Position numbers and translations under genes: made by a program. This document shows positions 1 to 64,000 of a stretch of DNA of 64,000 nucleotides, piece after piece. Where the stretch lies: the sequence record OP172792. One strand, written 5' to 3'. The stretch comes from Escherichia phage ECO340P2. Within the stretch, counting starts at the first letter, position 1, and each line of letters opens with the position of its first letter. Under the pieces are notes generated by a model. That model saw nothing but the letters and a program-made list of their open reading frames with translations, ran no database searches and was not told where the DNA came from.

Positions 1-1
1 A

Positions 2-547
2 GGTCGTTCAGCAGAACTGGATATTATTCATCGTAAAGTTAGCTATATCAACGATTATGGTTTCTTGGATAAAGCTAGTCGTAAGAAACTTATTGATGGG
101 GATACATTCTACTGCAACAAAGAATTCTGGGGTGATAAGAAGCTTGTGTTCATTGATGATGTAAATATCACTGGAACTCATGAAGACAAACTGATTGAGA
201 TCCTTGATGAAAATCAAGTTAAAAATGATGTTTACTTCTTGTATTTTGCAAAATATGAAGGTAATCAAGCAGATACCGAAGCTAAACTGAATTTTAACTA
301 TATTAATACACCAGAAGCATTTGTTAAAATGATTAATGAAGAACGTGATGCACAGTGTCTTGTTCGTCCTATTAAGTATCTTATGGGTCAAAATCACGAA
401 GACTTCAAAATCATTCTTAGCCAATTGCCACACTACTATGTAGAGCAGCTTTTCTTCGGATGTTTGGGAGAAGGTTACAACCGAATTGCAAAGTATGCTG
501 AAAACTTTGAGTTCTTGGATCGTTACACAAAACAACATATTCTGTGA
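2..547 (+). CDS. 5'-truncated ORF (continues upstream of window); phosphoribosyltransferase-like protein (tentative)
   Basis: Frame is open from window start; motif LVFIDDVNITGTHE resembles the PRPP-binding loop of type I PRTases (hydrophobic run, DD, then TG-T). Motif-level only. Confidence 0.35.
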   Translation, partial: GRSAELDIIHRKVSYINDYGFLDKASRKKLIDGDTFYCNKEFWGDKKLVFIDDVNITGTHEDKLIEILDENQVKNDVYFLYFAKYEGNQADTEAKLNFNYINTPEAFVKMINEERDAQCLVRPIKYLMGQNHEDFKIILSQLPHYYVEQLFFGCLGEGYNRIAKYAENFEFLDRYTKQHIL

Positions 548-560
548 TAAGGATCTAAAA

Positions 561-1046
561 ATGCTTAAAATGAAAACAGGTAATCTTATTGATGCCGCTA
601 AAGCAGGGGAAGTAACGGTTATTGCTCATTGTTGTAATTGTATGTGTAACATGGGGGCAGGTATTGCCCCACAAATAAAATATGCGTTTCCATATGCATA
701 CGAAGCAGATTTAGCTACAGGAGCAGGAAACCAGAAAAAGCTTGGTTCTTTTAGTTTAGGAGAACCAGAAGATTATCCTAATCCTATGGTATACAACCTT
801 TATGGACAATATCGTTATGGATATAATAGTAAAGGTCGTCAATTAGATTATGATGCACTGTATGATGCTCTTGCAGCTATGGCAATGGACTTACACAATT
901 ACGATAAAGGAGATCAACCAGCACATAAGATTGGTCTACCTATGATAGGTGCAGGTCATGCTGGAGGTAATTGGGCTATCATTGAAGTCATGATCAAAGA
1001 AACTTTAGTAAAAGCTGGTCACGATGTGACTATTTATAAACTTTAA
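561..1046 (+). CDS. Macro-domain protein, TARG1/OARD1/DarG-like (ADP-ribose removing)
   Basis: Motif VIAHCCNCMCNMGAGIA matches the TARG1-type macro signature (AHC..C.MGAGIA). Start moved to ATG 561 (AAGGA 7 nt upstream) instead of track start 486, which overlaps the previous gene. Confidence 0.6.
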   Translation: MLKMKTGNLIDAAKAGEVTVIAHCCNCMCNMGAGIAPQIKYAFPYAYEADLATGAGNQKKLGSFSLGEPEDYPNPMVYNLYGQYRYGYNSKGRQLDYDALYDALAAMAMDLHNYDKGDQPAHKIGLPMIGAGHAGGNWAIIEVMIKETLVKAGHDVTIYKL

Positions 1047-1058
1047 GAGGAGATTAGT

Positions 1059-1280
1059 ATGGGTGTTTTTGCAGGTATTGTTGCGGTGGTAGGGTTTTTT
1101 GTTATTGCTTTTATGCTTAGTTTGATCCCAGCTTGGTTACTGTTGCTGGCTTACAACTATGTTGCTGAAGTTATGGGTCATGCAGATATCACTGTTCCAG
1201 TAACCTTCTGGACCGTGGTTTGTGTTTCGTTTATTCTGGCTGTATTACGAGGAATCTTTTCCTCTAGTTCTTCTAAGTAA
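1059..1280 (+). CDS. Small hydrophobic membrane protein (2-3 predicted TM segments)
   Basis: ORF track; GAGG RBS upstream; sequence dominated by hydrophobic stretches (FFVIAFMLSLIPAWLLLLAY, WTVVCVSFILAVL). Confidence 0.5.
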   Translation: MGVFAGIVAVVGFFVIAFMLSLIPAWLLLLAYNYVAEVMGHADITVPVTFWTVVCVSFILAVLRGIFSSSSSK

Positions 1281-1300
1281 ATTTAAAACAGATGGAGGGC

Positions 1301-1525
1301 ATGATGAAAGTAGCTGTAGTAGAAACGGATACAGACTATCATGGAGCTTATGTTGACACCAAGATAATGGAATTCCCTTCTATGTTGGAGGCTGAAACCT
1401 GGTGTGATACAAGGTCTAGTAAAGGAAGTGCTTATTTTATCGACAAAAGCTTAACCAAAGCTTTGAACGAAGAGGAAAAGCCTAAGAAAGAGCCAGAAAA
1501 TAATATCAGCTTATCTTGGTATTAA
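1301..1525 (+). CDS. Hypothetical protein
   Basis: ORF track (1292..1525); GGAGGG RBS lies inside the 1292 start, so ATG 1301 is the likelier start. Confidence 0.45.
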   Translation: MMKVAVVETDTDYHGAYVDTKIMEFPSMLEAETWCDTRSSKGSAYFIDKSLTKALNEEEKPKKEPENNISLSWY

Positions 1526-1528
1526 CTG

Positions 1529-1557
1529 TTGACAAGCTTTTTAAAAAGAGTAAGATA
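1529..1557 (+). promoter_or_regulatory. Candidate sigma70-type promoter upstream of terC (weak -10)
   Basis: TTGACA at 1529-1534; best -10 is TAAGAT at 16-nt spacing. Confidence 0.3.
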
Positions 1558-1568
1558 TATCACATGAA

Positions 1569-1587
1569 GCGGGGAATAGTTCCCCGC
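1569..1587 (+). promoter_or_regulatory. GC-rich hairpin in the terC 5' leader
   Basis: GCGGGG-AATAGTT-CCCCGC, no U-tract, about 18 nt upstream of the terC start. Confidence 0.35.
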
Positions 1588-1604
1588 AAAGAGAGGAGAA
1601 AAGA

Positions 1605-2579
1605 ATGCAACTTGGTTTCCCAATTATTGATGTAGTTGTTTTAGTTGGTATTTTAGCATTGTCTATTGGTATCGATTTCTTTGGTCATAAAGAAAATAAA
1701 GAAATTGGAATCAAATCTGCTTTGCTTTGGTCTGTTTTTTGGATTGCTTTAGCTTTAGGGTATTACGCATTCATTTGGGTAGAACATGGTAAAGAATTTG
1801 CCGCGCTTTTCCTAAGTGGTTATGTGTTGGAAAAGAGTCTTTCTGTAGATAACCTAATGGTGTTCATGGCAATTTTTGCAAGCTTTGGAATTAAAAGCAC
1901 ACATCTCCAACATAAGATCTTACTTTGGGGGATTGCAGGAGCCATTGTCTTCCGAGGTATTTTTGTTGCAGCAGGCACCGCTTTGTTTAACCTTCATTGG
2001 TCGGTCCAAGTGTTGTTTGGTCTGATTGTAGCTTGGTCTGCCGTTGCTATTATCAAAGGGGGTGACGAAGAAGAGGATATTGATTACTCTAAACATTGGG
2101 CTGTTCGTTTAGTAGGTAAAGTTCTGCCTATGCACAATGCACTGGATGGTGAAAAGTTCATTACTATTAAGAATAGTATTAAATATGCAACCCCTGCTCT
2201 TCTTTGTGTGTTTGTTATTGAGCTTACAGATATTGTCTTCTCTTTTGATTCAGTTCCGGCTGTGATTGGTGTGACACAAGAACCTCTGCTAGTTTATTCT
2301 GCAATGCTGATGGCTGTTCTTGGCCTACGTGCACTTTTCTTTGTGTTAAGTGTAGCTGTGAAATATTTGGTTCACTTAGAGAAAGCTGTTGCTGTGGTTC
2401 TGGTGTTTGTTGGTGCTAAACTTATGTATCACCCGTTCGGTGAAACACTTCATGCCAAGTGGTCATTCCTCCCGCATGATATCTCTCCTAACGTAAGTTT
2501 AATGATTGTTCTAGGCACATTAGCTCTTGGTGTTATTGCAAGCTTTATCTTTCCTGAAAAAGAAGAAGCCACTGTTTAA
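1605..2579 (+). CDS. terC: TerC-family integral membrane protein
   Basis: Multi-pass hydrophobic protein carrying the TerC hallmark LEKSLSVDNLMVF; strong RBS GAGAGGAG upstream; followed by a terminator. Confidence 0.85.
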   Translation: MQLGFPIIDVVVLVGILALSIGIDFFGHKENKEIGIKSALLWSVFWIALALGYYAFIWVEHGKEFAALFLSGYVLEKSLSVDNLMVFMAIFASFGIKSTHLQHKILLWGIAGAIVFRGIFVAAGTALFNLHWSVQVLFGLIVAWSAVAIIKGGDEEEDIDYSKHWAVRLVGKVLPMHNALDGEKFITIKNSIKYATPALLCVFVIELTDIVFSFDSVPAVIGVTQEPLLVYSAMLMAVLGLRALFFVLSVAVKYLVHLEKAVAVVLVFVGAKLMYHPFGETLHAKWSFLPHDISPNVSLMIVLGTLALGVIASFIFPEKEEATV

Positions 2580-2585
2580 TAGATG

Positions 2586-2610
2586 AGCCTCCTTCGGGAG
2601 GCTATTTTAT
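2586..2610 (+). terminator. Rho-independent terminator after terC
   Basis: AGCCTCC-TTCG-GGAGGCT followed by ATTTTAT. Confidence 0.75.
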
Positions 2611-2621
2611 AGGAGAGACTT

Positions 2622-2972
2622 ATGAGTAATTTTGATGAAATTCAAGAACTTGTTTGGGATTTATGTGGTGATGTGGATTACGTTTCGGACTATCTTTCAA
2701 AAGTTTACCCTGGGGTAAGCGTTATGATTGTGACAAAAGATCCAATTAACTTACCTCCTAATGTGGTAGCTTGTTGTGGAAGTGGTTCAGGAGAAGTGGA
2801 GCCTGTATCTCGTTGGGAATTAACTAAAGCCGTTTCAAAACGAAACGGTGAAGTTTTGAATATTGATATCGAGCAAATATGGACTTCTCCAGCAGCCAAA
2901 TGGAATGATCCAAATGGTTGGGATTTGTTCTTTTGGGATAATGAAACTGATGATGAGGTATTTTTAAAATGA
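2622..2972 (+). CDS. Hypothetical protein
   Basis: ORF track; AGGAGAG RBS; no recognisable motif. Confidence 0.5.
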   Translation: MSNFDEIQELVWDLCGDVDYVSDYLSKVYPGVSVMIVTKDPINLPPNVVACCGSGSGEVEPVSRWELTKAVSKRNGEVLNIDIEQIWTSPAAKWNDPNGWDLFFWDNETDDEVFLK

Positions 2973-3214
2973 AATACTTGTTGGTTGTGTTTGAAAATAT
3001 TTGTTTTGCAATAGGTTTGTTTGTTGTAATTTTTGTATTGACAAGCGTAATCAACGGCAGTAAAGTGAGTTTATACCGAGATGGAGAGCAGCTTTATTGC
3101 TTCTCTGGAGATTTCAAACACAGATGTATTAATAGTCAAAACGAGGAAAGCAAATATGAAAAAACTAGCCCTGATTTTAATTGGTTGTATCTTTTTAACA
3201 GCTTGCGAGGATGA
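2969..3214 (+). CDS. Possible small single-TM protein (uncertain; overlaps next gene)
   Basis: ATGA start/stop overlap with preceding ORF; N-terminal hydrophobic helix LLVVFENICFAIGLFVVIFVL; overlaps the lipoprotein start by about 59 nt, so may be spurious. Confidence 0.25.
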   Translation: MKYLLVVFENICFAIGLFVVIFVLTSVINGSKVSLYRDGEQLYCFSGDFKHRCINSQNEESKYEKTSPDFNWLYLFNSLRG

Positions 3215-3593
3215 AACAAATCCTGCACAATACCAACAACCTCCTCAACAATACGCTCAACAAGGATCTGACGGAGATACAACTATTATCAACAATGGTG
3301 GCGGCTCTAGTAGTAGCGGTGTTGGGGAGTTTGCTACAGGTATGTTGTTAGGGCATATGATGAGCGGTGGTAGTAATCGTGGTGGCGGAGATTATAACGA
3401 TAACAGAACGATTATTAATAAACATTATAACACACCTAAACCAAAGACTAATTTTTATGGTAAACCTAAACAAGAGACAAAAACTTATGAAAAGCCGAGA
3501 CAAACTTTTAAAACAAATAGTAGCTATACAACTCGTAAATCTTACAGTAGCCCTTTAAGTAAAAAGAGTTCATCTCGTAGCAAGCGACGTTAA
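3156..3593 (+). CDS. Lipoprotein (signal peptide with lipobox LTAC), Q/G/S-rich, basic C-terminus
   Basis: MKKLALILIGCIFLTAC is a classic lipoprotein signal with lipobox Cys; GAGG RBS; start ATG 3156 preferred over track start 3081. Confidence 0.6.
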   Translation: MKKLALILIGCIFLTACEDETNPAQYQQPPQQYAQQGSDGDTTIINNGGGSSSSGVGEFATGMLLGHMMSGGSNRGGGDYNDNRTIINKHYNTPKPKTNFYGKPKQETKTYEKPRQTFKTNSSYTTRKSYSSPLSKKSSSRSKRR

Positions 3594-3607
3594 TAAGGAG
3601 AAAAACA

Positions 3608-4201
3608 ATGACAATTTCTATTCGTACTTCCATCGTAGGTGTTAAAAGGTTGCCTAATGCTTTGCAAATCACACGTGCTTTGAGGGATACGTTCTCTGCT
3701 GTGGATGAGCATAAAATGCTTGATAATCTCTCAAATTGGCCCTATTTTCATTATTTTAAAAATGAAGATGACGAGTTTATAGATGCTGTTTCTTATGGTT
3801 ATGATTTCGGTAAGGAGGTTTCTCCTGAAGAATTTGTAGCTACGGTATTCCCAAATGGTTTTCCTACTCGCAGCAAACGTAAAAAAGGACCAAAAAACAA
3901 GAAACGTGCTATTAATAAAGCTACCATTTTCTTTACTGATGGGACACAGTATACGATTAAAGATTTTGAAGAAGTATCTTATACAGCAGGTGGAAATCTT
4001 TCTTTCTACACCATCAAAAAACAAAACGCTACGTTCAGCCATGTTTCTAACATGATTGAAATGTTAGTAGAAGATATTGAAAGCGTGGCTGTGTTAGGTA
4101 TGCATAAAAGCTTTTTAATTACAAATATTTCAGATTTCAGTGCACGTTTATCTAGCCCTGATTTTGAAGCCACGACCACGCATTTCACTTTTAAGGTGTA
4201 A
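3608..4201 (+). CDS. Hypothetical protein
   Basis: ORF track; AAGGAG RBS; no recognisable motif. Confidence 0.5.
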   Translation: MTISIRTSIVGVKRLPNALQITRALRDTFSAVDEHKMLDNLSNWPYFHYFKNEDDEFIDAVSYGYDFGKEVSPEEFVATVFPNGFPTRSKRKKGPKNKKRAINKATIFFTDGTQYTIKDFEEVSYTAGGNLSFYTIKKQNATFSHVSNMIEMLVEDIESVAVLGMHKSFLITNISDFSARLSSPDFEATTTHFTFKV

Positions 4202-4204
4202 GTT

Positions 4205-4795
4205 ATGTATACCGAGAGAGACTTGCAACTCTTGTGGTGGGAAGTGATGCAGGAAATAAAAGAAGATTTTCCTGTTTACTACAACATGTTACGTGAAGCA
4301 GGATATAAAGCTTGCGTTAGAAACAAAGTGAATAACTCTTTTGGTTGGTGCAACTACCGAGATAAAATTGTTGTTGTAAATTGGCACTTGCATAAGAACT
4401 CTACAAGAGATATGATCGTGGATACAATGAAGCATGAAATTGCTCATGCTATTGATGGTTGTATGGGTAAGTTTAGTAGGCACGGTGCTCATTGGCAAAA
4501 ACTGGCAGCAGAATTAGGGGCTAATCCTAAAGCCACTTCCAAAGAGCCGTTGAACCACGAATATAAATATGTTCTTGTTCTGGTAGATAGGTTTGCGACA
4601 AGGTGTGTTAGAGGTTATAATCGTAAACCTAATCGCATGTACCCAGGTAAGCAACCTAATATGTGGTTGAAATCAGATAAAGAAGGGACCGAAGGAAAAT
4701 TATGGTTGTATAAATGGGACGATTGGGTTAAAGTAGCTAAAGAGTACGGTGTTTCACCATATATAAGAGATGCAGAAGAGGAGAATGAAGAATGA
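4205..4795 (+). CDS. HExxH zinc-metallopeptidase-like protein (SprT/Wss1-like)
   Basis: Motif MKHEIAHAIDGCMGKFSRHGAHW gives HExxH plus a downstream His; family assignment tentative. Confidence 0.5.
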   Translation: MYTERDLQLLWWEVMQEIKEDFPVYYNMLREAGYKACVRNKVNNSFGWCNYRDKIVVVNWHLHKNSTRDMIVDTMKHEIAHAIDGCMGKFSRHGAHWQKLAAELGANPKATSKEPLNHEYKYVLVLVDRFATRCVRGYNRKPNRMYPGKQPNMWLKSDKEGTEGKLWLYKWDDWVKVAKEYGVSPYIRDAEEENEE

Positions 4796-5904
4796 CAAGT
4801 CCATTTTTAAAAGCAGCTACTGGTGGTCAGAAGAAGTCTGAAATGAGTGTATTCGCTGCAACAACAGATGCAAGTAAATCTGTATTCGCGCCAAGCGTGT
4901 TAGATGCCAGTCCTGTTTATGCACCAGCCGCACCGCAAGAAGTCCCAGTTTTGCCTTCTATGACCCGACAAGAGATCGAAGAGATTGGGGCAGAGGCAGG
5001 AACAACCTTGCGTTCCTTGAATGCCGAGGTATTAAAACATCAACGTAGTAATCAAGGCGATCAGATGAGTGAACGACTCACAGCTTTGATTAAACAGGCA
5101 AAACAACTTGATCCAAACTCTATTAAACAAAGCAAGGGTATTACTAAACTCATTAAAAAGGTCATGGGTATGAAAGAAGACCTGTTCGGGGAGTTTGATA
5201 ATGTTAATAACCGTATTGAAGAGTTAGTAAAGAACCTTCAAATGGATATTCGCAAAGAAGAAGATTCCTTAGTATATCTTGAAAAACTACATCAAGCTAT
5301 TGGACAATATGCTGCAAGTTTGAACCGAGATATGCAGCTTCTAACAGCAACCTATGAAAAAGAAGAGCAAGCTTTGGCTGCTCTTCCAGAAGATGCAGTA
5401 GAACAGCGACAAGTGATCCGAGATACTTTGGATCTTCTGGAGATTCGTATTGCGGATTTAAAAGCATTGCGCCTACTGTGTGTCCAAATGGGACCACGTG
5501 TACAAGGTATGCAAAAAGTTTCTGCAAGCTTAATGCGATCTGCGCGTAACATAGTAAATAATGTTATCCCTGCTTACTCTGCTAACTTCTCAATGTATAT
5601 TGAGAGCTTACGTCAAATGAAAGCCGCAGAAACACAGAATAACGTTCTTGATGAATTTAACCTGGCAATTAAATTAGGTAGTGATTTGGCTACACAAAAT
5701 CAGATTGAAGCCGCAGCATTGGCTAACCGTCAAGTGTTAGATATTGATACTCTGCGACACGATCAGGAAAACTTAGTTAAAATGCTGGAAGAAACAAATC
5801 GCATCAATACAGAAGCCCGTGCTGCTCGTGTTGATTATATTAATGAAGTTCAATCTCTGGAAGACGGGATGGTAGCTGCTGTAAAACGAGGACTTGGTAA
5901 ATGA
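4792..5904 (+). CDS. TelA-like (toxic anion resistance family) coiled-coil protein, tentative
   Basis: About 370 aa, disordered N-terminus then long coiled-coil-prone helices; size, composition and position between terC and terD fit TelA/KlaA. No diagnostic motif verified. Confidence 0.4.
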   Translation: MTSPFLKAATGGQKKSEMSVFAATTDASKSVFAPSVLDASPVYAPAAPQEVPVLPSMTRQEIEEIGAEAGTTLRSLNAEVLKHQRSNQGDQMSERLTALIKQAKQLDPNSIKQSKGITKLIKKVMGMKEDLFGEFDNVNNRIEELVKNLQMDIRKEEDSLVYLEKLHQAIGQYAASLNRDMQLLTATYEKEEQALAALPEDAVEQRQVIRDTLDLLEIRIADLKALRLLCVQMGPRVQGMQKVSASLMRSARNIVNNVIPAYSANFSMYIESLRQMKAAETQNNVLDEFNLAIKLGSDLATQNQIEAAALANRQVLDIDTLRHDQENLVKMLEETNRINTEARAARVDYINEVQSLEDGMVAAVKRGLGK

Positions 5905-6095
5905 GAATCCGTGTTTATATGATTGATGATAGCTTTGGTGTCCGTTATGATGACGAAAAACGATTCGCGCCGATTAGCGGCATACATCCCCTAAGTGTTT
6001 TGGCAGCTTGTCGTGATAAATATCTCTATGAAGCTTGTAATCATTTTGGTTTTGAGCTTCTTTCAGATGTAGAGTTTAATGAGGAGGAAGGATGA
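5901..6095 (+). CDS. Small acidic hypothetical protein
   Basis: ORF track; ATGA overlap with upstream gene; acidic C-terminus. Confidence 0.4.
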   Translation: MRIRVYMIDDSFGVRYDDEKRFAPISGIHPLSVLAACRDKYLYEACNHFGFELLSDVEFNEEEG

Positions 6096-6265
6096 AAATA
6101 TTACGCGTGAATATTGAAACCGCTTGGTGCGGATGTAATGAGGTTGTGGATATTGAAATTGAAGATGATATGTCTAAAGAGGATATAGAAGATCTTGCAC
6201 ACGAAACCTTTCAGGACTATTGTAGCTATGGGTTCCATATTTTAGAGGAGGAAGAAGATGTATAA
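6092..6265 (+). CDS. Small acidic hypothetical protein (57 aa, not in ORF track)
   Basis: ATG 6092 preceded by GAGGAGGAAGG; read by hand to stop at 6263-6265; very acidic. Confidence 0.3.
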   Translation: MKILRVNIETAWCGCNEVVDIEIEDDMSKEDIEDLAHETFQDYCSYGFHILEEEEDV

Positions 6266-6656
6266 TCCAACAGGTATTCTTTTAAAACTCACAGTAACAG
6301 ATCCTACTCTTTTCACCAAGTTAGTCAGTGGTGAAGTCTATGAAGTAATGAAAGATGACGACGGTTGGTGTTATCTTTGTGGCTACTACCTCTGTGATGC
6401 AGAAGAGTTAGAATCCATTACAACTAAAGGTTTTTATGAAGAACCAGGCTTCCGTGTGGAAACTACACAGAAACCTGATACCATTACGTTGACTCGACAG
6501 GAACTGATCACAATCATTGAAGATGCTTTTATTGATGGTTGGAATACACAAGATAATGATTGGGGTGGACCTGAAGCTTTTCTAGAACATCATAAAGCTT
6601 ACGGAGAATTTTGTGAAACCACTGTAGCTCTTGATAATCTGAAGGAGGGTTTGTAA
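6258..6656 (+). CDS. Acidic hypothetical protein
   Basis: ORF track; GAGGAGGAAGAAG RBS; strongly D/E-rich. Confidence 0.5.
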   Translation: MYNPTGILLKLTVTDPTLFTKLVSGEVYEVMKDDDGWCYLCGYYLCDAEELESITTKGFYEEPGFRVETTQKPDTITLTRQELITIIEDAFIDGWNTQDNDWGGPEAFLEHHKAYGEFCETTVALDNLKEGL

Positions 6657-7219
6657 TGGGTTGTTTTAGCTTTTTGTGTAAGGAATCGGGCAAAGCTGCC
6701 CTTTCTACTTCTTTCGACGGATCGCCTTGCTATCTCTTTCTTTTGAAAGATGGTGTTGTTATTGAAGAGATGTATGGCAACTACGATAGTTATGGTTGTG
6801 TTTTCTCTGGAAAGGAGGACGAAAATGGCGTTCGTGAACGGTTTGATTGGGTTATGGATTGGAGTAAGGTTTGTGATTTGATGCATTCCTCAAATCCAAG
6901 GGACGGTATCGCTATGGTGCTGGAAGAGTACTTTACAGGTGAAATCCCTACAGAACAATCTGACAGAGATCCTAACCAAGGTTGGGGTGATGGTGAAGAA
7001 GATCCAGATTGTTTTTTCAGCACAGAAAAGAATAAGTTTAAACGTGTTGACAACCCTTATCACAAAGTGCATAATACTCTCATTGAAACAGAAGATGACA
7101 AGATGGAAATTGAAGAAGATGATCCTCTTGTAACACTTCCTATAAGCGAGTTACAAAAGATTACTAAAGAAGCTTACGATTTGGGCTTCAAAATTGGTAG
7201 AGGAGGTATGCGTGTTTAG
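6656..7219 (+). CDS. Hypothetical protein with acidic C-terminal half
   Basis: ORF track; GGAGGG RBS; several Cys pairs; no recognisable family. Confidence 0.5.
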   Translation: MGCFSFLCKESGKAALSTSFDGSPCYLFLLKDGVVIEEMYGNYDSYGCVFSGKEDENGVRERFDWVMDWSKVCDLMHSSNPRDGIAMVLEEYFTGEIPTEQSDRDPNQGWGDGEEDPDCFFSTEKNKFKRVDNPYHKVHNTLIETEDDKMEIEEDDPLVTLPISELQKITKEAYDLGFKIGRGGMRV

Positions 7220-7484
7220 ATTCAATATTCAAGAAGAAAAGTATAAGGATTTACCTGTTCCTTTCGAAGATCTTGACGTAGGGGATACATTCATGTATTA
7301 TGCTGCCTATGAAGATGCAGGGTTGGATACTTACATTAATTTGGTGTTCATTAAAAGTTCTCCAAACAGCGCAATCTGCATCAGTGGATCGCAACGAGGT
7401 TATACACATTGTATCCCGCCAGATACAAATATGGTGGAAGTAGATTTAGAAGTTACCAATATCACACTTAAGAAGGAGAAATAA
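7212..7484 (+). CDS. Small protein, paralog A of a duplicated pair (partner of the TerD-headed vWA gene)
   Basis: GTG 7212 preceded by GGAGG; motifs DLDVGDTFMYYAAYEDAGLD and EVDLEVTNITLKK are shared with ORF 8506..8775. Confidence 0.5.
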   Translation: MFRFNIQEEKYKDLPVPFEDLDVGDTFMYYAAYEDAGLDTYINLVFIKSSPNSAICISGSQRGYTHCIPPDTNMVEVDLEVTNITLKKEK

Positions 7485-7485
7485 T

Positions 7486-8280
7486 ATGTCCGAGAAAATC
7501 AGCCTGAAAAAACGTCAAGAAAACCTTGCTTTCTCTCTGAAAAAGAATAAGAACCTGAATGAAGGTAAGATTGTTCTTCGTGTAGCATGTGCTCTAGATA
7601 TTTCTGGTAGTATGCATGGTCTATATGCTCGTGGAGTAGTGAGTGATTTTGTAGGTAAACTGCTCCCTTTTGGTATGCTGTTCGACGATAATGAACAAAT
7701 TGATATGTGGGCCTTCAATACAAGTTCTCAAGAGCTTACTCCAGCAACAGCAGACGTTTACGATGATTATGTTGGTAAATGTATGCGTAATGTTCGTATC
7801 GGAGGTGGAACAAATTACGCCCCTGTAATGGCAGATATCTACGATGAGTATTTTGGCACTGTTACCAAATATATTACCACTAAACAAGTGGTACAAGAGG
7901 AGGCTCCAAAGAAAGGCTTCTTTAATCGTCTGCTTGGTAAAACTGAAACAGTATCTGTAGAGCGTGAAAAGGTTGTAGCTGTATCTGAACCAGGTGCTGA
8001 CGTTACCCCTGGTGTTGTATTCTTCCAGACGGATGGTGAGAATGGTGATCCTAGTGCTGTTCGTCGTCTTATTGAAGAGAATAAGAATAAACCTATTTAT
8101 TGGTTCATGGTTGGCGTCGGTAATGAGAAGTTTGGCTTCCTGAAAGAACTGGCAAATGCTTATGATAATGTTGGTTTTATTGGCATTAAAGATTTAGACT
8201 TGACAGATTCAGAGCTTTATGACAAACTCTTATCTGAAGAGTTCGGAGAGTGGGTTGTTAAAGTAGGTGCTAAAAAATGA
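7486..8280 (+). CDS. vWA (MIDAS) protein with TerD-like N-terminal head; TerF/TerY-like
   Basis: N-terminus MSEKISLKK...FSLKK mimics the TerD start; LRVACALDISGSM is a vWA MIDAS DxSxS motif. Confidence 0.65.
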   Translation: MSEKISLKKRQENLAFSLKKNKNLNEGKIVLRVACALDISGSMHGLYARGVVSDFVGKLLPFGMLFDDNEQIDMWAFNTSSQELTPATADVYDDYVGKCMRNVRIGGGTNYAPVMADIYDEYFGTVTKYITTKQVVQEEAPKKGFFNRLLGKTETVSVEREKVVAVSEPGADVTPGVVFFQTDGENGDPSAVRRLIEENKNKPIYWFMVGVGNEKFGFLKELANAYDNVGFIGIKDLDLTDSELYDKLLSEEFGEWVVKVGAKK

Positions 8281-8525
8281 TCGACGAGCTTGCCTCTCAA
8301 GTCGTAGAAAATTATTGGCGCGAGAGAGAAGCTTTCATTATGCGCAGTCTCAAAGAATATTTCATTGGGACTGTGCGGATGGAAGATATTGTAAGTAGAG
8401 TAGAGATTCATGTATGGCCTGATTATGAAGAATGGGTTGACAAAGAAAATGAAAATGCTATAATTCTTCGTATATACAAACCGGAGATAACATTAGGAGG
8501 AAGAAGTGTTAAACTTCGAAATTGA
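8277..8525 (+). CDS. Hypothetical protein
   Basis: ORF track; ATGA overlap with upstream gene. Confidence 0.4.
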   Translation: MIDELASQVVENYWREREAFIMRSLKEYFIGTVRMEDIVSRVEIHVWPDYEEWVDKENENAIILRIYKPEITLGGRSVKLRN

Positions 8526-8775
8526 TGAGCAAAAAATAAATAAACGATGCCTTACCATTAAAGATTTGGATGTAGGAGATACTTTCGTCTATGAAAATGC
8601 ATTTGACGAAAATGGTTTAGACCTTAGTGAAGTCATTGTTTATTTAAAAGTAGATGATGGGGAAAATGATTATTCTGCTGTAGAATTAAACCATCATGCA
8701 CAATTAGTAGCAATCCAAAACACATCTAAGCTTTTGGAAGTAGAATTGACTGTAACTGGTATTACACTTAAATAA
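8506..8775 (+). CDS. Small protein, paralog B of the duplicated pair (partner of terD)
   Basis: GTG 8506 preceded by AGGAGG; shares DLDVGDTF..Y and L.VELTVTGITLK motifs with ORF 7212..7484. Confidence 0.5.
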   Translation: MLNFEIDEQKINKRCLTIKDLDVGDTFVYENAFDENGLDLSEVIVYLKVDDGENDYSAVELNHHAQLVAIQNTSKLLEVELTVTGITLK

Positions 8776-8790
8776 TAGAGGAGACAAAAG

Positions 8791-9393
8791 ATGACTGATA
8801 AAATTTCCCTGAAAAAAGGCTCTAGCGAAAAAATTTCCCTGAAGAAAGTTGCTCCGGCTCTGAAAGAACTGCGCCTGGAATTCTCTTGGAAATCTGATTC
8901 TAAACTGGATCTGGATGTAAGTGCACTGGTTTGTCGTCATAATGCCGCTGGCAATCCTGAAATGCTGTCTGCACGTCATCTGGTTTGCTATGCTAACAAG
9001 TTTGATCCTGAACGTTCTACCTTTGCTGGTGACGATGTTCGTGATGGGACTGGCAGCATGGAGCAGATTGATATTACTCTGGCTAAAATCTCTCCCGATG
9101 CACAAGAGATTGCCTTTGTTCTGACCATTGATGATGATACAGGTCTGAAACGTTTTGGTCATGCTTCTGAAGGTATGCTTAAAATCTTCGACTCCGAGTG
9201 TAATGTGGAAATTCTGGATTTTGACTTCCTGGCTCCTGAAGTAGCTGGCAACACAATCTGCCACGTGGCTTCCTTGGTTCGTGAAGATGGTGAATGGAAG
9301 CTGAAAGCATATGGTGTAGGTAAAGCTGGTCTGGATATTTGTGATGTGGTGATGGCCTTCGGTGGTAAAAAAGAATGGTATGAATGTCCATAA
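8791..9393 (+). CDS. terD: TerD-family protein
   Basis: Collinear with remembered enterobacterial TerD: ISLKKGSSEKISLKK, LDLDVSALVC, GDDVRDGTGS..IDITL, FVLTIDD and GEWKLKAYGVGKAG all match. Confidence 0.9.
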   Translation: MTDKISLKKGSSEKISLKKVAPALKELRLEFSWKSDSKLDLDVSALVCRHNAAGNPEMLSARHLVCYANKFDPERSTFAGDDVRDGTGSMEQIDITLAKISPDAQEIAFVLTIDDDTGLKRFGHASEGMLKIFDSECNVEILDFDFLAPEVAGNTICHVASLVREDGEWKLKAYGVGKAGLDICDVVMAFGGKKEWYECP

Positions 9394-9412
9394 TAATTAA
9401 CAAATGATTTTG

Positions 9413-9434
9413 AGGGGGGAGAAATCCCCCTCTT
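9413..9434 (+). terminator. GC-rich hairpin after terD (possible terminator, short U-tract)
   Basis: GAGGGGG-AGAAAT-CCCCCTC followed by TT only. Confidence 0.4.
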
Positions 9435-9461
9435 GCAATAAAGCCTCTATCGTGTTATACT
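9433..9461 (+). promoter_or_regulatory. Sigma70-type promoter (TTGCAA-N17-TATACT) upstream of the cell-wall hydrolase gene
   Basis: -35 TTGCAA 9433-9438, 17-nt spacer, -10 TATACT 9456-9461. Confidence 0.55.
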
Positions 9462-9493
9462 AGAAGTTCGTTAACTTAAAAAGGAGGCAAAAT

Positions 9494-10015
9494 TTGCTGA
9501 TAAAAAACTTTGTAACAGTTGCGTTACTATCCTTAACTGCTTTTACATTTACACCTGTTGTGGCGAAAGCCGAAGCTGCAAACGTAAAAACCGCTAAAGT
9601 AGTTCACAAATGTACAAAGCAATATAATGATAAAATTCTATTAGCTTGTGCAATTTACGCAGAAGGTCGCGGTCTGGGTAAAAAAGGAATGAATGCCGTT
9701 GGGAATGTGGTAATCAATAGAAGAAATGATGCCTACTTTCCTAACACAGTCAGAGGAGTCTTGTTCCAGAAAGGACAATTTTCATATGCGAAAACTTTTA
9801 ACGTAACAGAGAAAGATAAGTGGCAGGAAGCAAAAGCAATAGCGGAGCGTTTACTTTATTTAGAGAAACATTTTCCTGAATTGCGATCTGTTTTAGATGT
9901 TACTAAAGGTGCTCTATACTTCAAGAAACGGAATATAAGGACACACTGGGAACGCGATATGCGTCTTGTTTATCGAGATAAAGTGCATGGTTTCTATCTA
10001 CCAAAGGAGAGTTAA
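9494..10015 (+). CDS. Secreted cell-wall hydrolase (SleB/CwlJ-type) with N-terminal signal peptide
   Basis: TTG start after AAAGGAGG; signal-like N-terminus; core CAIYAEGRGLGKKGMNAVGNVVINRRNDAYFPNTVRGVLFQKGQFS matches the SleB-type fold; own promoter upstream. Confidence 0.75.
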   Translation: MLIKNFVTVALLSLTAFTFTPVVAKAEAANVKTAKVVHKCTKQYNDKILLACAIYAEGRGLGKKGMNAVGNVVINRRNDAYFPNTVRGVLFQKGQFSYAKTFNVTEKDKWQEAKAIAERLLYLEKHFPELRSVLDVTKGALYFKKRNIRTHWERDMRLVYRDKVHGFYLPKES

Positions 10016-10016
10016 A

Positions 10017-10301
10017 ATGCAAGAAGATAATACTGTTGTTGTAGCAAGTTACCTGGTTGTCGGTCTTACCGAAGAGGATGTATACTACACCCGTAAACAT
10101 TTGGAAGCATACGCTACTTTGTTTATGGAAGATGAAAAGGATGTAGATAAATATAGCATTGATATGATCAACGACAGTATTTATCCTTGTATGGTTCTTA
10201 AAGTAGATGCTGTGTTGTGGGAGCGTTTTGCAAGGACTCATGATGCTGTAGAATGCTCCGCAGTAATGTCTCAAAACAACATTTTAGGGGAGATTCACTG
10301 A
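10017..10301 (+). CDS. Hypothetical protein
   Basis: ATG 10017 after AAGGAGAG; in frame with track ORF 9966..10301. Confidence 0.45.
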   Translation: MQEDNTVVVASYLVVGLTEEDVYYTRKHLEAYATLFMEDEKDVDKYSIDMINDSIYPCMVLKVDAVLWERFARTHDAVECSAVMSQNNILGEIH

Positions 10302-10531
10302 TGGGAGAAGTCATTGAAGTCAATTTTCGCACTAAACAAAAAGTGCAAAAGTATGTCGTTATTAAAAACATTTGCGTTGTCTGCTTCAATACAGTAATAT
10401 ACGACTCACGACGCGGAGAAAACGAAAATGAACCTTACATTGAAATTTCTAAGAACAAAGGTCAATGTATTTGTAAGAACTGTGCAGTAGCTATTAAGGA
10501 GGTTGTAAATGAAAACGCTTGGGACCAATGA
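10301..10531 (+). CDS. Small zinc-ribbon-like protein
   Basis: TGATG overlap; two CxxC pairs (CVVC, CKNC). Confidence 0.45.
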   Translation: MGEVIEVNFRTKQKVQKYVVIKNICVVCFNTVIYDSRRGENENEPYIEISKNKGQCICKNCAVAIKEVVNENAWDQ

Positions 10532-10700
10532 AACTGGCGAGATCTCTCTTCAAGAAGTGACAAACGACAAACTGATTAAACTACGAGATGTAGCTCGTGA
10601 CCATCTTCAAGAATCTTTTAAAGAATATATGGAAGCACGAGATCGTGTAATCCAGATCCAACAGGAAATGATTAAACGTGGGATTGTAGCCGACAGTTAA
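10509..10700 (+). CDS. Small hypothetical protein
   Basis: ORF track; AAGGAGG RBS. Confidence 0.35.
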   Translation: MKTLGTNETGEISLQEVTNDKLIKLRDVARDHLQESFKEYMEARDRVIQIQQEMIKRGIVADS

Positions 10701-10718
10701 TATAACGGAGGGGGGAGA

Positions 10719-11282
10719 ATGATTTATTATATTACTCCCTATCTGACAGGAAATATCGGCAAGGCTATTAATGAAGCCATTGCCGTTCTTCCAGATGATA
10801 GTTGGGTGTGTTTAAGAGATACTGATACAATGTTCCTTCTGCCTGATCAACCATCTATGTTGGAAGATCTTGTTATGTCAAACCCACCTTTTGATGTAAT
10901 AGGTGCAACTTGTAATAGACTAGGTAGTGGTTATCAGCTTTTCTCTAACCAAATTAATGATGACCCAGACATTCTAAACCATATAGAATATGCTAAAATT
11001 GCACGGGAATATCATAAAACAAACGTTGAAGAAGTTCCTTTTGGAACACCTTTAGCTGGTTTCTTTTTGCTTTTTAGAAAATCATTGTGGAATGAGATTC
11101 CTTTCGAAGAAAAATCTATCCAATTTGACTTAATTTTCTCTCGCACTTTACATGAAAAAGGAAAGAGGTTAGGATTGATGCGGGGAATGTATCTGTTCCA
11201 CATTTATAGGTTAGGTCAAACAAATCCTCAACGGTCTATAAACCATTTATTACACTGTCACGATCACAGTAAAACTATTTAG
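10719..11282 (+). CDS. Possible GT-A-type glycosyltransferase (tentative)
   Basis: GGAGGGGGGAG RBS; CLRDTDTMFL resembles a DxD-type nucleotide-sugar site; weak. Confidence 0.35.
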   Translation: MIYYITPYLTGNIGKAINEAIAVLPDDSWVCLRDTDTMFLLPDQPSMLEDLVMSNPPFDVIGATCNRLGSGYQLFSNQINDDPDILNHIEYAKIAREYHKTNVEEVPFGTPLAGFFLLFRKSLWNEIPFEEKSIQFDLIFSRTLHEKGKRLGLMRGMYLFHIYRLGQTNPQRSINHLLHCHDHSKTI

Positions 11283-11290
11283 GAGAGAAA

Positions 11291-11974
11291 ATGGAAAATA
11301 TTAAAATCGGAGTAGGTGTTATCACTGTAGGTGTCCGTCCACTTAAAGATTACCTTGTAACAGATCCACGTGCAGATTTTCGAGTATTCAACGATCCAGA
11401 TCGTAAAGGTGTAGCTTATGCCAGGAATGAACTTATGCACCAGTTCTATGAAGAAGGTTATGATTATTGGTTTATTTTTGACGATGATTGTTACCCAGTT
11501 ATGGAGGGATGGGAAACATATTTTGTAGACCAAGCTATTTCTGGAAGATGGGATTTCTTTGGTATGCCGGAGTATTTCAAAGATAAAGTTGTCGGAAGCA
11601 AAGGAGAAGTTATTCTCTGGGAACTTGCAATGTGTCAATTTGCAATGTATTCTCGTGCCGTTGTTGAGAAGATGGGTTATTTCCGCCCTTACACTCACGG
11701 TTATGGTTTTGAAGATGCCGAATGGGGACACCGTTTGAAAGCTGCTGGTTTGAATCATGGTATTCAGGCAACACCTTGTCCACTTCGCATTATGGCTTAT
11801 ATTCACCCAGACGATGTTTTTGGAAACAATCCTATGCCTTTTGCTAATCTGACTAAAGAAGAGAAAGAAGCCGCTATTGGGATTAACTGGGAAGAATATA
11901 AAGCGTCTTTAGAGGATATTAAAAATGGGAAAATCCGACTTTCCTATGAGGAGGCAATGGCACATGTCAAATAA
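11291..11974 (+). CDS. Glycosyltransferase, GT-A fold (DxD motif)
   Basis: Motif YWFIFDDDCYP in a GT2-like context; followed by two GT-B paralogs. Confidence 0.5.
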   Translation: MENIKIGVGVITVGVRPLKDYLVTDPRADFRVFNDPDRKGVAYARNELMHQFYEEGYDYWFIFDDDCYPVMEGWETYFVDQAISGRWDFFGMPEYFKDKVVGSKGEVILWELAMCQFAMYSRAVVEKMGYFRPYTHGYGFEDAEWGHRLKAAGLNHGIQATPCPLRIMAYIHPDDVFGNNPMPFANLTKEEKEAAIGINWEEYKASLEDIKNGKIRLSYEEAMAHVK

Positions 11975-12911
11975 AAAATGGTCTAAACTAAAAATTGATG
12001 CAAAACCTCACAGCGGTTGTGATTATCATCGTATTGTTATGCCATTTGACAACAATAATTTTCAACCTAAAAAAGATATTGTTGTGTTTAACCGTATTCA
12101 CTCTAAAGGAGCAGAATACGTTCTGTCTTTGAAACGTCAAGGTGTTAAGATTGTTGTAGATTTAGATGATTTCTACCAACTTAATCCAGAACACTATTTA
12201 GCAAGTTTATATGAGTCAAACACCCATGCTATTGTAGCTATGGTTAAGCTTGCAGATGTGGTTATTGTGACTACGGAATACTTGGCATATAAAATCCGAC
12301 ATTTAAATAGAAATGTTGTTGTGATCCGAAATGCACTTCCTTTTGATAGTGGACAGTTCACTTTGTCAAATGATCGTTCGTCCGGTACCCCTGTTGTATG
12401 GGCTGGCGGCGCTAGTCATGAACCTGATTTACGACTGGTTTCTAATACTTTTGATGATGAACTTCTTACTATTGCAGGATATGAAGCTTCACAGAGCATC
12501 ACAGGGCAAGAATGGATTAAGATCCGTAGAAATTTACCAAATGCTAAATATAAAGCTGCCGTAAAAGATTTAGATAATTACATGAGTGTTTATGAGAGTC
12601 ATGCTATTGCTATAGCTCCTTTGGTAGATAATGATTTTAATAATTGTAAAAGTAATCTCAAAATCCTGGAAGCTGGAGCAAAAGGTATTCCGATTGTTTG
12701 TTCTAAGGTGTTACCTTATTTTAACCCTGTAGATGCTCGCGCTGTTGCTTATGCAGAGAATAAAGCAGAGTGGCATTACGAAATTGTTAAGCTTCTTCGC
12801 AATCCAAACTATCGGGAAGATCGTGGTTTGTTCTTGGCGGAACATGTTCGAACACATTATAATCTGGCAGATGCAAACGAGTTGCGACGCCAGGTTATTG
12901 AAAGTTTGTAG
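11964..12911 (+). CDS. Glycosyltransferase, GT-B fold (GT1/GT4-like), paralog 1
   Basis: C-terminal NCKSNLKILEAGAKGIPIV resembles the GT4 EAxxxGxP sugar-donor motif; start ATG 11964 after GAGGAGG (track start 11925 lacks RBS). Confidence 0.5.
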   Translation: MSNKKWSKLKIDAKPHSGCDYHRIVMPFDNNNFQPKKDIVVFNRIHSKGAEYVLSLKRQGVKIVVDLDDFYQLNPEHYLASLYESNTHAIVAMVKLADVVIVTTEYLAYKIRHLNRNVVVIRNALPFDSGQFTLSNDRSSGTPVVWAGGASHEPDLRLVSNTFDDELLTIAGYEASQSITGQEWIKIRRNLPNAKYKAAVKDLDNYMSVYESHAIAIAPLVDNDFNNCKSNLKILEAGAKGIPIVCSKVLPYFNPVDARAVAYAENKAEWHYEIVKLLRNPNYREDRGLFLAEHVRTHYNLADANELRRQVIESL

Positions 12912-12918
12912 GTGAAGT

Positions 12919-13863
12919 ATGGGACAAATAATTCTTGACAATCGTAACGGAATCAATTATAGTGTCTGCGATTTCCATAGGGTAGTGCTGCCTTACTCAA
13001 GGCAGTTCTCTTCACAACCTAAACACAACGTTTTCGTTTTTAACGGAGTGCCAACAAAAGGTAAAGAGGGCTTTTTAGCCCTTAAAAACCTAGGCTTTAA
13101 AATGGTTATGGATTTGGATGACTCTTTAGTTATTCCAAAAGGACACATGTTAGAAGGTATTTTTGAATCAGGTATTCGTGAACATTTAAAATGGTTTTTA
13201 GAGCACAGTGACCTTGTTACAACTACGACACCTGCCTTGCAAGTTGAACTTTCACAATACAATGATAATGTGCACATAATCCCTAATGGACTTCCTTACG
13301 ATGAAGGTCAATTTGTGTTGACCCGTGATCGCTACTCCAAATCTCCTTTGGTCTGGGCTGGAAGTGAAACACATAAACAAGATTTGGCTATCTTGCCTGA
13401 TTTTGGTAAAGATCTTACAATATGTGGTTTTCGTAGGGATTCTGAAGTTTTAAGTAGTCGTGAATGGTCTGTAATCAGAGAAAATGTAGCACCAACTTGT
13501 GTTTATGAAGGTGTAAGACCATATTCCAACTACATGGAATCTTACGATGGTCATCAAATCAGTCTTGCACCATTAATCGATAACGTGTTTAATAATGCAA
13601 AAAGCAATCTTAAAATTCTTGAGGCAGGTGCTAAAGGTTTACCTTTAATCTGTTCTCCTCGTGAGAACTATCATACACAAGAGTTTAAAGATTTGTTATT
13701 CTTTGCTGAAACACCTTCCGAGTGGAAAGATATTACGGAATACTTATTAAGTGCTCCCGATGTTTGCATGGAGAAAGGATTAGCATTAGCTAAGTATGTC
13801 AGGACTCATTATCACATTGATGTGTTGAATGAGCGTCGTAGACTTTTATTTGAGGAGCTATAA
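12919..13863 (+). CDS. Glycosyltransferase, GT-B fold, paralog 2
   Basis: Collinear with 11964..12911 (APLIDNVFNNAKSNLKILEAGAKGLPLI versus APLVDNDFNNCKSNLKILEAGAKGIPIV). Confidence 0.5.
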   Translation: MGQIILDNRNGINYSVCDFHRVVLPYSRQFSSQPKHNVFVFNGVPTKGKEGFLALKNLGFKMVMDLDDSLVIPKGHMLEGIFESGIREHLKWFLEHSDLVTTTTPALQVELSQYNDNVHIIPNGLPYDEGQFVLTRDRYSKSPLVWAGSETHKQDLAILPDFGKDLTICGFRRDSEVLSSREWSVIRENVAPTCVYEGVRPYSNYMESYDGHQISLAPLIDNVFNNAKSNLKILEAGAKGLPLICSPRENYHTQEFKDLLFFAETPSEWKDITEYLLSAPDVCMEKGLALAKYVRTHYHIDVLNERRRLLFEEL

Positions 13864-14141
13864 TGATTAACACTTTTGATTTTGAATACACCACTCGTAA
13901 TGGGAAAACTTTAGTCGTGGAGGTGGATTACTATTATGAAGAACCTAATCCACTTTCTCGTGAAAGCGATTGGGACTACCACGGAGGGCTTTTAATTGAC
14001 GGTATTCGTTTTTATGAAGGATCTACAGAAGTTTTTGAAAAAGATTTAAATGTAACTGTGGCAGAAATTGCTTTTCAATTTAGAAAGCACATGGAAGAAC
14101 TAGAAGCAGAATATATGATGGAGACTAACGAACCATTTTAA
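13863..14141 (+). CDS. Hypothetical protein
   Basis: ORF track; ATGA overlap with upstream gene. Confidence 0.45.
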   Translation: MINTFDFEYTTRNGKTLVVEVDYYYEEPNPLSRESDWDYHGGLLIDGIRFYEGSTEVFEKDLNVTVAEIAFQFRKHMEELEAEYMMETNEPF

Positions 14142-14153
14142 CAGGAGAACAAA

Positions 14154-15932
14154 GTGTCGCACATTATAACTAAATATGGATTTGATGTTGATCTTAGCAA
14201 GGAAGGACATACAGGTTGTCCGCGCTGCATGAAAAATGGCAAGGATCGCTCTCGTAATAACCTGATGGTTTATGGATTAGATTCTAATGGAGAGCATAAA
14301 GGTGCTAAGTGCTTTGCGTGTGAATACACTATTCCTAGCGTAGAATGGTTACGAGAAAATGGTGAAGTTTTAGAAGAAGAGGAGGAGATTGTGGGTTCGG
14401 AATTTAATAAACAGATTCATCGTAAAATTGTTCAAGAAACATCAACCAACCCACGTGGTTATCGAGGCATTAAAGAAAAAGTTTCATCTTTCTATGGTGT
14501 TCGTTATGAATACCGTCAGGAAGGGGATCAGATGGTAGTAGAAAGCTGTTTATATCCAACTACTATCGGTAAAGAATTGGTTGGTTTCAAGCGTCGTATT
14601 CATCCTAAAGACTTCAGTAAGCCTATTGGTCAAGTAGGTAAAGATGTAGATCTTTTTGGACAAATTCGTTTTGCAGACCGTTCTCATACTGTTGTAATTA
14701 CAGGTGGTGAACACGATGCTCTGGCAGCTTATCAAATGCTGTCTGAAAACTTGGATAGTAAATATGAGCTTCCAGCAGTAGTAAGTGGCACAACTGGTGA
14801 AACCAGTATGTATAAACAAGTTCAGGCACAATATCCTTTCTTTGAAAAATTTAAGAAAATTATTGTTTGCATGGATAATGACAAAGCAGGTAATGAAGCA
14901 TTTGAAAATATTGTTAAGGTGCTGCCTCGTAACAAAGTATACCGTATGCAGATGGACCTTAAAGATGCCAATCAGTATCTGGAAGAAGGTCGTGCAAAAG
15001 ATTTCGTAAAAGCTTTTTGGAGTGCTCGTCTGTACACACCAGCAGGTGTTTATGCTTCCAACGTCTTGTATGAAGCTGCATTAGAATGCTTGGAATCCAA
15101 GATGATTACCTTGCCTCCTTTTATGCGTGTTGCTGCAAATATGCTGGGTGGTGGTTTAGTAGAAGAAGAGATTACAGTTATCCTGGCAAAGACTAGTATC
15201 GGTAAAACTTTGATGGTGAATGAGATCACCAAACATATTATCGTTGCGCACCCAGAACATACCCTAGGTATTCTGTCCTTGGAAGCAACTTATAAGAAAT
15301 ATTCTCGTAACCTGTTGTCCTCTTTCCTACACATTCCTCTACACAGGAAAACACCTGAAGAGAAATTTCAAATCTTGGAAGAGAATAAAGAAAAAATCCT
15401 AGATTTTTACGAAAGAGAAGATGGATCACCACGTTTTTATGTGTGTGATGATCGTGGAGCAGATGTGGAGTCTATCAAAGAAAAAGTTTTGGAGATGATC
15501 ATCTATTTTGGAGTAACAATTCTTGTTATCGACCCTTATTCTGATTTGCTTTCTGGTATGGATGTTCAAGCCCAGGAAGAGTTAGCAACATGGTTGAAGC
15601 GTATCATGAAAGAATATGCTATAACTATTATCGTCATCTCACACGTTAAGAAATCAGCTAATGGTGGCAATGAACACTTAACAGAAGACGATGCAATGGG
15701 TAGTAGTTTCTTGGCTAAAGGTGCTGGTATTACATTGGCTTTGGAACGAGATAAAGCTGCTGAAGACCCTGTAGAACGCAATACAACTCATTGCTTTATC
15801 CTAAAAAACCGTGAGTTCTCGGAAACTGGTCCGGCAGGGCAGTTTTACTATGACATTAGAACTGCAACTCTGCACGACAAAGAGCAGTATTTCAACAATC
15901 CTGCTAATTTGCCTACGGATAGCAACTACTAA
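14154..15932 (+). CDS. Bifunctional DNA primase-helicase (T7 gp4-like)
   Basis: GTG start after CAGGAG; N-terminal zinc ribbon (CPRC...CFAC), TOPRIM-like IVCMDNDKAGNEAF, DnaB-type Walker A AKTSIGKT and Walker B VLVIDPYSD. Confidence 0.8.
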   Translation: MSHIITKYGFDVDLSKEGHTGCPRCMKNGKDRSRNNLMVYGLDSNGEHKGAKCFACEYTIPSVEWLRENGEVLEEEEEIVGSEFNKQIHRKIVQETSTNPRGYRGIKEKVSSFYGVRYEYRQEGDQMVVESCLYPTTIGKELVGFKRRIHPKDFSKPIGQVGKDVDLFGQIRFADRSHTVVITGGEHDALAAYQMLSENLDSKYELPAVVSGTTGETSMYKQVQAQYPFFEKFKKIIVCMDNDKAGNEAFENIVKVLPRNKVYRMQMDLKDANQYLEEGRAKDFVKAFWSARLYTPAGVYASNVLYEAALECLESKMITLPPFMRVAANMLGGGLVEEEITVILAKTSIGKTLMVNEITKHIIVAHPEHTLGILSLEATYKKYSRNLLSSFLHIPLHRKTPEEKFQILEENKEKILDFYEREDGSPRFYVCDDRGADVESIKEKVLEMIIYFGVTILVIDPYSDLLSGMDVQAQEELATWLKRIMKEYAITIIVISHVKKSANGGNEHLTEDDAMGSSFLAKGAGITLALERDKAAEDPVERNTTHCFILKNREFSETGPAGQFYYDIRTATLHDKEQYFNNPANLPTDSNY

Positions 15933-15950
15933 GGGCTTCGGCCCTTTTAT
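15932..15950 (+). terminator. Rho-independent terminator after primase-helicase
   Basis: AGGGC-TTCG-GCCCT followed by TTTAT. Confidence 0.7.
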
Positions 15951-15961
15951 TAAAATACCTG

Positions 15962-15990
15962 TTGACAACTGTGCGGAAGGGATTTATACT
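15962..15990 (+). promoter_or_regulatory. Strong sigma70-type promoter (TTGACA-N17-TATACT)
   Basis: -35 TTGACA 15962-15967, 17-nt spacer, -10 TATACT 15985-15990; just after the primase-helicase terminator. Confidence 0.65.
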
Positions 15991-16023
15991 TGTCTCATCA
16001 ACCAAACAAGAGGAGAAGTAAAA

Positions 16024-16455
16024 ATGCGTATGACAATCGATCTGAATGCAAAAGTTAAAGCTGCTGGTGCTCTGGGTGCTGGTGTTATTAAACATAAACA
16101 AGCGTTGGCGTTTGCCATCCCACATATGATTGTTGAGGATCATCCTGAAGAGTTTGCTGTAAAAGTTGTTGAGAACAATGTCTCTGTTATTGAACATATC
16201 CCAACTGGACGTTCTTACCGTGTTGTTTCTTCTAAAGGTTTCCGTTTCGATGTAAGCCCTTCTTTCACAAAAGGGGCTGGTCGTAGTAAAGTAGGTATTC
16301 TTTCTTACAAATATTACATCAATAAAGTTGCAGATGGTGTTGCATTCTGTCGTGTAAGTGAGGGTAAAGTAGATATCATCTTTAAAAATACCAAAAACAT
16401 GGTTATTTCTGATGATGGTAAAGTTGACCTCACTATTGAGTTCGCTAACAACTAA
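16024..16455 (+). CDS. Hypothetical protein (first gene after a strong promoter)
   Basis: ATG 16024 after AGAGGAGAAG; the upstream part of the track ORF overlaps the primase gene. Confidence 0.5.
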   Translation: MRMTIDLNAKVKAAGALGAGVIKHKQALAFAIPHMIVEDHPEEFAVKVVENNVSVIEHIPTGRSYRVVSSKGFRFDVSPSFTKGAGRSKVGILSYKYYINKVADGVAFCRVSEGKVDIIFKNTKNMVISDDGKVDLTIEFANN

Positions 16456-16464
16456 GGAGGACTA

Positions 16465-17259
16465 TTGAGCAAGTTGAACACACTTGATCAATATTACACT
16501 AACCCCGCTTATGCGGGGTTCTTATGTGATAAGATCAAAGAAATTTTTGGAGAGGAAGCTAACTACGTAGAACCATCTGCGGGAGAAGGAGCTTTCTCTT
16601 CTTGTTTTAAAAACATAACTTCTTTTGATATTGACCCTAAGTTTGAAGATTGTATTGAGGCAGATTTTTTAGCCCAATCTGTTGAGTCTGTTGGTAGTGT
16701 AACTGCTTTTGTCGGTAATCCTCCATTTGGAAAAAATGCTAGTCTTGCCATTAAATTCTTTAACCATTGTGCTGAAATGCTAGATAACGAAGGTGGTATT
16801 TGTTTTATCTTGCCTCGCACATTTCAAAAAATCTTTTTTGCACACAAACTAAATCCCCACATGCATCTTCTTTACGAAGAAGAATGTCCAAAAGGATCTT
16901 TTATTCTTCATGGAGAACCTTGGGATGTTCCTTGTGTATTCCAGATATGGATTAAACGCAACGAGAAGCGTTCTCCCGTTGTTTTAGGAGAAAATCGACT
17001 ATTTGTATTAGGCAACAGTAAAGACTACGACATAGCCGTTAGGAGAGCGGGAGCAAGTGCAGGTAAAGTGTTATCAGAAGAAGATTCTTTATCTGAAGCG
17101 TCTACCTATTTTTTAAAAGCCTTGACTTCTGATCTTAAAACGCGTATCATTGAGGCTTACCCGTTACTTAAAGCTGAAGCTAGTAAAACTGCGGGAGTAA
17201 GAAGTTTAAGTTTAAAAGAACTTCAGTGGGTTCTGGAGAACATTAGAAAGGAGGAATAG
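16465..17259 (+). CDS. DNA methyltransferase (amino-MTase, likely N6-adenine; gamma-type motif order)
   Basis: TTG start after AAGGAGG; motif I-like EPSAGEGAF precedes catalytic NPPFG; N-terminal DQYYTNP. Confidence 0.55.
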   Translation: MSKLNTLDQYYTNPAYAGFLCDKIKEIFGEEANYVEPSAGEGAFSSCFKNITSFDIDPKFEDCIEADFLAQSVESVGSVTAFVGNPPFGKNASLAIKFFNHCAEMLDNEGGICFILPRTFQKIFFAHKLNPHMHLLYEEECPKGSFILHGEPWDVPCVFQIWIKRNEKRSPVVLGENRLFVLGNSKDYDIAVRRAGASAGKVLSEEDSLSEASTYFLKALTSDLKTRIIEAYPLLKAEASKTAGVRSLSLKELQWVLENIRKEE

Positions 17260-20200
17260 TGAGTAAGTTTACATGGGATATTGAAGCAAACGGATTGTTG
17301 AATAATGACACTATTGATTATTTGGCTAGTCCTTATCGTCTCAAAGACACATTTCAAATGCACTGTATTGTCTTAGAGAACCATGAAACAGGAGAAATAG
17401 TAGCTTTCCACGATGGCCCTAAATACATTTTTGATGGGCGTCCTTATGAAGAATCAGATGGTAAATACACGTATGTTCTTAAAGAGTATGTGGCGCAAGA
17501 TTACACACATTTTCAACTAAAAGATTTCCCAGACTTTATTAATCATGAAGGTTATTTTCAAGACAAGCCGGAATATCTGGTTGAAATGGCTGTGGCACAT
17601 AACGGTATCAACTACGACTGGTTGGCTACAAAACTGTTTTACGGATTGGATTACAGTGTTAAATATAATACATGGGGTAAAAGCAAGGTAAAACTTATTG
17701 ACTCCTTGATTTTGAGTAAAGTGTTGAACCCAGATCGAAAGATTGAGGGCAAATCAGGACATAGCTTGGCAGCACTTTCTCGAAAGGCAGGTGGTGATGT
17801 AAAAATAGATTTCCGTAAAGAGATTCCAGAAGAAGATCGATTTAAGACTTTTGCTGCGGATATGCTTTATTACTGTATCTATGACAACAAAGCCAATACG
17901 AGCGTATATAATTACCTTATGGAAGAATGGGGTGATTATGATAAATGGGAAGGTCCGTTTGAACTTGAACAACGTGTAGCAGACATTATTACACGCCAGG
18001 AACACCGTGGGTTTGCTTTTAACATGAAGCAAGCAGAAGAGAACCTTGCTTTTTTGGATGCCGAAATGGAGCGTCTTCGTTTACTCGTTGAGCCTATTTT
18101 GCCACCTAAGCCAGCAACAAAAGGTTATCTTAAGGCTTTTATCCCACCTAAGTTGCAAATTAAAAAGAACTTAGAACCAACTAACCATATGATCAATTTT
18201 GCTAAGAAACATGATGGTCATTTGGAAGAGAGAGATGGGGACTGGTGGTTAGTTATGTTGGGGAAAGAGTGGAAACTGCCAGTTGCAGCAGACGAACCTT
18301 TATGTGATCCTCATATCCCTGCAACATTGAATGATACAACCCATATTAAAAACTGGCTTGTAGGTTTAGGTTGGGTACCATCAGAATATAAAGATAAAGA
18401 CTTGACTCTTAAATCTGGCACCAAGATTAAAAAGAGTGAGGAAGAACTTCAGAAAGGTATTCGAGCTTACGTTGAGCAAACTCTATCTTCTAATTTTTGT
18501 CAGGATCGTTGTGATCACCTTGAGTGCACACCGGAAACCTTAGAAAGGAAAATTCAAGAGCGTATAGCAAAAGGTAAAGGTCGCGGTCTTAAAGTGTTGA
18601 CTAACCCATGTTTTACCAAAGGTCAGGAAAAAGAAATTTGTCCTAACCTGCAAGCTTTGGGTGAGAAATTTCCTTATGCTACACAGATTGTAGAATACTT
18701 AACGTATAAACATCGTAGGAACTCTATTTTAGGTGGTGGTGCTGATTGGGAAGAAGACGAAGAAGATCAAGAATACGATAAAGGTTTCTTAGCCGCAGTA
18801 AGGGCGGATGGTCGTATTCCTACCCCAGCCGCTACATGTGATGCTGCAACCTCTCGTATGAAGCATAGGTCTGTCGCTAATATTCCTCGTGTTACATCTT
18901 TGTTTGGATGGGAGATGCGTAACCTGTTTGGTGTGGAGGTTCCTAAATACTTCCAGATCGGCTACGACTTCGACTCTTTGGAAGCAAAAATTGAATCACA
19001 CTACTGTGTGCCGATGGATGCTCAAGCTTTGACTCGTAAAGGTTGGGTAGGATATCACGACCTGAAGGAAGGGGATGAGATTTTAGGGTACAATGCTGAA
19101 ACAGGTCTGAAAGAATGGACTAAAGTAAAAGGTAAGGTCTTCTATAAAAATAGTAAGACGTTTGAGATTAAAGGGAAATCACACACTTACCGTGCAACAG
19201 CAGATCACCGTTGGTATGTTAATACCCGTAGTAAAGGGAATACTTATGTGCCTAAAGTCAGAACAACTGCCGAGCTTTGCACAGGAGATAACATTATTTG
19301 TAATGCTCCATTTAATATGGAACAAGATCAGGTAAATAGTTTAACTTCTGTTCAACAAGGTAAATGGGATGTTCCGTGGGTAGAACGTGTAGTTAATATG
19401 TCTCATGCCGAGCGTGTAGCTTTCTTGGAAGGTTTCTTGATTGCAGATGGTTACTGGCACGAACATAAACAAAAACCTGTTTGGCGTTGGGCGCAGAACC
19501 CAGGTGAACTTTTTGAAGCAGCTTTAACTGCCTCGTACCTGGTGCATGGAGGCAATATCTCTGTAGCTTTCAATACAAAAGAGCAGAAAGTAAAAGTGGC
19601 AACATTGACTAACCGCTCTCACATTCCTGTTCAAAGTTTGACTATTGAAGAGTGGGGTGTAGAGGATGTTTGGTGTCCACAAACAGAACTTGGTACGTGG
19701 GTCATGCGTCAGAAAGACTGCATTACCATCACAGGAAACTGTTGGCGGTACGAGCCGGAGCCACACGAGTATTGTAACGCTCTGTTGTTAGAGAAACCTA
19801 ATGATGTTCACACAATGATGGCAAAACGTATCACTGAAACTATCGGACGTAAATTTGAACGTAGTCCTGCTAAATCTGTTAAGTATGGTATTACCTATGG
19901 TGCACAAGCCGACAAGGTTGCTAAAACAATTGGTAGCGATAAGTTTACAGGTCAATTAGTGTTTGATGCTTTCTGGGAAGCTGCATTCCCATTGGCGCGT
20001 CTTAAAGAACGTTTAAACGATTTCTGGGTTAAGACTGGTAAACAATATGTTTTGGGTATTGACGGTCGTAAGGTTCCTACTCGTTCTGCTCACGCGATTC
20101 TTAACTCTCTGTTCCAAAGTGGTGGGGTTATCTGTGCTAAACGTGCAATGGTTATTTATGACGACATGATCGAAGAAGAAGGACTAAGTGTTGACTTCTT

Positions 20201-20591
20201 TAAAGATGACTGGAAGAATAAAGACTTCGTGCAACAAATGATTGCATATCACGATGAAGCCCAGCTTGAAGTTTCTCGTAACCTTGTAGAATTTAAATGG
20301 TTTTCACCTGAATCATTAGGTTGGAAGAAAGTAGACGATCCTGAAGAACAAAAGAAAATTGATAAAGAATGCCTTGCTAAAGTTGAAGAATGGAAGCATA
20401 ATAAGGAAAAAGAGACGGGACAAATTTGGGCTAACATTCATGAATCTCCCAAAGGTGGATGGTTTACAGCCTATAGTCGGGCAGGTGAACTTGCTGCCTT
20501 AGCTGTTACTAAGGCTGGAGAATTTTACAATCTTAATGTTCAGCTTACTGCCGGATATGATGTGGGTAATTCTTGGGCGTCCTGTCACTGA
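17259..20591 (+). CDS. Family A DNA polymerase with 3'-5' exonuclease domain, interrupted by an intein
   Basis: Exo I WDIEANGL; motif A DFDSLEAKIESHY; after the insertion DVHT, motif B RSPAKSVKYGITYGAQ and motif C IAYHDEAQ. GTG start after AAGGAGGAA. Confidence 0.85.
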   Translation: MSKFTWDIEANGLLNNDTIDYLASPYRLKDTFQMHCIVLENHETGEIVAFHDGPKYIFDGRPYEESDGKYTYVLKEYVAQDYTHFQLKDFPDFINHEGYFQDKPEYLVEMAVAHNGINYDWLATKLFYGLDYSVKYNTWGKSKVKLIDSLILSKVLNPDRKIEGKSGHSLAALSRKAGGDVKIDFRKEIPEEDRFKTFAADMLYYCIYDNKANTSVYNYLMEEWGDYDKWEGPFELEQRVADIITRQEHRGFAFNMKQAEENLAFLDAEMERLRLLVEPILPPKPATKGYLKAFIPPKLQIKKNLEPTNHMINFAKKHDGHLEERDGDWWLVMLGKEWKLPVAADEPLCDPHIPATLNDTTHIKNWLVGLGWVPSEYKDKDLTLKSGTKIKKSEEELQKGIRAYVEQTLSSNFCQDRCDHLECTPETLERKIQERIAKGKGRGLKVLTNPCFTKGQEKEICPNLQALGEKFPYATQIVEYLTYKHRRNSILGGGADWEEDEEDQEYDKGFLAAVRADGRIPTPAATCDAATSRMKHRSVANIPRVTSLFGWEMRNLFGVEVPKYFQIGYDFDSLEAKIESHYCVPMDAQALTRKGWVGYHDLKEGDEILGYNAETGLKEWTKVKGKVFYKNSKTFEIKGKSHTYRATADHRWYVNTRSKGNTYVPKVRTTAELCTGDNIICNAPFNMEQDQVNSLTSVQQGKWDVPWVERVVNMSHAERVAFLEGFLIADGYWHEHKQKPVWRWAQNPGELFEAALTASYLVHGGNISVAFNTKEQKVKVATLTNRSHIPVQSLTIEEWGVEDVWCPQTELGTWVMRQKDCITITGNCWRYEPEPHEYCNALLLEKPNDVHTMMAKRITETIGRKFERSPAKSVKYGITYGAQADKVAKTIGSDKFTGQLVFDAFWEAAFPLARLKERLNDFWVKTGKQYVLGIDGRKVPTRSAHAILNSLFQSGGVICAKRAMVIYDDMIEEEGLSVDFFKDDWKNKDFVQQMIAYHDEAQLEVSRNLVEFKWFSPESLGWKKVDDPEEQKKIDKECLAKVEEWKHNKEKETGQIWANIHESPKGGWFTAYSRAGELAALAVTKAGEFYNLNVQLTAGYDVGNSWASCH
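19005..19739 (+). mobile_element. Intein (about 245 aa) in DNA polymerase, with a LAGLIDADG-like motif
   Basis: Starts with Cys right after motif A; block-B-like TADHRW; LEGFLIADGYW resembles LAGLIDADG; ends ...ITITGN followed by Cys +1. Penultimate Gly instead of His is non-canonical. Confidence 0.55.
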
Positions 20592-20610
20592 TCTAACATA
20601 TTGTTTTATA

Positions 20611-20630
20611 AGGGGCTTCTGCCCCTTTAT
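20611..20630 (+). terminator. Rho-independent terminator after DNA polymerase
   Basis: AGGGGC-TTCT-GCCCCT followed by TTAT. Confidence 0.6.
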
Positions 20631-20640
20631 AGGAGGAGAT

Positions 20641-20832
20641 ATGCATTACGATTTAGATTGTCTTGGTATGCCTTACCTACCAGATGAATTCGAAGGTGAA
20701 GAAGAACGTGAATGGGACGATGGGGATATCCGTTGTTGGTCTTGTGGTAAAGATATGTCTTATGAACAACATATGCACAATGATGGTTTCTGCATACATT
20801 GTTATAATGAAATTGATCTGGAGGAAGATTAA
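20641..20832 (+). CDS. Small acidic zinc-ribbon-like protein
   Basis: ATG after GGAGGAG; CxxC...CxxC; acidic tails. Confidence 0.4.
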   Translation: MHYDLDCLGMPYLPDEFEGEEEREWDDGDIRCWSCGKDMSYEQHMHNDGFCIHCYNEIDLEED

Positions 20833-20999
20833 TGGGAAATGGTATCATGATTTGCTATAAAATTGTGCGTATTGTCGGAGACGAAGTTACCACTCGGTAT
20901 TTTATGATAGAGTCTCAAGCCGATGAGGTTTACAATGACTGGCTTGAAAAAGGTGGATACGATTTTGTATCTAAAGAAACTTTCCGTTTAGAAGTATAA
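20832..20999 (+). CDS. Small hypothetical protein (55 aa, not in ORF track)
   Basis: Hand-read ORF; ATG 20832 overlaps upstream stop; weak support. Confidence 0.25.
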   Translation: MGNGIMICYKIVRIVGDEVTTRYFMIESQADEVYNDWLEKGGYDFVSKETFRLEV

Positions 21000-21009
21000 G
21001 GAGAAAACA

Positions 21010-21228
21010 ATGCGTAAATTAGTGAGCTTTAATGTTTCAATTCTTGTTGATGAACAAAATGAAGATGTTATTAAAGGTCTTGCAAATAAGATTGCAGGTG
21101 GAATGACGGAAGCTGAAGTGTGGGAAGAATGTGCTCGACTTTATGAGGAAGGTGTTATTGAGGTCTTAGGGGATGAGATTAATATGGACGATGTTGTAAA
21201 AGTAACTGTGGAGCGTATCAATGACTAA
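21010..21228 (+). CDS. Hypothetical protein
   Basis: ORF track; AAGGAGAAAAC RBS. Confidence 0.4.
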   Translation: MRKLVSFNVSILVDEQNEDVIKGLANKIAGGMTEAEVWEECARLYEEGVIEVLGDEINMDDVVKVTVERIND

Positions 21229-21814
21229 ATCAAAACAAATCAATATTGCCAAAGAAATTCTTACCATATTAAAGATCGCTGATCCTAATTCTGTCTTGGC
21301 TGGCGGTGCTGTTCGTGATTGGCGTATTCTTGATATTGCTGGACGTGATCTGGATTTCTATACATCCCTTCCTGCACATCGGACTGAAGAACAAATACAA
21401 GGATTAATTGCATCTGCTTTAATGGGAACCAATATTCGTAAACTAGGAAACAAAGAGGCTTCTGACAATTATGAAGGTGTTACTGGTCTTAAACACGTTT
21501 TTGAGTTTGAACGTGATGGTCAGCTTTGCAACCTTATGATTATGGAACCAAGCGTAATGACAACCTTTCTAAATGAGTTCGATCTGTCCATCTGCCAGGC
21601 TGCATTTGATGGGAAGGACTGTTATTATTCTAAAGATTTTGAAACAACCTTGGAAACAGGGATCTGCTTCTTGCACAAAGATGTTAGAGAAGATGCCAAA
21701 CATGTTATTAAAATTGCTACACGTTTCCCATATCTTCGTTTTGTGAAAGAGGTTAAGGTTCCACGTCCACCTCAAGTAGATACCAGATTGGAAGAAGATG
21801 ATATTCCTTGGTAA
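21221..21814 (+). CDS. Minimal nucleotidyltransferase, CCA-adding/poly(A) polymerase head-domain-like
   Basis: Motif VLAGGAVRDWRILDIAGRDLDF matches the GG.VRD...D.D catalytic signature of CCA-type nucleotidyltransferases; only about 197 aa, so head domain only. Confidence 0.5.
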   Translation: MTKSKQINIAKEILTILKIADPNSVLAGGAVRDWRILDIAGRDLDFYTSLPAHRTEEQIQGLIASALMGTNIRKLGNKEASDNYEGVTGLKHVFEFERDGQLCNLMIMEPSVMTTFLNEFDLSICQAAFDGKDCYYSKDFETTLETGICFLHKDVREDAKHVIKIATRFPYLRFVKEVKVPRPPQVDTRLEEDDIPW

Positions 21815-21821
21815 TTAAAGC

Positions 21822-21851
21822 TTGACAATATTAAACATTTTATGATAGGAT
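21822..21851 (+). promoter_or_regulatory. Candidate promoter (TTGACA with weak -10)
   Basis: TTGACA 21822-21827; best -10 is TAGGAT at 18-nt spacing. Confidence 0.3.
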
Positions 21852-21859
21852 AGCATTCA

Positions 21860-22252
21860 ATGACTGAACGTTCTAAGATAGCTGTTGAAACTGTTTATGG
21901 AAACTATACCAGTTTGACACTAGTTGAGAAAAATGTTGTAGGTCTTGACAACTCTTTTTATTTTCAAATTTTGGTTATTCAAGGTGGAAACAAGAAGCTA
22001 ACTGCTCGTGTCGAAACATCTGAAATAATTGAAACCACTGTTACAAACAAAGAATTCATTTCACTGCAAGATACAATCCGAAACGTTATAGACGAAGAAG
22101 GCAAAGCTGCCACAATTAAACTCGGAGGTTTCCCAGTGCAAATAGTTCATTTTCCTAATGGTGAAATTGGAGTTGGAATAGGTAAAGGTAAATACCTGTT
22201 AGAGCAAGATGATATGGAAAGACTCCGCTCTTTCTGTGCAAAATTAATGTAA
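21860..22252 (+). CDS. Hypothetical protein
   Basis: ORF track; preceded by a candidate promoter. Confidence 0.45.
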   Translation: MTERSKIAVETVYGNYTSLTLVEKNVVGLDNSFYFQILVIQGGNKKLTARVETSEIIETTVTNKEFISLQDTIRNVIDEEGKAATIKLGGFPVQIVHFPNGEIGVGIGKGKYLLEQDDMERLRSFCAKLM

Positions 22253-22268
22253 TGTAGAGGAGATAATA

Positions 22269-23201
22269 ATGTCCGTAATTAATACTGAAACTGATCGTAA
22301 AGGCAAAACCGTAACTTATGCAACTGGTATCGTAGACTACGTTAAACTGGATAAATTCGCTGAACCTAAAACTTTCCATTGGGAAGGAAAAACGATTGTT
22401 TCAACTCACCGAGCTTCTCTTGTTCTGAAAGAGAAAGGTGCTAAACCAGATGAGAAAGGTGTTTGGATTTCTCTTGGTGACATTGAACTGAAAGAAGGTT
22501 ATGAAAACCTGCAAGTCAAAGAAGGTGATAATTGGATCACTATTGAAAAAGGTGTAGAAGTAAGTATTGATATTGATCGCGTTGATAATAAAGGCGGTAA
22601 AACTTACTACAATACTAAAAAATCTCGTATTACAGTATTGTCTACCGAGGGTGTTCAGAAGTCTAACAAATCTTCTGGCAATAAAGGTTCCAACGATGCT
22701 GCTCCTAAGCAATCCTATAAAAAACGTGATACTGTAGGTCTGGAAACTGGTCACGCAGTAAATGGTGCACTGGAACTGATTCGTAATGGTGTTAAAGGCG
22801 ATGCTTTCGATATCGCTGGGGTTGTTCAATCTGCAACTGTCACGCTGAAATCGGAAATTGCTGAATCTCGTGGCGTTGATATTAATGATTATGATCTTGG
22901 GGCATCTGTTGGTCACGCTATCCTCAATGCTTGTAAAGACCATACCATTAAGACTGTATCTGTAGAAGATTTGATTGACTCTGCTCGTAAAGTTCTAGCT
23001 TTGTCTGATAAAGTTGCTGCTGCCATTCGTGGTTCCGTAGAACAACCTAAGAAAGAAGAGAAGAAAGAAGTTAAAAAGCCTGAACCACAACCAGAACCAA
23101 CTCCAAGCAATCAAGAAGAACCTCCAATGGACTTCGATGATGATATTCCATTTGCTCCTATTGGACTGCAATATGGTCGAAACTTCCTGCATTGCTTCTA
23201 A
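22269..23201 (+). CDS. Putative ssDNA-binding protein carrying a host-SSB-like acidic MDFDDDIPF motif 15 aa before its C-terminus
   Basis: MDFDDDIPF is identical to the E. coli SSB C-terminal tip but is followed by APIGLQYGRNFLHCF; GGAG RBS; last plus-strand gene before a bidirectional terminator. Confidence 0.5.
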   Translation: MSVINTETDRKGKTVTYATGIVDYVKLDKFAEPKTFHWEGKTIVSTHRASLVLKEKGAKPDEKGVWISLGDIELKEGYENLQVKEGDNWITIEKGVEVSIDIDRVDNKGGKTYYNTKKSRITVLSTEGVQKSNKSSGNKGSNDAAPKQSYKKRDTVGLETGHAVNGALELIRNGVKGDAFDIAGVVQSATVTLKSEIAESRGVDINDYDLGASVGHAILNACKDHTIKTVSVEDLIDSARKVLALSDKVAAAIRGSVEQPKKEEKKEVKKPEPQPEPTPSNQEEPPMDFDDDIPFAPIGLQYGRNFLHCF

Positions 23202-23241
23202 GGTTTGTTTCAAGTGCGTGAGGTTGAATGCTGAATAAAAG

Positions 23242-23263
23242 AAAGGAGCCAAATGGCTCCTTT
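23242..23263. terminator. Bidirectional terminator at the convergence of early (+) and late (-) transcription
   Basis: AAAGGAGCC-AAAT-GGCTCCTTT flanked by A-run on one side and T-run on the other. Confidence 0.75.
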
Positions 23264-23265
23264 TC

Positions 23266-25938
23266 TTATTTATAACCCGAAGGAATATTATTATAATCAG
23301 AAAGTTTTGTGCAATACCTGAATAGGTAACTATTAGCTACTCCGCCTAATGTATTTGTTAATGTTGTTCCTGTTCCTGTAAGATTTGTGCATCCACTAAA
23401 GAAAGAAGATAATGCTCCACGTTTACCACAAACAGTTAACCCTGGGTTGTCATTAAAGATTTTATTAAAATCTGTAAGTGCTAAACAACCTTGGAATGTA
23501 GCTGTTAAAGAGGTCACTTTCGTTGGAATATTATCAAACATTCCTGCTGGAACTTCTGCAAGAGAGGTGCAATCTTTAAAGGTGTAAGAATATCTTGTAA
23601 CTTTTGATAGATTCTTAAATAAATCTGAAGGAATAGATGTTAAAGATGTACAACCTTCAAACGTGCTTGACATTGTTGTCATTGAAGGAAATAAAGCATC
23701 ACTGAATAATCCTTCAGGGATAGCTGTCAAACTTGTGCAGCCAGAGAAGATACCGCTTATAGATGTTCCGGTGTAAGATGTGTTACTAAAACAATCAGAA
23801 GTTATTCGTCTTAAGTTAGCACAACCTTTTAAGAATTGTGAGGCTGGGCTTGTAGAATAACCAATTCTGTTGCCGCCCCATAATTCTAAAAGATTTGGAT
23901 TTGCTTCCATAGACACATCAACACTATTCACTACTGAAGCACTTGCAAATTCAATAGCCAGTCTATATTCTCCTGCTGGATAACTATCCACTGTAGAGAA
24001 AGCTTTATTTCTAAATATTACTTTATTTGAAGGTATTACAACGTCATCCACTTTAACTACAAAGTTAGCTGGTGTGACAGTACCCGATAAAATTGGGAAC
24101 GTAATTGCCCCATCTGCCGAGTGGTTGAAATATCCGTTTAGAACCGTTAAACTACTACTCGGAGATGGAGCTAACTCCTTTCCCGCAACAGCATTCACCG
24201 TTAAATAAGAACTATCGGAAGCGGTAACAACACCTTGATACGTAGCTGTGCAACCAATCCTACAACCACCATCACCAACACCAGTTATTACACCAGTTGT
24301 AGGATCTACTGTAGCAACACTAGAATCTGTAGTTGTATATTCAACAACCATGCCAGGTAAGCTTGCTGCCCCTGTTGGCGTTATTTCTGCTACCATTGTT
24401 TGTGTTGTTCCTACATCCATCGCAGATAAGCTAGGGGTGTAAACACTCAATGTTGAAGCATATCCTCCAGAGGTATCTGATAAAGTTGTTCCTTCAGCGT
24501 TTAAGGCTGTCATACCTGCATCAAAACCACCTTCTGCATGGAAAGTCATTAAACCAGTAGATGATATTGTCATGTTTGCAGGGGCAGAAGAAGTGTATTT
24601 AATATTGAAAAGTTTACCTCCTTCTGGGCTAACAGAATGTGTCAACTGTTTAGTTCCACCTACAATACAAACTCCTAAAGAATCTGTAGTTAAGCTAGTT
24701 GCCAGCACATCTCCCGTAATCACAGAGCTTGCTATCGGTGTGAATTTATTATAATTTAGACCACTGTTGAACAGATACGAGGCTTTCCCATCTTTCCAAA
24801 TACCGGAATAATACATATCCCCGTTATAAACGAAAAAGGTTCCTTGATAACCTAATTGGTTAGTAATATCCATATTCAGCGTATGAACGCTTGTGAGCTT
24901 GTTTATATCCCAAGAACCCACTCCTTCAGGTTTAACTGGTTTTCCCACTTGGAGTGGATCTCCGCTCGCAGAATCATACCCCAAACCTAAGTTTGCAGTG
25001 TAGTTCTTACCAATAGCCCACAAGGAATTGTTGATCCCAACGAAAAAAGAGTGGCGGCTTGGTGGAAATTTCCATGTTGAGAAACCTGCTGCAAAGGTAT
25101 CCAGTTTAGTGTAGGTTGTTTCTGTATTAGACCTGACATATAAGTAGTTTACCGTGCCCGTACCACCAGAGGTGTCTCCTACAACTATTGTCTGGGAAAC
25201 TGTATTGATGTAATCTTTGACATACACTGTTTCAGTAGTGGATATCGTGGCATTGACAAAAGCGGTTGTTGTGTTATTATTACCTGCTAAACCTTTACTA
25301 GCTCCACAAACACGCAAGGTTCCCACATTGTTGACATAAGAGCATTGGTTGTAACCTGCATCAAAAGCAACTGCTGAACTTGTTATCTGACGAGGAGTAG
25401 AAACTTCGTTAGTAGTGCTTGCACCTAAACTACCTACTGTGTTTTGACCCGATCCATAAAGAACACCGCTATTCATTAACCAGAGAGTATTGTTATACCC
25501 TCCTTTAACCTCTTTAAGATTGGCTAAAGAAATAGTCCCTGTTATTACAGATGGAAAGCTGGTCCAAGTAGTTACACATGCATCCGTACCACCTGCTGCT
25601 ATAGATCCTACCAACCCTGCTGTCAATCCTGAATATTGCCATCCCCCACTGTTAGTTTTAATAACAAAACAACGATCTGCGGTAAACACATCCGCTACTA
25701 CAGTAGAAGCTAAGTGGAAATTATTGAATCGTGCACTACGAGTTCCATCTGCAATCTCACCAAAGAGGTTTGCGCCTTGAGTAAACAATCTACCATCATT
25801 AAGCAAAATTGCTAAACTGTTGTTAGAATTACCAGCGTTATCTGGGTAATCTAAAGTGATTACTTTTTTAACAATACCTGCTGGCAGAGGAACGACACCA
25901 GTGCTGGTCATAATAGTAAATATTGGAATTGGAAACAT
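23266..25938 (-). CDS. Tail fibre/adhesin with C-terminal BspA-type leucine-rich repeats
   Basis: C-terminal tandem units F.GCTSLT.IP..LF ... FKDCTSLAEVP ... FQGCLALT ... FSGCTNLT fit BspA-type LRRs; last gene of the late strand. Confidence 0.5.
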   Translation of the reverse strand: MFPIPIFTIMTSTGVVPLPAGIVKKVITLDYPDNAGNSNNSLAILLNDGRLFTQGANLFGEIADGTRSARFNNFHLASTVVADVFTADRCFVIKTNSGGWQYSGLTAGLVGSIAAGGTDACVTTWTSFPSVITGTISLANLKEVKGGYNNTLWLMNSGVLYGSGQNTVGSLGASTTNEVSTPRQITSSAVAFDAGYNQCSYVNNVGTLRVCGASKGLAGNNNTTTAFVNATISTTETVYVKDYINTVSQTIVVGDTSGGTGTVNYLYVRSNTETTYTKLDTFAAGFSTWKFPPSRHSFFVGINNSLWAIGKNYTANLGLGYDSASGDPLQVGKPVKPEGVGSWDINKLTSVHTLNMDITNQLGYQGTFFVYNGDMYYSGIWKDGKASYLFNSGLNYNKFTPIASSVITGDVLATSLTTDSLGVCIVGGTKQLTHSVSPEGGKLFNIKYTSSAPANMTISSTGLMTFHAEGGFDAGMTALNAEGTTLSDTSGGYASTLSVYTPSLSAMDVGTTQTMVAEITPTGAASLPGMVVEYTTTDSSVATVDPTTGVITGVGDGGCRIGCTATYQGVVTASDSSYLTVNAVAGKELAPSPSSSLTVLNGYFNHSADGAITFPILSGTVTPANFVVKVDDVVIPSNKVIFRNKAFSTVDSYPAGEYRLAIEFASASVVNSVDVSMEANPNLLELWGGNRIGYSTSPASQFLKGCANLRRITSDCFSNTSYTGTSISGIFSGCTSLTAIPEGLFSDALFPSMTTMSSTFEGCTSLTSIPSDLFKNLSKVTRYSYTFKDCTSLAEVPAGMFDNIPTKVTSLTATFQGCLALTDFNKIFNDNPGLTVCGKRGALSSFFSGCTNLTGTGTTLTNTLGGVANSYLFRYCTKLSDYNNIPSGYK

Positions 25939-25949
25939 TTAAACCCTCC

Positions 25950-25975
25950 ATAAAAAGAAAGCCCCTTTCGGGGCT
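25950..25975 (-). terminator. Rho-independent terminator after collagen-like fibre gene
   Basis: Minus strand: AGCCCC-GAAA-GGGGCT followed by TTCTTTTTAT. Confidence 0.7.
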
Positions 25976-25979
25976 TCTG

Positions 25980-28004
25980 TTATCGTGTTACAACAACCAT
26001 GTCCACGACATTACCCACACCAGGATACGTTAATTGCAAAATTGTTACTGCGTTAGCAGTAGTTGCTATTTCTGTATCATTCAGTGCTCCATAAGACGCA
26101 TCTAGTGTAACCGTGTGTCCCGTTGTATCTTGAATCAAATAAATCATTGCTGAAAACGCTTTAGGCTTTGTAGAGCCAGTGACACCAGGCCATGCTCCAA
26201 CTGTCAGAGCGTCAGTTACTGTAACAACATACATATTGGAAGTTCCAGAAGGAGTCCAAGATGCTCCAGAGTTGGCAGTAGTTGTTTCAAGTTCCATGAA
26301 ACCTGCTGTAACTTTAGTTGGTGTTATAGCTTCTGTAGGATCTGATCCTGATATTTCGATCCAGTTTCCATCAGAACGACCATACGTCAAGCCATCTTGA
26401 GGGGCTTCTGGTATACTAGGAAGAGTGCCTATAAGTATCCACGTAGAAGAATCTGTTTTCTTAAACACTGCTCCAGTGTTAGTATTGAAGGCGTAATCAT
26501 TGATAACACCGTCTCCTGCGACTGGATTAGTTGTTGCTACAAACCACTGTGCGCCGTCCTTACCGTTGGTCCCATCAGTACCATTGGTTCCGTTTGTTCC
26601 AGGATCACCCTTATCTCCTTTATCCCCTTTTTCACCTTTGTCACCTTTAATACTTCCCATGTCAACAAAAGATGCGGAATTAGTGTCTTGATCGTAGGTA
26701 TAGATGTAAAGATTACTAGTGTCTTCAGTTAAATAGGCATCACCATAGTTATTATAAACAGGGAGAGCTTCACTGTTCGGAACATGACCTTTAGCTGTAA
26801 TTGATGTTCCTCCAAGACTGCCAACATTCATCCATTCCGTAGCATCTTGAATCCAAACATACAAATCATTATTAATTTTATATGCATCACCTACTTCTCC
26901 AGTAGGAGGAAGTTCAGCTTCACTGTTCAGAACCCCGATAATCTCTAAGCCTGATCCTGTTGCACCCACTGGTCCTTGTGGACCTAGTTCACCTTGTGGA
27001 CCTCGCTCTCCTTGATCACCCTTGTCTCCTTTTGGACCTTTAAGTGAGGCAATAAAATCTACTTCTGTCCCTTCATTACCAGCATCCAGCCAACTTTGAT
27101 ATGCAGATTTCCCTTCATCTCCATCTGTTCCATCAAGACCGTCTTTACCTGCCTCACCTTGTGGACCTTGAGGACCAACAATATTACCCATGTTGACCCA
27201 AGCTGTCCCATTAGAGACATAAAGATTACCATTGATAGAATAAGCTTGGCTTACGTTTTCAGAGTTAGGTTGTGGTAAGTTACTTGTAGAAGGCAAATCC
27301 CCACGATAATCAAAACCGTTGGCGTTAACACCAGGTGCTCCCTGTGGCCCTGTAGGACCAACATCACCTTTATCACCTTTTATAGAGGTAAGAAAATCAT
27401 AAACAGATCCTGTATTACCATCTGCCAACCATACCTCGTAAGCTGATTTACCTTCTGGCCCAAGAGAAGAAATAAGTTTCCAAACAGAACCATCCCAAGC
27501 GTAGATTACATCACCTACGATATAACCATCCCCTGCAACGTTACCTGTGGATGGTAGTTCACTAGTGCTTGCTAATGATCCTTTAATATTAAGTTGAGCA
27601 CCAGTATCCCCTTTCAAAGAAGCAAGCCATTGTGCTTCTGTTCCAACAAAACCATTATCAAGTGCGATCTGATAAGCCGATTTACCAGCTTCAGGTATTG
27701 TTTCCGACAGATCATCAATTTGTTGCTGCATTGCCGTAAACTTGGCATTGATAATTGCTATATCATCAGCGGTCCCAACACTTTGCCATGCAAGGGAAGA
27801 AATACCACCTGTGGTGGCTGGCGTAGAGTTTGCTGGAACTACTTTAGGAAAAGTTCCTTTCCATTGGTAATAATTCCCTTCTGCTGCTAACAGCAAAACT
27901 TCACGGGAATTACGTAATGTAAAACCTGCCTCAAAGCTGCGACGTTTTCGATAAGTAGCTTCTACCAGATCGGCTATCGCACTATTAGGTCTTGTTAAAT
28001 TCAT
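25980..28004 (-). CDS. Tail fibre with interrupted collagen-like (G-X-Y) segments and phage tail-fibre repeats
   Basis: Four G-X-Y runs (e.g. GDKGEKGDKGDKGDPGTNGTNGTDGTNGKDG) alternate with three GKSAY...L..G..GT...(W/F)L.S(L/I)KG modules. Confidence 0.65.
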   Translation of the reverse strand: MNLTRPNSAIADLVEATYRKRRSFEAGFTLRNSREVLLLAAEGNYYQWKGTFPKVVPANSTPATTGGISSLAWQSVGTADDIAIINAKFTAMQQQIDDLSETIPEAGKSAYQIALDNGFVGTEAQWLASLKGDTGAQLNIKGSLASTSELPSTGNVAGDGYIVGDVIYAWDGSVWKLISSLGPEGKSAYEVWLADGNTGSVYDFLTSIKGDKGDVGPTGPQGAPGVNANGFDYRGDLPSTSNLPQPNSENVSQAYSINGNLYVSNGTAWVNMGNIVGPQGPQGEAGKDGLDGTDGDEGKSAYQSWLDAGNEGTEVDFIASLKGPKGDKGDQGERGPQGELGPQGPVGATGSGLEIIGVLNSEAELPPTGEVGDAYKINNDLYVWIQDATEWMNVGSLGGTSITAKGHVPNSEALPVYNNYGDAYLTEDTSNLYIYTYDQDTNSASFVDMGSIKGDKGEKGDKGDKGDPGTNGTNGTDGTNGKDGAQWFVATTNPVAGDGVINDYAFNTNTGAVFKKTDSSTWILIGTLPSIPEAPQDGLTYGRSDGNWIEISGSDPTEAITPTKVTAGFMELETTTANSGASWTPSGTSNMYVVTVTDALTVGAWPGVTGSTKPKAFSAMIYLIQDTTGHTVTLDASYGALNDTEIATTANAVTILQLTYPGVGNVVDMVVVTR

Positions 28005-28030
28005 TTATCTCTCCTATCATTAGACCATTC

Positions 28031-28060
28031 TATTGGAAGAAGAGGGGGGATTCCCCCTCT
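28031..28060 (-). terminator. Hairpin after tailspike gene (probable terminator)
   Basis: AGAGGGGG-GATT-CCCCCTCT with a T/C-rich tail on the minus strand. Confidence 0.5.
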
Positions 28061-28066
28061 ATTCCA

Positions 28067-31000
28067 TTAGGTTGTTGGCACATCTACTACTGGCGTTGGG
28101 CGAATAACCGCAGTATTACCTACAGAAACATTACTGGAATCATTAGGTATGGTTTTAATTCTAACTCCAGCACTTGTAGGCGTTACAATGGGATCTGCAA
28201 TGTCTATTTTAACTGGGTTAGTCCACGTATCATTATCTTGATAAGGTGCACGAGTAATAACTGTGTCCAAATCTGCTCCACCTACGCCAGCACCAGGAAT
28301 ACGGATACGTGTCCCTGCTGACAGAGGGTAATGATACAACCAAGAAGCATTTGTTGCTGTCCCGTTAGGAGTCAAGTTCTGTGTCAGGAAGGTATCTCCT
28401 GCTTGTGTAGCTCGAATACCGAAAGCTGGGATATCTGGAATATATGCCCCACTTGTTGTTACAAGGAAGAACGTATTATCCGCCTTGACTATCATATCAC
28501 CTTTGTCAAACTCTTTCCCTGTTGGGAAATGCATTCCATCAATGTTTCGACTAGGATTAGGCTCTAAGTAATAAACTTTGCCCGTTGTCCCTACAATAGC
28601 TCCAATACCACCTGCGATATTGGTATACATATTAGCTTCAACATTACAGTTGACACGATGAATATCCGAGTAACGGCAACGGCTCCACTGTGGACGACCA
28701 GTAACCATCGTCTTGCCATCTGGGTAACAGTTTACGTTAACCATTTCAAGAACAGATTTTTCTCTACGGAAGAATCCATCATAAAATGTCCCTGGACCAG
28801 ATTCAGGTTGACCAACACAATCGAAGATATTACAGGTGATGTTAGACATTGAAAGCCAAGAAGCTATACCGAACAACTGCAATGCAGCGCAACGAATATT
28901 TTCAAAGCTAACTCTGTTTTCATAACCTGGCCCAGCGGAAACTCCCGCAAAAACACGCCCAGTTTTGGTGTGAATGTTACGAACAGAATAGTTAAAGCAT
29001 GGGTTTGAAGGTCTACCCTGTGCCGGAACTACCGGATTACCCTCTTCGTCCAGAACTGCGTTAGTTCCCCACTCCAAATAAATCATACGGATATTACTTG
29101 CAAGTGTGCTACCGTCTGTTTTAGGCTCTCCATAAACACCGTCAATCGTAAAATCTTTACTTCCATACATTACAACTGCGCCAGTTGCCAAACCTGTCCC
29201 AACAGATACAGTCTGGTCTGGATCGCCATGAATGTTTTCGATAGAGATATTACGACCAACTTCTACGTGGACAATCTGACGACAACGTTTTGCAAAAACG
29301 TTACGAATTGTAATATTCTTGCAATATTGATCATCAGGGATTCCGTAACCATATGGTCCTTTACCAGCTACACCGATACCGATACCCCAGTTGGACAGAG
29401 GAATAGGAGCGTTAGTCCCATCGATATTAGACAGGTAAATATTCTCAATCACACAACCATCGTCATAATGTTTATTGATGACGTTCAGTTCTATTGCATC
29501 ACCTTGCATGTCCATGAAGGTAAGGTTACGGAAGACACCACGTGTTACTGGTTCCCCTGTTCCTTGTTGAAGGATGCCGTACAACCCGTTTTTAAAAGTA
29601 CAGTTATCAATTTCAAAAGTACCTGATATTGGGTTGCCTTGGAATACCAAGCTACCAACTTGACCTGGGCGAGGAGCACCGTCCCACAAACAATCGAACA
29701 TGCGCACAGCACCACCCCAATACATAACACGAGAGTTACGGAAAGTTGTGCCTTCTACTGTAGCATTCTGCACACGATAGTCGCGTTGACCACGGAACAC
29801 ACCACCACGCAAAGTGATATCTTGAATATCAAAAGAGCTTGTCGTGAAAGTCATATCGCAACCGTAAGCATCGAGAATCTTACTTTTCGAAGCTTTTGCT
29901 GCTAACAGTGCCGCCTGGAAAGCTGCTTCTGGTGTGGTATAGGTAGTTGTATTGTTAGCAAATTCGGACAAGTAAACAACATCGAATAAATCGTTGTATG
30001 TTCCACCACGAGGGGTTAACAGTCCTTCTGTATTAGTTAAAACCCATGCATTTGGACCTAATCCACCGCTTGTCTCCAATGTATCGGAGGCCAAAATACT
30101 TTTTGGTAAACTTCCAGCCCAACGATAACGACCAGCACCACGTCCAATCGTCTGATTTTTAGCTGTCAGAGTTACGTTGTTACCAAAGCTTGTAGGCAAA
30201 TGAACAAACTGTCCACGTTCAACAGCTAGTGCAGAAAGATCTACAGACCCCCCAGAATAAGTCATTACTCCAGAAACAGACAAGGATGTTAAAGTTCCTG
30301 TGATGTTAGGAGGTAATGTGTAGGAAGACTGTGCTACTGGATCATACAGAGCTTTAATCCCTGTTAACGATTGACCTGCTGTTGCGTAAGCCACCTCATC
30401 ATCTAACAAACCATATTTACGAGCAATAGTTTGCAGAGGGACTTTATCCATGCTTTCTGTTAGTTCTTCCGTTTTTGTTTCTAAACTAACAAGACGGTTC
30501 TCTAGATTAGGATCTGTATCTGCTGAAGCTACGATTTTACCAATATAAGCAAAAAGCTTGTTTGGCAGTCCTGTTGCAGGATCGTGTCCCAAAGGTTCAG
30601 ATAAGATGATCTTACTATCTTCTATACGGAAAGCTTCCCCCAGAACCTGAATAACACCATTGATCGTAACAATAGCACTATCAAAGATGTAAGGAGGACT
30701 AATTACTGTTTCATAACCAGTTGCACCAGAATATACCCAAGGGGTGACTTCTGTTGCCAATTGTTCTGTCTTCAGTCCCCACAATACCCAGTTGTTATCT
30801 CCTACTGGAGTCCCTTGCATAGGGATAGGGTTAACCAATGTAGCGTTAGGAGCATAGTAATAACCGCTCAATACTCCATTCTGGAAATAACGAAGTTGGT
30901 TAAAAACCGTTTCATTTGTGCCTTGCGCCCAATCCAATGGGCTTTTAAAGAAAAAGTTATCAACAAGGGCTTTTCTCAGGGTTGGTATCAATCCTGATTC

Positions 31001-31120
31001 TGTCTCAATACTTTCTGTCGCACTTCCATTAATAACATCATGAAGTTGATTGGACGAGAAAATAACCAGATCTACGCCCTGTTCAAGAGACGTTGCTGGA
31101 TACGTTGGGAATGTTGCCAT
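28067..31120 (-). CDS. Tailspike with right-handed parallel beta-helix (pectate-lyase-like) domain; putative depolymerase
   Basis: 1017 aa; central region has beta-helix-type N/G/I-rich rungs (NITIRNVFAKRCRQIVHVEVGRNISIENIHGD); depolymerase activity is inferred. Confidence 0.5.
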   Translation of the reverse strand: MATFPTYPATSLEQGVDLVIFSSNQLHDVINGSATESIETESGLIPTLRKALVDNFFFKSPLDWAQGTNETVFNQLRYFQNGVLSGYYYAPNATLVNPIPMQGTPVGDNNWVLWGLKTEQLATEVTPWVYSGATGYETVISPPYIFDSAIVTINGVIQVLGEAFRIEDSKIILSEPLGHDPATGLPNKLFAYIGKIVASADTDPNLENRLVSLETKTEELTESMDKVPLQTIARKYGLLDDEVAYATAGQSLTGIKALYDPVAQSSYTLPPNITGTLTSLSVSGVMTYSGGSVDLSALAVERGQFVHLPTSFGNNVTLTAKNQTIGRGAGRYRWAGSLPKSILASDTLETSGGLGPNAWVLTNTEGLLTPRGGTYNDLFDVVYLSEFANNTTTYTTPEAAFQAALLAAKASKSKILDAYGCDMTFTTSSFDIQDITLRGGVFRGQRDYRVQNATVEGTTFRNSRVMYWGGAVRMFDCLWDGAPRPGQVGSLVFQGNPISGTFEIDNCTFKNGLYGILQQGTGEPVTRGVFRNLTFMDMQGDAIELNVINKHYDDGCVIENIYLSNIDGTNAPIPLSNWGIGIGVAGKGPYGYGIPDDQYCKNITIRNVFAKRCRQIVHVEVGRNISIENIHGDPDQTVSVGTGLATGAVVMYGSKDFTIDGVYGEPKTDGSTLASNIRMIYLEWGTNAVLDEEGNPVVPAQGRPSNPCFNYSVRNIHTKTGRVFAGVSAGPGYENRVSFENIRCAALQLFGIASWLSMSNITCNIFDCVGQPESGPGTFYDGFFRREKSVLEMVNVNCYPDGKTMVTGRPQWSRCRYSDIHRVNCNVEANMYTNIAGGIGAIVGTTGKVYYLEPNPSRNIDGMHFPTGKEFDKGDMIVKADNTFFLVTTSGAYIPDIPAFGIRATQAGDTFLTQNLTPNGTATNASWLYHYPLSAGTRIRIPGAGVGGADLDTVITRAPYQDNDTWTNPVKIDIADPIVTPTSAGVRIKTIPNDSSNVSVGNTAVIRPTPVVDVPTT

Positions 31121-31123
31121 TAA

Positions 31124-31459
31124 TTACCCCTTATTCTGTGTACGTTTAACTATGTCATCTAGCATCATTTGGATAGTCGCATTCTTGAGGTCCATAATCT
31201 TTTCAATTTTTTGCTCAAGAGTGTTATTATTTGCCATTAATGTAGAGTTAATTTGATTTAGCATCTGGGTAAGTTCGGCTTTAGTTGCATAAGTTGATTC
31301 AACAAAGACCAACTTCTTCTCTAGCTCTCGACTTTTCTCCTCCATTTCCTCAAGATCAGAGCCGAATTTATCCATTTTTTGTTTGAAAAAGAACCAGATG
31401 ACTCCGATTAAAGGGATTATTGCATCCTTTGCAAGTCCCCATGCTTCTTGAAATTCCAT
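31124..31459 (-). CDS. Membrane-anchored coiled-coil protein (function unknown)
   Basis: N-terminal hydrophobic helix IIPLIGVIWFFF followed by a charged helical region. Confidence 0.4.
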   Translation of the reverse strand: MEFQEAWGLAKDAIIPLIGVIWFFFKQKMDKFGSDLEEMEEKSRELEKKLVFVESTYATKAELTQMLNQINSTLMANNNTLEQKIEKIMDLKNATIQMMLDDIVKRTQNKG

Positions 31460-31468
31460 AATGATCCC

Positions 31469-32014
31469 TTATTCCGTTGGTAATGTAGGCCAATCTATAG
31501 TGTAAGGATAGTCTTTTTGAAGCGGAACACGGTTTAGTTTAACCACATAAACTTGAAGATTTTTAAGATAAGCTAATTCATCTTCAGTAGCCATTTCTAA
31601 ATCTTTAGCATACTGTAAAGGTGTTATAAGTGCTACCGCTGTTTCTTGTAAAGAGCGAATTTTTGCACTAGCTTGTGTCATCAACTCTTCACGGGAATAC
31701 TCTTTATCCTTAAGAGTCAAAGTTTCTAAATCCAGAACCTTGTTTCTAATATCCTCAAAAGTGTCTATATTAAAGTCCACTTGTGCTATAGAAAGATCTT
31801 CAGGGCAAAGTAATGTAGGATCAGTGTTCCAAAACACAATACGATTTTGATCGTCAAAAACGACTTTCATTTTATCGTTATTGAATTCTGTGCTACGTAA
31901 ATCATACCAATCGTAACCTTGATCGCAACGAAGAAAAAGAATGTTCTCTACTTCTACCAATTCTTTTAGTTCGGGATCTTCGGGAATATATCTTTTAAAA
32001 TTTGTAAATATCAT
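31469..32014 (-). CDS. Tail fibre assembly protein (Tfa-like)
   Basis: C-terminal ALITPLQYAKDLEMATEDELAYLKNLQVYVVKLNRV matches the conserved tail-fibre-assembly core; directly downstream of a fibre gene. Confidence 0.6.
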   Translation of the reverse strand: MIFTNFKRYIPEDPELKELVEVENILFLRCDQGYDWYDLRSTEFNNDKMKVVFDDQNRIVFWNTDPTLLCPEDLSIAQVDFNIDTFEDIRNKVLDLETLTLKDKEYSREELMTQASAKIRSLQETAVALITPLQYAKDLEMATEDELAYLKNLQVYVVKLNRVPLQKDYPYTIDWPTLPTE

Positions 32015-33076
32015 TTAGCCTCCGATATCGTACCAGTTTCCGTTAACGTTGCGCTGGAGGCGTTTGAAATAAACCCCACCGATGTTATCCGCAGAACTAC
32101 GTCCTGTTTCCTGGACAATAATACCAGAAAGAACATAACCAGAAGAACAGATATAAGTCCAAGAAACTTCGTTCCCTGGTGGATAATACACGCCTTGGCT
32201 AGTGTAACGAATATCTCTTACAAAGGTTCCGTTAGCATAGTTGTAGTTGTTTGTAATCTGACTTTGATGATTACTTTCTACATTGTTTATACGGGAAGAG
32301 AGGTTGCTGTTAACACTATTCAGGTTGTTTTGAACAGTGTTAATATTCGTCTGCAATGTGTTCTGAAGAGAAGTCAAACGAGAATTCAGATAATCTAAGC
32401 GAACTAAAGCATTTCCGTTAGAAGTATCTTGTCCACTGTTTGATCTTGGACTGTCTATTAGAACATAACCTGCATCATATAAACGAACACCTGCTGATAC
32501 ACTACCTGTGCTAGGATTTCTACGATAAATATAAAGCTGACCTCCACTTTGGTATTCGGCAGAAATCTCACCATTAGTTTGTCCTGCAAAGTTTTTGAAA
32601 AACAGTGTCGCAGGATCTGTTGTGGAAGTACCGTTAACATAAACATCACCACCATAAATAGCACCACCCGCATCACGTTTTACCAACACGTTTGGTGTTA
32701 CTGTTGAACTAGTAGCATCTGTAATGTTTGCCGACAAGTGATTATGACTGTTATCTTGAACTTGGATAGATAAAGTAACTTCTTTATTACCATTCCAAGT
32801 AGCCTCACCAGTAGCATCACCTGCCATTGTAATCTTAGTTCCAACTAAAGGCAAGTAAGTATCAGGTAAAGTTGGAAGAAAGTCATCCACCAAATAGCGA
32901 ATCCATAAACCGATATTATTAAGAATCCAGTTCATTTCTTCGCAAGTCATGATTTGACCATAATCCATACCAACTGTGCGGATGGTTTCTTTAGGTCTAA
33001 TTTTGTTTGTGTTTAAAGTTCCTGGGAGCGTTACAGTTTGTGTAGCCCAGTCAGGATAATATATTGGCTTCGCCAT
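32015..33076 (-). CDS. Tail fibre protein
   Basis: Position between baseplate-like genes and Tfa; N/S/T-rich repetitive sequence. Confidence 0.5.
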   Translation of the reverse strand: MAKPIYYPDWATQTVTLPGTLNTNKIRPKETIRTVGMDYGQIMTCEEMNWILNNIGLWIRYLVDDFLPTLPDTYLPLVGTKITMAGDATGEATWNGNKEVTLSIQVQDNSHNHLSANITDATSSTVTPNVLVKRDAGGAIYGGDVYVNGTSTTDPATLFFKNFAGQTNGEISAEYQSGGQLYIYRRNPSTGSVSAGVRLYDAGYVLIDSPRSNSGQDTSNGNALVRLDYLNSRLTSLQNTLQTNINTVQNNLNSVNSNLSSRINNVESNHQSQITNNYNYANGTFVRDIRYTSQGVYYPPGNEVSWTYICSSGYVLSGIIVQETGRSSADNIGGVYFKRLQRNVNGNWYDIGG

Positions 33077-33085
33077 TTAAACTCC

Positions 33086-33715
33086 TTAATCTATTTGCTT
33101 GAGAAGCGTACACATGCGTCCTGTTTCATCCCCAGTAGATTCCATGTACAGGGAACCTAAACCACCAATACCATGAGGCGGTTTGGTAGCATAATAAGAA
33201 CTAAAACCAAAAGCTGATCCTGCTTTTGCTCCAAGACGGTAGCTACTAATAATAGGGAAAACACTTAGCAACTGCTCTAAAGCTTGATCAGATTGAAGAC
33301 ACAGGTTGTAGAAAAACACATCAAAGGTTTTATTCAAACCTACGTAAGTATTAAGCGTTTCACGCTCTGTTCCTGTGAAACGGGCGAAGATATCAATTAT
33401 GTCACCACGAGTCCCCGATGAGGCTACGCGGTAAGCCCTGATTTTTAATATTGTTCTATACTCTTCATCATCAGAGCCATTACGTTCGATCCCCATTTCT
33501 TCTCCTAAGATATCTAGGTATTTGCCTGTGGCTGTGGAGATCAAGCGGTGTTTAGCAAGATAGATCATTGCCTGATCTATCTTTTGCTTTTCACTGGATA
33601 CGATGTAGAGGAGCTTGACAATGTTAGGAGAAGATTTAAAATCTTCAATCAGAAGGTTTTTAACGTCTTCATTGATACTGGCCCAAGTTGTTACATGGTC
33701 AACACTCACTGCCAT
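33086..33715 (-). CDS. Baseplate protein (P2 gpI / Mu gp48-like, tentative)
   Basis: Assigned by size and position between a J-like gene and the fibre gene; no motif verified. Confidence 0.35.
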   Translation of the reverse strand: MAVSVDHVTTWASINEDVKNLLIEDFKSSPNIVKLLYIVSSEKQKIDQAMIYLAKHRLISTATGKYLDILGEEMGIERNGSDDEEYRTILKIRAYRVASSGTRGDIIDIFARFTGTERETLNTYVGLNKTFDVFFYNLCLQSDQALEQLLSVFPIISSYRLGAKAGSAFGFSSYYATKPPHGIGGLGSLYMESTGDETGRMCTLLKQID

Positions 33716-33717
33716 TT

Positions 33718-35205
33718 TTACACTCCATACTCGTAAGAAATGTTATCAAGGTCAAAAGAAGGGACAACATTATAAGCAGGAACTATATTATTCTCTGTAT
33801 ATTTACTGTCATCCTCAGTATTAAGTTTAACATAAACACGAAGAGAAGTCAAGCGTCCAAAAGCAAGTGCTGCATAAATAACACCTTTGATTTGATCGTT
33901 CGTTACTGAAGAACCTAATTCAAAGTAAGCTTGCAGGTTTTGTAAAGCTTCTACAATGTTTTGTTTTTCTGTTCCACTTAAAGTTGTTCCGTTGACAGTT
34001 TGATAAACAAGTTTTACGGAATACGTAGCAGAAGCACCAGGAGAAAAACGAATAATTTCTTGTCCTCCGTCTTCCGTTGTAACAGTTATGTTGGTTGTTC
34101 CATGTGTCAAACTGTTGATTGGTTTAGTTTTGTAAATAACTTCAGCAACTTCTTCAGCACTTCCTCCATAAACTATAGTCTGGAAAGTCATAGCCGGAGC
34201 ATGTTCTTGATCATGTAATGTAGGGTTATCATAAATCTTCACCTTAGTAACACCATCTGTAAGTAGCAGAGCTTTCACAATAGCTGCTCGTGTCCCTGCG
34301 TTAGCTTCATCAACGTTGTCATTGAAACGAGAGCGGAATTCTGCGTCTGTCTCAACATCCCGACCAGGAGAAAATGAATAAAAGTTACCACTGTCAAGAT
34401 AACCTGTAAAGGTAGAAGATATCCCTGTAATAGACTCCACGCCAACAGGGTTGTATCCTTTCTCTGCTGCAACTACCGGAATCTCACTCCACTTGGTTCC
34501 AACCGGAACACTAGCATAAAATTTAATAGGAGTTACCAGTCCCACTGGAGTATCACTAGTTAAAGAAGTAAAACCAATTGATAAGTTACCTGAATCAGAA
34601 AATACAAGACTACGATCAGCTTCTGTTAAATTTGCCTTGATAAAAGTTTCAAGATCGGTTATAAATGTAGAAGAACCAGGTGCAAGTGTTTTACTGTTTA
34701 GTCCTCCATCTACCGCACTTTGTGCATAAAAAGTAATATTTGGAACACCTGTAGCAGTTGCATTAGCACGAGAGATTTGATAAGCTGCAATCTTAGCATT
34801 CAACATAGTTGGTGTGCTAACATAGTAGTTCATATCACTATCAGAGTTGAAGTAAATATCCGTGCCTAGCTCATAAGTCCAAGCTGCTTTGTTATTGCTC
34901 TTAACATATGCATAACCTGTACTTGCTGCTGCCCCTGCTCGATAGAAACCGCGTTTAGAAAAGATTTCGTCAAGATAAATACCTTCTGCACCATCCAGTG
35001 TTTGAGTATTATAAACACCTTGCATACCTTCCCACAATGTGTAATCTGTGTATGCAATTATTCTAAACAGTTGCCCGATCACAGTATCTTCCGAAGTGGC
35101 TGCATCTGCACCAAATGTGTTTTTTACTGCTGTCATGTAGTTGTTTAAAACATCGTCAAAAGTCGGGATTACAAATCCCGCATCTGTCAAACCATATTCG
35201 TCCAT
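33718..35205 (-). CDS. Baseplate J-like protein (tentative)
   Basis: Assigned by size (495 aa) and position upstream of the I-like and fibre genes. Confidence 0.4.
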   Translation of the reverse strand: MDEYGLTDAGFVIPTFDDVLNNYMTAVKNTFGADAATSEDTVIGQLFRIIAYTDYTLWEGMQGVYNTQTLDGAEGIYLDEIFSKRGFYRAGAAASTGYAYVKSNNKAAWTYELGTDIYFNSDSDMNYYVSTPTMLNAKIAAYQISRANATATGVPNITFYAQSAVDGGLNSKTLAPGSSTFITDLETFIKANLTEADRSLVFSDSGNLSIGFTSLTSDTPVGLVTPIKFYASVPVGTKWSEIPVVAAEKGYNPVGVESITGISSTFTGYLDSGNFYSFSPGRDVETDAEFRSRFNDNVDEANAGTRAAIVKALLLTDGVTKVKIYDNPTLHDQEHAPAMTFQTIVYGGSAEEVAEVIYKTKPINSLTHGTTNITVTTEDGGQEIIRFSPGASATYSVKLVYQTVNGTTLSGTEKQNIVEALQNLQAYFELGSSVTNDQIKGVIYAALAFGRLTSLRVYVKLNTEDDSKYTENNIVPAYNVVPSFDLDNISYEYGV

Positions 35206-35468
35206 TAGTCATCCTCTTTAGTAGATTGTGATCTGCCCCAACGTAAATCAATAAGATTTTTCATGAGGCGAGAAGGGGTTATCATGAAAACAAAAGCCCA
35301 ACCCATCCATTCAGGAATTTCTTTTTCTATTCCTAAAAAGATAAACATGCCTGTCATAACAGACATGCCTACAGCGTTCCAGACTTTCGTAGAGCTTACC
35401 CCGTTGCCGGGGTAAGTGCAGAACATTCCGCGAATAAATTTTTTAAAACCGTTTTTCTCTTTAGCCAT
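35205..35468 (-). CDS. Small membrane protein
   Basis: ORF track; two hydrophobic segments. Confidence 0.4.
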   Translation of the reverse strand: MAKEKNGFKKFIRGMFCTYPGNGVSSTKVWNAVGMSVMTGMFIFLGIEKEIPEWMGWAFVFMITPSRLMKNLIDLRWGRSQSTKEDD

Positions 35469-35516
35469 GAGTACCTCTAAGTGAGATATAAAGATTGAAA
35501 TACCACCTAAGCTGTA

Positions 35517-38282
35517 TTATTTACTTTCCAGGGTTGCAAGTCTTTCTTCAAGAGCTTTTAACTTTTTACGTTGATAAGCCATCTCAATAAAAAACATTTG
35601 GTCAGCGCGGATACCCCATCGCGATCCTGCTGGAATTATTTCGATAGTTTCTACAACATCTTCTACGATTGTTACTGGATTACCTTCTTCATCAATTACA
35701 ACATTCCCTTCATCATCAAATAAAGGGATTTCTTTTTGTCCCGTAACAACACTATCGTACATAGCAGGGTATTCATCATAACACAGAAAAGCATACTTAC
35801 AATCAGTGCTATTTTCATCCATTAAACCATAATTAATCAGAATATCTCTTACATCTTGAGCTATAACACCAAAATGAATACGCGCAGAATCTCCTTTCTC
35901 CGCGACAGCACTAAGCCATTGGTAAGAGATTACATGAATATCTTCCCATGCTTTCAGTAAAATATCTTCAATCTCTGTAGGTTTAGTTTTTAATGTTCCA
36001 TCCGAAGTATTAATGGTTCCTGTAGATGCGTACACTTCTGACCATCTGTTAGACGCACCGCCTAATGCAACTTGTCCATCTAAATACGGCATGAAATTAT
36101 TTTGGGTATATGCTCCTCCTGGGGCATATAAAACTGCTCTGTTTGGATACGTATGGTTTGAACCATATAGTTGTAATAGCGATCCATCCGTAACGTAAGG
36201 AGTTTCTCCTCCACATAGGATTAGTCGCTGTTCAGAAGGATTTTTTATTGGGACATTTTTTGCAACAACCCCATAATCACCGTCTAATTTTATTCTAACG
36301 GCAGATTGTTGCGTCCCATCATGCTCAAGGCCAGTAACTGTTAAAGAGTATACTTGTACATCATTATCAAAAGTTACAGGGGCTGAGACATGCCTTACCC
36401 CATCTGTACCCATAGATACAGGCAACGTACGGTTTGGCGTAGCTCCATATTTGAAATCACGTGATACAAAATCATGTTCGGTAATCTTTAGTCTATAACT
36501 ATATAAATCGGCTGGATGACCATCATGCTTGTACCATAATTTTTTACTATTATCTCCAATAGACCAAGGAGATAAGAAATCTTCGCCTCCAAAGATATAA
36601 TATAACCAACCATCTTTAACACATACCGAACCAACACCACATGCAGAATTAACAATATGCCCTTGATACATCTGATCAGTGATATTAAACCATTGAACAT
36701 CGGATAAAGATGTAGGCCATGAAGATACATTAATCTTGCACATAAACGTTCGAGGATACGTGCCTTTATATCTATTATCTAGTTCTTCTCCTTCCCATTC
36801 TCCGAATGAACGTTCTGTACCAAAGATATAAAGGTAGTTACCAACTTTTGCAAATGGTAAGTTTGTATGATGAACGTTGTTAGGGAATCTTAAGTAATTC
36901 CAGTTTTCTCCAAGGTCGGTACTCATTGCTAATGTAGAACCAGCAGCAGAAGTTGAAGTACCTCTAGTAGTTAAATATAAAATTCCATCATAATATTTAA
37001 TGCAGGGTTCTGCTGCATTGTCAGCATATTCTTGACTAATTGTTCTACGAGTAAAAGAACTTGGGTCAGAGTAAGCATTATTGAAATACAAAATACCTAA
37101 TCTTCTTGGGGAAACATCACCATTGTGATAACCAACAGCAAAAGTGTAATTATCATCATCTATAACTGTAAAACTATGGGTTTCTGTAACACATAAATCT
37201 GCATTAGTAGAATAGGCAACATCTGGTAATTCTGTAATTTCCCAAGGGCTATCCCAGAAACGTGTTCCAAAATGCCAAGTAGTTCCTGTATTATCTATAT
37301 TAGATGTGGCAGCACTCGCTAATGTAACAGTAAATGTATCCTTGTTAATTACAGATGCAACAGTCATATTTCCAGATACGCCAGTTGCACCTGAATTGGA
37401 AAAGTTAACAGCATCTCCAACTTTAAGACCATGCTTTTCTAAAACAATTGTCGCTGTAGTAGACCCAGAACTAATTGTTATGCCTCCAGTTGGCCTTCTA
37501 TAATAAGGCATTGGACGTGACCAAAGTTCTGCTTTCTTCAATCGCATGTTAGATAAGTAACGGGTTTCGATCACTGCATATAAGCGATTACCACATACAC
37601 CCATACTCATACAATGATAGTTAACTTTGTTTGCTGAAGAGGCATTATAATCAGGATGAATTGGAGTTAACCATTCTGGCATAGACCAAGTTTGTCCATC
37701 ATCTCCTGATTTAACCCACGCTACATGGAGGTTTTGTACACCATGACGTTCGCCAGCCATAAATGGTGCATATATAACATTGTCATAAACAAACGTCTTA
37801 TCTTGCGTCCAAGCATTGTAAAATGGTGTATCCGTAATTTTTGTCAGATTTCCATCGAAGAAACCCGCAGATACGTAAGTAAGGGGTTGTCCAACAATAC
37901 GCTCATAAACAAAAGCGGCGTTTTTAAACTTGCTTATATCTGGTAGTGTTGTAACCTTGAAAGTGAGATTACGCCCATCAACAATCCATCCATCAGGCAT
38001 AGCAGCAAGAAGCTGTGTTATGGCATTAGTATCGTCTGTTGCTCCGTCACCTACTGCTCCCCATCCTCTAGGATCACCTTCATCTCTCCAACGTGACATT
38101 TGAAGTTCTGGATACTTGGTAGCACCATCTGTATCTTTCAACTGGGTGGCTAAAACCACCCCAGTGTCAGTAAGAAAGTTGGAAACTGTGCTTTTAACAG
38201 TCTTATCAGGTTGGTCTAAAACCAGGTAATCAGAAGCATTAACTTTTGATGTTTCGGGTAAATTAGTAATTGTAGTTGACAT
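35517..38282 (-). CDS. Tail spike/fibre with C-terminal intramolecular-chaperone (peptidase S74-like) domain
   Basis: C-terminal GGASNRWSEVYASTGTINTSDG...ARIHFGVIAQDVRDIL resembles the autoproteolytic chaperone of endosialidase/L-shaped fibre proteins. Confidence 0.6.
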   Translation of the reverse strand: MSTTITNLPETSKVNASDYLVLDQPDKTVKSTVSNFLTDTGVVLATQLKDTDGATKYPELQMSRWRDEGDPRGWGAVGDGATDDTNAITQLLAAMPDGWIVDGRNLTFKVTTLPDISKFKNAAFVYERIVGQPLTYVSAGFFDGNLTKITDTPFYNAWTQDKTFVYDNVIYAPFMAGERHGVQNLHVAWVKSGDDGQTWSMPEWLTPIHPDYNASSANKVNYHCMSMGVCGNRLYAVIETRYLSNMRLKKAELWSRPMPYYRRPTGGITISSGSTTATIVLEKHGLKVGDAVNFSNSGATGVSGNMTVASVINKDTFTVTLASAATSNIDNTGTTWHFGTRFWDSPWEITELPDVAYSTNADLCVTETHSFTVIDDDNYTFAVGYHNGDVSPRRLGILYFNNAYSDPSSFTRRTISQEYADNAAEPCIKYYDGILYLTTRGTSTSAAGSTLAMSTDLGENWNYLRFPNNVHHTNLPFAKVGNYLYIFGTERSFGEWEGEELDNRYKGTYPRTFMCKINVSSWPTSLSDVQWFNITDQMYQGHIVNSACGVGSVCVKDGWLYYIFGGEDFLSPWSIGDNSKKLWYKHDGHPADLYSYRLKITEHDFVSRDFKYGATPNRTLPVSMGTDGVRHVSAPVTFDNDVQVYSLTVTGLEHDGTQQSAVRIKLDGDYGVVAKNVPIKNPSEQRLILCGGETPYVTDGSLLQLYGSNHTYPNRAVLYAPGGAYTQNNFMPYLDGQVALGGASNRWSEVYASTGTINTSDGTLKTKPTEIEDILLKAWEDIHVISYQWLSAVAEKGDSARIHFGVIAQDVRDILINYGLMDENSTDCKYAFLCYDEYPAMYDSVVTGQKEIPLFDDEGNVVIDEEGNPVTIVEDVVETIEIIPAGSRWGIRADQMFFIEMAYQRKKLKALEERLATLESK

Positions 38283-38290
38283 TTTTACTC

Positions 38291-40444
38291 CTATATATAA
38301 AATTTTTGTGTTGTTACTAAATCTTCTCCAGATTTAGTAGCTAATGTAATTCCACTTATGGTAGCAATCTCAACATTTGCTTGTTTAAGATTGATATCTT
38401 GCAAATAACAATTCAAAGGCACATTACCCATATAGAAAACTTGGGATTGAGAGTTAACTACCGTAATGGAATCGTGCATTATTTGAGGATAGGCCCATAT
38501 ATATTGTGTAAGTCCGTTAAACTTGTTGGCGTTCAACACTATATTACCTATAATCATTTTCCAAAGATACGTGCGGTAGTTTGATTCAGGATCGAAGCCA
38601 TACAAAGGCGCAAGAGTAGCATCTGGAACAAAACCTGAAAGATAGTGAATATCAGAATATTCAAAACCTAATTTTTCATGTGGTATGGTAATTGCATCAA
38701 ATGCTTTCATCATCTTACCTTCCAGAAGCCAGTCGTAACACTCTGAACAGTAAAAATCAAAAGCTTCAGGAATGTAGTAATCAGACGGAAAGTTAACTTT
38801 CTCCATCAAACCGTTGCCGATAATCGATGGTAAGAACGGAAGCAATGTTACTTTAGCTCCTGGGTAAGATGCTCTAGTATCTGTTGCAAACTTTGTAACT
38901 CTTAATCCTAGTTTACGAGACAAAAACGCATAATATTCGTCAAACGGCGTTCCTGTTTTATAATTATCTATTGTTCCTGCATCTTGTGCAAATAAGCCAG
39001 TTTCTGTGTTGAATGCCAGTTTGGTAGTGTAATCGTATATGCAAGGCATTTTACTTGCTGTATTATACCACCACCAAGGTTCACCAATTTGAATGACGAC
39101 TGGAATATTGTTAGCTTGAGAAATAGATGCTATTTTGTTAATAACATTTTGCAAATATTCCATGCCTTCGTCAATAGTTGGAGACAACACGTAACTAGGA
39201 GGCTTATACCCTGTTGCTGCAAGAGCATCGTTCCAATCATGCTGGACCCATTCAACAGGACAAACTGTGCTCATCAACTCAAAACTTAAAGAGTTCATTA
39301 TTGTGTAACCCTTCTCGTTCGCTATAGAATGGAAACTATTTAGCCAAGCTTCTGTAGCTGGATTCAGGAAGACAGATCTATTTAAAGCCCAAGATGTTCC
39401 GTTCCATGAGAACTCATAATAGTGAGACATTCCGTTGTAATGGTTAATCATTCCACGATAACCTAGTGCATATGTATTATAAATAACTCTCTCTGGAGTC
39501 AGGTTATACATATCATCATAAGATGTGCACATGCGAATATCATGTTCAGGCTGGACAAGGTTGCTGACTTTCATCATACTATAACCAGAGGTAGGTTCAA
39601 GAAGAGTGAAAGTAAACCAAGCCTCTTGACTGCCAATAGGTACAACCTCTTCTATTTCTTCATACCTTGCTGTAATCAAAGAGAAGAAAATATTATCTAC
39701 AGCACTCATATCCAAAGGAATATCATTATTAGGGCCAGAAAAGATATTACCAAAATCTAACTTTATTGTGGCTGTTTTACCATCTTCTGAAATATCTGAA
39801 GCGTAGAATCCTAAACTGACATAATGAACACTTTTATCCAGGAGAGTTACAGTCAAAGTCGGCACCAAAGGTTCTTCTTTAAAACCTGGCATGTTTTGAC
39901 TAATTTCCATTTTAAACCAAAGTTTCTCTGAACTTAAATCTGTGTGAGGCAAATACCCAACACCTTTATGATCATATTTGTCAACTGTACTCCAGATAAC
40001 CCCTGCCAAACCTGCTGTTGTTCTGTTTACAAATCTTGCAGTAAAAGAGTCTCCATGAGATACAATAGAACAACTTTCCGTTGCTTGAGAATCTATTGTC
40101 CAATACATAGGAGAGAACATTTTAACGTCTTTTGTAGTCCAAGTTATTGGAGTAGTATTTTCTTGGATAGTAGTTATAATACAATTGATGGTTGTTTCAA
40201 CCATCATGTTATTTTGACTAATCCCTGAAACTTGGAGGGAGAAGTTAAGATCTATTGAGTTCTTTGGTCGTTCAAATACTTCAACCACAATAGTAGCAGA
40301 ATCAGCATCATCAGGGAACACAAGTGTTCCCGATTTTGCAATATAATCTCTACCAGCGACTGCTGTTCCGTCAACAGTCGTGTAGTTAAATGAACTCGCA
40401 TTTACTCTCTTGTCTCGCGTGACAGTAAATATAGCTTGTTTCAT
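38291..40444 (-). CDS. Large tail-associated protein with N-terminal Calx-beta-like domain
   Basis: N-terminal VNASSFNYTTVDGTAVAGRDYIAKSGTLVFPDDADSATIVVEVFERP fits the Calx-beta signature; remainder unassigned. Confidence 0.45.
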   Translation of the reverse strand: MKQAIFTVTRDKRVNASSFNYTTVDGTAVAGRDYIAKSGTLVFPDDADSATIVVEVFERPKNSIDLNFSLQVSGISQNNMMVETTINCIITTIQENTTPITWTTKDVKMFSPMYWTIDSQATESCSIVSHGDSFTARFVNRTTAGLAGVIWSTVDKYDHKGVGYLPHTDLSSEKLWFKMEISQNMPGFKEEPLVPTLTVTLLDKSVHYVSLGFYASDISEDGKTATIKLDFGNIFSGPNNDIPLDMSAVDNIFFSLITARYEEIEEVVPIGSQEAWFTFTLLEPTSGYSMMKVSNLVQPEHDIRMCTSYDDMYNLTPERVIYNTYALGYRGMINHYNGMSHYYEFSWNGTSWALNRSVFLNPATEAWLNSFHSIANEKGYTIMNSLSFELMSTVCPVEWVQHDWNDALAATGYKPPSYVLSPTIDEGMEYLQNVINKIASISQANNIPVVIQIGEPWWWYNTASKMPCIYDYTTKLAFNTETGLFAQDAGTIDNYKTGTPFDEYYAFLSRKLGLRVTKFATDTRASYPGAKVTLLPFLPSIIGNGLMEKVNFPSDYYIPEAFDFYCSECYDWLLEGKMMKAFDAITIPHEKLGFEYSDIHYLSGFVPDATLAPLYGFDPESNYRTYLWKMIIGNIVLNANKFNGLTQYIWAYPQIMHDSITVVNSQSQVFYMGNVPLNCYLQDINLKQANVEIATISGITLATKSGEDLVTTQKFYI

Positions 40445-40452
40445 TTTACCCC

Positions 40453-43329
40453 TTACTCGGTAACGTCCACACTAATGTTTGCCATTGTCAAAACAGTAAG
40501 TGCAGGAATATTGCTCGAATCCAAAACAGGTAATGCATTTTGGGGATTAAGTTTTTTGTATAAAGCATACAACCCAAAACCACGTAACAACTCTCCAGCG
40601 TGGAAGCCAAAGAAGACTCCGTTATCACTGTCTGGTCTAGGAGCAGCACTCCAACAACCATTCATAACGTGATTAGGACCAAGAACAATATAGTTTTCCT
40701 GAATAAGTTCAAAACAGCGGTCTGCTACTATTTTAATGTTAGGGATTTCTGAATCATATCCAGCCATCCCCATTATAGCACATCCCGCCATAAAGAGCGC
40801 AGACATGTGACTTGTAAAGTCATCTACAGGCGCAGCCACTTCTCCGTTGGGATAAAATATTGTTGGTGTTCTTCCTTCGTTGTTATCTTGGAACCACTTC
40901 AGGTAGTTGATCCAGTTTTTACAAACTGTTAAAAGTTTTTCAGGAACTTCGGCTCCTCGTCGCTTTAGTTCGTATACCGTATGACACGCACAGAAGAATG
41001 CTCGTGCTTCATAACCATCCCAAGCTTTATCGTTCCAATGATACATTGTGAACTCATTTTTGTTTCCATATTTATGAGCATCCCAACGATCCCAAACATA
41101 AGCTTGTGCCATTGGCCCAGGCATTACAGGGGCAAACTTATTATAAAACCACATTTGTGAATCATATAAAAAGTCTATACTGTTGTTCATACGAACCCAG
41201 TCAATATCTCTCCCTTTAAAACAATATAAGGATGGGTATTGATAACCTGGGTAAGGAATACCACGCCAACCGTCATATAATGCTGTGTTAGGATCACTAA
41301 TATTGGAAAATGGAATGATTCCTGGAGTATAATTCAAACTGTCAAGTTTGTAGTCCAGTATTGTACAATCTCCAAGTTTTGCTGTATAAGGATTTTCAGA
41401 TGAAACTGTAACCCTGAAATACATTGTGTAATCATCACCAGCGGCTGAAGAATACAAAGATGGGATATCGTTAACACAATAAAAATCGATTGCCCCTGTC
41501 AAGCCATTTGCAGGTTCAGAATCCAATGCAATGTTGATCTGATCAACAGCAGTCAGGTTTATTGACGAAGGTTTTGTCTCTGTGTCGTTATGATTGGGTT
41601 GCCAAGTGCTTAATTTGAAATCAGCAGGACTTAAAGCTTTAGTAACCCATGTAGAATTTGTTTTTTCTAACATGGCCCACCATCTCCAACCTGCGGAATC
41701 CGTAATAGTGATGTTAAAATCATCTGCGTATGAACGATATGTAATAGATTTTAAATTGGCTGTTTTAGTTGGTGTTAACCAAAACCCAACAGTAAAACCA
41801 CCATCTGAATCCATATTAGCAGAAACTATCTGATCACTATTTGTCCCAGCAATACCAGTTGCATATTTATATTGTATCACAGTATTGCTTCCCCAGTCAA
41901 CAATGATTCTAGGTTCAGCAATAATATATACACCGCCTCCAGGAGGTTCAGTGCGCATAAAACTGGATAAAGGTATATCCATCTTAGTCATATTAGCTGC
42001 ACCAAGAGGTAAGCCACAACGATATGTAACTGTATCTGTTTCACTCTTAGTTTTGCTTAATTCTAACTCTGGACGGAAAAGAACACCTTCCCCTGCATCA
42101 TCTACACCTTGAAACTCAATACGAAGTTTTGAATTCTGATCCACTCTGAACCAAACTGCCTGTTGTTCTAGAGTTGTTTGTGCTGAAACATCTTGGCGAA
42201 TTACTGTGTATCCTAATTCGTCACGAGAATATTTAGGTATTGCTGTAGATGGGTATGAGTAATCATACGAGATACCATCTGTAAAAGGAATTATTGCTGT
42301 CGTAGATCTACGGAAGAATTTATCAAACATATCTATGTTTGAGTAGTCTTGACACAACAATAAAGAAGATTGCCAGCAAAGCCAGTATTTTCTCTCTCCT
42401 GTGATCTGATACATCAAGTAGTTTGCATCACACCACCACGTTTCAGCATCGGAAGCATTATCTTGATAACCTAACTCTACCGGAACGTTTACAGGACGGT
42501 TATGCCACATCTCATTACGCTTAAGAAGATACCCACCGTGTTCTACAGGATTGCATGTAGCGTAGTTGAATTTATAGTCCCCGTTCACAGAAGCATTTTT
42601 AAGTTGCACTGTTCCATATTCTGCGAAGCTGTGCCCTGTAGATAAAATGTTACCGTCCCAATCAACTTTACGTCCTAGACGATCTATAATCCATTCAACG
42701 TCCCACTGATCTCCATATTCTTTCCAGTTGGTTGAACCATCTGGGTTAGTTGCATAAACTGTTGCGTTAACGGAGTTCCAACCAAGATTGCCATTGAAAG
42801 CAAACCAAGCTTTATCTAAGTATTCCCCCCAATGCGGTGCACCTTTAGGAATAACAGTCCTTCCGTTAATCCAAGTCATCATGCTACCTTTGAACCCGCC
42901 GTGCGTAGGATACCCATCATCTGTGAGAGGGTAATGTGCTAAACGTGGTTCTTTACCATTGATGATCCAGTTGGGACGATATTTAGCTGGAGGATCAGGG
43001 ATAGGTTGGCCCCCGAAGAAGTGATCTATATAGGCTTGCCAATACTTCTCGGCAGATTCAAGATATTTTTTATCCCCTGTAGCCAAATATGCATAAGCAA
43101 AACCAGTGATAAGCACAGATTGACCTTCGGTAGTAGCGTCACCGTTTGGTTGCCCTTCCTGCGCTGTCCAGTTAATAAAGTGTCTGTTGTTCGCCAATAC
43201 GTTTTGTGGGTTGATAATGTAATGCTGAACCGTAGGATCTATGGTAAGCCCAGTATTTCTTTCCAAAAACTGAACCAACCCTTCAATCAACTGAAACGTG
43301 TTGTCAATATTGTGCTTAACTCTTGACAT
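40453..43329 (-). CDS. Large tail-associated protein, possible glycan-degrading enzyme (tentative)
   Basis: 958 aa, W/Y-rich and enzyme-like; fold not determined. Confidence 0.35.
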   Translation of the reverse strand: MSRVKHNIDNTFQLIEGLVQFLERNTGLTIDPTVQHYIINPQNVLANNRHFINWTAQEGQPNGDATTEGQSVLITGFAYAYLATGDKKYLESAEKYWQAYIDHFFGGQPIPDPPAKYRPNWIINGKEPRLAHYPLTDDGYPTHGGFKGSMMTWINGRTVIPKGAPHWGEYLDKAWFAFNGNLGWNSVNATVYATNPDGSTNWKEYGDQWDVEWIIDRLGRKVDWDGNILSTGHSFAEYGTVQLKNASVNGDYKFNYATCNPVEHGGYLLKRNEMWHNRPVNVPVELGYQDNASDAETWWCDANYLMYQITGERKYWLCWQSSLLLCQDYSNIDMFDKFFRRSTTAIIPFTDGISYDYSYPSTAIPKYSRDELGYTVIRQDVSAQTTLEQQAVWFRVDQNSKLRIEFQGVDDAGEGVLFRPELELSKTKSETDTVTYRCGLPLGAANMTKMDIPLSSFMRTEPPGGGVYIIAEPRIIVDWGSNTVIQYKYATGIAGTNSDQIVSANMDSDGGFTVGFWLTPTKTANLKSITYRSYADDFNITITDSAGWRWWAMLEKTNSTWVTKALSPADFKLSTWQPNHNDTETKPSSINLTAVDQINIALDSEPANGLTGAIDFYCVNDIPSLYSSAAGDDYTMYFRVTVSSENPYTAKLGDCTILDYKLDSLNYTPGIIPFSNISDPNTALYDGWRGIPYPGYQYPSLYCFKGRDIDWVRMNNSIDFLYDSQMWFYNKFAPVMPGPMAQAYVWDRWDAHKYGNKNEFTMYHWNDKAWDGYEARAFFCACHTVYELKRRGAEVPEKLLTVCKNWINYLKWFQDNNEGRTPTIFYPNGEVAAPVDDFTSHMSALFMAGCAIMGMAGYDSEIPNIKIVADRCFELIQENYIVLGPNHVMNGCWSAAPRPDSDNGVFFGFHAGELLRGFGLYALYKKLNPQNALPVLDSSNIPALTVLTMANISVDVTE

Positions 43330-43802
43330 TAAATAACTCCTGCTAAAACTAAGCTACCTGTCCAAGTTGCACCATTATCATAACTGATAAACTCAAAAGT
43401 GTCTGTTGCACCTTGACGATAACTCAAAACTGGGGAACGACCAAAACTCCATTTTACAGAAGAAGGCCATACGACTTTATTTGCGCCACTTCCTTGACGC
43501 AAAGCTAAAGTAAAGTTTAAAACTGCATTCGTTGCTACTGGAATATTAGTAAAACTAACTGTGCATGTTGCAGAAGATAAAGTTGCCGAAAAATATTCTG
43601 CTGAACTAATATCTAATGCCAAGGTGCTAGTTACTGTTCCACGTGCATTTAAACGGTTTCTAGTTACCCCTGCACCACTCAACAGCACTTTCAAAGAAGT
43701 CTTCTTTGTTATTCCAGCCTGATCTGTTACAAAGAAATCTGTATCAGATACAGAGGTTGTTTGTGTAAGATCAGAAACTTTGATCGTAGTTAAATCTGCC
43801 AT
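43329..43802 (-). CDS. Baseplate/tail fibre-associated hypothetical protein
   Basis: ORF track; S/T-rich beta-like sequence in the baseplate cluster. Confidence 0.4.
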   Translation of the reverse strand: MADLTTIKVSDLTQTTSVSDTDFFVTDQAGITKKTSLKVLLSGAGVTRNRLNARGTVTSTLALDISSAEYFSATLSSATCTVSFTNIPVATNAVLNFTLALRQGSGANKVVWPSSVKWSFGRSPVLSYRQGATDTFEFISYDNGATWTGSLVLAGVI

Positions 43803-44425
43803 TATTCTACTCCTGTCATAGCTGTTATACCGAAATTATTGTTTGTAGCTAATGCATCACCTTTTTCGTTAACCATGATTCTTTCCCCTGCTGACTCTGT
43901 AGACCATTCATTCCACCAAGTAGAGTAGGTATCACGTGGCAAACCAACAAAGTTGATAAAGCGATAAAGTCTATTCGAATTCTCAACAATACTGTAAGCT
44001 TCACAAATGATCGCTGCATTGTCTTCACCAGCTTCAGGGTAAATAAACTCTTCAGAAGGTTGAGTATTGAATATGGATGTTACTGTATCTGCTCCAACTG
44101 TCACCATAACTGTCATTGAGTAATAACGTTGGTCCATGTCATAAGCAGATTTATAACTGTTTATTGTATCTATGTAAACGTTTTTGGCAATCTCCGCTAA
44201 AAATATTCTGTCTACAATATCTTTCTTTCTAGCAACACCAATAATCTCTTGTAAGTAAGGAACACCGAAGTTAGTATTTAAAAACCACTCTCCACGATAC
44301 GTGTTCAGAGTTATCCCAAGAGTTTGTGCTGCAATTTCTGTTCTGGTTGTGGTGAGGACCAAATCCCCATCGTCCATGATGAGGTCGTTGTTTGGTCCAA
44401 GCTTTAAGTCAAAAGGGATTCCCAT
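43802..44425 (-). CDS. Baseplate wedge protein (gp25/W-like, tentative)
   Basis: Directly downstream of the spike gene; assigned by position. Confidence 0.35.
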   Translation of the reverse strand: MGIPFDLKLGPNNDLIMDDGDLVLTTTRTEIAAQTLGITLNTYRGEWFLNTNFGVPYLQEIIGVARKKDIVDRIFLAEIAKNVYIDTINSYKSAYDMDQRYYSMTVMVTVGADTVTSIFNTQPSEEFIYPEAGEDNAAIICEAYSIVENSNRLYRFINFVGLPRDTYSTWWNEWSTESAGERIMVNEKGDALATNNNFGITAMTGVE

Positions 44426-44426
44426 G

Positions 44427-45161
44427 TTAGGCTCCTGTTGGTTTTAAGGACTCGGCACTTGAGTTACCGCTCTGAATGTTACGAACCGTGTGCGTGTGAG
44501 TATGGAATCCGATGCCATTGCCATCTGTCATCAAACCGTTCTGATCTATTTTAAGACCATTGATATCTGCCACGCCGCCTTTGAAAGTTAAATTACCACC
44601 TTTTAAATCCAAAGTCCCTGTGCCATCTGTAATAGTAATACCGGAGGTAGTAATATCTATTTTCATCCCTTGACTATTCCATATTGAAATATTACCTGTA
44701 GGGTCGAAAGAAGCGTACGTGTTTTTGTTATTAGAAATAACTACCTTTTCAGAATCTACAGCTTCTGTTGAATCTGTTCCTGTAGCTATTTTGGGAATAA
44801 AACAAATAGGGTATAATCCACAAGGCTGCATAAAAGTGGATGATGAAGAGGTTTCTCCACTAGTTTGCAGTGCATTAGAAGGATCTCTTTCAGAAAATAT
44901 AACAGTTCCTAAATCGCCAGCTTTAATAGGGAATGAGATTCTTCCTGTCCCACCCCCGTTAACCATAAAAGGAACATCTTCAAAAGTAGGGTAATCTATT
45001 TCATCTTCACTAGATCGTGTGTTTTTAACAATAGATTCTAAAGTGACAGTTTTAGCACCATAATTAACGCCAGTCACACGGACTGGCAGGGCTGTATGGA
45101 CTTCTGCTAATTGTTCTGTCATTAAGCCACGCATTGCTGTGACAAAATTTAATGCATCCAT
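44427..45161 (-). CDS. Baseplate central spike (gpV/gp45-like) with HxH apex motif
   Basis: C-terminal GIGFHTHTHTV provides the HxH motif typical of spike tips; downstream of hub-like gene. Confidence 0.5.
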   Translation of the reverse strand: MDALNFVTAMRGLMTEQLAEVHTALPVRVTGVNYGAKTVTLESIVKNTRSSEDEIDYPTFEDVPFMVNGGGTGRISFPIKAGDLGTVIFSERDPSNALQTSGETSSSSTFMQPCGLYPICFIPKIATGTDSTEAVDSEKVVISNNKNTYASFDPTGNISIWNSQGMKIDITTSGITITDGTGTLDLKGGNLTFKGGVADINGLKIDQNGLMTDGNGIGFHTHTHTVRNIQSGNSSAESLKPTGA

Positions 45162-46171
45162 TATTTCTCCTTAGTCATTATTTCAGACACGGATACACAC
45201 TCCACTTCAGTAACCCACTCTTTACCCTCTTTATCACCATTGTGAGAAACAGAAACAACTTTAAATGGACCATCATAATCTCGGCTTTTTAACCAGATTG
45301 TTTTTTCTGGTAATATTGCACCATTCATTTGGCATTTGAATTTAACACCATCTGTAGGTTTCTTTGCCTTCTTAGAGGACTTGGTAACTTTTTTAGTAGG
45401 TTTTATATCGTTGTGGAATGGTTCTGGGCTTCCTATCAGACCAGTTTCAGGGCTAATGTAGGCGCTACGTGCACTAGACATTTGTGAACGAGGAGTGACA
45501 TAAACAGATCCATCTTGTATTGACACATTGTGATCAATACTTTTACAAATATGTTCTAGGTAATGTGAAGTGTTTCCACACATAGCTGTTGCTGAGGATA
45601 AGGTTTGATCATTATCTACGTGTATATTACCTTCTGTAGTTCCTAAATCCTTTACCAAATCTGTCACAACACGTTTGATTTTAGTTCCTTTTGGATAACT
45701 GCGGCTTGTTCTTGCTTCTGCAATGTTAATACCGCCATCCAAACAGTGTAAAGTGGTTTTCCTGTCTACCGAGTCAAAAGTATCACTGACCCACTGGATA
45801 GTTCCTTTGAAGACCATAACCAACTCTTCACCTTCGTATCCTACCGCTAAAGCAACAGCCAAGTTATTTCGGATACCACGGTTTATATAGTTAACAGTAT
45901 CATCCGAAAGGTTATAAACTACAATCTCTGCTTGGTTAGGATCTTTGTTATTATCTTTCTTAATACTGAAGGTTATTTGATGGTCTTGCAACAAATACAA
46001 ATTAGAAGAGGATTTTTCTGTTGTCCCTAACTTGGTATCCAAATCTACTGTAGATTTAAATGCCGAGTTCTTAGTTCTCTTCTGTATTGTGTTTGTGGCA
46101 GAACCAATTAATAATTTGTATGCCCTGTTTAAATTAGGGGCAGGAGCTTTTGTATACTCTCTTTCTGCCAT
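45161..46171 (-). CDS. Baseplate hub protein (gpD/gpP-like, tentative)
   Basis: 336 aa, directly upstream of the spike gene; assigned by position. Confidence 0.4.
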   Translation of the reverse strand: MAEREYTKAPAPNLNRAYKLLIGSATNTIQKRTKNSAFKSTVDLDTKLGTTEKSSSNLYLLQDHQITFSIKKDNNKDPNQAEIVVYNLSDDTVNYINRGIRNNLAVALAVGYEGEELVMVFKGTIQWVSDTFDSVDRKTTLHCLDGGINIAEARTSRSYPKGTKIKRVVTDLVKDLGTTEGNIHVDNDQTLSSATAMCGNTSHYLEHICKSIDHNVSIQDGSVYVTPRSQMSSARSAYISPETGLIGSPEPFHNDIKPTKKVTKSSKKAKKPTDGVKFKCQMNGAILPEKTIWLKSRDYDGPFKVVSVSHNGDKEGKEWVTEVECVSVSEIMTKEK

Positions 46172-46180
46172 ATTATCTCC

Positions 46181-46594
46181 TTACGCCTGATTAGGTTTGT
46201 TATCAATATAAACCAATACAAAACGTTTATCTCGACCTGTAGTTGTATACCCAGGACGACCATTAATCTTAACTGTATCTACTATATACAATTGACCATC
46301 TGGCACACTTTCAAGATATTTATAAGGTTTAAGAAGATCTAAACCATTTGTAACTTTAAAACTTATACTTGGATCATCTCCAGATAATCCTATCTGACAT
46401 TGCCAAGACTCGTCCCTAGTGTTCCACCTTAAACGAATGTCATAATCAACTCCATCCAATGTAACTGTATATGTTTGATCAGGGTACTCTTCAGTTTTCA
46501 GATACCATGCAAAATAAGTAGAATGGTCCTCCAGATAAACCGCACTGTAGCCTGTATTACTTGTAGACCTTGTTGTTTTAGAATAAGTTGTCAC
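46181..46594 (-). CDS. Tail/baseplate hypothetical protein
   Basis: ORF track; between tape measure and hub genes. Confidence 0.4.
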   Translation of the reverse strand: MTTYSKTTRSTSNTGYSAVYLEDHSTYFAWYLKTEEYPDQTYTVTLDGVDYDIRLRWNTRDESWQCQIGLSGDDPSISFKVTNGLDLLKPYKYLESVPDGQLYIVDTVKINGRPGYTTTGRDKRFVLVYIDNKPNQA

Positions 46595-46596
46595 TA

Positions 46597-47298
46597 TTAA
46601 CCTCCGTTGTTTGTTGGGGTATTAGTAGCTTCAGCAGTTCTTACTGTAATATCTGACTTAGGACCATTAGAAGCGACTTGACCTTTCACATCACCACCAG
46701 TTGACTTATTTGGTGCTGTTTTTACAGCAATAGCATTAGTAGTGGCCTTAGAGACTAGACGAATTTGTTCGAACTCTAAATCAAATTGCATAGCAAATTC
46801 AGATTTATAATCATAAGAGTAACCTTTCAGAATAACATTTTCAAAAGTCCTGTGTTCTGTCAAAAGAACTATTGGTTGTCTTGACTCAAATATTTGATCT
46901 AGATATTCTATTGCTTGAGAAATCCTTGCCCCATTTACACCTGCACTGTATAATTGATCTCGCATAAGCCGAATTGGTGTTTCGGTAATTATACCTGAAA
47001 GTTTAAATCTGTTGTTTTTTATTTGAACGTGGTCACTTACATCCGATCCTGATTCTACTGGAAAACTTGTAACATCTGCTTCACGAGTTACACCTACTTC
47101 AGGGACCGAATCGAAAGTAATTGCTTTAAAGTTTTGAATGTATTGATCACTTGAACTATTATAAACACTTGCTAAAATGCAGAAACCATTATCACCCTTT
47201 ACAGTAGATGCCGAGGTATTTTTATTCTCGGTAGAGTTGATTTCCTGTTCTGCCTTATAGACGGCTCTCACCGACTGTTGTGGAGTCATTGCTGCCAT
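46597..47298 (-). CDS. Tail/baseplate protein (first gene after tape measure)
   Basis: ORF track; preceded on minus strand by a candidate promoter and the tape-measure terminator. Confidence 0.4.
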   Translation of the reverse strand: MAAMTPQQSVRAVYKAEQEINSTENKNTSASTVKGDNGFCILASVYNSSSDQYIQNFKAITFDSVPEVGVTREADVTSFPVESGSDVSDHVQIKNNRFKLSGIITETPIRLMRDQLYSAGVNGARISQAIEYLDQIFESRQPIVLLTEHRTFENVILKGYSYDYKSEFAMQFDLEFEQIRLVSKATTNAIAVKTAPNKSTGGDVKGQVASNGPKSDITVRTAEATNTPTNNGG

Positions 47299-47357
47299 GA
47301 TAACCTCGTAGTAATGATAATGCCAAAAGGAAGATGCAAGATCTTCCCATATTGATT

Positions 47358-47387
47358 ATTGTAACACATATAGAAACTTCGTGTCAA
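47358..47387 (-). promoter_or_regulatory. Candidate promoter downstream of the tape-measure terminator (TTGACA-N18-TACAAT)
   Basis: Minus strand: -35 TTGACA (plus 47382-47387), 18-nt spacer, -10 TACAAT (plus 47358-47363). Confidence 0.45.
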
Positions 47388-47394
47388 GGGAAAC

Positions 47395-47420
47395 GAAAAA
47401 ACCCCGCCGAAGCGAGGTAT
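47395..47420 (-). terminator. Rho-independent terminator immediately after tape measure gene
   Basis: Minus strand: CCUCGC-UUCG-GCGGGG followed by UUUUUUU. Confidence 0.8.
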
Positions 47421-47424
47421 TTTA

Positions 47425-49413
47425 TTAACCACCAGTGTTAGATTGTCCACTTAGAGTTGAAAGAGACAAACGTTGGAAAATACTATTTCCGCTATTTTGA
47501 ATTCTTGCATCAAGAATATTTCCAAACTCTGAAGAAGGGCTGATCGTAACTTTGATAAGATCACTTGGTATTGCTACCGTATTCTCAACAACAGGTTGAT
47601 TACGAGCCAAACTTACGTTAGGTGTATAGGCTGATTCACGTAAATCTTCAAGAGGATTACCAAATCCAAAAGCACGTGTCCTTGTTTGTTCTCCTCTCCA
47701 CATACGACCAATATCTTGTGTATCAATACCTGTTAAATTGTACAACCAATCTGCTACAGGATTGCTGTCTCCACTTTGCGTTGCCTCGTATGCTTTTTGT
47801 GCCATAGATTTATTAGGATCTGTGTTATCTCCGAATGTATCTGGGAATGTTTCTTTAAGCCAATTGGTAAAAGATCCGAAACCATCTCCCAATTCTTTAG
47901 CAAAACCTCCTAATTGAACTGTTGTCTTACCGAGTTCTTCACCTAAATCTTTGGCAAACTGATCTAGCACTTTAACATTATCCAACCAAGAATCATCTTT
48001 AGGTAAGGCTTTCACAAAACCCTCTAAGAAGTGGTTCTGCATACCTTGACCTACAAGCTGAACTGTTGCAGCAAAACGAGTAAACTCTTTAGAAGCATCT
48101 ATTTGTTCTTGAGTTAATGTTGCACCTGTTCTTTGAAGCATTTTCAATACTTCATTATACCCTTCGCCGTTTTTACTAAACATACGTTGGTAGTGCATAA
48201 GGTCATCACCAAGGTTTTCAAGAAGTCGCCCGATTTGAGCAGAGTTCATACCTCGACGTTCACCTTCATTAACAGTAGCCTGAATAAAAGCTAAAGGATC
48301 GTTCTGTAAAGGTTTAAGCTGTTCTGGATTCCATCCAAACAAGTTCATAATGTCATTTATGCCATTATCACCGCCTTTCCACTTCCCTTCTTTCTCATTC
48401 CATTTTGAGGCTAAAACTGTATTACCAAGACGTTCACGAACGTCTTTAATATTATCTATTGACTTAATAATATTTGCAGAGTCTACACCGTTCTGTTCAC
48501 CCCAAGCTGTCATTGCCAAAATAGCGTTGGCGTTTGTCTGAACGTTTTCAGCACCACGACTTACAAGTTTAATTCTTTCGTTAGTATTCATCAACGTGTT
48601 ACCAACTACAGAACCACCTGCAAACAGCCCAGCACCTATTAAAGAGGATGCAATCATGCGTGGATTAAGACCTGCTGCACCTTCTTTTAATTGTCCATAT
48701 CGACGATCACGATCACGTTTTTGTTGAGCTAATTCACGCTTACGGTTGCGTTCTATATCTCTAAGTTCACGATTTCGCATACGTATACGCATTTTAGCTT
48801 CTGCTTCTAGCTCTCTACGAATACGGCGACGACCGCGAACCTCGTCTTCTATTTCAGCATTCTTTTCACGATGAGATCTGCGTAAGGCATCTAACTGGTG
48901 AGCAAGAGCTTGGTTCATACGTTGAAGAGTTATTTCACCCTTTTTGTATTGCTCTACAGCTTTACCCATAACGTCTCTAGCTTCTTGCATAGCGCCAGGA
49001 CTAGCTTTACTAAATGCTCTTGCTCGATAGTTAAAGTTCTGCAAACGAAGATTACCTAAATCTTCCCTACGTGCTGCTGCTTTAGCTTCGCGTTCAGCAG
49101 CTTTACGAGCTTTTTCTTCTTCTCTTCCTTGCGGGGTTTTAGGAGTTCTAGGTCTACCAGATCCGCCTACAGGAGCACCCGCTCCAGCGGGAGTAGGTGC
49201 TCGCATAGGTTTTTGACTTTGAGTTTGAGCTTTCTTAAGTTCACGCTCAATCTCTTTCATTTGTTGTCTAAACTTGGTCATGTTCATAGTGGGTTGCATT
49301 TTATTTGCAAACTTCTGAACACTCAACACGGCATCTTTTGCTTCCTTGAGACTGTTCTTGTCCACCTTAAACGTAACCACGTTACTAATTTTGGAGGCGT
49401 TAATTTCTAACAA
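47425..49413 (-). CDS. Tail tape measure protein
   Basis: 662 aa, long charged helical segments (KARKAAEREAKAAARRED), immediately after the frameshifted chaperone genes. Confidence 0.65.
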   Translation of the reverse strand: MLEINASKISNVVTFKVDKNSLKEAKDAVLSVQKFANKMQPTMNMTKFRQQMKEIERELKKAQTQSQKPMRAPTPAGAGAPVGGSGRPRTPKTPQGREEEKARKAAEREAKAAARREDLGNLRLQNFNYRARAFSKASPGAMQEARDVMGKAVEQYKKGEITLQRMNQALAHQLDALRRSHREKNAEIEDEVRGRRRIRRELEAEAKMRIRMRNRELRDIERNRKRELAQQKRDRDRRYGQLKEGAAGLNPRMIASSLIGAGLFAGGSVVGNTLMNTNERIKLVSRGAENVQTNANAILAMTAWGEQNGVDSANIIKSIDNIKDVRERLGNTVLASKWNEKEGKWKGGDNGINDIMNLFGWNPEQLKPLQNDPLAFIQATVNEGERRGMNSAQIGRLLENLGDDLMHYQRMFSKNGEGYNEVLKMLQRTGATLTQEQIDASKEFTRFAATVQLVGQGMQNHFLEGFVKALPKDDSWLDNVKVLDQFAKDLGEELGKTTVQLGGFAKELGDGFGSFTNWLKETFPDTFGDNTDPNKSMAQKAYEATQSGDSNPVADWLYNLTGIDTQDIGRMWRGEQTRTRAFGFGNPLEDLRESAYTPNVSLARNQPVVENTVAIPSDLIKVTISPSSEFGNILDARIQNSGNSIFQRLSLSTLSGQSNTGG

Positions 49414-49433
49414 AGTATGTTCCTCGTGTTGGA

Positions 49434-50182
49434 TTAAACAAGTTTCTTAAACAAATCTGACATTTTATTTGTCTGGTTTTGATGTTTTCTCTTTATTGAA
49501 GTGTCTTTAACATACATGGCTTCAACATACTCTTCGTATGTTAAATACTCATATAGTTTTAAAAGATAATCTACACCGTAGTTATCCAATGTTTTCAGTG
49601 TTTCCGAGGTATCTTTAACGACTTTGCAAAGAATAACCTCATACCACTTCAAAGTAAGGGTTTTCGTTGCTATGTCGATAGCATGTTCAATCGCAGGTGT
49701 TAATTTGCTGCTAAACTCGTCATCGCCTGAAGCTGTGTGAACAGTTTTCCGAAACCTCGTTTGAAAAAAGGGCCGTAGTTTACCTCCAGAACTTTAGCAG
49801 TAAGATCTAACACTAGTTCTGGGTGAGCCATAAATAATTCATCAAAATTTTCTGCAACGTTATAACCGTCTTGAGTATAAACCTCATCTAAAATTTTACG
49901 CAAAAAGACAGTTAAATTCTTTTCTTCCAAACCTGCAAAAAGTTGGATCAATGCCATAGCAATACGTGACTCAAGGTCTTCGTCTGCGGACATTGTTGCT
50001 GTGCTATACATAGTCATAGGAACAACCAGAACACTACCTAATTCTGGAATCCTGTCAAACACTTTAGATGGACTCCACTTCATAATACGGAAAGTAACAG
50101 ATCTGTTTCCATCTAACGGAATCTCAACTACTTCTTCTGGTCGAGCATATTTTTGAATTGTGTTATCTTGTTCTTGTGACAT
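49434..50182 (-). CDS. Tail assembly chaperone, long form made by programmed -1 frameshift (gpGT / E+E'-like)
   Basis: The -1 frame is open from the slippery site (49763-49769) to the stop at 49434; the downstream ORF has no ATG start (track start is TTG), consistent with expression by frameshift only. Confidence 0.5.
49700..50182 (-). CDS. Tail assembly chaperone, short form (gpG / P2 E-like)
   Basis: Sits between tail tube and tape measure; slippery heptamer T_TTT_TTC lies 20 codons before its stop. Confidence 0.55.
   Translation of the reverse strand: MSQEQDNTIQKYARPEEVVEIPLDGNRSVTFRIMKWSPSKVFDRIPELGSVLVVPMTMYSTATMSADEDLESRIAMALIQLFAGLEEKNLTVFLRKILDEVYTQDGYNVAENFDELFMAHPELVLDLTAKVLEVNYGPFFKRGFGKLFTQLQAMTSLAAN
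49763..49769 (-). promoter_or_regulatory. -1 ribosomal frameshift slippery heptamer T_TTT_TTC
   Basis: Zero frame reads CCT TTT TTC (P F F); X_XXY_YYZ pattern in the correct register. Confidence 0.5.
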
Positions 50183-50202
50183 ATTTTCCTCTCTAATGAT
50201 AA

Positions 50203-50220
50203 AAAGGGCATTTCTGCCCT
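50203..50220 (-). terminator. Terminator after tail tube gene
   Basis: AGGGCA-TTTC-TGCCCT flanked by T-runs on both strands. Confidence 0.65.
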
Positions 50221-50227
50221 TTATTTA

Positions 50228-50707
50228 TTATTGAATTGTCAGAGCAGAGATTGAGTTAAGGGTGCTCAAACCTACACCAACTTCATTACGCAGAAGGCTT
50301 GCATCTTTAAGACCAATAACCCATTGGTTCTCTGTAATCATTTCGCCAATAGTATCTTCAGGCTGACTTTGAATCCATCCAATCGTGCTAATGTAATAGC
50401 CACGTGGGTCTTCTAAATAAACACTGAACGCTACTTGACGAGTAGAATACATTGTTTGTGCATATGTTGCAAGTACTTCGTTAGCTGGAGATGTGCGTTG
50501 CAAAGACATTGTGAGTGTTCCCAAACGGTTACGACTCAAAGCTAGTGAAACGTCGCCATCAGTCCCTGCATAAGGGTTGATAATATCGTTAGATTTAGCA
50601 ATAACGATTTTAGTATCAGCCGCAAAACCCCACGGTTCCCAACCACCTAATGAAAGGATAACTTGAGATGGGTCGTAGGCCATTACGCCAGTAAGCATTT
50701 TATCCAT
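50228..50707 (-). CDS. Tail tube protein
   Basis: 159 aa directly downstream of the sheath gene and followed by a terminator. Confidence 0.6.
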   Translation of the reverse strand: MDKMLTGVMAYDPSQVILSLGGWEPWGFAADTKIVIAKSNDIINPYAGTDGDVSLALSRNRLGTLTMSLQRTSPANEVLATYAQTMYSTRQVAFSVYLEDPRGYYISTIGWIQSQPEDTIGEMITENQWVIGLKDASLLRNEVGVGLSTLNSISALTIQ

Positions 50708-50730
50708 TATAGATCCTCTTTATTTTGATA

Positions 50731-50747
50731 ACGGGGGCTTAACCCCC
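50731..50747 (-). promoter_or_regulatory. GC hairpin between sheath and tube genes (possible attenuator)
   Basis: CGGGGG-CTTAA-CCCCCG, no clear U-tract. Confidence 0.3.
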
Positions 50748-50753
50748 GCCGTA

Positions 50754-52127
50754 TTAGTTTGCAGTACGGTTAGTCAGGACGTTGACCTGAACTTTAACGT
50801 AATGGAAGAAGCCAGCGTAAACATATTCAATCTTCATCCCATCTACCAGACGAGCATTGATTTGCGCATCGGTCATATCAGCACGAGAAGGAATATAAAC
50901 AATAGGTTTCAGATCGACACGCAAACCAGTCTCTTCAGAAGTAACAACTTCATTAGCGATGGAACCGTTGAGGATACCTACTTGGATCGGGTTAGCCAGA
51001 ACAGCTTGTCGAATCAAAGCCAGACCGTTTGAAGTAGCACGAACACCACCACCCAGCATAGACTGTTGTTTAAACAGTGTAAACAGTGATTCTTCTGTGC
51101 GAGCTTTAAACCACAAAGCATGAACAACATAGTCAACAAAGAAACCGCTAACCATCAATCCATCACGATAGAACAGAGTTCCATGCTCTTTACGATAGAT
51201 GTTGCCGTTCTGTTGAACAATATTGTTTTCCGAAGTCTGATCCAGTTTCTCGATCTCTACACCTACCAGTGTTTTACCGTGAAGAGTAGTTAAACCAGGT
51301 TGACGAGAACAGATTGCACCAACAACTGCTGCTTCTGGGAATACAGAATCTGCATCGGTCATCCACAAAGCAAAGCAAGTGTTATTATAACCGAGGTCAT
51401 TCAGTCGTTCCAGAACGTTATCTTCTGCTTTCGTTTTAATTCCAGGTTCAGAGCTAGAGAAGAAGTAAACTTTATCATTCTCTTCTACCCATGCAGCCAA
51501 AGCTAGAACATCTTCTGTTTCATGGGAATCTGAAAGGGTCCAGAACCAGCTACTATCGATATCATGCAGAGCAGCAATATCTTCCGTAATAGCATTAGCA
51601 TAGACAGTTTCTTGAGTGAAACCTGTGCTGTCAATAGAACCAAACTTACCTTCTACTGGAGTGAAAGTCATTGCAGCGCCGTTGTTAGCTACTGTAAACA
51701 GTGGGCCATAAACAAGATCTGCATTGATCATTTCAGTCAGACCAACTACAATCTCTTGTGCAGTTGCAGTGTCATCAGCAATGAATTTAAATTCTTTTTT
51801 CTTGGTACCATTTTTGATGGTAATTGTGTAAGTTGCACTATCTTCTACGATTGGAGTTAGAGTAAAGTTTGTAACTTCACGCTTACCAACCATGACTTGA
51901 TCTGGTGGGAACAAACCGTTAAACAGTTTGACTGCCATAATATACGCTGGATCATTTAATCCATAACCTGCTTCCAAAAGTGCATCGGAAGAAGAGTAAT
52001 ATTGAATCGCTTCGCCAGTTACGTTCTGACCTGTAAGGATCAGGGGAATATCGAACTGGGTTTCACGAATTGATGTAGCACCATACAGTAAAGTTACGGT
52101 TGCTACCTTTTCACGAAAAGTTGCCAT
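50754..52127 (-). CDS. Contractile tail sheath protein
   Basis: 457 aa immediately upstream of tube gene, after the head-tail joining genes. Confidence 0.6.
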   Translation of the reverse strand: MATFREKVATVTLLYGATSIRETQFDIPLILTGQNVTGEAIQYYSSSDALLEAGYGLNDPAYIMAVKLFNGLFPPDQVMVGKREVTNFTLTPIVEDSATYTITIKNGTKKKEFKFIADDTATAQEIVVGLTEMINADLVYGPLFTVANNGAAMTFTPVEGKFGSIDSTGFTQETVYANAITEDIAALHDIDSSWFWTLSDSHETEDVLALAAWVEENDKVYFFSSSEPGIKTKAEDNVLERLNDLGYNNTCFALWMTDADSVFPEAAVVGAICSRQPGLTTLHGKTLVGVEIEKLDQTSENNIVQQNGNIYRKEHGTLFYRDGLMVSGFFVDYVVHALWFKARTEESLFTLFKQQSMLGGGVRATSNGLALIRQAVLANPIQVGILNGSIANEVVTSEETGLRVDLKPIVYIPSRADMTDAQINARLVDGMKIEYVYAGFFHYVKVQVNVLTNRTAN

Positions 52128-52161
52128 TTATGCTCCTGTTAGAAACTTAATTCCAATGAGT

Positions 52162-52821
52162 TTATTCGGTAGGGTTGTTAAATAATGATCCATTTTGATT
52201 GACTGACGAGTATTCGCCTGGAACCAAAGTAATTGCATAAACCCTGTTTAGAATTAAATCTAAAGGGATAGGATCATTGTAACTATCTCTGAATGAACGG
52301 ATGTGCATGTTGATTGCTTCTATTGGTGTAGTAGCAATATCTTCAATACTCATACGAGTGTTGAACGTCATAACCATACGCGCTCTTAATTCAGTCTTAT
52401 CTCCGTCTACAATTGTATTGGCTTGAGCTATATTGGAGGCTCCTAAAAAACCAAGACCTTTAGAATAGAGATGTTTGTATTTTAATTCCTCTGCACCACG
52501 GAGAGCAGCCAGAACATAGCTCATCAAAGTGGTAGGTCTTCCACGATAGGCTACAAGTTCAATCTCGTAGGTATTATCCATCTCGTAGGAATACATATCA
52601 TTTTGAATAGAGCTTCGGTAAGACCAACCTCCAGAATCGCTGGAAGTGATAATACGTAGTGCTAGGTAAGGAGTATCCGGTTTAATGAATGGCTTATCCA
52701 TAACATAGACTGGCAACCCCACTAATTCTTGAAGGAAGCCACCTATATTTAAGTAGATGGCATTTTCGTATGCTTCTATTTGTTGGTAAATATTAGCCAA
52801 AGTTTCCTCCTTCTGTTCCAT
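52162..52821 (-). CDS. Tail/neck hypothetical protein
   Basis: ORF track; between connector genes and sheath. Confidence 0.4.
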   Translation of the reverse strand: MEQKEETLANIYQQIEAYENAIYLNIGGFLQELVGLPVYVMDKPFIKPDTPYLALRIITSSDSGGWSYRSSIQNDMYSYEMDNTYEIELVAYRGRPTTLMSYVLAALRGAEELKYKHLYSKGLGFLGASNIAQANTIVDGDKTELRARMVMTFNTRMSIEDIATTPIEAINMHIRSFRDSYNDPIPLDLILNRVYAITLVPGEYSSVNQNGSLFNNPTE

Positions 52822-53242
52822 AAGACCAGGAGTTGTTTTGATCGTCTAATATTGCAACACAGTGATGATGGACTAAGAAAGATGTTCTGGTCCAATCTTT
52901 AAGGGAATAAACAGAATACCATTTACCATCTATCAGTATTTGATCTGATAACTGTTCTGTTCCTTGTTGTAACCCCTTCATTTCTGTTTTAGTCCAGAAA
53001 CTATATTGAGCCTTAGATCTGTAACCTTCAGGTAGTGCATTCAGTGTTTTACCAGATATCGGTTGTAAGCTTGCCGCTTCAATGGTAAATGGTTCATATT
53101 CTACACTACTTTCTAAGTTAGCAATAACTGAACCAACTGCCTCTTTGTAGACTCGTCTACGACCTTGGTATTCAGTTAGATCAAGGAGAGTAAATTGATC
53201 TAGTAACACTTGTATCTCCTTTTTAGTATACATCAAAAACAA
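52793..53242 (-). CDS. Neck/tail completion protein (tentative)
   Basis: ORF track; position. Confidence 0.4.
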   Translation of the reverse strand: MFLMYTKKEIQVLLDQFTLLDLTEYQGRRRVYKEAVGSVIANLESSVEYEPFTIEAASLQPISGKTLNALPEGYRSKAQYSFWTKTEMKGLQQGTEQLSDQILIDGKWYSVYSLKDWTRTSFLVHHHCVAILDDQNNSWSYGTEGGNFG

Positions 53243-53254
53243 AGTTTATGCAAG

Positions 53255-53743
53255 TTATTTTTTAGACTTGCTTTTTGTGATTTTTGTTTCGATTGCATTT
53301 ATCATGTGTGCCGTATCTATTAAGATATGATTAGAATAGTTGCCTTTATCTTGTCGTATCTTAATTGTCACAGGAGATAAAGGACGATAACGTTGCATTG
53401 CAATCGCTTGAGCTATTCCTTCTTTAGAGGCTCTCGCTATAGGCTCAAAAACAGCTAACCCGACATTATTCAGTAAGTAATTTGCAAACACCTGCTTCAT
53501 CTTTTTAGCGATATTGTTCTGTGAGATAACAGCACCATCTGTTATAAAAGGGCGAGCAGGTATGTTATTTGTTTCATTACCATATTGTTGAATAGCTGCT
53601 ATTGCAGGAATAGTGAGATCTGATTCAGGATGCCTTTTGTTTGTTAAAAAACCAGCCTCGATTTGAACTTGTTCAAGGTCCATCATCTTTTTGATAATGG
53701 TTTCCCAATCTGTATCGTCACCTGGTAAGATCTCACTTTCCAT
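53255..53743 (-). CDS. Head-tail connector protein (tentative)
   Basis: ORF track; position downstream of capsid gene. Confidence 0.4.
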   Translation of the reverse strand: MESEILPGDDTDWETIIKKMMDLEQVQIEAGFLTNKRHPESDLTIPAIAAIQQYGNETNNIPARPFITDGAVISQNNIAKKMKQVFANYLLNNVGLAVFEPIARASKEGIAQAIAMQRYRPLSPVTIKIRQDKGNYSNHILIDTAHMINAIETKITKSKSKK

Positions 53744-54291
53744 TATTTGTCCCTACGATAAAAAGAAACAGGTCCGTAATTTCGCAAATAATTAACGTTG
53801 CGTGTATTACGATCAACACTTGCAACATTACCAAGACCATTTACAGAGTTAGGATCGCTGTTTACTCGATCAATCTCACGAGCATCCACACCGCCAATAA
53901 GAACTTTGCTGGTTGCTCCTCGTCCTGCCGTGCACCCAGGGATCACCATAAGACCATTTAAATAGTTATGATAGATATCTTCCCACGGAGATTTATAAGT
54001 GACTTGACCGTTGTTAAATTTAACTTCAACTTCGACTTCACCCATCTTTTCTCTGCGGGACATAGCTCCTCCTGTTTGAGTACTGTTGTTAAGAACATCG
54101 TTGTTCCATAAATACTCTAAAACAGAAATCAAGCTGTTCCACAATACTGCACACTTATCCTTATCTTCATTCCCTATAATATCAATCCAAGTTTGGATGA
54201 TCTGAATCAGCATCGCATCTGGCAATACTTCTTGAGAAGGGTTATAAACAAGAATTCGGATCAGTGGTGCCAACTCTACCGCATTCAGCAT
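53743..54291 (-). CDS. Head-tail adaptor protein (tentative)
   Basis: ORF track; position. Confidence 0.4.
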   Translation of the reverse strand: MLNAVELAPLIRILVYNPSQEVLPDAMLIQIIQTWIDIIGNEDKDKCAVLWNSLISVLEYLWNNDVLNNSTQTGGAMSRREKMGEVEVEVKFNNGQVTYKSPWEDIYHNYLNGLMVIPGCTAGRGATSKVLIGGVDAREIDRVNSDPNSVNGLGNVASVDRNTRNVNYLRNYGPVSFYRRDK

Positions 54292-54300
54292 AAGCCCACC

Positions 54301-54696
54301 TTATTTTTTACGAAGGGAACGTTTTTTAGCTGGAGTGTCTACCGCTTCTACTTTTAAAACTTCTTCTTTGATTTTTACAGGCGAATAGTCTTCGTAACTT
54401 ACAAGATAGTAACCCATGTGTTCTTCACTTGCAAAAGGATGCACAAGAATACCTGTTTCTTCTCTCAAACGCGTGAGGAAGTGAATGAAGTTTCCACCTA
54501 ATGCAATACGACCATCTTTCAGATAGAAAGACATTGGTGGCGCAGATACTAATGTTTTATCAGCATCGATCAGTGGTGAAAGCGATTCGAAATCACGAAT
54601 CATTTCGTGATAACTAAAGTAACGTTTCAATTCTGGGTTTGACATATCAATCTCCTCATTGTAAACTCTTATTGTAAACAGAAAAGGCTCGCCCAT
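54301..54696 (-). CDS. Head completion/connector protein (tentative)
   Basis: ATG at 54694-54696 (track start 54699 is GTG one codon upstream); first gene after the capsid terminator. Confidence 0.4.
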   Translation of the reverse strand: MGEPFLFTIRVYNEEIDMSNPELKRYFSYHEMIRDFESLSPLIDADKTLVSAPPMSFYLKDGRIALGGNFIHFLTRLREETGILVHPFASEEHMGYYLVSYEDYSPVKIKEEVLKVEAVDTPAKKRSLRKK

Positions 54697-54712
54697 CACG
54701 GACGAGCCTCTA
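54680..54712 (-). terminator. Terminator after major capsid gene; hairpin loop contains the start codon of the next gene
   Basis: Minus strand: AGGCUCG-(loop with GUGAUG)-CGAGCCU followed by UUUUCUGUUU. Confidence 0.65.
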
Positions 54713-54729
54713 ATATTAACAGAGTTCTA

Positions 54730-55731
54730 TTAAGCCGTAGTCAGTTTAACTACCAGTTCTGGACGGGTGTTAACTGCGAGCAGCGAGAATTCAGACTGAA
54801 GCTGAATAGTGCGGTGCTGGCTGATCATGAAGGTATACAGTTCACGAGCCTGGGTGTTAGCCAGTTCTGGAGTATCCGCAGGAGCGTAGTGCGCCTGGAA
54901 CATACCTTCGATACCCATAGGCAGAACATATGCTTCACCAGCAGGGATGTTACCGTGGATATCTTCAATGTAAGTTACACCGTTCCATTCGAACACCTGA
55001 ACATCCATGTTACCGCTAAGGCGGTCACGCAGAAGGTTAGGAGTTCCCTGGAAATACTGATATGCCTGGCGAACAAATGGAGAGTTAACCAGAGATGCGA
55101 AAAACTCACGAGAACACAGAGCTACGATACGGGTAGCGGTAGAGCCATCTTGTTTAGTATCGATGATGTAAGCACGAGCTTCTTGTTCGATAGTGGCTGC
55201 TGGAGAAACAGTGGTAGAAGCAAAGTCTACAGCAACAGATTTCTGGGTAGCACCCCATTCGGTATACCAGTTGTATGCAGAGTTAGCTGCACCACCTACG
55301 CCGTTATAGGCACGACCCATAACTGCTTCTGCAAAGATTTTTTCTTTGGTTTTTGCTACGTCACGCAGAATCTGGGACATATAGCGGTTAACAACTTCAG
55401 CGTCTGTGCGCAGAGAGTCATTGATTCCTGCCATTGCAAAGCTACGGAAAGATTGAATATCTTGAGCTTTGATGTTTTTATCCAGAGGGAAGAACGGAAT
55501 GCGGAACGCTTTCAGTTCTGGATTTTTCATGGTCAGGAAGTTACGCTCACCACCACGCTCACGAGCGGAGATCAGAGCATCTTCAGCTTTTTCTTTACCG
55601 ATTTCAATAGCGGTAGTTGAATGATAGTCAACACTGAACAGATTCAGGCTGGCAATCAGTGTATCAGGGGAATCCTGAAGTTCGATCATAGGGCTGAAAT
55701 CTACAACCTGATCTAAAATTACTGCTGGCAT
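54730..55731 (-). CDS. Major capsid protein
   Basis: 333 aa between decoration/scaffold genes and connector genes, followed by a strong terminator. Confidence 0.7.
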   Translation of the reverse strand: MPAVILDQVVDFSPMIELQDSPDTLIASLNLFSVDYHSTTAIEIGKEKAEDALISARERGGERNFLTMKNPELKAFRIPFFPLDKNIKAQDIQSFRSFAMAGINDSLRTDAEVVNRYMSQILRDVAKTKEKIFAEAVMGRAYNGVGGAANSAYNWYTEWGATQKSVAVDFASTTVSPAATIEQEARAYIIDTKQDGSTATRIVALCSREFFASLVNSPFVRQAYQYFQGTPNLLRDRLSGNMDVQVFEWNGVTYIEDIHGNIPAGEAYVLPMGIEGMFQAHYAPADTPELANTQARELYTFMISQHRTIQLQSEFSLLAVNTRPELVVKLTTA

Positions 55732-55752
55732 TATATTAATCTCCTATTAAAA

Positions 55753-56151
55753 TTAAGAAGTGAAAACGACTTTTTCGGTCAGTTTCAGATCATGTGTTTC
55801 CAGTGCTGCTACGCCAGCGTCATCTACCAGGGAGCCATCTTTGTAGTATACTGCAAAGCGGTTCAGAGTAAGATCACGTACGCCAACAACTGCGGTGAAA
55901 GTGTCACCTACTGCTACATCGTCAATACCGAACAGAGCATCAGTCCAAATCAGAACTTTAGCAGCGTCGGCAGCTTCAGCTTTAGCAGCTTCAGTGTTGT
56001 CAGCTTTCAGGATAGAACCAATTTTCATGGTTGCTGTTTTAACCAGGTTAACTTCACGTACACAGTGTCCAAGGTCAGAGCTAAACACTCCACCCAGAAC
56101 CAGGTGTCCGAATTCCTGGCGAGAGTTAGATAAAGTAATTCCTTTAGCCAT
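55753..56151 (-). CDS. Head decoration protein (tentative)
   Basis: 132 aa between scaffold and major capsid genes. Confidence 0.45.
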   Translation of the reverse strand: MAKGITLSNSRQEFGHLVLGGVFSSDLGHCVREVNLVKTATMKIGSILKADNTEAAKAEAADAAKVLIWTDALFGIDDVAVGDTFTAVVGVRDLTLNRFAVYYKDGSLVDDAGVAALETHDLKLTEKVVFTS

Positions 56152-56170
56152 TTAATTTAATCTCCTAAGA

Positions 56171-64000: not shown

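Follow-up and report, generated by a model that had tools for sequence, protein, structure and literature searches.

The terZABCDEF operon, found on IncHI2 plasmids (R478) and in enterobacterial islands, has phenotypes that include phage inhibition and colicin resistance (PMC8386662, PMC9796965, PMC8115787). Plasmid TelA belongs to a separate system, telAB/klaABC (PMC8386662). In Bacillus, TerD, TerC (MeeF) and TelA (YceH) are combined in yceCDEFGH-type envelope-stress loci; the B. altitudinis example comprises three TerD proteins, TerC, PRTase, HAD, YceG and YceH/TelA (PMC11994780). A two-gene PRTase and HAD module linked to Ter genes was described by Anantharaman, Iyer and Aravind (2012), as summarised in PMC11994780, and TerB is said to accompany nearly every Ter cluster that has such a biosynthetic module (PMC11994780). 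Among phages, the families TerC, TerD, TerF-type vWA and TelA occur together in Klebsiella phage ZCKP1, phiPsa374 (Otagovirus), phiKp34, Caulobacter jumbo phages and Acinetobacter ME3, with PRTase and HAD enzymes also reported for ME3 (PMC7824862). Four tellurite-resistance genes were reported in ZCKP1 and superinfection exclusion was proposed (PMC6141743); the same was put forward for phage Ter systems generally (PMC7824862), and published models give the Ter components their roles and propose such exclusion by phages (PMC7824862, PMC6141743, PMC8386662). Phage Ter clusters, their link to PRTase and HAD, and the superinfection-exclusion idea are in print in Iyer 2021. No experiments on any phage Ter gene were found in the literature searched.

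The window (the whole 64-kb stretch of DNA that was analysed) comes from a Phapecoctavirus (phAPEC8-like), a virulent myovirus of the Stephanstirmvirinae with 95-96% identity to dozens of sequenced phages. The Ter block at its left end is kept in 61 phage genomes at a coverage of at least 80%, and its TelA is 99.7% identical to that of ZCKP1. The Ter genes have already been annotated and discussed in near-identical phages, and the finding is thus a known one. In phAPEC8 the block adjoins ribonucleotide reductase genes, and an AbiEi-like gene is located just upstream of it.

The first-pass annotation had named five ORFs as PRTase-like, TerC, TelA, vWA and TerD, and all five were present where it had placed them, on the + strand. 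In profile searches each exceeded the curated Pfam cut-off of its expected family by a wide margin. TerC (1605-2579, Pfam TerC E 3.4e-40) is an integral membrane protein in whose translation both repeat motifs, SLSVDN and FSFDSVPA, can be read; it scored 317 bits against the TerC/Alx family model TIGR03718 (cut-off 246), the family to which E. coli Alx and B. subtilis MeeF and MeeY, sharing the two motifs, also belong. It shares 47.5% identity, across the entire protein, with IncHI2-type plasmid terC (tblastn vs plasmids) and 33% with E. coli Alx (BLASTP). On these identities the phage protein is nearer to the TerC of ter operons than to Alx, the Mn2+ exporter of the host. TelA (4792-5904, E 7.2e-33) is predicted to begin with approximately 55 disordered residues followed by a long all-helical bundle. 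The vWA protein (7486-8280, PF10138 E 1.3e-37) carries a complete MIDAS (DISGS...GGGT...TDGEN), the residues of which were kept in six aligned phage homologues. The vWA/MIDAS assignment stood, while the TerD-like N-terminus claimed for this protein was reduced to a stretch of about 20-50 residues with a short TerD-like strand motif (MSEKISLKK..SLKK vs MTDKISLKK..ISLKK; BLAST E 1e-3 to 1e-5) and no TerD domain. The sole TerD copy (8791-9393, Pfam TerD E 9.2e-28) aligned with PDB entries 2kxt (3e-15) and 3ibz (3e-14). Its DLD motif is retained, but the canonical Ca2+ loop GDNRTGEGDGDDE is degenerate (GDDVRDGTGSM--E in the alignment), whereas other phage TerDs retain the loop. Four Ter-family matches with E values of 1e-27 or less within 9.4 kb are far beyond chance.

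TerB was not detected in any ORF by profile searches, and TerZ, TerA and TerE were absent in the same searches. In comparison with terZABCDEF, the phage thus shares TerC, the TerD fold and the C-terminal vWA domain of TerF, but has one TerD paralogue, a vWA protein without a full TerD domain, and TelA in addition. Compared with the Bacillus yceCDEFGH locus it holds a single TerD, lacks a recognisable YceG and gains a TerF-type vWA. The departures from classic ter operons are the missing TerB, the single TerD, in which most of the acidic motif of the Ca2+ loop is lost, and a HAD protein without the usual second Asp.

TerC, TelA, vWA and TerD recur jointly in at least four phage lineages and constitute a real core. 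The whole block is not one module: the genes do all run in the same direction, as had been noted, but the proposal of a single Ter neighbourhood found no support, as it was put, in comparative genomics, where only these four travel together. Here they lie between the upstream HAD-PRTase_3 pair and an endolysin gene, spread over 7.8 kb with 13 unrelated ORFs between them, whereas in Otagovirus phiPsa267 and Bertelyvirus CcrSC the same four genes are compact, contiguous or nearly so. The order TerC...TelA...vWA...TerD-endolysin is also found in the relatives L018 and L019, with a TelA identity of only 47-48%.

The PRTase-like gene encodes a PRTase_3 (ComF-like) phosphoribosyltransferase (2-547, PF15610 E 4.7e-28), of which the window edge leaves the C-terminal 181 aa; the full-length homologue, phAPEC8 gp049, has 275 aa (PRTase_3 E 1.3e-41). 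The PRPP loop VFIDDVNITGTHE is intact and was conserved in all six aligned phage PRTase_3 homologues, including phAPEC8 gp049 and that of phi92. In relatives a HAD hydrolase gene overlaps the PRTase start, at a position just left of the window. HAD motif I reads D-V-W-N-T rather than DxDxT; the Asp+2 general acid/base is missing from seven of seven phage homologues, and a simple phosphatase step can therefore not be taken for granted. The pair shares PRTase_3 and an overlapping HAD with the described Ter-linked biosynthetic module, but has no detectable TerB beside it. It directly adjoins TerC, TerD and vWA genes, in a different gene order, in two independent metagenomic phage-like contigs. 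Rhizobium phages, Xanthomonas XaC1 and a 198-kb contig carry the pair with no Ter genes close by, and whole-genome searches gave no TelA match in those Rhizobium phages or in XaC1. In L019 the pair is absent from the roughly 6 kb that precede terC. HAD-PRTase_3 is therefore a separable cassette, joined to Ter genes in some genomes and found without them in others.

Most of the small ORFs are independent neighbours outside the Ter system, and so are the genes for the macro domain, the SprT-like peptidase and the 187-aa protein. The first-pass assignments of the macro domain, the HExxH peptidase, the lipoprotein and the small membrane proteins held up. The macro ORF (561-1046, +, phrog_335) belongs to the SCO6735/BT1257/DarG/TARG1 clade according to phmmer matches to PDB (SCO6735 3e-12, BT1257 4e-8, DarG macrodomain 4e-5, TARG1 2e-3) and alignments. 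Its Pfam match was weak (E 3e-4) and its NCBIfam DarG match (E 1e-8) also fell below the cut-off; the PADLOC DarG model matched over positions 1-144 of 329 (E 1e-9). The fold and the GxGxAGG loop are shared with SCO6735/BT1257, but the DarT-binding C-terminal domain of DarG is missing, and the catalytic lysine (TARG1 K84, DarG K80) aligns to Q/Y. Macro homologues are very common in phages irrespective of Ter genes (2,297 phage records vs 220 for TelA), and this one probably acts on its own in ADP-ribose processing or counter-defence. The small membrane proteins are a 73-aa hydrophobic protein with about two TM segments (1059-1280, +, phrog_16065; 61% identity to phi92 gp184) and an 81-aa protein that has a single TM segment at its N-terminus (2969-3214, +; 49% identity to phi92 gp181). 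The latter ORF overlaps the start of the gene for a predicted lipoprotein (3156-3593, +), which has the lipobox LTAC (MKKLALILIGCIFLTAC), a Gly/Ser-rich middle and a basic tail, and is 36% identical to phi92 gp180, itself carrying a sig_peptide annotation. The 197-aa protein that follows (3608-4201, +, phrog_27550) had no Pfam match; its C-terminal ~110 aa are kept in phi92 gp179 (BLASTP). The HExxH peptidase is a SprT-like zinc metallopeptidase (4205-4795, +, HEIAH, PF10263 E 4.2e-9, 36.7 bits vs cut-off 25.6) with no match in phi92 and a counterpart in one deeper relative, L019. The N-terminal ~138 aa of the 187-aa protein (6656-7219, +) represent a highly conserved, unannotated phage family with C3, C8, GNYDSYG, DPNQGWG and H136 invariant, found elsewhere in replication modules without Ter genes. 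A ~90-aa protein (7194-7484, +; 62% identity to phi92 gp174) has a paralogue at 8506-8775 (36% identity to phi92 gp174).

A sigma-70-like promoter (TTGACA-16-TAAGAT, 1529-1556, +, 10/12 match in the promoter scan) precedes terC and coincides with a 'host dependent promoter' annotated in phAPEC8. Further along the leader, inspection of the sequence shows a GC-rich hairpin of 8 bp (1569-1587, +). No Rfam family, including yybP-ykoY, was found in this leader. Immediately 3' of terC the terminator scan identified an intrinsic-terminator-like hairpin (2586-2603, +; AGCCTCC-TTCG-GGAGGCT then ATTTTAT). The sole 12/12 sigma-70 match in the window, TTGACA-16-TATAAT with an upstream TG (8437-8464, +), is located within a small ORF and precedes both the 8506-8775 ORF and terD. 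The block end is marked by a 7-bp GC-rich hairpin without a T-run (9412-9432, +) after terD, followed by a promoter-like site (9433-9461, promoter scan) and the SleB-type endolysin gene (9494-10015, Hydrolase_2 E 1.8e-17).

With a probability of roughly one half, the block carries a cut-down phage-borne Ter system that acts as superinfection exclusion, with HAD-PRTase_3 as a linked module. This reading is supported by the family membership of the four core proteins and PRTase, the intact MIDAS and conserved PRPP loop, the compact four-gene clusters and kept gene order in distant relatives, the closeness of TerC to ter-operon TerC rather than Alx, the HAD-PRTase_3 pairs adjoining Ter genes in two contigs, the presence of the block in 61 genomes, and the host-type promoter and own terminator of terC. 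Counting against it are the lack of TerB, the degenerate TerD Ca2+ loop, the HAD without Asp+2, the occurrence of HAD-PRTase_3 without Ter genes, and the 13 ORFs between core genes.

Possible, though somewhat unlikely, is a role in metal homeostasis, with TerC as an exporter of divalent cations such as Mn2+ or a metal chaperone, in the manner of Alx, MeeF and MeeY. The phage would then tune cytoplasmic Mn2+/Ca2+ or metalate exported proteins during infection, and TerD, vWA and TelA would bind metals and regulate the TerC transporter, not form an exclusion device. The TIGR03718 score ('TerC/Alx family metal homeostasis membrane protein') is consistent with this, as are the metal-binding nature of TerD and the vWA MIDAS site and the ribonucleotide reductase genes beside the block in phAPEC8. 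However, the phage TerC resembles that of ter operons more than it does Alx, terC is not preceded by a Mn2+ riboswitch, the TerD Ca2+ loop is degenerate, and the strict co-occurrence of TelA is left unexplained. To our knowledge Alx and MeeF/MeeY have no need for TerD, TelA or vWA partners. Experiments showing Mn2+ export by Alx and metalation of exoenzymes by TerC proteins (PMC10197570, PMC10550928) and the contribution of Klebsiella terC to zinc resistance (PMC12054061) favour the metal role, which overlaps the exclusion reading and does not exclude it.

A mosaic with no common function is distinctly unlikely. In it, accessory and counter-defence genes unrelated to one another would share a direction over 9.4 kb, with HAD-PRTase_3 serving nucleotide metabolism beside the reductase genes, the macro domain reversing ADP-ribosylation and the Ter genes being separate or relics. 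The macro domain, the 187-aa family, SprT and HAD-PRTase_3 all occur without Ter genes, the interrupting ORFs, several candidate internal promoters and the terminator split the block, and the AbiEi-like gene in phAPEC8 would fit a counter-defence island. Against this, all lineages examined carry the four Ter genes together, with their order kept across deep divergence, HAD-PRTase_3 directly adjoins Ter genes in two other lineages, and the intact MIDAS, both TerC repeats and the PRPP loop point to purifying selection, not decay. Very improbable is a function in lysis or envelope timing, in which the Ter proteins and the TM-protein/lipoprotein pair (2969-3593) would act with the SleB-type endolysin on envelope failure. 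The endolysin gene directly follows terD in the window, phi92, L018 and L019, a Band_7 scaffold gene lies within the L018 block, and the small TM ORF overlapping the lipoprotein gene has what we take to be a likeness to an i-spanin/o-spanin arrangement. The adjacency to terD may nevertheless be inherited synteny; the terC promoter is of an early type, the compact Otagovirus and Bertelyvirus clusters are not annotated beside lysis genes, and PHROGs gave no spanin or holin annotation for the pair and the Ter ORFs. Tellurite resistance proper, conferred on the host, is suggested by family names and database annotations ('tellurite resistance') only and is effectively refuted, since cells infected by this virulent phage die, the phage has no TerB, TerA, TerZ or TerE while terBCDE is stated to be needed for resistance (PMC8115787), and the phiPsa374 Ter genes were likewise judged not to confer it (PMC9796965).

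The reading of phage Ter genes as a membrane-stress or superinfection-exclusion system is plausible, and is not new. Under this cut-down Ter system, host RNA polymerase would transcribe terC early in infection, starting at the gene's own promoter, and TerC would insert into the inner membrane. TerD, the TelA helical bundle and the vWA protein with its metal-dependent adhesion site may then assemble on the cytoplasmic face of TerC. HAD-PRTase_3 would be a two-enzyme version of the Ter-linked biosynthetic module, its product probably a ribonucleotide- or ribonucleoside-like small molecule feeding or signalling to the Ter complex. The complex would alter divalent-cation flux and the envelope state of the infected cell. 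The phage would then gain what plasmid ter operons have long been known for, the inhibition of other phages and of pore-forming colicins, and this would amount to superinfection exclusion that shields the infected cell until lysis.

All four core Ter families were found to be co-encoded on the plus strand within 1605-9393, and every ORF named in the first-pass annotation, which had described a Ter-like neighbourhood in bases 1-9393, was recovered on that strand. Profile-HMM searches with the five proteins proposed to be PRTase, TerC, TelA, vWA-TerF-like and TerD matched the predicted Pfam families, with E values from 9.2e-28 (TerD) to 3.4e-40 (TerC). The best-supported reading, to which a probability of roughly 0.5 is given, is a TerC-centred membrane complex that would exclude competitors, with optional input from a HAD-PRTase_3 enzyme pair.

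TerC (1605-2579, +) was matched full-length by Pfam PF03741 (E 3.4e-40; 138 bits against a cut-off of 27.8) and the NCBIfam TerC/Alx model TIGR03718 (317 bits against 246). Both internal repeat motifs, the SLSVDN already noted and FSFDSVPA, were read in the translation. The protein was assigned on sequence to the ter-operon type, and not to host alx acquired by capture, because its full-length identity to terC of IncHI2-type plasmids is 47.5%, against only 33% identity to Alx of E. coli K-12. The gene has its own candidate sigma-70-like promoter, in the same place as the 'host dependent promoter' annotated in the Phapecoctavirus relative phAPEC8, a leader of only ~50 nt with a simple hairpin, and a clean intrinsic terminator at its end. 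Whereas TerC proteins of the Alx/YkoY type are riboswitch-controlled, the phage terC leader lacks yybP-ykoY; neither this Mn2+ riboswitch nor any other Rfam family was matched in bases 1-10500 at E<=1. A metal-homeostasis role, for which experimental work on Alx and MeeF/MeeY speaks (PMC10197570, PMC10550928), is possible, if doubtful.

In the vWA-TerF-like protein (7486-8280, +; PF10138, E 1.3e-37) the MIDAS is complete (DISGS, GGGT, TDGEN) and is kept across six phage homologues. The vWA/MIDAS half of its earlier description therefore stands, while the TerD-like N-terminus is reduced to a stretch of ~20-50 residues, to which the similarity with TerD is limited. An 11/12 sigma-70-like site was seen upstream of this gene at 7047-7075. 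The TelA match (4792-5904, +; PF05816, E 7.2e-33) spans profile positions 13-327 of 332, and the structure prediction proposed for this candidate bore out the call, the AF2 model being all-helical with a disordered N-terminus. No solved homologue of TelA was found by sequence, and fold comparison returned generic helical-bundle matches only.

TerD (8791-9393, +; PF02342, E 9.2e-28) aligned over its whole length (residues 5-183) with the solved Klebsiella and Streptomyces TerDs (2kxt, E 3e-15; 3ibz, E 3e-14), in agreement with the first-pass call. The canonical acidic Ca2+-binding loop of TerD proteins is GDN(R/L)TG(E/A)GDGDDE. The putative loop of the window protein reads GDDVRDGTGSM--E, with the first GD and last E kept and the DGDD acidic run lost. 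The GDGDDE portion has become GTGSM-E both here and in the Justusliebigvirus phi92, and the canonical loop is retained in TerDs of four other phage lineages. The sole perfect sigma-70 consensus of the 64-kb window (TTGACA-16-TATAAT with an upstream TG; 8437-8464, +), a candidate promoter, is embedded in a small ORF and shortly precedes the 8506-8775 ORF and terD. The small ORFs at 7194-7484 and 8506-8775 (both +) are paralogous and share DLDVGDTF. The copy at 7194-7484 immediately precedes the vWA gene, the other is found upstream of terD, and phi92 holds a single copy (gp174).

The ORFs of the window were set against those of phi92, the Otagovirus phiPsa267, the Bertelyvirus CcrSC, Xanthomonas phage XaC1, a Rhizobium phage, an Asteriusvirus and a number of metagenomic contigs. 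TelA, vWA, TerC and TerD co-occur in phi92, Otagovirus, Bertelyvirus and two divergent relatives (L018 and L019), and form compact four-gene clusters in phiPsa267 and CcrSC. Two metagenomic phage-like contigs (L009 and L010) carry TerC, TerD and vWA with an unassigned coiled-coil-like ORF. The order TerC...TelA...vWA...TerD-endolysin is retained in relatives with no more than 47-48% TelA identity; in L018 a Band_7 (SPFH/stomatin-type) membrane scaffold gene was observed between terC and telA (4332-5213). The core four of the window are not adjacent: 13 other ORFs stand between them, as do candidate internal promoters and the terminator that follows terC. That the block is a mosaic of functionally unrelated genes was judged distinctly unlikely. 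The proposal of a single Ter neighbourhood holds for the four core genes, which recur together, and is not supported for the macro domain, SprT-like and 187-aa genes, which are neighbours of the Ter system and not components of it.

Phapecoctavirus and phi92 also share a small HTH protein, the HAD, the PRTase, the macro domain, two small membrane proteins, the lipoprotein, part of a 197-aa ORF, the 187-aa ORF and one of ~90 aa. Conservation between the two genera does not extend to the SprT-like peptidase or to six small ORFs. The lipoprotein and small membrane proteins had been anticipated, and a lipobox (LTAC) and hydrophobic stretches are visible in the translations. At 2969-3593 (+) a small single-TM gene overlaps the start of the lipoprotein gene, a layout conserved in phi92 (gp181/gp180). 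This pair resembles an overlapped i-spanin/o-spanin pair, and the centre of the lipoprotein is glycine-rich; PHROGs gave no lysis annotation for either gene.

The macro domain ORF (561-1046, +) fell below the Pfam threshold and was recognized through solved macrodomains (SCO6735, 3e-12; BT1257, 4e-8; DarG, 4e-5; TARG1, 2e-3). DarG antitoxin macrodomain models matched it as well, DarG being its best defence-model match. In HMMER alignments the TKK of DarG and TARG1 stands opposite GQY in the phage protein and, likewise, GQH in SCO6735. The catalytic lysine (K84 of TARG1, K80 of DarG) is not present in the phage protein, which groups with SCO6735 and BT1257; the description of a TARG1-like macro domain holds for the macro fold of that clade. 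An anti-DarT role, raised by the DarG matches, was downgraded because the lysine is not conserved. Macro homologues occur in 2,297 phage records, and in some Vibrio phages one lies beside a ribose-phosphate pyrophosphokinase gene, a neighbour that hints at an ADP-ribose/NAD-related role.

The predicted HExxH peptidase proved to be SprT-like (4205-4795, +; PF10263, E 4.2e-9, 36.7 bits against a cut-off of 25.6), with HEIAH in the translation. The 187-aa ORF (6656-7219, +) belongs to a strongly conserved family of 313 homologues with no Pfam domain and with invariant Cys, GNYDSYG, DPNQGWG and His; in Ter-free contigs it adjoins genes for DnaB, a DNA polymerase or a methylase. The AF2 model of the ORF product, although confident (pLDDT 88), gave no fold match, and the protein may adopt a novel fold that bears a conserved Cys/His site.

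The PRTase_3 gene (PF15610; 2-547, +) is cut by the window edge, leaving the C-terminal 181 aa inside (E 4.7e-28); the complete phAPEC8 protein (gp049, 275 aa) matched at E 1.3e-41. Its PRPP loop (VFIDDVNITGTHE) is intact and conserved among the aligned phage homologues. The HAD gene (phAPEC8 gp048), located outside the window, overlaps the PRTase start and showed weak HAD matches (Pfam, E 4e-4; TIGR02252, E 2e-8; PDB 2om6, E 8e-5). Such an overlapping upstream HAD partner always accompanies the PRTase, the pair being conserved in seven phage lineages. In all seven HAD homologues motif I is D-V-W-N-T (D-F-W-N/Q-T in two) and not DxDxT: the nucleophile Asp is retained, and the Asp+2 of ordinary HAD phosphatases has become Trp.

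The pair is linked to Ter genes in the window lineage, phi92, L009 and L010, and directly adjoins TerC/TerD/vWA in the last two, which are independent contigs with different gene order. This adjacency supports a link already published, two accounts (PMC7824862; PMC11994780, summarising Anantharaman et al. 2012) associating Ter systems with a two-enzyme PRTase+HAD module. The pair is unlinked or Ter-free in Rhizobium phages, XaC1, a 198-kb contig (L011) and Papperlapapp, and is missing upstream of terC in the deeper relative L019. PRTase homologues were found in 156 phage records and TelA homologues in 220, far fewer than the 2,297 with a macro homologue. In XaC1-like jumbo phages the pair is followed not by Ter genes but by a ~530-aa DUF2828/DUF7788 protein (L011, 10967-12562; L005, 9941-11527), a neighbour which suggests that the cassette can team with a different partner.

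Bases 1-9400 were matched by 99 phage records, a single match spanning at least 80% of the stretch in 61 of them, with 94-96% identity to the Escherichia phages WPEC6, anhysbys, phAPEC8 and relatives (Phapecoctavirus, Stephanstirmvirinae). Among near-identical Phapecoctavirus or Justusliebigvirus genomes, several bear the name 'Campylobacter phage' (B15, C3) or 'Acinetobacter phage' (ABPW7) in the database, and for phages of the E. coli type such host labels look doubtful. In phAPEC8 the block is preceded by anaerobic ribonucleotide reductase genes and followed by endolysin, four glycosyltransferases, primase/helicase, Dam and DNA polymerase I, and then by structural genes on the opposite strand; this arm of the virulent myovirus genome serves replication and nucleotide metabolism. 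A lysis-timing role, to which the conserved adjacency to endolysin would point, is very improbable. In the window, four consecutive glycosyltransferase-like genes (10719-13863, +), so annotated in phAPEC8, follow the endolysin, the last two (11925-12911 and 12919-13863) looking paralogous, and five tRNA genes (Met, Ile, Pro, Gln, Gly; 63107-63673, -) are clustered at the far end.

Immediately before the HAD-PRTase pair, at a point ~1.5 kb to the left of where the window begins, phAPEC8 encodes gp047 (L001 7464-8069; 201 aa), residues 29-200 of which match PADLOC AbiEi antitoxin models at E 5e-13. No Pfam or NCBIfam match and no counterpart in phi92 were found for gp047, which may be a phage antitoxin mimic directed against AbiE. 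Among the PADLOC defence models none matched the Ter proteins, the macro domain (DarG) and gp047 (AbiEi) giving the only matches.

Neither the ORFs of 1-9393 nor the phAPEC8 genes upstream gave a Pfam match to TerB at E<=0.1-1. At permissive Pfam thresholds TerA, TerZ and TerE were absent from every ORF searched and no further TerD paralogue was detected among the unassigned ORFs, leaving a single TerD-domain ORF. The TerD neighbour in phi92 (gp171), considered as a second TerD, did not align with TerD. The terZABCDEF tellurite operon, in contrast, has TerB and multiple TerD paralogues (TerZ, TerA, TerD, TerE, TerF). Literal tellurite resistance was rejected. Many matching records already label the genes TerC, TelA or 'tellurite resistance'.

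The description of phage ZCKP1, which shares 99.7% TelA identity with the window, lists four tellurite-resistance genes and proposes that they act in superinfection exclusion (PMC6141743). Iyer, Anantharaman and Aravind (2021) likewise proposed exclusion for phage Ter systems, some with PRTase and HAD enzymes (PMC7824862), and other examples are phiKp34 (PMC8386662) and phiPsa374 (PMC9796965). Neither the neighbourhood nor the exclusion hypothesis is new; the present comparison adds the separation of core from bystanders and three points on which the lineage departs from the textbook system, in that TerB is missing, the TerD loop is degenerate and the HAD is atypical. In the literature searched, no experiment on a phage Ter gene came up, nor any assay of tellurite, phage-inhibition or colicin phenotypes for a phage-encoded set.

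The exclusion complex favoured here follows the model already published for Ter systems, phage ones included (PMC7824862, PMC8386662, PMC6141743). Beyond what was shown, namely family membership, intact motifs, four-gene co-occurrence and the promoter/terminator layout, we infer that TerC would stand at the centre of a membrane complex whose cytoplasmic side would carry TerD, TelA and the MIDAS protein. Expressed early, the complex would change both ion flux and the state of the envelope; competing phages and colicins would thereby be kept out, and the infected cell would live on until lysis; the HAD-PRTase_3 product would be an optional small-molecule input. A bolder version, tentative and on balance unlikely, is a naturally minimised Ter system that lacks TerB and has one TerD, its metal loop rewired, and a HAD without the usual general acid, in which a nucleoside-like signal from the pair would gate a TerC-TelA-vWA-TerD complex blocking the DNA of superinfecting phages, or colicins.

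Ter operons, common in pathogens, have been linked with resistance to phages, colicins and stress. The stripped-down set of a virulent E. coli phage is small and amenable to genetics, comprising four core genes and an optional two-enzyme cassette. The comparative results narrow the deletion targets, since the macro domain, SprT-like and 187-aa genes are bystanders, and mechanistic models must fit the lack of TerB, the degenerate TerD Ca2+ loop and the atypical HAD. If the minimised-system reading is true, the 40-year-old question of Ter function would gain its first tractable model in phAPEC8/phi92-type phages growing on E. coli K-12.

Follow-up and report, generated by a model that had tools for sequence, protein, structure and literature searches.

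Escherichia phage ECO340P2 (sequence record OP172792) carries a stand-alone macrodomain gene that probably encodes an AdfM-type anti-DarT factor, i.e., an orphan antitoxin-like ADP-ribosyl glycohydrolase that would allow escape from the DarTG2 defence. This reading draws on sequence homology and on analogy with characterised relatives. By sequence comparison and structure prediction, the protein is a macrodomain of the TARG1/DarG/SCO6735 (ALC1-like) class, with homology far beyond chance. The gene was analysed within a stretch of 64,000 nucleotides, called the window here.

Macrodomain gene and its surroundings

The features of the gene and its surroundings are listed by position in the window.

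2..547, plus strand: C-terminal 181 aa of a PRTase_3 (ComF-like) gene, Pfam PF15610; the window begins inside this gene
549..553, plus strand: Shine-Dalgarno-like AAGGA, read from the sequence, 7 nt 5' of the ATG at 561
561..1046, plus strand: macrodomain gene, 161 aa plus stop (ATG at 561, TAA at 1044-1046); orphan, stand-alone, Gln-type, ALC1/TARG1 class
600..1000, no strand: divergence island, 68-86% nucleotide identity to DE16 versus 95-100% in the flanks
627..668, plus strand: His23-x-x-Asn26 and the first phosphate-binding loop MGAGIA (residues 31-36), placed by alignment with SCO6735
807..809, plus strand: codon of Gln83, at the position of the catalytic Lys of TARG1 (K84), Thermus aquaticus DarG (K80) and PhiKZ gp104
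948..974, plus strand: second loop GAGHAGGNW (residues 130-138), placed by alignment and family comparison

The same start, ATG 561, is annotated for the macrodomain gene in related phage records. The upstream ORF (2-547) matched PF15610 with an E-value of 5e-28, and its full-length relative with 2e-41, which confirmed the PRTase-like neighbour named in the original prediction. The PRTase_3 protein of the window was 99.5% identical to the DE16 protein, and no relatives were found in PDB by sequence search. Its partner, a HAD hydrolase gene, is located just beyond the window edge. PADLOC scanning of these two upstream genes, HAD and PRTase_3, gave no match.

The first 6 kb of the window were 95-97% identical to about 60 Phapecoctavirus genomes, and the best match was vB_EcoM_01. 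Phapecoctavirus contains the phAPEC8-like E. coli myoviruses of about 150 kb, in the subfamily Stephanstirmvirinae. In complete relatives, the genes are placed on the same strand in the order nrdD, nrdG, two hypothetical genes, HAD, PRTase_3, macrodomain gene, 73-aa membrane protein, and TerC, followed further 3' by an SprT-like protein, TelA, a vWA-TerF-like protein, and TerD. The neighbours present in the window are PRTase_3, the 73-aa membrane protein, a 77-aa ORF, and TerC. The macrodomain gene is packed tightly behind the genes from nrdD to PRTase_3, without an intergenic promoter. The promoter and terminator scan, aimed at the early expression suggested in the original prediction, showed no enrichment, i.e., 49 sites against 38.7 +/- 6.7 expected from shuffles. 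Homologues of NADAR, NAMPT, Prs, and NadM were not detected in the window by tblastn. A related genome encodes Sir2, at a different location.

Assignment to the macrodomain class

The original prediction had been drawn from an 'AHC..C.MGAGIA' signature of TARG1-type macrodomains. The protein stretch IAHCCNCMCNMGAGIA and its TARG1 counterpart LAHCISEDCRMGAGIA have the string AHC-x4-C-x-MGAGIA in common; the resemblance to TARG1 was real, and the spacing had been written slightly wrong. In the Pfam search, the Macro domain (PF01661) was hit with an E-value of 3e-4 and 21.1 bits, just under the cut-off of 22, and many close relatives pass the cut-off. Among proteins of known structure, phmmer found SCO6735 (3e-12), BT1257 (4e-8), DarG of T. 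aquaticus (4e-5), and TARG1 (2e-3). The protein also matched phrog_335 with an E-value of 5e-53.

The best match in the defence library was the macro part of DarG. The DarG models were aligned over this part only, i.e., positions 1-144 of 329 in the PADLOC model (1e-9) and 2-147 of 338 in the NCBIfam model (1e-8), and the NCBIfam score was 34.9 bits against a cut-off of 250. A true DarG, or a complete toxin-antitoxin module, was rejected, as the C-terminal DarT-binding domain, a toxin neighbour, and the catalytic Lys are all missing.

The structure was modelled by AlphaFold2 with 46 homologues (pLDDT 93.3, pTM 0.90), and the predicted fold was the three-layer alpha/beta/alpha macro fold of the ALC1-like class (TARG1/DarG/Poa1p/SCO6735). 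In Foldseek, hits 1-20 of the model were TARG1, BT1257, Poa1p, DarG, and SCO6735, with E-values from 1e-10 to 1e-7. The top match was TARG1 (8.5e-11, TM 0.76-0.87), and DarG was matched at 1.5e-9. Two glycine-rich loops binding ADP-ribose and phosphate, MGAGIA (31-36) and GAGHAGG (130-136), were aligned with those of all reference proteins. The TARG1/DarG-like class proposed from the letters alone was thus borne out by phmmer, the DarG models, and the structure comparison. In public records, the gene is labelled as 'hypothetical protein' or 'phosphatase'.

Active site

The catalytic Lys and Asp positions, which the original prediction had pointed to for comparison with DarG and TARG1, were not conserved. 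Gln83 stands at the place of K84 or K80, and Ala134 occupies the column of TARG1 Asp125, so catalysis of the TARG1 Lys84/Asp125 type was rejected. Absence of the catalytic residues on alignment had been proposed as an argument against the predicted function. These residues are indeed absent, but this is invalid as a refutation because SCO6735 and T4 Tk.4 carry the same Gln and are active.

The protein has the SCO6735-type (Gln-type) pattern, i.e., His-x-x-Asn, Gln in place of the catalytic Lys, and G-x-G-x-AGG-x-W. In the alignment, His23 and Asn26 correspond to His24 and Asn27 of SCO6735, and Gln83 corresponds to Gln85, which is essential there, and to the Gln of T4 Tk.4. Among 46 relatives, His23, Asn26, Gln83, and the G-x-G-x-AGG-x-W loop were invariant or nearly so, and G32, G34, and G130 were invariant. 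SCO6735 efficiently hydrolyses thymidine-ADPr made by DarT on ssDNA, as reported by Hlousek-Kasun et al. (PMC9411070). In the same study, SCO6735 rescued E. coli and Streptomyces from DarT, the Q85A and N27S mutants lost activity, and a water-mediated, lysine-independent mechanism was proposed (PMC9411070).

Two features of the sequence would weigh against an anti-DarT2 reading. His133, adjoining the active site, replaces a Leu present in more than 90% of the family. The DNA-binding lysines K34 and K89 of SCO6735 are not conserved either, being Ala33 and Gly87 in the phage protein; T4 Tk.4 also has no counterpart of K34.

Allele replacement and selection

The macrodomain gene is a real coding gene under purifying selection. 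Compared with the diverged DE16 allele, its dN/dS was 0.10, and its dS was 1.08 versus 0.08-0.15 in the PRTase, membrane protein, and TerC genes. Diversifying selection was rejected as the cause of the divergence, given this low dN/dS and a dS 7-13 times that of the flanks. The low dN/dS together with the raised dS indicates that the allele was replaced by recombination and that its function was retained. The ECO340P2 allele was found at 99% identity or more in only 8 phage records, whereas the other allele, of 80-90% identity, was found in 59. An allele-swapped island under purifying selection fits an exchangeable accessory or counter-defence gene.

Phage anti-DarT factors and proposed function

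The concept of an anti-DarT macrodomain is already known, from the genetics of T4 (bioRxiv 2025) and the biochemistry of PhiKZ (Cell Rep 2026). In transposon sequencing, tk.4 was the single T4 gene conditionally essential on a DarTG2 host; a clean knock-out confirmed this and sensitised T4, and the gene was named adfM (bioRxiv 10.1101/2025.11.20.689424). T4 lacking adfA and adfN stays resistant to DarTG2 (PMC11825919), which is explained by tk.4/adfM. AdfN proteins are phage NADAR orphan antitoxins directed against DarTG1 (PMC11825919). PhiKZ gp104 removes DarT2 marks in vitro, neutralises DarT2 toxicity, and protects chimalliviruses (Cell Rep 2026, PMC13309987).

The ECO340P2 protein was compared with both characterised phage macrodomains. 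T4 Tk.4 was 39% identical over 124 aa (BLASTP, E-value 2e-21) and belongs to phrog_335 as well, whereas PhiKZ gp104 was 19% identical (E-value 0.002). Like adfM, the ECO340P2 gene is an orphan in a virulent phage genome, with no toxin neighbour. It is plausibly a further AdfM-type orphan macrodomain, homologous to T4 Tk.4 and SCO6735. An anti-DarT counter-defence role, suggested at the outset as plausible, is upheld by the homology to Tk.4 and the relation to SCO6735. We infer the substrate, i.e., thymidine-ADPr on DNA, and the role in DarTG2 escape from homologues at 25-39% identity.

In the proposed mechanism, DarT2 of the host, the toxin of the DarTG2 toxin-antitoxin defence, would use NAD+ to ADP-ribosylate thymidines in single-stranded phage DNA, and this modification would block phage replication. 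The phage macrodomain would bind the ADP-ribose moiety via the MGAGIA and GAGHAGGNW loops and would hydrolyse the thymine-ribose N-glycosidic bond. The reaction would be lysine-independent and Gln-dependent, as described for SCO6735, with His23, Asn26, and Gln83 acting together with a backbone-positioned water. The products would be free ADP-ribose and restored DNA, and replication could then go on.

Gene neighbourhoods of relatives

By tblastn, homologues of the macrodomain protein were found in 2831 phage records of many families, including tk.4 of T4-like phages. Their presence across many phage families in unrelated neighbourhoods argues for a self-contained function. A bacterial homologue, of Hymenobacter, is also an orphan gene, with no DarT nearby.

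The surroundings were surveyed at the 80 closest viral loci with macrodomain relatives from IMG/VR. A NAMPT-type gene was present at 33 of these loci, a Prs-like gene at 29, and NUDIX and SIR2 genes at 26 each, counts that are not independent events because many loci are related. At least three gene orders were recognised, i.e., NUDIX-NAMPT-NADAR-macro in jumbo phages, Prs-NAMPT-x-macro in Pakpunavirus, and Prs-macro-NAPRT in Thalassavirus. In 20 of the 80 loci, a NADAR gene was placed directly upstream of the macrodomain gene. This arrangement fits the anti-DarT role, as an eraser of guanine-ADPr would be joined with an eraser of thymine-ADPr.

An overlap of 8 nt joins the HAD and PRTase_3 genes, which occur together in 156 phage records, as found by searching the PRTase against all phage records. 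No macrodomain gene was found within 5 kb of this pair in Xanthomonas phage XaC1, Rhizobium phage TM21B, and Brevundimonas phage Gurke. Conversely, the macrodomain gene occurs without PRTase_3 in T4, rV5-like and Felix-O1-like phages, and a 153-kb TerC-bearing contig. Among the 80 loci, PRTase_3 or HAD was nearby at five, all of Stephanstirmvirinae, and conserved functional coupling to the pair was demoted on this ground. A Ter-associated PRTase/HAD biosynthetic module has reportedly been described by Anantharaman, Iyer and Aravind. If the macrodomain gene were part of such a module, linkage across unrelated lineages would be expected, and this was not found. Instead of the Ter PRTase module, what recurs in these neighbourhoods is a NAD+/ADP-ribose counter-defence island.

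Alternative explanations

The enzyme may be a broader or different de-ADP-ribosylase, although this is unlikely. Its targets would then be protein, RNA, or soluble ADPr derivatives, e.g., O-acetyl-ADPr or ADPr-based immune signals, carrying marks set by a transferase of the phage itself or by other ADP-ribosyltransferase defences or toxins of the host, and DNA modified by DarT2 would not be the specific target. TARG1-class enzymes are promiscuous. Enzymes of the SCO6735 type accept Glu-linked protein ADPr and uracil-ADPr in RNA as well (PMC9411070; PMC13036486), so the in vivo substrate could differ. The NAD+/ADPr genes found around relatives, i.e., SIR2, NUDIX, NAMPT, and Prs, are in line with such a range, and Iyer et al. 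put forward the degradation of soluble ADPr derivatives as a function of phage Macro domains (PMC7824862). However, the sole genetic phenotype of a Gln-type phage homologue, the single hit of the T4 screen, is specific to DarTG2. No ADP-ribosyltransferase gene was identified near the macrodomain gene, and SCO6735 is inactive on 2'-OH and 5'-phosphate RNA ADPr (PMC11833690). A protein without hydrolysis, which would sequester the ADP-ribose ligand or block the transferase as a stoichiometric DarT inhibitor, is very improbable. The Q85A mutant of SCO6735 is catalytically dead but still interacts with DarT and thereby inhibits it in vitro (PMC9411070), and the canonical Lys/Asp dyad is missing from the phage protein. 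Yet the alignable catalytic residues of SCO6735, i.e., His, Asn, Gln, and both Gly loops, are kept throughout the family, and the domain by which DarG binds DarT is absent.

The position of the gene behind HAD-PRTase_3 in the Ter-like cluster of Stephanstirmvirinae allows a different, pathway-linked role. The macrodomain would be the third enzyme of a pathway tied to TerC, TelA, vWA-TerF, and TerD, for example a Poa1p-like phosphatase or an enzyme of ribosyl processing that would act on a phosphoribosylated 'nucleoside-like' metabolite made by the PRTase, or an enzyme of NAD+/ADPr salvage. The order from nrdDG through HAD-PRTase_3-macro and the small membrane protein to TerC is kept in Phapecoctavirus and Justusliebigvirus, whose macrodomain proteins are 43% identical, and different PRTases, of NAMPT type, adjoin the macrodomain gene in other phages. 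The Ter system was proposed to include PRTase and HAD enzymes of signal biosynthesis (PMC7824862). Poa1p is among the top structural matches, and the 'phosphatase' annotation of public records points the same way, but this label was inherited from an old A1pp motif annotation of T4 Tk.4 with no assay behind it. Against the pathway, the HAD-PRTase_3 pair stands without the macrodomain gene in the Xanthomonas, Rhizobium, and Brevundimonas phages, the closest outside relatives of the macrodomain (rV5-like phages and the 153-kb contig) have no PRTase_3 nearby, and PRTase_3 is found at only five of the 80 related loci. The macrodomain allele was also swapped independently of its flanks. Such coupling is held to be quite improbable because the linkage is lineage-specific. 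A narrower version is a long shot, namely that in Stephanstirmvirinae the macrodomain and the translationally coupled HAD-PRTase_3 form a three-enzyme route of ADP-ribose/NAD+ or Ter-signal salvage, beyond erasing DarT2 marks. This route may be functionally analogous to the Prs and NAMPT (NARP1/NARP2) genes that lie beside macrodomain homologues in jumbo phages, Pakpunavirus, and Thalassavirus; it would recycle the ADP-ribose freed from DNA or process the 'nucleoside-like' Ter signal.

Implications

The AdfM-type anti-DarT role, if true, means that phAPEC8-like phages come equipped against DarTG2. Such phages are both used and proposed as therapeutic agents against pathogenic E. coli (avian and urinary) and Klebsiella. 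The Gln-type branch of AdfM (SCO6735/T4 Tk.4) would also be extended to another large phage subfamily. The presence of homologues in about 2800 sequenced phages suggests a pervasive selective pressure from thymidine ADP-ribosylation. As T4 and PhiKZ have already provided proof of the principle, the finding opens no new question. Its value for annotation is that the gene should be labelled as a putative anti-DarT2 macrodomain instead of 'hypothetical protein' or 'phosphatase'. Recombinational swapping of the allele and the NADAR/NARP surroundings of relatives direct attention to 'NAD+/ADP-ribose counter-defence islands' worth systematic study, and the finding also draws attention to the HAD-PRTase_3 pair.

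Comparison with known systems

The system most similar to the ECO340P2 gene is T4 Tk.4, i.e., AdfM, the anti-DarT factor Macrodomain of the HIDEN-SEQ preprint. Both are stand-alone proteins of about 155-160 aa from lytic E. coli myoviruses, both have the AH-x-CNC, MG-x-G, and NLY-x-Q motifs, and neither has a toxin partner. The surroundings are different, i.e., the vs/tk region in T4 and HAD-PRTase_3/TerC in ECO340P2, and the second loop is GAGIGKGNW in T4 and GAGHAGGNW in ECO340P2. The function of the T4 protein was established by genetics, whereas that of the ECO340P2 protein is predicted.

Among proteins of solved structure, SCO6735 of Streptomyces coelicolor (PDB 5E3B) and BT1257 of Bacteroides (2FG1) were the best matches by sequence. 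Both are orphan ALC1-like macrodomains of the Gln type without adjacent DarT, but they come from cells and not from phages, and the identity is about 25-32%. Val25, Lys34, and Lys89 of SCO6735 are Cys24, Ala33, and Gly87 in the phage protein, and the length of the inter-beta-strand loop differs.

PhiKZ gp104 and the DarG2 macrodomain (PDB 5M31/5M3E/5M3I) are alike in fold, class, and the proposed erasing of DarT2 marks from DNA. Unlike the Gln-type ECO340P2 protein, both are of Lys type with an FPTK motif, and DarG, at about 330 aa, has in addition the C-terminal DarT-binding domain and a toxin gene of its own. Human TARG1/OARD1 (PDB 4J5S) was the top Foldseek match and has the AHC-x4-C-x-MGAGIA string in common with the phage protein. 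TARG1 also reverses thymidine-ADPr. Its identity to the phage protein is 22-24%, and the Lys84/Asp125 dyad is changed to Gln83/Ala134. AdfN has an unrelated fold and guanine-ADPr specificity, but it is alike in concept, as a phage-borne orphan antitoxin-like ADP-ribosyl hydrolase.

Gene neighbourhoods of the macrodomain relatives

The 80 closest viral loci of IMG/VR, i.e., those holding the closest relatives of the macro gene, were compared. In 20 of the 80, a NADAR gene, encoding the fold of the anti-DarTG1 factor AdfN, ended just before the macro gene, with a gap of a few to about 700 nt (loci L036, L040, L048-L052, L055, L058, L060, L065, L066, L071, L075, L077, L078, L082, and L084-L086). 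The macro gene lay at about position 8001 in most of these loci, and NUDIX, NAMPT, HAD_SAK_2, SIR2, and Prs-like genes were found at most 8 kb away. The NADAR-macro loci look like a NAD+/ADP-ribose counter-defence island, which combines a guanine-ADP-ribose eraser fold with a thymine-ADP-ribose eraser fold.

Prs-like and NAMPT/NAPRT-like genes were placed beside the macro gene in Pseudomonas phage K5 (L006 969-4480) and Vibrio phage Pontus (L007 3129-6192). These two neighbours correspond to the genes that make up NAD+ reconstitution pathway 1. As a hypothesis, the substrate recycled by that pathway might be the ADP-ribose that the macrodomain sets free. A Sir2-like NAD-dependent protein was encoded elsewhere in the genome of the related Phapecoctavirus ESCO13 (L017 19719-20850, outside the window), a further NAD+-linked gene within the Phapecoctavirus group.

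The HAD-PRTase_3 pair

Upstream of the macro gene, part of a gene pair was found:
2-547, +, PRTase_3 (PF15610) part; the pair extends past the upstream edge of the window (L001 3071-4547)

The HAD hydrolase gene and the PRTase_3 gene overlap by 8 nt. They were found together in 156 phage records of widely differing groups, i.e., Stephanstirmvirinae, Xanthomonas XaC1, Rhizobium Cuauhnahuacvirus, and Brevundimonas/Caulobacter jumbo phages. In Rhizobium Cuauhnahuacvirus, the pair adjoins a NadM-like NMNAT/Nudix gene. Sequence search of PDB with the PRTase_3 protein detected no relative.

Macrodomain features

One residue of the second loop was atypical:
957-959, +, codon of His133 in the second loop (GAGHAGGNW) of the macro gene

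GAGHAGGNW was present in both alleles of Phapecoctavirus macrodomains; Leu occupies the His133 position in more than 90% of the family. His133 adjoins the residue aligned with TARG1 Asp125.

Some homologues were extended. Justusliebigvirus homologues (L004 4716-5450, phage JohannJBalmer/Bas62) have an annotated N-terminal extension of approximately 90 aa (245 aa in total), and those of Felix-O1-like phages (L008 3995-4780, Felixounavirus) reach 261 aa through an extension at the C-terminus. Lengths of 218-260 aa were likewise seen for several BFVD matches.

Insertion and Ter-like genes

Downstream of the macro gene, the following features were found:
1292-1525, +, 77-aa ORF
1527-1590, promoter-like TTGACA-16-TAAGAT and GC hairpin, directly after the ORF and before TerC
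1605-2579, +, TerC
4205-4795, +, SprT-like metallopeptidase
4792-5904, +, TelA
7486-8280, +, vWA-TerF-like protein
8791-9393, +, TerD

The 77-aa ORF, which matched nothing in Pfam and PHROG, lies inside an insertion of approximately 245 bp missing from the related phage DE16, which is otherwise 95-100% identical. Among the Ter-like genes, the SprT-like metallopeptidase gene overlaps that of TelA. This set, carried here by a virulent E. coli phage, matches the abbreviated Ter systems of jumbo phages described by Iyer et al. (PMC7824862).

Follow-up and report, generated by a model that had tools for sequence, protein, structure and literature searches.

Four acidic genes between TelA-like and TerD genes

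The 64,000-nucleotide stretch of the Escherichia phage ECO340P2 genome analysed here (record OP172792; hereafter the window) carries a set of Ter-like genes with a run of four small genes lying inside it, in the replication and nucleotide-metabolism arm of Phapecoctavirus. These four genes are labelled A (5901-6095), B (6092-6265), C (6258-6656) and D (6656-7219). The gene order of the region is TerC ... SprT-like, TelA, A, B, C, D, E, vWA/TerF, G, H, TerD, and the location of the run between a TelA-like gene and a TerD cassette, as given in the first-pass annotation, is confirmed by Pfam matches to the flanking genes. The features of the region are:

1605-2579, + strand: TerC-family membrane protein, which completes the phage Ter set (Pfam TerC, 3.4e-40)
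4792-5904, + strand: TelA-like gene (Pfam TelA, 7.2e-33)
5901-6095, + strand: A, 64-aa acidic protein, phrog_24000 (open reading frame with SD sequence; phrog_24000 match 2.8e-30)
6092-6265, + strand: B, 57-aa very acidic mini-protein, phrog_1997, near-threshold DUF7167 (open reading frame with SD sequence)
6258-6455, + strand: N-terminal half of C (residues 1-66), a sporadic extra domain (29 phage records)
6456-6656, + strand: C-terminal half of C (residues 67-132), an acidic domain of about 65 aa, phrog_14200 (3.9e-35)
6656-7066, + strand: core of D (residues 1-137), phrog_14928 (motifs MG(C)FSxxC, GxYxxYG, W...W and SxxDPxQG)
7047-7075, + strand: near-consensus sigma-70 promoter-like site, TTGACA-17-CATAAT, inside D and 5' of E and the vWA gene (11/12 consensus matches)
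7067-7219, + strand: tail of D (residues 138-187), a lineage-specific acidic extension (net charge -6; one predicted helix, 163-175)
7212-7484, + strand: E, 90 aa, phrog_11278, a paralogue of H, directly 5' of the vWA gene (GTG start with SD sequence)
7486-8280, + strand: vWA-TerF-like gene (Pfam, 1.3e-37)
8791-9393, + strand: TerD gene (Pfam, 9.2e-28)

All four open reading frames drawn in the earlier annotation are present on the plus strand, and an SD sequence of the GAGG/GGAG type lies 5' of each ATG. ATGA overlaps join TelA to A (which starts directly after TelA), A to B and C to D, and B and C overlap by 8 nt; the SD sites together with these overlapping starts and stops indicate translational coupling. 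Exact matches to the four proteins are ECO340P2_00081-84, and the genes are annotated as CDSs in more than 60 Phapecoctavirus genomes, each time as 'hypothetical protein'. With A-D already catalogued in this way in many genomes and no sign of anti-restriction activity, the finding is an ordinary one as it stands. Pairwise dN/dS against relatives ranges from 0.04 to 0.37 overall, and such low values, the mark of purifying selection, argue that these are real coding genes. To judge from their sequences, A-D are expressed-looking genes under purifying selection. One might suspect non-functional filler or mis-annotated frames, their acidity being a matter of composition only, as A-D are annotated merely as hypothetical proteins and A is truncated in one isolate (a frameshift in phage KKP 3954). 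The chance of this is negligible, however, being already contradicted by the coding evidence (purifying selection, SD sites and coupled starts) and by the deep conservation of B and D far beyond the Phapecoctavirus lineage.

The segment from A to E is a recombination mosaic, with dS values of 0.4-1.7 compared with 0.05-0.18 in its flanks. Hidden paralogy was sought among A, B, both halves of C, E/H and G, and every hhalign probability was below 3 %; A-D also fall into different PHROGs. On these comparisons, A, B, C and D are four unrelated families.

The run had been described as strongly D/E-rich, and indeed no other gene run of the window is as acidic (P about 0.003-0.008 by permutation). 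D+E content is 20.3 % in A, 31.6 % in B, 19.7 % in C and 20.9 % in D, against a window median of 12.6 %, and the net charges are -6, -15, -17 and -19, respectively. The calculation of pI and charge that had been suggested as a check gives pI values of 4.63 (A), <=4.05 (B, 4.05 being the floor of the Biopython pI solver), 4.15 (C) and 4.42 (D), against a window median of 5.3. Four of the seven most acidic ORFs in the window (n=74) are the consecutive genes A-D. When gene order is permuted, a run of four at the mean D+E content of A-D is obtained with P=0.008, one at their net charge with P=0.005, and one in which all four members have a D+E fraction >=0.197 with P=0.003; confining the permutation to the plus-strand block gives P=0.01-0.05.

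A, C and the Ter-like module

The TerC, TelA, vWA/TerF and TerD genes of the region are the same as those of the abbreviated phage Ter operons described in virulent phage (Iyer et al. 2021; Klebsiella phage phiKp34; PMC7824862, PMC8386662). A and the C-terminal domain of C are constant members of this cluster, but A-D differ from the known Ter domains (no profile match to TerB, TerC, TerD, TelA or vWA/TerF/TerY in Pfam or NCBIfam), B and D also occur outside Ter contexts, and the role of phage Ter genes is itself a hypothesis only.

A is found in Phapecoctavirus only. The proteins that follow TelA in PaulScherrer (77 aa) and Tr1 (80 aa) are its homologues by position, with weak similarity. The allele carried by ECO340P2 forms a cluster of one: its top identity to any record is at most 69 %, while its flanks reach 96-99 %. 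With a dN/dS of 0.37, A is by these sequence measures a hypervariable protein.

C (132 aa) consists of two halves with different histories. Its N-terminal half has no family match in Pfam or PHROGs, is present in just 29 phage records and is missing in ECO340P1, KKP 3954, 3A1, PaulScherrer and L016, where the gene encodes the C-terminal domain alone. The C-terminal domain was found in all the Ter-bearing relatives examined (Phapecoctavirus, Justusliebigvirus, Citrobacter phage Tr1 and the metagenomic L016), with 66 % identity to its counterpart in L016 compared with 41 % for TelA and 47 % for TerD, and its family comprises only 8 clusters among 5.8 billion proteins. The dN/dS of C is 0.08-0.11, rising to 0.37 against PaulScherrer, the most distant relative, with which only a short stretch can be aligned. 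This distribution points to C being a fusion of a sporadic N-terminal domain and a conserved domain that travels with the Ter genes.

The order TelA, A-like gene, C-terminal domain of C, D, E, vWA, TerD is kept across several genera. Occurrence limited to, and syntenic with, TelA-vWA-TerD clusters is seen for A and the C-terminal domain of C, but not for B and D. In the genomes compared, the former two are confined to this phage subfamily and always lie between TelA and vWA/TerD, whereas B and D behave as independently mobile families, occurring in many unrelated phages without Ter genes. We propose to group A and the C-terminal domain of C as 'Ter-module accessory proteins', a grouping of our own rather than an established family; they would offer a handle on the role of Ter genes in virulent phages. 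Alternatively, the constant position of A and C beside the Ter genes could be due simply to an insertion site that is permissive in one phage lineage.

Two parallel units can be seen in the module, each made up of a promoter-like site, a phrog_11278 paralogue and a Ter gene. The promoter-like site at 7047-7075 overlaps the D codons for VDNPYHKVHN; both its hexamers are invariant in Phapecoctavirus and Justusliebigvirus, with synonymous changes in the spacer, and there are just two sites of this kind in the first 24 kb. Another promoter-like site lies at 8437-8464. These parallel units, the embedding and translational coupling of the genes between TelA and vWA/TerD, the conservation of gene order from TelA to TerD in several genera and the role in inter-phage competition proposed for phage Ter operons (PMC7824862) would all suit a reading in which A-D, and also E, G and H, belong to a phage Ter-like complex as its dedicated subunits or regulators, engaged in membrane remodelling or superinfection exclusion. 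Quite speculatively, their carboxylate-rich surfaces might handle divalent cations or serve as ligands of the vWA MIDAS. TerD binds Ca2+. We nevertheless regard such a dedicated complex as unlikely: the Ter set occurs without D or E in Citrobacter phage Tr1 and without B in Justusliebigvirus, many phages carry B and D in the absence of Ter genes, and none of A-D resembles a known Ter-associated domain.

The mini-protein B and the conserved protein D

B matches phrog_1997 from end to end (8.5e-25) and scores 23.5 bits against DUF7167 (PF23768; gathering cut-off 24.4; E 5.8e-5), in an alignment covering 49 of its 57 residues and profile positions 4-60 of 60. A relative, P0138, which is 82 % identical to B, carries a precomputed PF23768 hit. 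DUF7167 and phrog_1997, the nearest named families, are made up of uncharacterised small phage proteins. The dN/dS of B is 0.04-0.07, and its charge and six acidic positions are kept in four distantly related lineages of phages, which range from coliphages to those of Enterococcus, in a family that spans phages of Gram-negative and Gram-positive hosts and whose members are located in early or accessory regions (Jerseyvirus, Kochikohdavirus, Stx phages). The predicted structure is a compact beta-beta-alpha-beta domain (pLDDT 70) with a conserved acidic helix stripe at residues 30/31/34/38, and the protein ends in an acidic tail.

An assignment of B to the lambda exo-xis ORFs (orf60a, orf61, orf63, ea8.5) was rejected for want of similarity, and an HMM of the B family found nothing in lambda Gam or the exo-xis ORFs. 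The 532-aa members of the 90 % cluster containing B proved to be an unrelated histidine kinase, placed there by a clustering artefact. Plasmid homologues, sought with leading-region anti-defence islands in mind, amounted to 7 weak and uninformative matches for B; the same search for D gave 1, equally weak and uninformative.

D (187 aa) matches phrog_14928 over residues 1-187 (2.7e-124), with the family motifs present and invariant. The motif set is anchored at residue 1, where the N-terminal MG.FS..C is invariant; the tail is absent or different in most family members, which have 130-145 aa. The family is virus-only, has no Pfam counterpart and is conserved at 45-65 % identity among hundreds of metagenomic phages, sampled from gut, food and marine sources; the dN/dS of D is 0.05-0.14. 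The structural model of D is confident (pLDDT 89) and has no relative among PDB and BFVD structures. What is conserved in D is the set of Cys, aromatic and Gly motifs rather than acidity, a pattern that looks unlike that of a fast-evolving mimic. The earlier description of the run as having no recognisable enzymatic motifs stands insofar as the databases searched returned no match, but it understates the sharply conserved motif set of D.

In distant phages D adjoins replication or RNA-repair genes, never Ter genes. When the neighbours of D at 64 loci were clustered, the recurrent ones (GP88, an M48/M78-like peptidase with a sub-threshold score, and DUF7717) reflected lineage synteny; they are mostly unannotated and none occurs in the window. 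The long members of the D family contain a single domain fusion, an uninformative TPR tail.

Comparison with anti-restriction proteins and reading of the run

None of A-D has a Pfam family above threshold, and none matches the Ocr family (Pfam-A, E<=1; NCBIfam) or the ArdA/KlcA/Gam families (Pfam, NCBIfam and PHROGs annotation). Sequence comparison with the PDB gave nothing significant (A, C and D were compared as single sequences, and B and D through their family profiles), and no PADLOC profile matched A-D, E, G or H at E<=0.1. Atd1, a known Phapecoctavirus anti-defence gene whose product we take to be a MazG-like enzyme, was rejected as an identity for any of A-D, there being no MazG match to them in Pfam.

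A parallel is offered by TifA (Orf65 of Enterococcus phage phi47), which inhibits type IV restriction enzymes by binding the nucleases directly and is about 21 % acidic, its authors declining the label of DNA mimic (PMC11322646). By this precedent, a small phage protein of about 21 % acidic residues need not be a DNA mimic to inhibit restriction enzymes. TifA resembles A, C and D in being small and about 21 % acidic; its predicted fold is SH3-like, whereas that predicted for B is beta-beta-alpha-beta and D has a larger fold without a detected relative. None of A-D could be identified as TifA: in phi47 (genome 57 kb, of which the first 50 kb were searched) there was no significant match to A, B, either half of C or E/H by tblastn or family HMM, or to D by tblastn.

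Net charge per residue is -0.094 in A, -0.263 in B, -0.129 in C and -0.102 in D, compared with -0.239 for T7 Ocr (computed from NC_001604). A, C and D, with 0.09-0.13 net negative charges per residue against 0.24, thus carry less than half the charge density of Ocr (both being derived from sequence). B matches Ocr in this respect, as it does in acidic fraction (31.6 % compared with 29.1 %), in the acidic tail at its end and in its location in a non-structural region. It differs in lacking any sequence match, in being half the size and in its predicted beta-beta-alpha-beta fold; Ocr is an elongated helical dimer. The Ocr-like charge density of B and its acidic stripe, conserved across phages, make it the sole credible candidate among the four for a DNA-mimic-type inhibitor.

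The first-pass annotation had regarded the four as candidate DNA mimics or host-takeover factors. Were all of them mimics or other anti-restriction proteins, they would titrate type I R-M, BREX or similar systems early in infection, and an 'early' timing of the run is plausible. Such a role is in keeping with the acidity of all four and their non-random clustering, with the non-structural arm and the sigma-70-type promoter-like sites nearby, and with the variable mosaic of A-E, as is often found in counter-defence islands. It is nevertheless very improbable for the four together, given the low charge density of A, C and D, the lack of matches to Ocr, ArdA or Gam in the databases and of a TifA homologue in the 50 kb of phi47, and dN/dS values well below 1. 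The conservation of D is not that of a charge mimic, its 45-65 % identity across unrelated phages being too high for an arms-race protein. Finally, phi92-like phages, reported to be 'exceptionally susceptible' to RM of types I, II and III (PMC8594841), possess D, E, an A-like protein and the C-terminal domain of C, but not B. The mimic interpretation holds in part only, because the four proteins are unrelated and heterogeneous: a generic role as accessory, host-takeover or inhibitor proteins is reasonable, and a mimic-type role suits B (Ocr-level charge, six conserved acidic positions) but not A, C and D, given also the motifs of D and the strict synteny of A and the C-terminal half of C with the Ter genes.

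It therefore seems, with a probability that we put at about 0.5, that A-D form a translationally coupled cassette within an abbreviated Ter-like module, encoding small acidic accessory proteins unrelated to one another rather than a set of DNA mimics. Small acidic proteins of phages have proved to be a source of inhibitors that act on restriction, BREX, RecBCD, RNA polymerase and SMC complexes. In such a cassette, B might be a direct electrostatic inhibitor whose acidic helix stripe and tail occupy the nucleic-acid-binding surface of a host protein, for example a nuclease of restriction or defence or some other protein that binds DNA or RNA, in a mode that may be likened to Ocr, Gp2-type and TifA-type proteins. 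D could be an enzyme or a small-ligand- or target-binding module in which acidity is incidental, with a putative site formed by the invariant Cys8, at the extreme N-terminus, and Ser5, Tyr43, Tyr46, Ser102, Asp105 and Gln108. A and the C-terminal domain of C would be lineage-specific partners or adaptors of the TelA/vWA/TerD machinery, which phages, as Aravind and colleagues have reportedly proposed, deploy against superinfecting phages or membrane stress.

For B, one could also think of a protein that blocks a host protein without acting as a nucleic-acid mimic or binding DNA, such as an antitoxin-like inhibitor of a defence RNase or toxin; T4 Dmd blocks RnlA/LsoA. We consider this distinctly unlikely. 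B shares no sequence similarity with T4 Dmd or T7 Gp2, both small sheet-plus-helix phage inhibitors, the structural score is below significance and Gp2 is not among its top structural matches. With 57 aa, a charge at the level of Ocr and conservation in very different phages, B is a concrete and cheap test case.

A further reading, which we hold only tentatively, concerns D and B. The 137-residue core of D would be an undescribed virus-exclusive fold and enzyme family, with a catalytic or ligand-binding centre formed around Cys8 and directed at a universal bacterial target, and B a pan-phage inhibitor of the nucleic-acid-mimic type, common to phages of Gram-negative and Gram-positive hosts; if so, a universal bacterial target is what the conservation of D in hundreds of unrelated virulent phages would mean. 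D is among the best-conserved uncharacterised proteins of the window, and its activity could reveal a widespread phage function.

Four coupled acidic genes within an abbreviated Ter set

Positions 4700-9500 of the window are 96 % identical to phAPEC8-like coliphages (Phapecoctavirus, Stephanstirmvirinae). The phage carries an abbreviated Ter set (TerC, TelA, vWA/TerF, TerD) with small lineage-specific genes interspersed, and the four acidic ORFs studied here, A to D, lie inside it:

1605-2579, +, TerC-family membrane protein of the abbreviated Ter set
4205-4795, SprT-like protein
4792-5904, +, TelA, flanking A-D
5901-6095, +, A (64 aa)
6092-6265, +, B (57 aa)
6258-6656, +, C (132 aa)
6656-7219, +, D (187 aa)
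7486-8280, +, vWA-TerF-like protein, flanking A-D
8791-9393, +, TerD, flanking A-D

The first-pass annotation had described four consecutive acidic ORFs between a TelA-like gene and the TerD cassette, and we find both the run and its flanks where it placed them, with the vWA-TerF-like gene also lying between D and TerD. Aspartate plus glutamate make up 20.3 % (A), 31.6 % (B), 19.7 % (C) and 20.9 % (D) of residues (window median 12.6 %), for net charges of -6, -15, -17 and -19; pI values given as 4.05, the floor of the Biopython solver, read as 4.05 or lower. Ranked by acidity among 74 ORFs, the adjacent A-D all fall in the top seven, a run with P ~0.003-0.008 by gene-order permutation (0.01-0.05 when the + strand block alone is shuffled).

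A GAGG/GGAG Shine-Dalgarno sequence precedes each ATG, and the genes are joined by ATGA overlaps (TelA/A, A/B and C/D) or an 8-nt overlap (B/C). Comparison with relatives gives dN/dS values of 0.37 (A), 0.04-0.07 (B), 0.08-0.11 (C) and 0.05-0.14 (D); over the short part of C alignable with the phi92-like phage PaulScherrer the value is 0.37. Given these overlaps, Shine-Dalgarno sites and low dN/dS values, A-D are real, coupled genes; that the ORFs are non-functional is extremely improbable, and a frameshifted A gene is found in phage KKP 3954. The proteins are the exact sequences of ECO340P2_00081 to 00084, 'hypothetical protein' in every public source; they are thus already catalogued, two of the families standing in PHROGs or Pfam as unknowns, and belong to the small acidic phage accessory proteins.

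The block is located in the replication and nucleotide-metabolism arm, with ribonucleotide reductases and a helicase upstream and glycosyltransferases, primase, Dam and DNA polymerase downstream. No convincing terminator was found on the + strand between 2603 and 9393, and early timing of the block is plausible.

Distribution and variation of the four families

A, B, C and D fall in four different PHROGs, and profile-profile comparison gives a probability below 3 % for every pair; as judged from their sequences, they are mutually unrelated.

A is hypervariable and found only in Phapecoctavirus. The present allele is a cluster of one, at most 69 % identical to other phage records where the flanks are 96-99 % identical. 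A aligns with a small post-TelA protein in Justusliebigvirus (77 aa) and in Citrobacter phage Tr1 (80 aa), positional agreement carrying the argument because the E-values (7e-7 and 1.5e-6, hmmsearch) come from a four-sequence database.

C is a fusion. Every Ter-bearing relative examined has its C-terminal 66 residues (phrog_14200); in a metagenomic phage (L016) this domain is 66 % identical, TelA 41 % and TerD 47 %. The N-terminal half is restricted to 29 records, many Phapecoctavirus genomes have the short form only, and the whole family comprises eight clusters among 5.8 billion proteins.

Residues 1-137 of D are 45-65 % identical to metagenomic phage proteins that number in the hundreds and measure 130-145 aa (313 matches, 309 representative clusters and 57 IMG/VR loci in separate searches), in nearly all of which the domain begins at residue 1. 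Across 134 divergent representatives M1, G2, F4, S5, C8, G41, Y43, Y46, G47, W65, W69, G84, S102, D105, Q108 and G109 are conserved, C3 and H136 in nearer relatives only. Cellular genomes all but lack the family (185,579 species yielded three MAG contigs), as do the plasmids searched, and its only cultured carriers are Stephanstirmvirinae phages. With no structural relative in the PDB or BFVD, this virus-only domain is the sole element of the find that could prove truly new. In distant phages its homologues adjoin replication or RNA-repair genes, never Ter genes, and no recurrent partner gene was seen beside them. In 20 of 64 metagenomic loci (L014, L024, L027-L051) a 125-aa family starting MGLDMY and containing HYWRKHPNLHGWM accompanies the D homologue, ~0.6-1 kb upstream at the loci spot-checked (L038 and L047 among them). 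No Pfam family covers it, and it does not occur in the window.

Compared with phage ECO340P1, which lacks the N-terminal half of C, dS is 0.4-1.7 in A-E (5901-7484, E being the small gene after D) and 0.05-0.18 in TelA, vWA, TerD and the small genes G and H. With dN/dS staying low, this points to a recombination mosaic among lineages rather than to positive selection. L016 has a 231-aa protein (4304-4999) inserted between the C C-terminal domain and D, and in Tr1 a 75-aa Cys-rich acidic and a 53-aa protein (2259-2486 and 2892-3053 of L019) replace B, D and E. Given such differing inserts in Ter-bearing relatives, the TelA-to-vWA interval acts as an insertion hot spot.

Anti-restriction and the probable roles of the cassette

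B alone among A-D equals T7 Ocr in charge density (-0.263 per residue; -0.239 for Ocr, computed from NC_001604). It matches phrog_1997, with Pfam DUF7167 one bit under cut-off, and has tblastn relatives in 169 phage records (Salmonella Jerseyviruses, Enterococcus Herelleviridae and Stx-converting lambdoids among them), where their genes lie with early or accessory genes. A proposed identity with a named lambda exo-xis ORF was rejected, the two being unrelated.

No match to Ocr, ArdA, Gam or any PADLOC family was found for A-D. Kinship with TifA, an acidic inhibitor of type IV restriction from phage phi47, was discarded, the first 50 kb of the 57-kb phi47 genome having no homologue. Since phi92-like phages such as PaulScherrer, reported as exceptionally sensitive to type I, II and III restriction, encode an A-like protein, the C C-terminal domain, D and E, these proteins probably do not counter the tested systems effectively; the collection (PMC8594841) was one without Phapecoctavirus and hence without B. 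The suggestion that the run encodes DNA mimics is supported for B alone, by charge and its conservation; that all four are DNA mimics is very improbable.

We favour, at a probability of about one half, a heterogeneous accessory cassette. B would inhibit a nucleic-acid-binding host protein directly, by electrostatics; Dmd-like inhibition of a target that does not bind DNA is decidedly less probable. D may be an enzyme or may bind a ligand, with the conserved N-terminal Cys8 at its centre. A and the C C-terminal domain, syntenic with TelA/vWA/TerD, could be lineage-specific companions of that machinery. To extend this to all four as Ter subunits would suit the synteny, but Tr1 keeps its Ter set without D or E, and we consider it unlikely.

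Other features of the region

Other virulent phages are known to have the same abbreviated Ter set, for which competition with other phages or stress tolerance has been proposed without experiment (PMC7824862; PMC8386662); superinfection exclusion is also a literature proposal. Just upstream of the SprT-TelA genes, ORF 3081-3593 (+) has an internal Met followed by MKKLALILIGCIFLTAC, resembling a lipoprotein signal peptide with lipobox, and then a low-complexity Gly/Ser- and Lys-rich region; its product may be a phage lipoprotein, hence a candidate exclusion factor.

Near-consensus sigma-70 promoter-like sites occur in the first 24 kb only at 7047-7075 (11/12) and 8437-8464 (12/12, with extended -10 TG), both +, inside the 3' parts of D and G. 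Just 3' of them lie, respectively, the small paralogous genes E (7212-7484) and H (8506-8775), both phrog_11278; E precedes vWA-TerF-like and H precedes TerD. The D site falls on codons of the conserved VDNPYHKVHN; its hexamers stay unchanged across two genera and its spacer has synonymous changes.

Directly 3' of TerD, a SleB-type cell-wall hydrolase (9494-10015, +; 'endolysin' in relatives) is placed in the replication arm, not with late genes. A 183-aa protein (495-1046, +) weakly matches the Macro domain (E 4.4e-4; 20.6 bits, cut-off 22), and the gene of phage tuntematon roughly matching it by coordinate offset is annotated 'phosphatase'.

Follow-up and report, generated by a model that had tools for sequence, protein, structure and literature searches.

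Small cell-wall-cutting enzymes of the SleB type are already known as genes in phAPEC8-like phages, where the closest described example is phAPEC8 gp067 (YP_007348567.1, 'putative cell wall hydrolase SleB'). More distant relatives, which likewise combine a single Hydrolase_2 domain with an N-terminal signal peptide, occur in Vequintavirinae (Pectobacterium phage CB7_83, Escherichia phage naam gp76) and in T5-like phages (BF23 sleB). Their genes lie far from the spanins in genomes that also encode a canonical endolysin, a pattern described for both Vequintavirinae (PMC7344957, PMC11370258) and T5-like phages (PMC11180984). In Vequintavirus the SleB-like gene stands directly upstream of rIIA and rIIB, while the small membrane protein encoded after it in Certrevirus and Henunavirus (such as pEa55_256) has been proposed as a class II holin (PMC7344957). 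A signal peptide has been reported for the CB7 homologue (PMC7344957) and for nine of the 11 'cell wall hydrolase' lysins of Erwinia phages (PMC13480210). PMC10698182 reports no signal peptides, and other homology statements in that paper look unreliable. Chaseviridae of the Erwinia phage Calisson/Y2 type encode a leader-bearing PHROG 938 protein with the same domain immediately downstream of a holin, where the tail-fibre genes end, and the corresponding SKA49 protein has been called a SAR endolysin acting with a pinholin (PMC10282059). Finally, PAK_P3 gp151 and PAK_P4 gp154 of Pakpunavirus ('cell wall hydrolase domain protein') carry Hydrolase_2 behind an N-terminal hydrophobic segment and are encoded among DNA-metabolism genes. 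The Pseudomonas lysin LysPA26 was considered as a characterised Hydrolase_2 enzyme and set aside, as its paper shows an unrelated lysozyme-like protein from a PA11-like podovirus.

Sec-dependent and SAR endolysins, such as Lys44 of Oenococcus phage fOg44, Lyz of P1 and R of phage 21, offer a second point of comparison, since they reach the wall compartment by export, with no canonical holin. Their catalytic folds are unrelated to that of the SleB-like protein, and each is the sole endolysin of its phage, whereas here a T4-type lysozyme coexists. SAR domains are uncleaved tethers rich in Gly and Ala, unlike the present leader, which looks cleavable. By analogy, the likeness raises the same problem of how an exported lysin might be restrained until lysis.

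The SleB-like gene of ECO340P2 and its expression signals

The stretch analysed here, referred to as the window, comprises 64,000 nucleotides of Escherichia phage ECO340P2 (record OP172792). It is a segment of a Phapecoctavirus genome, about 97% identical to phAPEC8, and shares 97-98% DNA identity with 64 Phapecoctavirus records, in which the gene under study is labelled endolysin or cell wall hydrolase SleB. The open reading frame (Table 1) is a real gene, already annotated in phAPEC8-like coliphages. Its product shows 98% protein identity to gp067 over 173 aa, and promoter, Shine-Dalgarno sequence, TTG start and neighbours are alike in gp067 and the other Phapecoctavirus and Justusliebigvirus orthologs; without substantive difference from gp067, it is the same gene in another isolate. 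As in phAPEC8, a TerD-like gene lies upstream, and three genes for small, soluble products and then glycosyltransferase genes lie downstream. The locus belongs to the replication and metabolism arm, where its surroundings include genes for TerD, glycosyltransferases and primase.

The promoter of its own that a preliminary description had assigned to the gene is well supported. The -35 element, the TG extension, a TAnAnT -10 element and the spacing are all kept in three lineages that have otherwise diverged in their intergenic DNA. Abutting the -35 element is a GC-rich hairpin, a probable terminator or insulator judging from its structure, whose stem persists in Justusliebigvirus and in a Klebsiella phage of the Stephanstirmvirinae although the sequences differ. 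A terminator scan did not call this hairpin because it lacks a T-run. The Shine-Dalgarno sequence and TTG start are invariant in three Stephanstirmvirinae lineages, and a TTG or GTG start is kept in each of the five lineages of Stephanstirmvirinae and Vequintavirinae that were compared. Such a start was weighed as an indication that translation is throttled. Among 66 annotated phAPEC8 genes, though, 14 have a non-ATG start, six of them TTG, so the codon is not unusual in such a phage and is weak evidence for a low dose.

Placing the gene in the 'early' region, as had been done, agrees with the neighbouring replication and metabolism genes, which are its sole basis. Promoter class was rejected as a clock: sigma70-like promoters, often TG-extended and preceded by a hairpin, are found on either arm and precede, among others, the portal gene and the spanin operon, so promoter type cannot separate early from late. 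A literature search found no transcriptome or proteome timing for Phapecoctavirus or Vequintavirinae. The sole relative with expression data is PAK_P3 gp151, a homologue only about 35% identical, which is not a late gene: its transcripts have a similar relative level at 3.5 min and 13 min (log2FC 0.62, adjusted p 0.34), unlike those of structural genes. By analogy, the SleB-like gene is probably not strictly late.

Table 1. Features of the SleB-like locus and of the spanin genes in the ECO340P2 window
Feature	Position	Strand	Description or basis
GC-rich hairpin	9412-9432	+	Stem 7 bp GAGGGGG/CCCCCTC, loop 7 nt; read from sequence, 3' of upstream TerD-like gene
Sigma70-type promoter	9433-9461	+	-35 TTGCAA 9433-9438, spacer 17 nt, TG-extended -10 TATACT 9456-9461; 9/12 matches, TG present
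Shine-Dalgarno	9483-9487	+	GGAGG, 6 nt ahead of TTG start codon; sequence reading
Secreted (predicted) Hydrolase_2 (SleB/CwlJ-type) peptidoglycan hydrolase gene	9494-10015	+	173 aa, TTG start, phAPEC8 gp067 ortholog
Predicted signal peptide, residues 1 to 26-28	9494-9577	+	n-region MLIK, h-region FVTVALLSLTAFTF, c-region TPVVAKAEA; hydropathy, motifs
Cys40 and Cys52 codons	9611-9613, 9647-9649	+	N-terminal edge of catalytic domain; the two Cys co-occur
Catalytic domain, residues 44-168	9623-9997	+	Alignment, conservation, fold match
Predicted catalytic Glu57 codon	9662-9664	+	Aligned to Glu of SleB YGESRGE in 4F55, 4FET
o-spanin, outer-membrane lipoprotein	61614-61958	-	114 aa, lipobox LMMTGC; PHROG 1267 'Rz-like spanin' E = 8e-21
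i-spanin, Rz-like	61849-62241	-	130 aa, TM residues 7-25; PHROG 4297 'Rz-like spanin' E = 1e-34

Catalytic domain and N-terminal leader

The assignment to the SleB-type hydrolases is borne out by domain, fold and active-site residues. Pfam Hydrolase_2 (PF07486) matches residues 62-168 with E = 1.8e-17 and 64.3 bits, against a gathering cut-off of 27 bits, over profile positions 3-100 of 100, and the protein also matches PHROG 938 'endolysin' (E = 1e-18). Hydrolase_2 is the only domain that Pfam gives, with no N-terminal peptidoglycan-binding domain. The SleB equivalog TIGR02869 reaches 52.4 bits versus a cut-off of 236.5, with only profile positions 79-159 of 201 matched. In the AF2 model, residues 32-173 have pLDDT > 90 and residues 1-31 are disordered. 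The significant PDB matches are 4F55 and 4FET only, with TM(target) 0.71-0.74, probability 1.00 and about 27% identity.

Ahead of the catalytic domain lie the leader (residues 1-28) and a short conserved segment (residues 29-43). Besides Glu57, the predicted groove includes Arg76 and His165, and E57, N75, R76, F96 and H165 are invariant in 36 sequences and nearly so in 145 representatives. The 19-residue spacing from Glu to Arg is that of SleB, whose groove residues in B. subtilis are E203, R222, Y278 and H301 (PMC13556211). The catalytic fold and the groove Glu, Arg and His are thus common to the phage protein and to Bacillus SleB (4F55, 4FET) and CwlJ, whereas the N-terminal peptidoglycan-binding domain and spore context of Bacillus SleB have no counterpart in the phage protein. 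Conversely, the Cys pair and the apparently cleavable leader of Gram-negative type are specific to the phage/proteobacterial subfamily. Both Cys residues are present in 25 of the 145 representatives, Cys52 alone in 10 and Cys40 alone in none; this co-occurrence, on which the putative disulfide was judged rather than on model coordinates, fits an oxidising compartment. The pair is also kept, within an HxC...LAC motif, in Vequintavirinae. The mature protein has a computed pI of about 9.9 and a net charge of about +15.

A signal peptide had been proposed as well, and a rule-based reading agrees: a positive n-region (M1-K4), a hydrophobic h-region (F6-F19) and a c-region with Ala-X-Ala sites and small residues at -1/-3 form a tripartite leader, where a canonical endolysin would have no export signal. 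Candidate signal-peptidase I sites follow A24, A26 or A28. The h-region is half Thr, Ser or Ala (7/14) and contains no Gly, with plausible cleavage sites after it. Small residues at -1/-3 are kept in most of 18 homologues, although the c-region is otherwise variable. The h-region is unusually conserved, with 86% pairwise identity versus 71% in the mature part. N-terminal hydrophobic leaders are found in 137 of 150 distant family representatives, and the T5-like (BF23), rV5-like (naam), Henunavirus, Busanvirus and Chaseviridae homologues carry leaders too. These sequence features support the view that the SleB-like protein resembles a Sec-exported enzyme, not a holin-dependent cytoplasmic endolysin.

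The relatives differ from the ECO340P2 protein in several respects. Vequintavirinae and T5-like homologues share 33-37% identity with it and have other neighbours (rIIA/rIIB, joined in some genera by a small membrane protein); their partner endolysin is a peptidase, whereas that of phAPEC8-like phages is a T4-type lysozyme. The Chaseviridae homologue is weakly similar (36% identity over residues 45-143) and follows a holin, while the present gene is isolated. Pakpunavirus homologues are about 35% identical in the catalytic domain only, and their N-terminus, with an acidic n-region, resembles an uncleaved membrane anchor.

Other lysis genes and the possible role of the SleB-like enzyme

As noted earlier, the spanin genes are remote from the SleB-like gene. 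They lie 51.6 kb away on the minus strand and encode a two-component pair, with the o-spanin gene overlapping the 3' part of the i-spanin gene by 110 nt, and the SleB-like gene is therefore not part of a lysis cassette with them. The stated lack of a nearby holin also holds: within about 5 kb there is no small membrane-protein gene, and TM-positive open reading frames in that interval are embedded in longer genes. Further afield, a 2-TMD protein (1059-1280), an 87-aa membrane protein (35205-35468) and a 71-aa open reading frame upstream of the i-spanin were tried as holin candidates and rejected, having no lysis-related Pfam or PHROG match.

The claim that this is the only murein hydrolase is correct for the window and wrong for the genome type. 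Within the window, tblastn for a T4-type lysozyme yielded chance matches only, nine tail and baseplate proteins gave no Pfam match to a murein-hydrolase domain, and the matching stretches of phAPEC8 have no other annotated murein hydrolase. Elsewhere in its genome, phAPEC8 encodes gp172, a T4 e-type lysozyme that lacks a leader and shares about 47% identity with the e lysozymes of T4-like phages. In the closest relative identified, dw-ec, conservation of this enzyme is 98.8%. The premise was a window artefact, because in relatives the lysozyme gene lies about 24 kb past the right end. Search counts of Stephanstirmvirinae records with the T4-type lysozyme (132) and with the SleB-like gene (131) suggest that every record carries both, and the pair has been published as the 'two lytic proteins' of a Phapecoctavirus (PMC10793346). 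RefSeq labels the SleB-like protein 'endolysin', and several genome papers then overlook the T4-type lysozyme or equate both enzymes. The preliminary description would have been overturned by a separate endolysin/holin cassette, and part of that exists: by the phAPEC8 annotation, a separate canonical endolysin is present but a canonical cassette is not, with no holin annotated beside the lysozyme or anywhere in phAPEC8. Its proposal of Sec-dependent endolysin export is upheld as far as the export features go; given the T4 e-type lysozyme, the protein is no longer the endolysin by default.

The SleB-like enzyme is not the phage's only lysis enzyme and is probably not the principal one. The best explanation, held tentatively and with somewhat less than even confidence from the sequence features, is an accessory, Sec-exported, holin-independent periplasmic murein hydrolase. 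Host RNA polymerase would transcribe the gene from its conserved sigma70-type promoter, and the 173-aa precursor would be exported by Sec and lose its leader of about 26-28 residues to signal peptidase I. The mature periplasmic protein, about 17 kDa and very basic, would probably be stabilised by a Cys40-Cys52 disulfide and would cut sacculus glycan strands with a SleB-type, lytic-transglycosylase-like active site (Glu57, Arg76, His165). It would most likely reach the wall before, and independently of, holin triggering and at a tolerated dose, leaving a weakened or nicked sacculus that may allow quicker or more complete envelope breakdown at lysis. Its presumed partners in this genome type would be the cytoplasmic, holin-requiring T4 e-type lysozyme and the two-component spanin. 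That the Hydrolase_2 family can work in lysis is indicated, by analogy, by the leader-bearing PHROG 938 member directly after the holin in Erwinia phage Calisson. Both phAPEC8-like enzymes would nevertheless be glycan-strand cleavers and so not complementary in bond type, which weakens a pure lysis-helper argument.

The shared bond class also bears on a role other than lysis, since conservation of two such enzymes would suggest a different time or place of action rather than different chemistry. The protein might then remodel the periplasmic wall early or continuously, through muropeptide release or recycling, sacculus loosening or a changed envelope that guards against superinfecting phages. 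Loosening of this kind could serve cell enlargement or trans-envelope complexes. Such a role, doubtful but credible, would agree with a gene that has its own promoter and lies in the replication and metabolism arm, with its place directly ahead of rIIA/rIIB in Vequintavirus and with the non-late transcription of PAK_P3 gp151, which its authors proposed as an auxiliary gene for wall degradation in infection that would explain the accumulation of cell-wall precursors. Family members in holin cassettes elsewhere argue against it. In T5-like phages, moreover, the SleB-like gene lies amid predicted early promoters and the holin-adjacent endolysin is a separate M15 peptidase. The e lysozyme gene of T4 is also outside the late structural clusters. 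Both positions imply that location outside the late module says little about function. A broader version, in which the SleB-like hydrolases of phAPEC8-, rV5- and T5-like phages and of Pakpunavirus are non-lytic, early or continuous wall-remodelling factors and the h-region is a regulated membrane tether rather than a simple export signal, seems rather improbable.

Such a tether has also to be weighed in connection with the 'endolysin' label of RefSeq and PHROGs, which taken literally would make the protein the principal endolysin, Sec-exported or SAR-like, held in the periplasm or at the membrane and released by a putative (pin)holin, with the T4-type lysozyme secondary or otherwise used. The strong conservation of the h-region would fit a functional tether, but the leader has Ala-X-Ala sites and not the Gly/Ala-rich composition of the SAR type. 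Likewise, the Chaseviridae arrangement, with the SAR endolysin and pinholin reported for SKA49 (PMC10282059), and the putative class II holin of Certrevirus and Henunavirus (PMC7344957) favour it, whereas ECO340P2 has no adjoining membrane-protein gene, the three downstream products being small and soluble. The SleB-like gene is conserved across lineages in which the canonical endolysin varies in type (T4 lysozyme, M15 peptidase, T5-type peptidase, PVP-SE1 gp146); here, however, a complete leaderless T4 e-type lysozyme is strictly co-conserved, and the timing of PAK_P3 gp151 is non-late. A principal endolysin is accordingly considered unlikely.

The wall of E. coli, a non-sporulating Gram-negative host, is not known to contain muramic-delta-lactam. 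SleB and CwlJ proper depend on that structure (PMC13556211), so activity on E. coli murein is an assumption, and the protein could instead be inactive on the host wall, as a wall-binding protein, a decayed one or a virion-associated lysin for entry. This is very improbable, as the catalytic Glu, like the groove Arg and His, varies little or not at all over 145 diverged representatives, a Sec leader is hard to square with loading into virions that assemble in the cytoplasm, the virion proteome of PA5oct did not include the homologue, and expression of the CB7 homologue (33-36% identical) in E. coli is reported to be toxic (PMC7344957, data not shown).

As an observation, the finding is mostly ordinary and contains nothing new: it concerns a known gene of modest interest for annotation, lysin mining and phage biology. 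The natural product, which is what counts for lysin mining, is probably the mature protein without its leader and with a disulfide. A secreted Hydrolase_2 protein accompanies a canonical endolysin in many large virulent phages that infect Gram-negative bacteria. Action of the preferred accessory hydrolase before lysis, if it occurs, would make this a case in which a phage changes the host wall during infection and not only at its end.

Genomic setting and identity of the hydrolase

Megablast searches with positions 8500-11500 and 56000-64000 matched about 130 phage records, 64 of which reached at least 95% identity, all of them Phapecoctavirus (phAPEC8-like, Stephanstirmvirinae); the top matches were Shigella phage SF1-1 (97.7%) and Escherichia phage dw-ec (99.7%). 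On the phAPEC8 genome (NC_020079.1) the window runs in reverse-complement orientation, from about 123.5 kb down to about 59.5 kb. Its + arm (to about 23 kb) holds replication and metabolism genes encoding Ter proteins, glycosyltransferases, primase/helicase and DNA polymerase, and its - arm (about 23 to 63 kb) holds tail, head, terminase and spanin genes with a tRNA cluster. A tellurite-resistance-type gene set sits just 5' of the hydrolase gene, and four glycosyltransferase genes follow the hydrolase region in a row (10719-14000, +). One of these (11291-11974) resembles TET-associated glycosyltransferase (PF20691) weakly and below threshold (E = 0.0012), which could hint at DNA hypermodification rather than envelope sugars. 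The phAPEC8 portal gene (14942-16393 in the numbering of the phAPEC8 stretch compared) is annotated with a CTG start and is shorter than the portal ORF of the window; this annotated start is probably wrong.

Coordinates of the hydrolase gene, its neighbours and the features compared with it (window positions unless an accession is given)
Feature	Position	Strand	Details
TerC/Alx-family membrane protein	1605-2579	+	9 TM segments; TIGR03718, E = 1e-94
phAPEC8 gp057 equivalent	~4790-5900		annotated 'tellurite resistance' in phAPEC8
Perfect consensus promoter	8437-8464	+	TTGACA, 16 nt, TATAAT with TG
TerD-domain protein	8791-9393	+	PF02342, E = 9e-28
GC hairpin, 7 bp	9412-9432	+	directly 5' of hydrolase promoter
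Hydrolase promoter	9433-9461	+	TTGCAA, 17 nt, TATACT with TG extension (promoter scan)
Hydrolase ORF	9494-10015	+	173 aa; TTG start 6 nt 3' of GGAGG
Leader segment, conserved h-region and hypervariable c-region	9509-9577	+	codons 6-28 of hydrolase gene
Sigma70-like site before gene 57289-57768	57805-57833	-	
Portal ORF	57862-59427	-	GTG start, 521 aa
Sigma70-like site before portal gene	59497-59525	-	
o-spanin	61614-61958	-	lipobox LMMTGC and PHROG match
i-spanin	61849-62241	-	topology and PHROG match
Promoter-like site, spanin operon	62484-62513	-	TTGCAA, 18 nt, TAAGAT with TG
Stand-alone T4 e-type lysozyme of Stephanstirmvirinae, further record	NC_052663.1 22340-22837		166 aa

The preliminary description of a SleB-type hydrolase gene holds: the gene is real, and its product matches Pfam Hydrolase_2 far over the gathering threshold (E = 1.8e-17) and has a predicted SleB-type fold. 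PHROGs assigns it to family 938 ('endolysin'); for its phAPEC8 ortholog, gp067, RefSeq uses the name 'endolysin' and GenBank 'putative cell wall hydrolase SleB'. The only PDB sequence matches (phmmer) are the SleB catalytic domains 4F55 and 4FET, which align E57 with the Glu of the YGESRGE motif. An AlphaFold2 model from 36 sequences has pLDDT >90 at residues 32-173, with residues 1-31 disordered, and in Foldseek against the PDB it retrieves only the same two domains (TM 0.71-0.74 on target). All 36 aligned sequences share E57, N75, R76, F96 and H165, and 145 wider-family representatives show little or no variation at E57, R76, Q95 and H165. The catalytic groove of Bacillus subtilis SleB comprises E203, R222, Y278 and H301 (2026 paper, PMC13556211). 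Because the active-site residues are conserved and the Glu-to-Arg spacing is 19 residues in both proteins, the hydrolase looks catalytically competent. Judged by sequence, it is nevertheless a Hydrolase_2 family member rather than a true SleB, scoring 52 bits against a cut-off of 236.5 bits for the SleB equivalog model and missing the N-terminal wall-binding domain. To our knowledge, muramic-delta-lactam is absent from the hydrolase's host; SleB and CwlJ require it (PMC13556211).

Promoter and predicted export leader

The gene had also been credited with its own TATACT promoter, and a sigma70-type site is conserved upstream of it across lineages. Upstream regions were aligned from the window, phAPEC8, a Justusliebigvirus and a Klebsiella Stephanstirmvirinae phage (proteins 71-75% identical). 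The -35, the Shine-Dalgarno sequence and the TTG start are invariant, TG and a TAnAnT -10 are retained at equal spacing, and the hairpin is retained by differing sequences. Because these elements are kept throughout, the gene has a conserved promoter of host type to itself. That alone gives no reason to call it early: sigma70-type promoters of equal quality, in many cases preceded by a hairpin, also stand before the portal gene, the gene at 57289-57768 and the small first gene of the spanin operon. The spanin-operon site lies behind a terminator-like hairpin, 5' of a 71-aa ORF and the spanin pair, and shares the layout of the hydrolase promoter (hairpin and CTTGCAAT -35). The label 'early' comes solely from the replication and metabolism genes nearby, not from promoter class. 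The perfect consensus promoter of the region falls within the 3' end of ORF 8277-8525, just 5' of ORF 8506-8775.

The N-terminus reads MLIK / FVTVALLSLTAFTF / TPVVAKAEA / ANVK, comprising a positive n-region, a 14-residue h-region and a c-region with Pro, and contains three candidate cleavage sites with small residues at -1 and -3. A rule-based reading therefore agrees with the signal peptide proposed earlier. The leader is kept in 18/18 close homologues, leaders also occur on T5-like (BF23), rV5-like (naam), Henunavirus, Busanvirus and Chaseviridae homologues, and an N-terminal hydrophobic segment is present in 137 of 150 wider-family cluster representatives. Signal peptides have been described on the CB7 homologue (PMC7344957) and, among 11 Erwinia phage lysins of the 'cell wall hydrolase' kind, on 9 (PMC13480210). 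A report of none in near-identical phages (PMC10698182) is given little weight because its authors also put the identity of these proteins with lambda and T4 structures at 99% or more.

Cys40 and Cys52 are invariant within the close family; among the 145 wider-family representatives, 25 carry both, 10 carry Cys52 alone and none carries Cys40 alone, the pattern a periplasmic disulfide would give. The predicted mature enzyme is about 17 kDa, with pI ~9.9 and net charge ~+15. In exported proteins the core of the signal peptide usually diverges more quickly than the mature part. Mean pairwise identity in the close family is 86% in the h-region, 71% in the mature enzyme and 46% in the c-region, the most variable part. 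A simple export signal would not usually show such h-region conservation, which could reflect an mRNA constraint or a role that the hydrophobic segment has in its own right.

A T4-type lysozyme, the spanins and the search for a holin

The hydrolase had been described as the only recognisable murein hydrolase in the window. This is true of the window, where tblastn finds no gp172-like sequence, but not of the genome type: phAPEC8 gp172 (NC_020079.1 36208-36708) is a stand-alone, leaderless T4 e-type lysozyme of 166 aa that shares about 47% identity with e lysozymes from T4-like phages. Its counterpart in dw-ec, the closest relative found, is 98.8% identical and lies at 31513-32010, about 24 kb past the window's right end. 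The central surprise of the preliminary description thus came from the window boundary. Lysozymes of this type occur in 64 records at at least 95% identity and 68 at 60-90%, and the SleB-like protein in 64 at at least 95% and 67 at 60-80%. Because these counts, compared as totals, are similar, every Stephanstirmvirinae genome probably has both genes. According to a genome announcement, one Phapecoctavirus 'encodes two lytic proteins', which carry a PF00959 and a PF07486 domain (PMC10793346). Annotation of the lysozyme is inconsistent (some RefSeq records have 'baseplate hub subunit and tail lysozyme', dw-ec has 'hypothetical protein'), which probably explains why some papers count just one lytic enzyme in these phages.

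Of the separate canonical endolysin/holin cassette that was to count against the preliminary description, the endolysin therefore exists but not the cassette: the short gene just 5' of gp172 was rejected as a holin, its 49-aa product being hydrophilic. No holin is annotated anywhere in phAPEC8, and, as first remarked, none is obvious near the hydrolase gene, with no credible membrane-protein gene within about 5 kb. The spanin pair noted some 52 kb away on the late strand is confirmed at 51.6 kb. Immediately 5' of the TerC-like gene, a 73-aa protein (1059-1280, +) has two strong transmembrane segments and class II holin-like topology; it has no significant Pfam match, and its sole match is PHROG 16065, of unknown function.

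Relatives and proposed role of the enzyme

Relatives of the hydrolase were found in 1,219 phage records (tblastn). In T5-like phages the SleB-domain gene lies far from the holin, which an M15 peptidase gene adjoins (PMC11180984); in BF23 it is among the genes with predicted early promoters. All Vequintavirinae genera carry a SleB-like protein with a signal peptide, coexisting with a peptidase or other endolysin (PMC7344957, PMC11370258), and the CB7 member was reported as toxic in E. coli (PMC7344957). In the Vequintavirus naam (2495-4974 of its stretch) the gene lies directly 5' of the rIIA/rIIB pair. In Henunavirus and Certrevirus the gene for a small membrane protein, a proposed class II holin (PMC7344957), intervenes; in Erwinia phage pEa_SNUABM_55 (Henunavirus, 2998-5745 of its stretch) this protein has 76 aa and is multi-TM. 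This locus is a possible lysis-control neighbourhood, one missing from the phAPEC8-like arrangement. In Pakpunavirus PAK_P3, the transcript of the family member gp151 is at about equal relative level at 3.5 and 13 min (log2FC 0.62, adjusted p 0.34; 'no significant change'), while structural genes rise 2^5 to 2^13, and its authors suggested gp151 as an auxiliary gene behind cell-wall precursor accumulation.

The hydrolase is conserved together with a cytoplasmic T4-type lysozyme and a spanin pair, and in the phAPEC8-like lineage hydrolase and lysozyme alike would attack the glycan strand. For these reasons the secreted hydrolase is best seen as an accessory enzyme, differing from the lysozyme in time or place of action and not in chemistry. 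It should work like an exported lysin, reaching murein without a holin. We tentatively favour weakening of the sacculus before lysis, independently of a holin, with a benefit at lysis; what we infer from the sequence here is export and cleavage, the disulfide, the bond specificity, the timing and this benefit.

A purpose unrelated to lysis is a less likely alternative. That the hydrolase is the main endolysin, released by a putative pinholin, is unlikely: the lysozyme accompanies it, although some family members are plausibly real endolysins, because in Chaseviridae (Erwinia phage Calisson) a leader-bearing PHROG 938 member lies immediately 3' of a holin. An inactive enzyme, or one used at entry, is highly improbable.

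The preliminary observation is correct; the gene is known and annotated, and earlier work has already described it alongside a T4-type lysozyme. Though not new, and beyond computation, the question why so many virulent phages with large genomes retain both a secreted Hydrolase_2 enzyme and a canonical endolysin is a genuine one.
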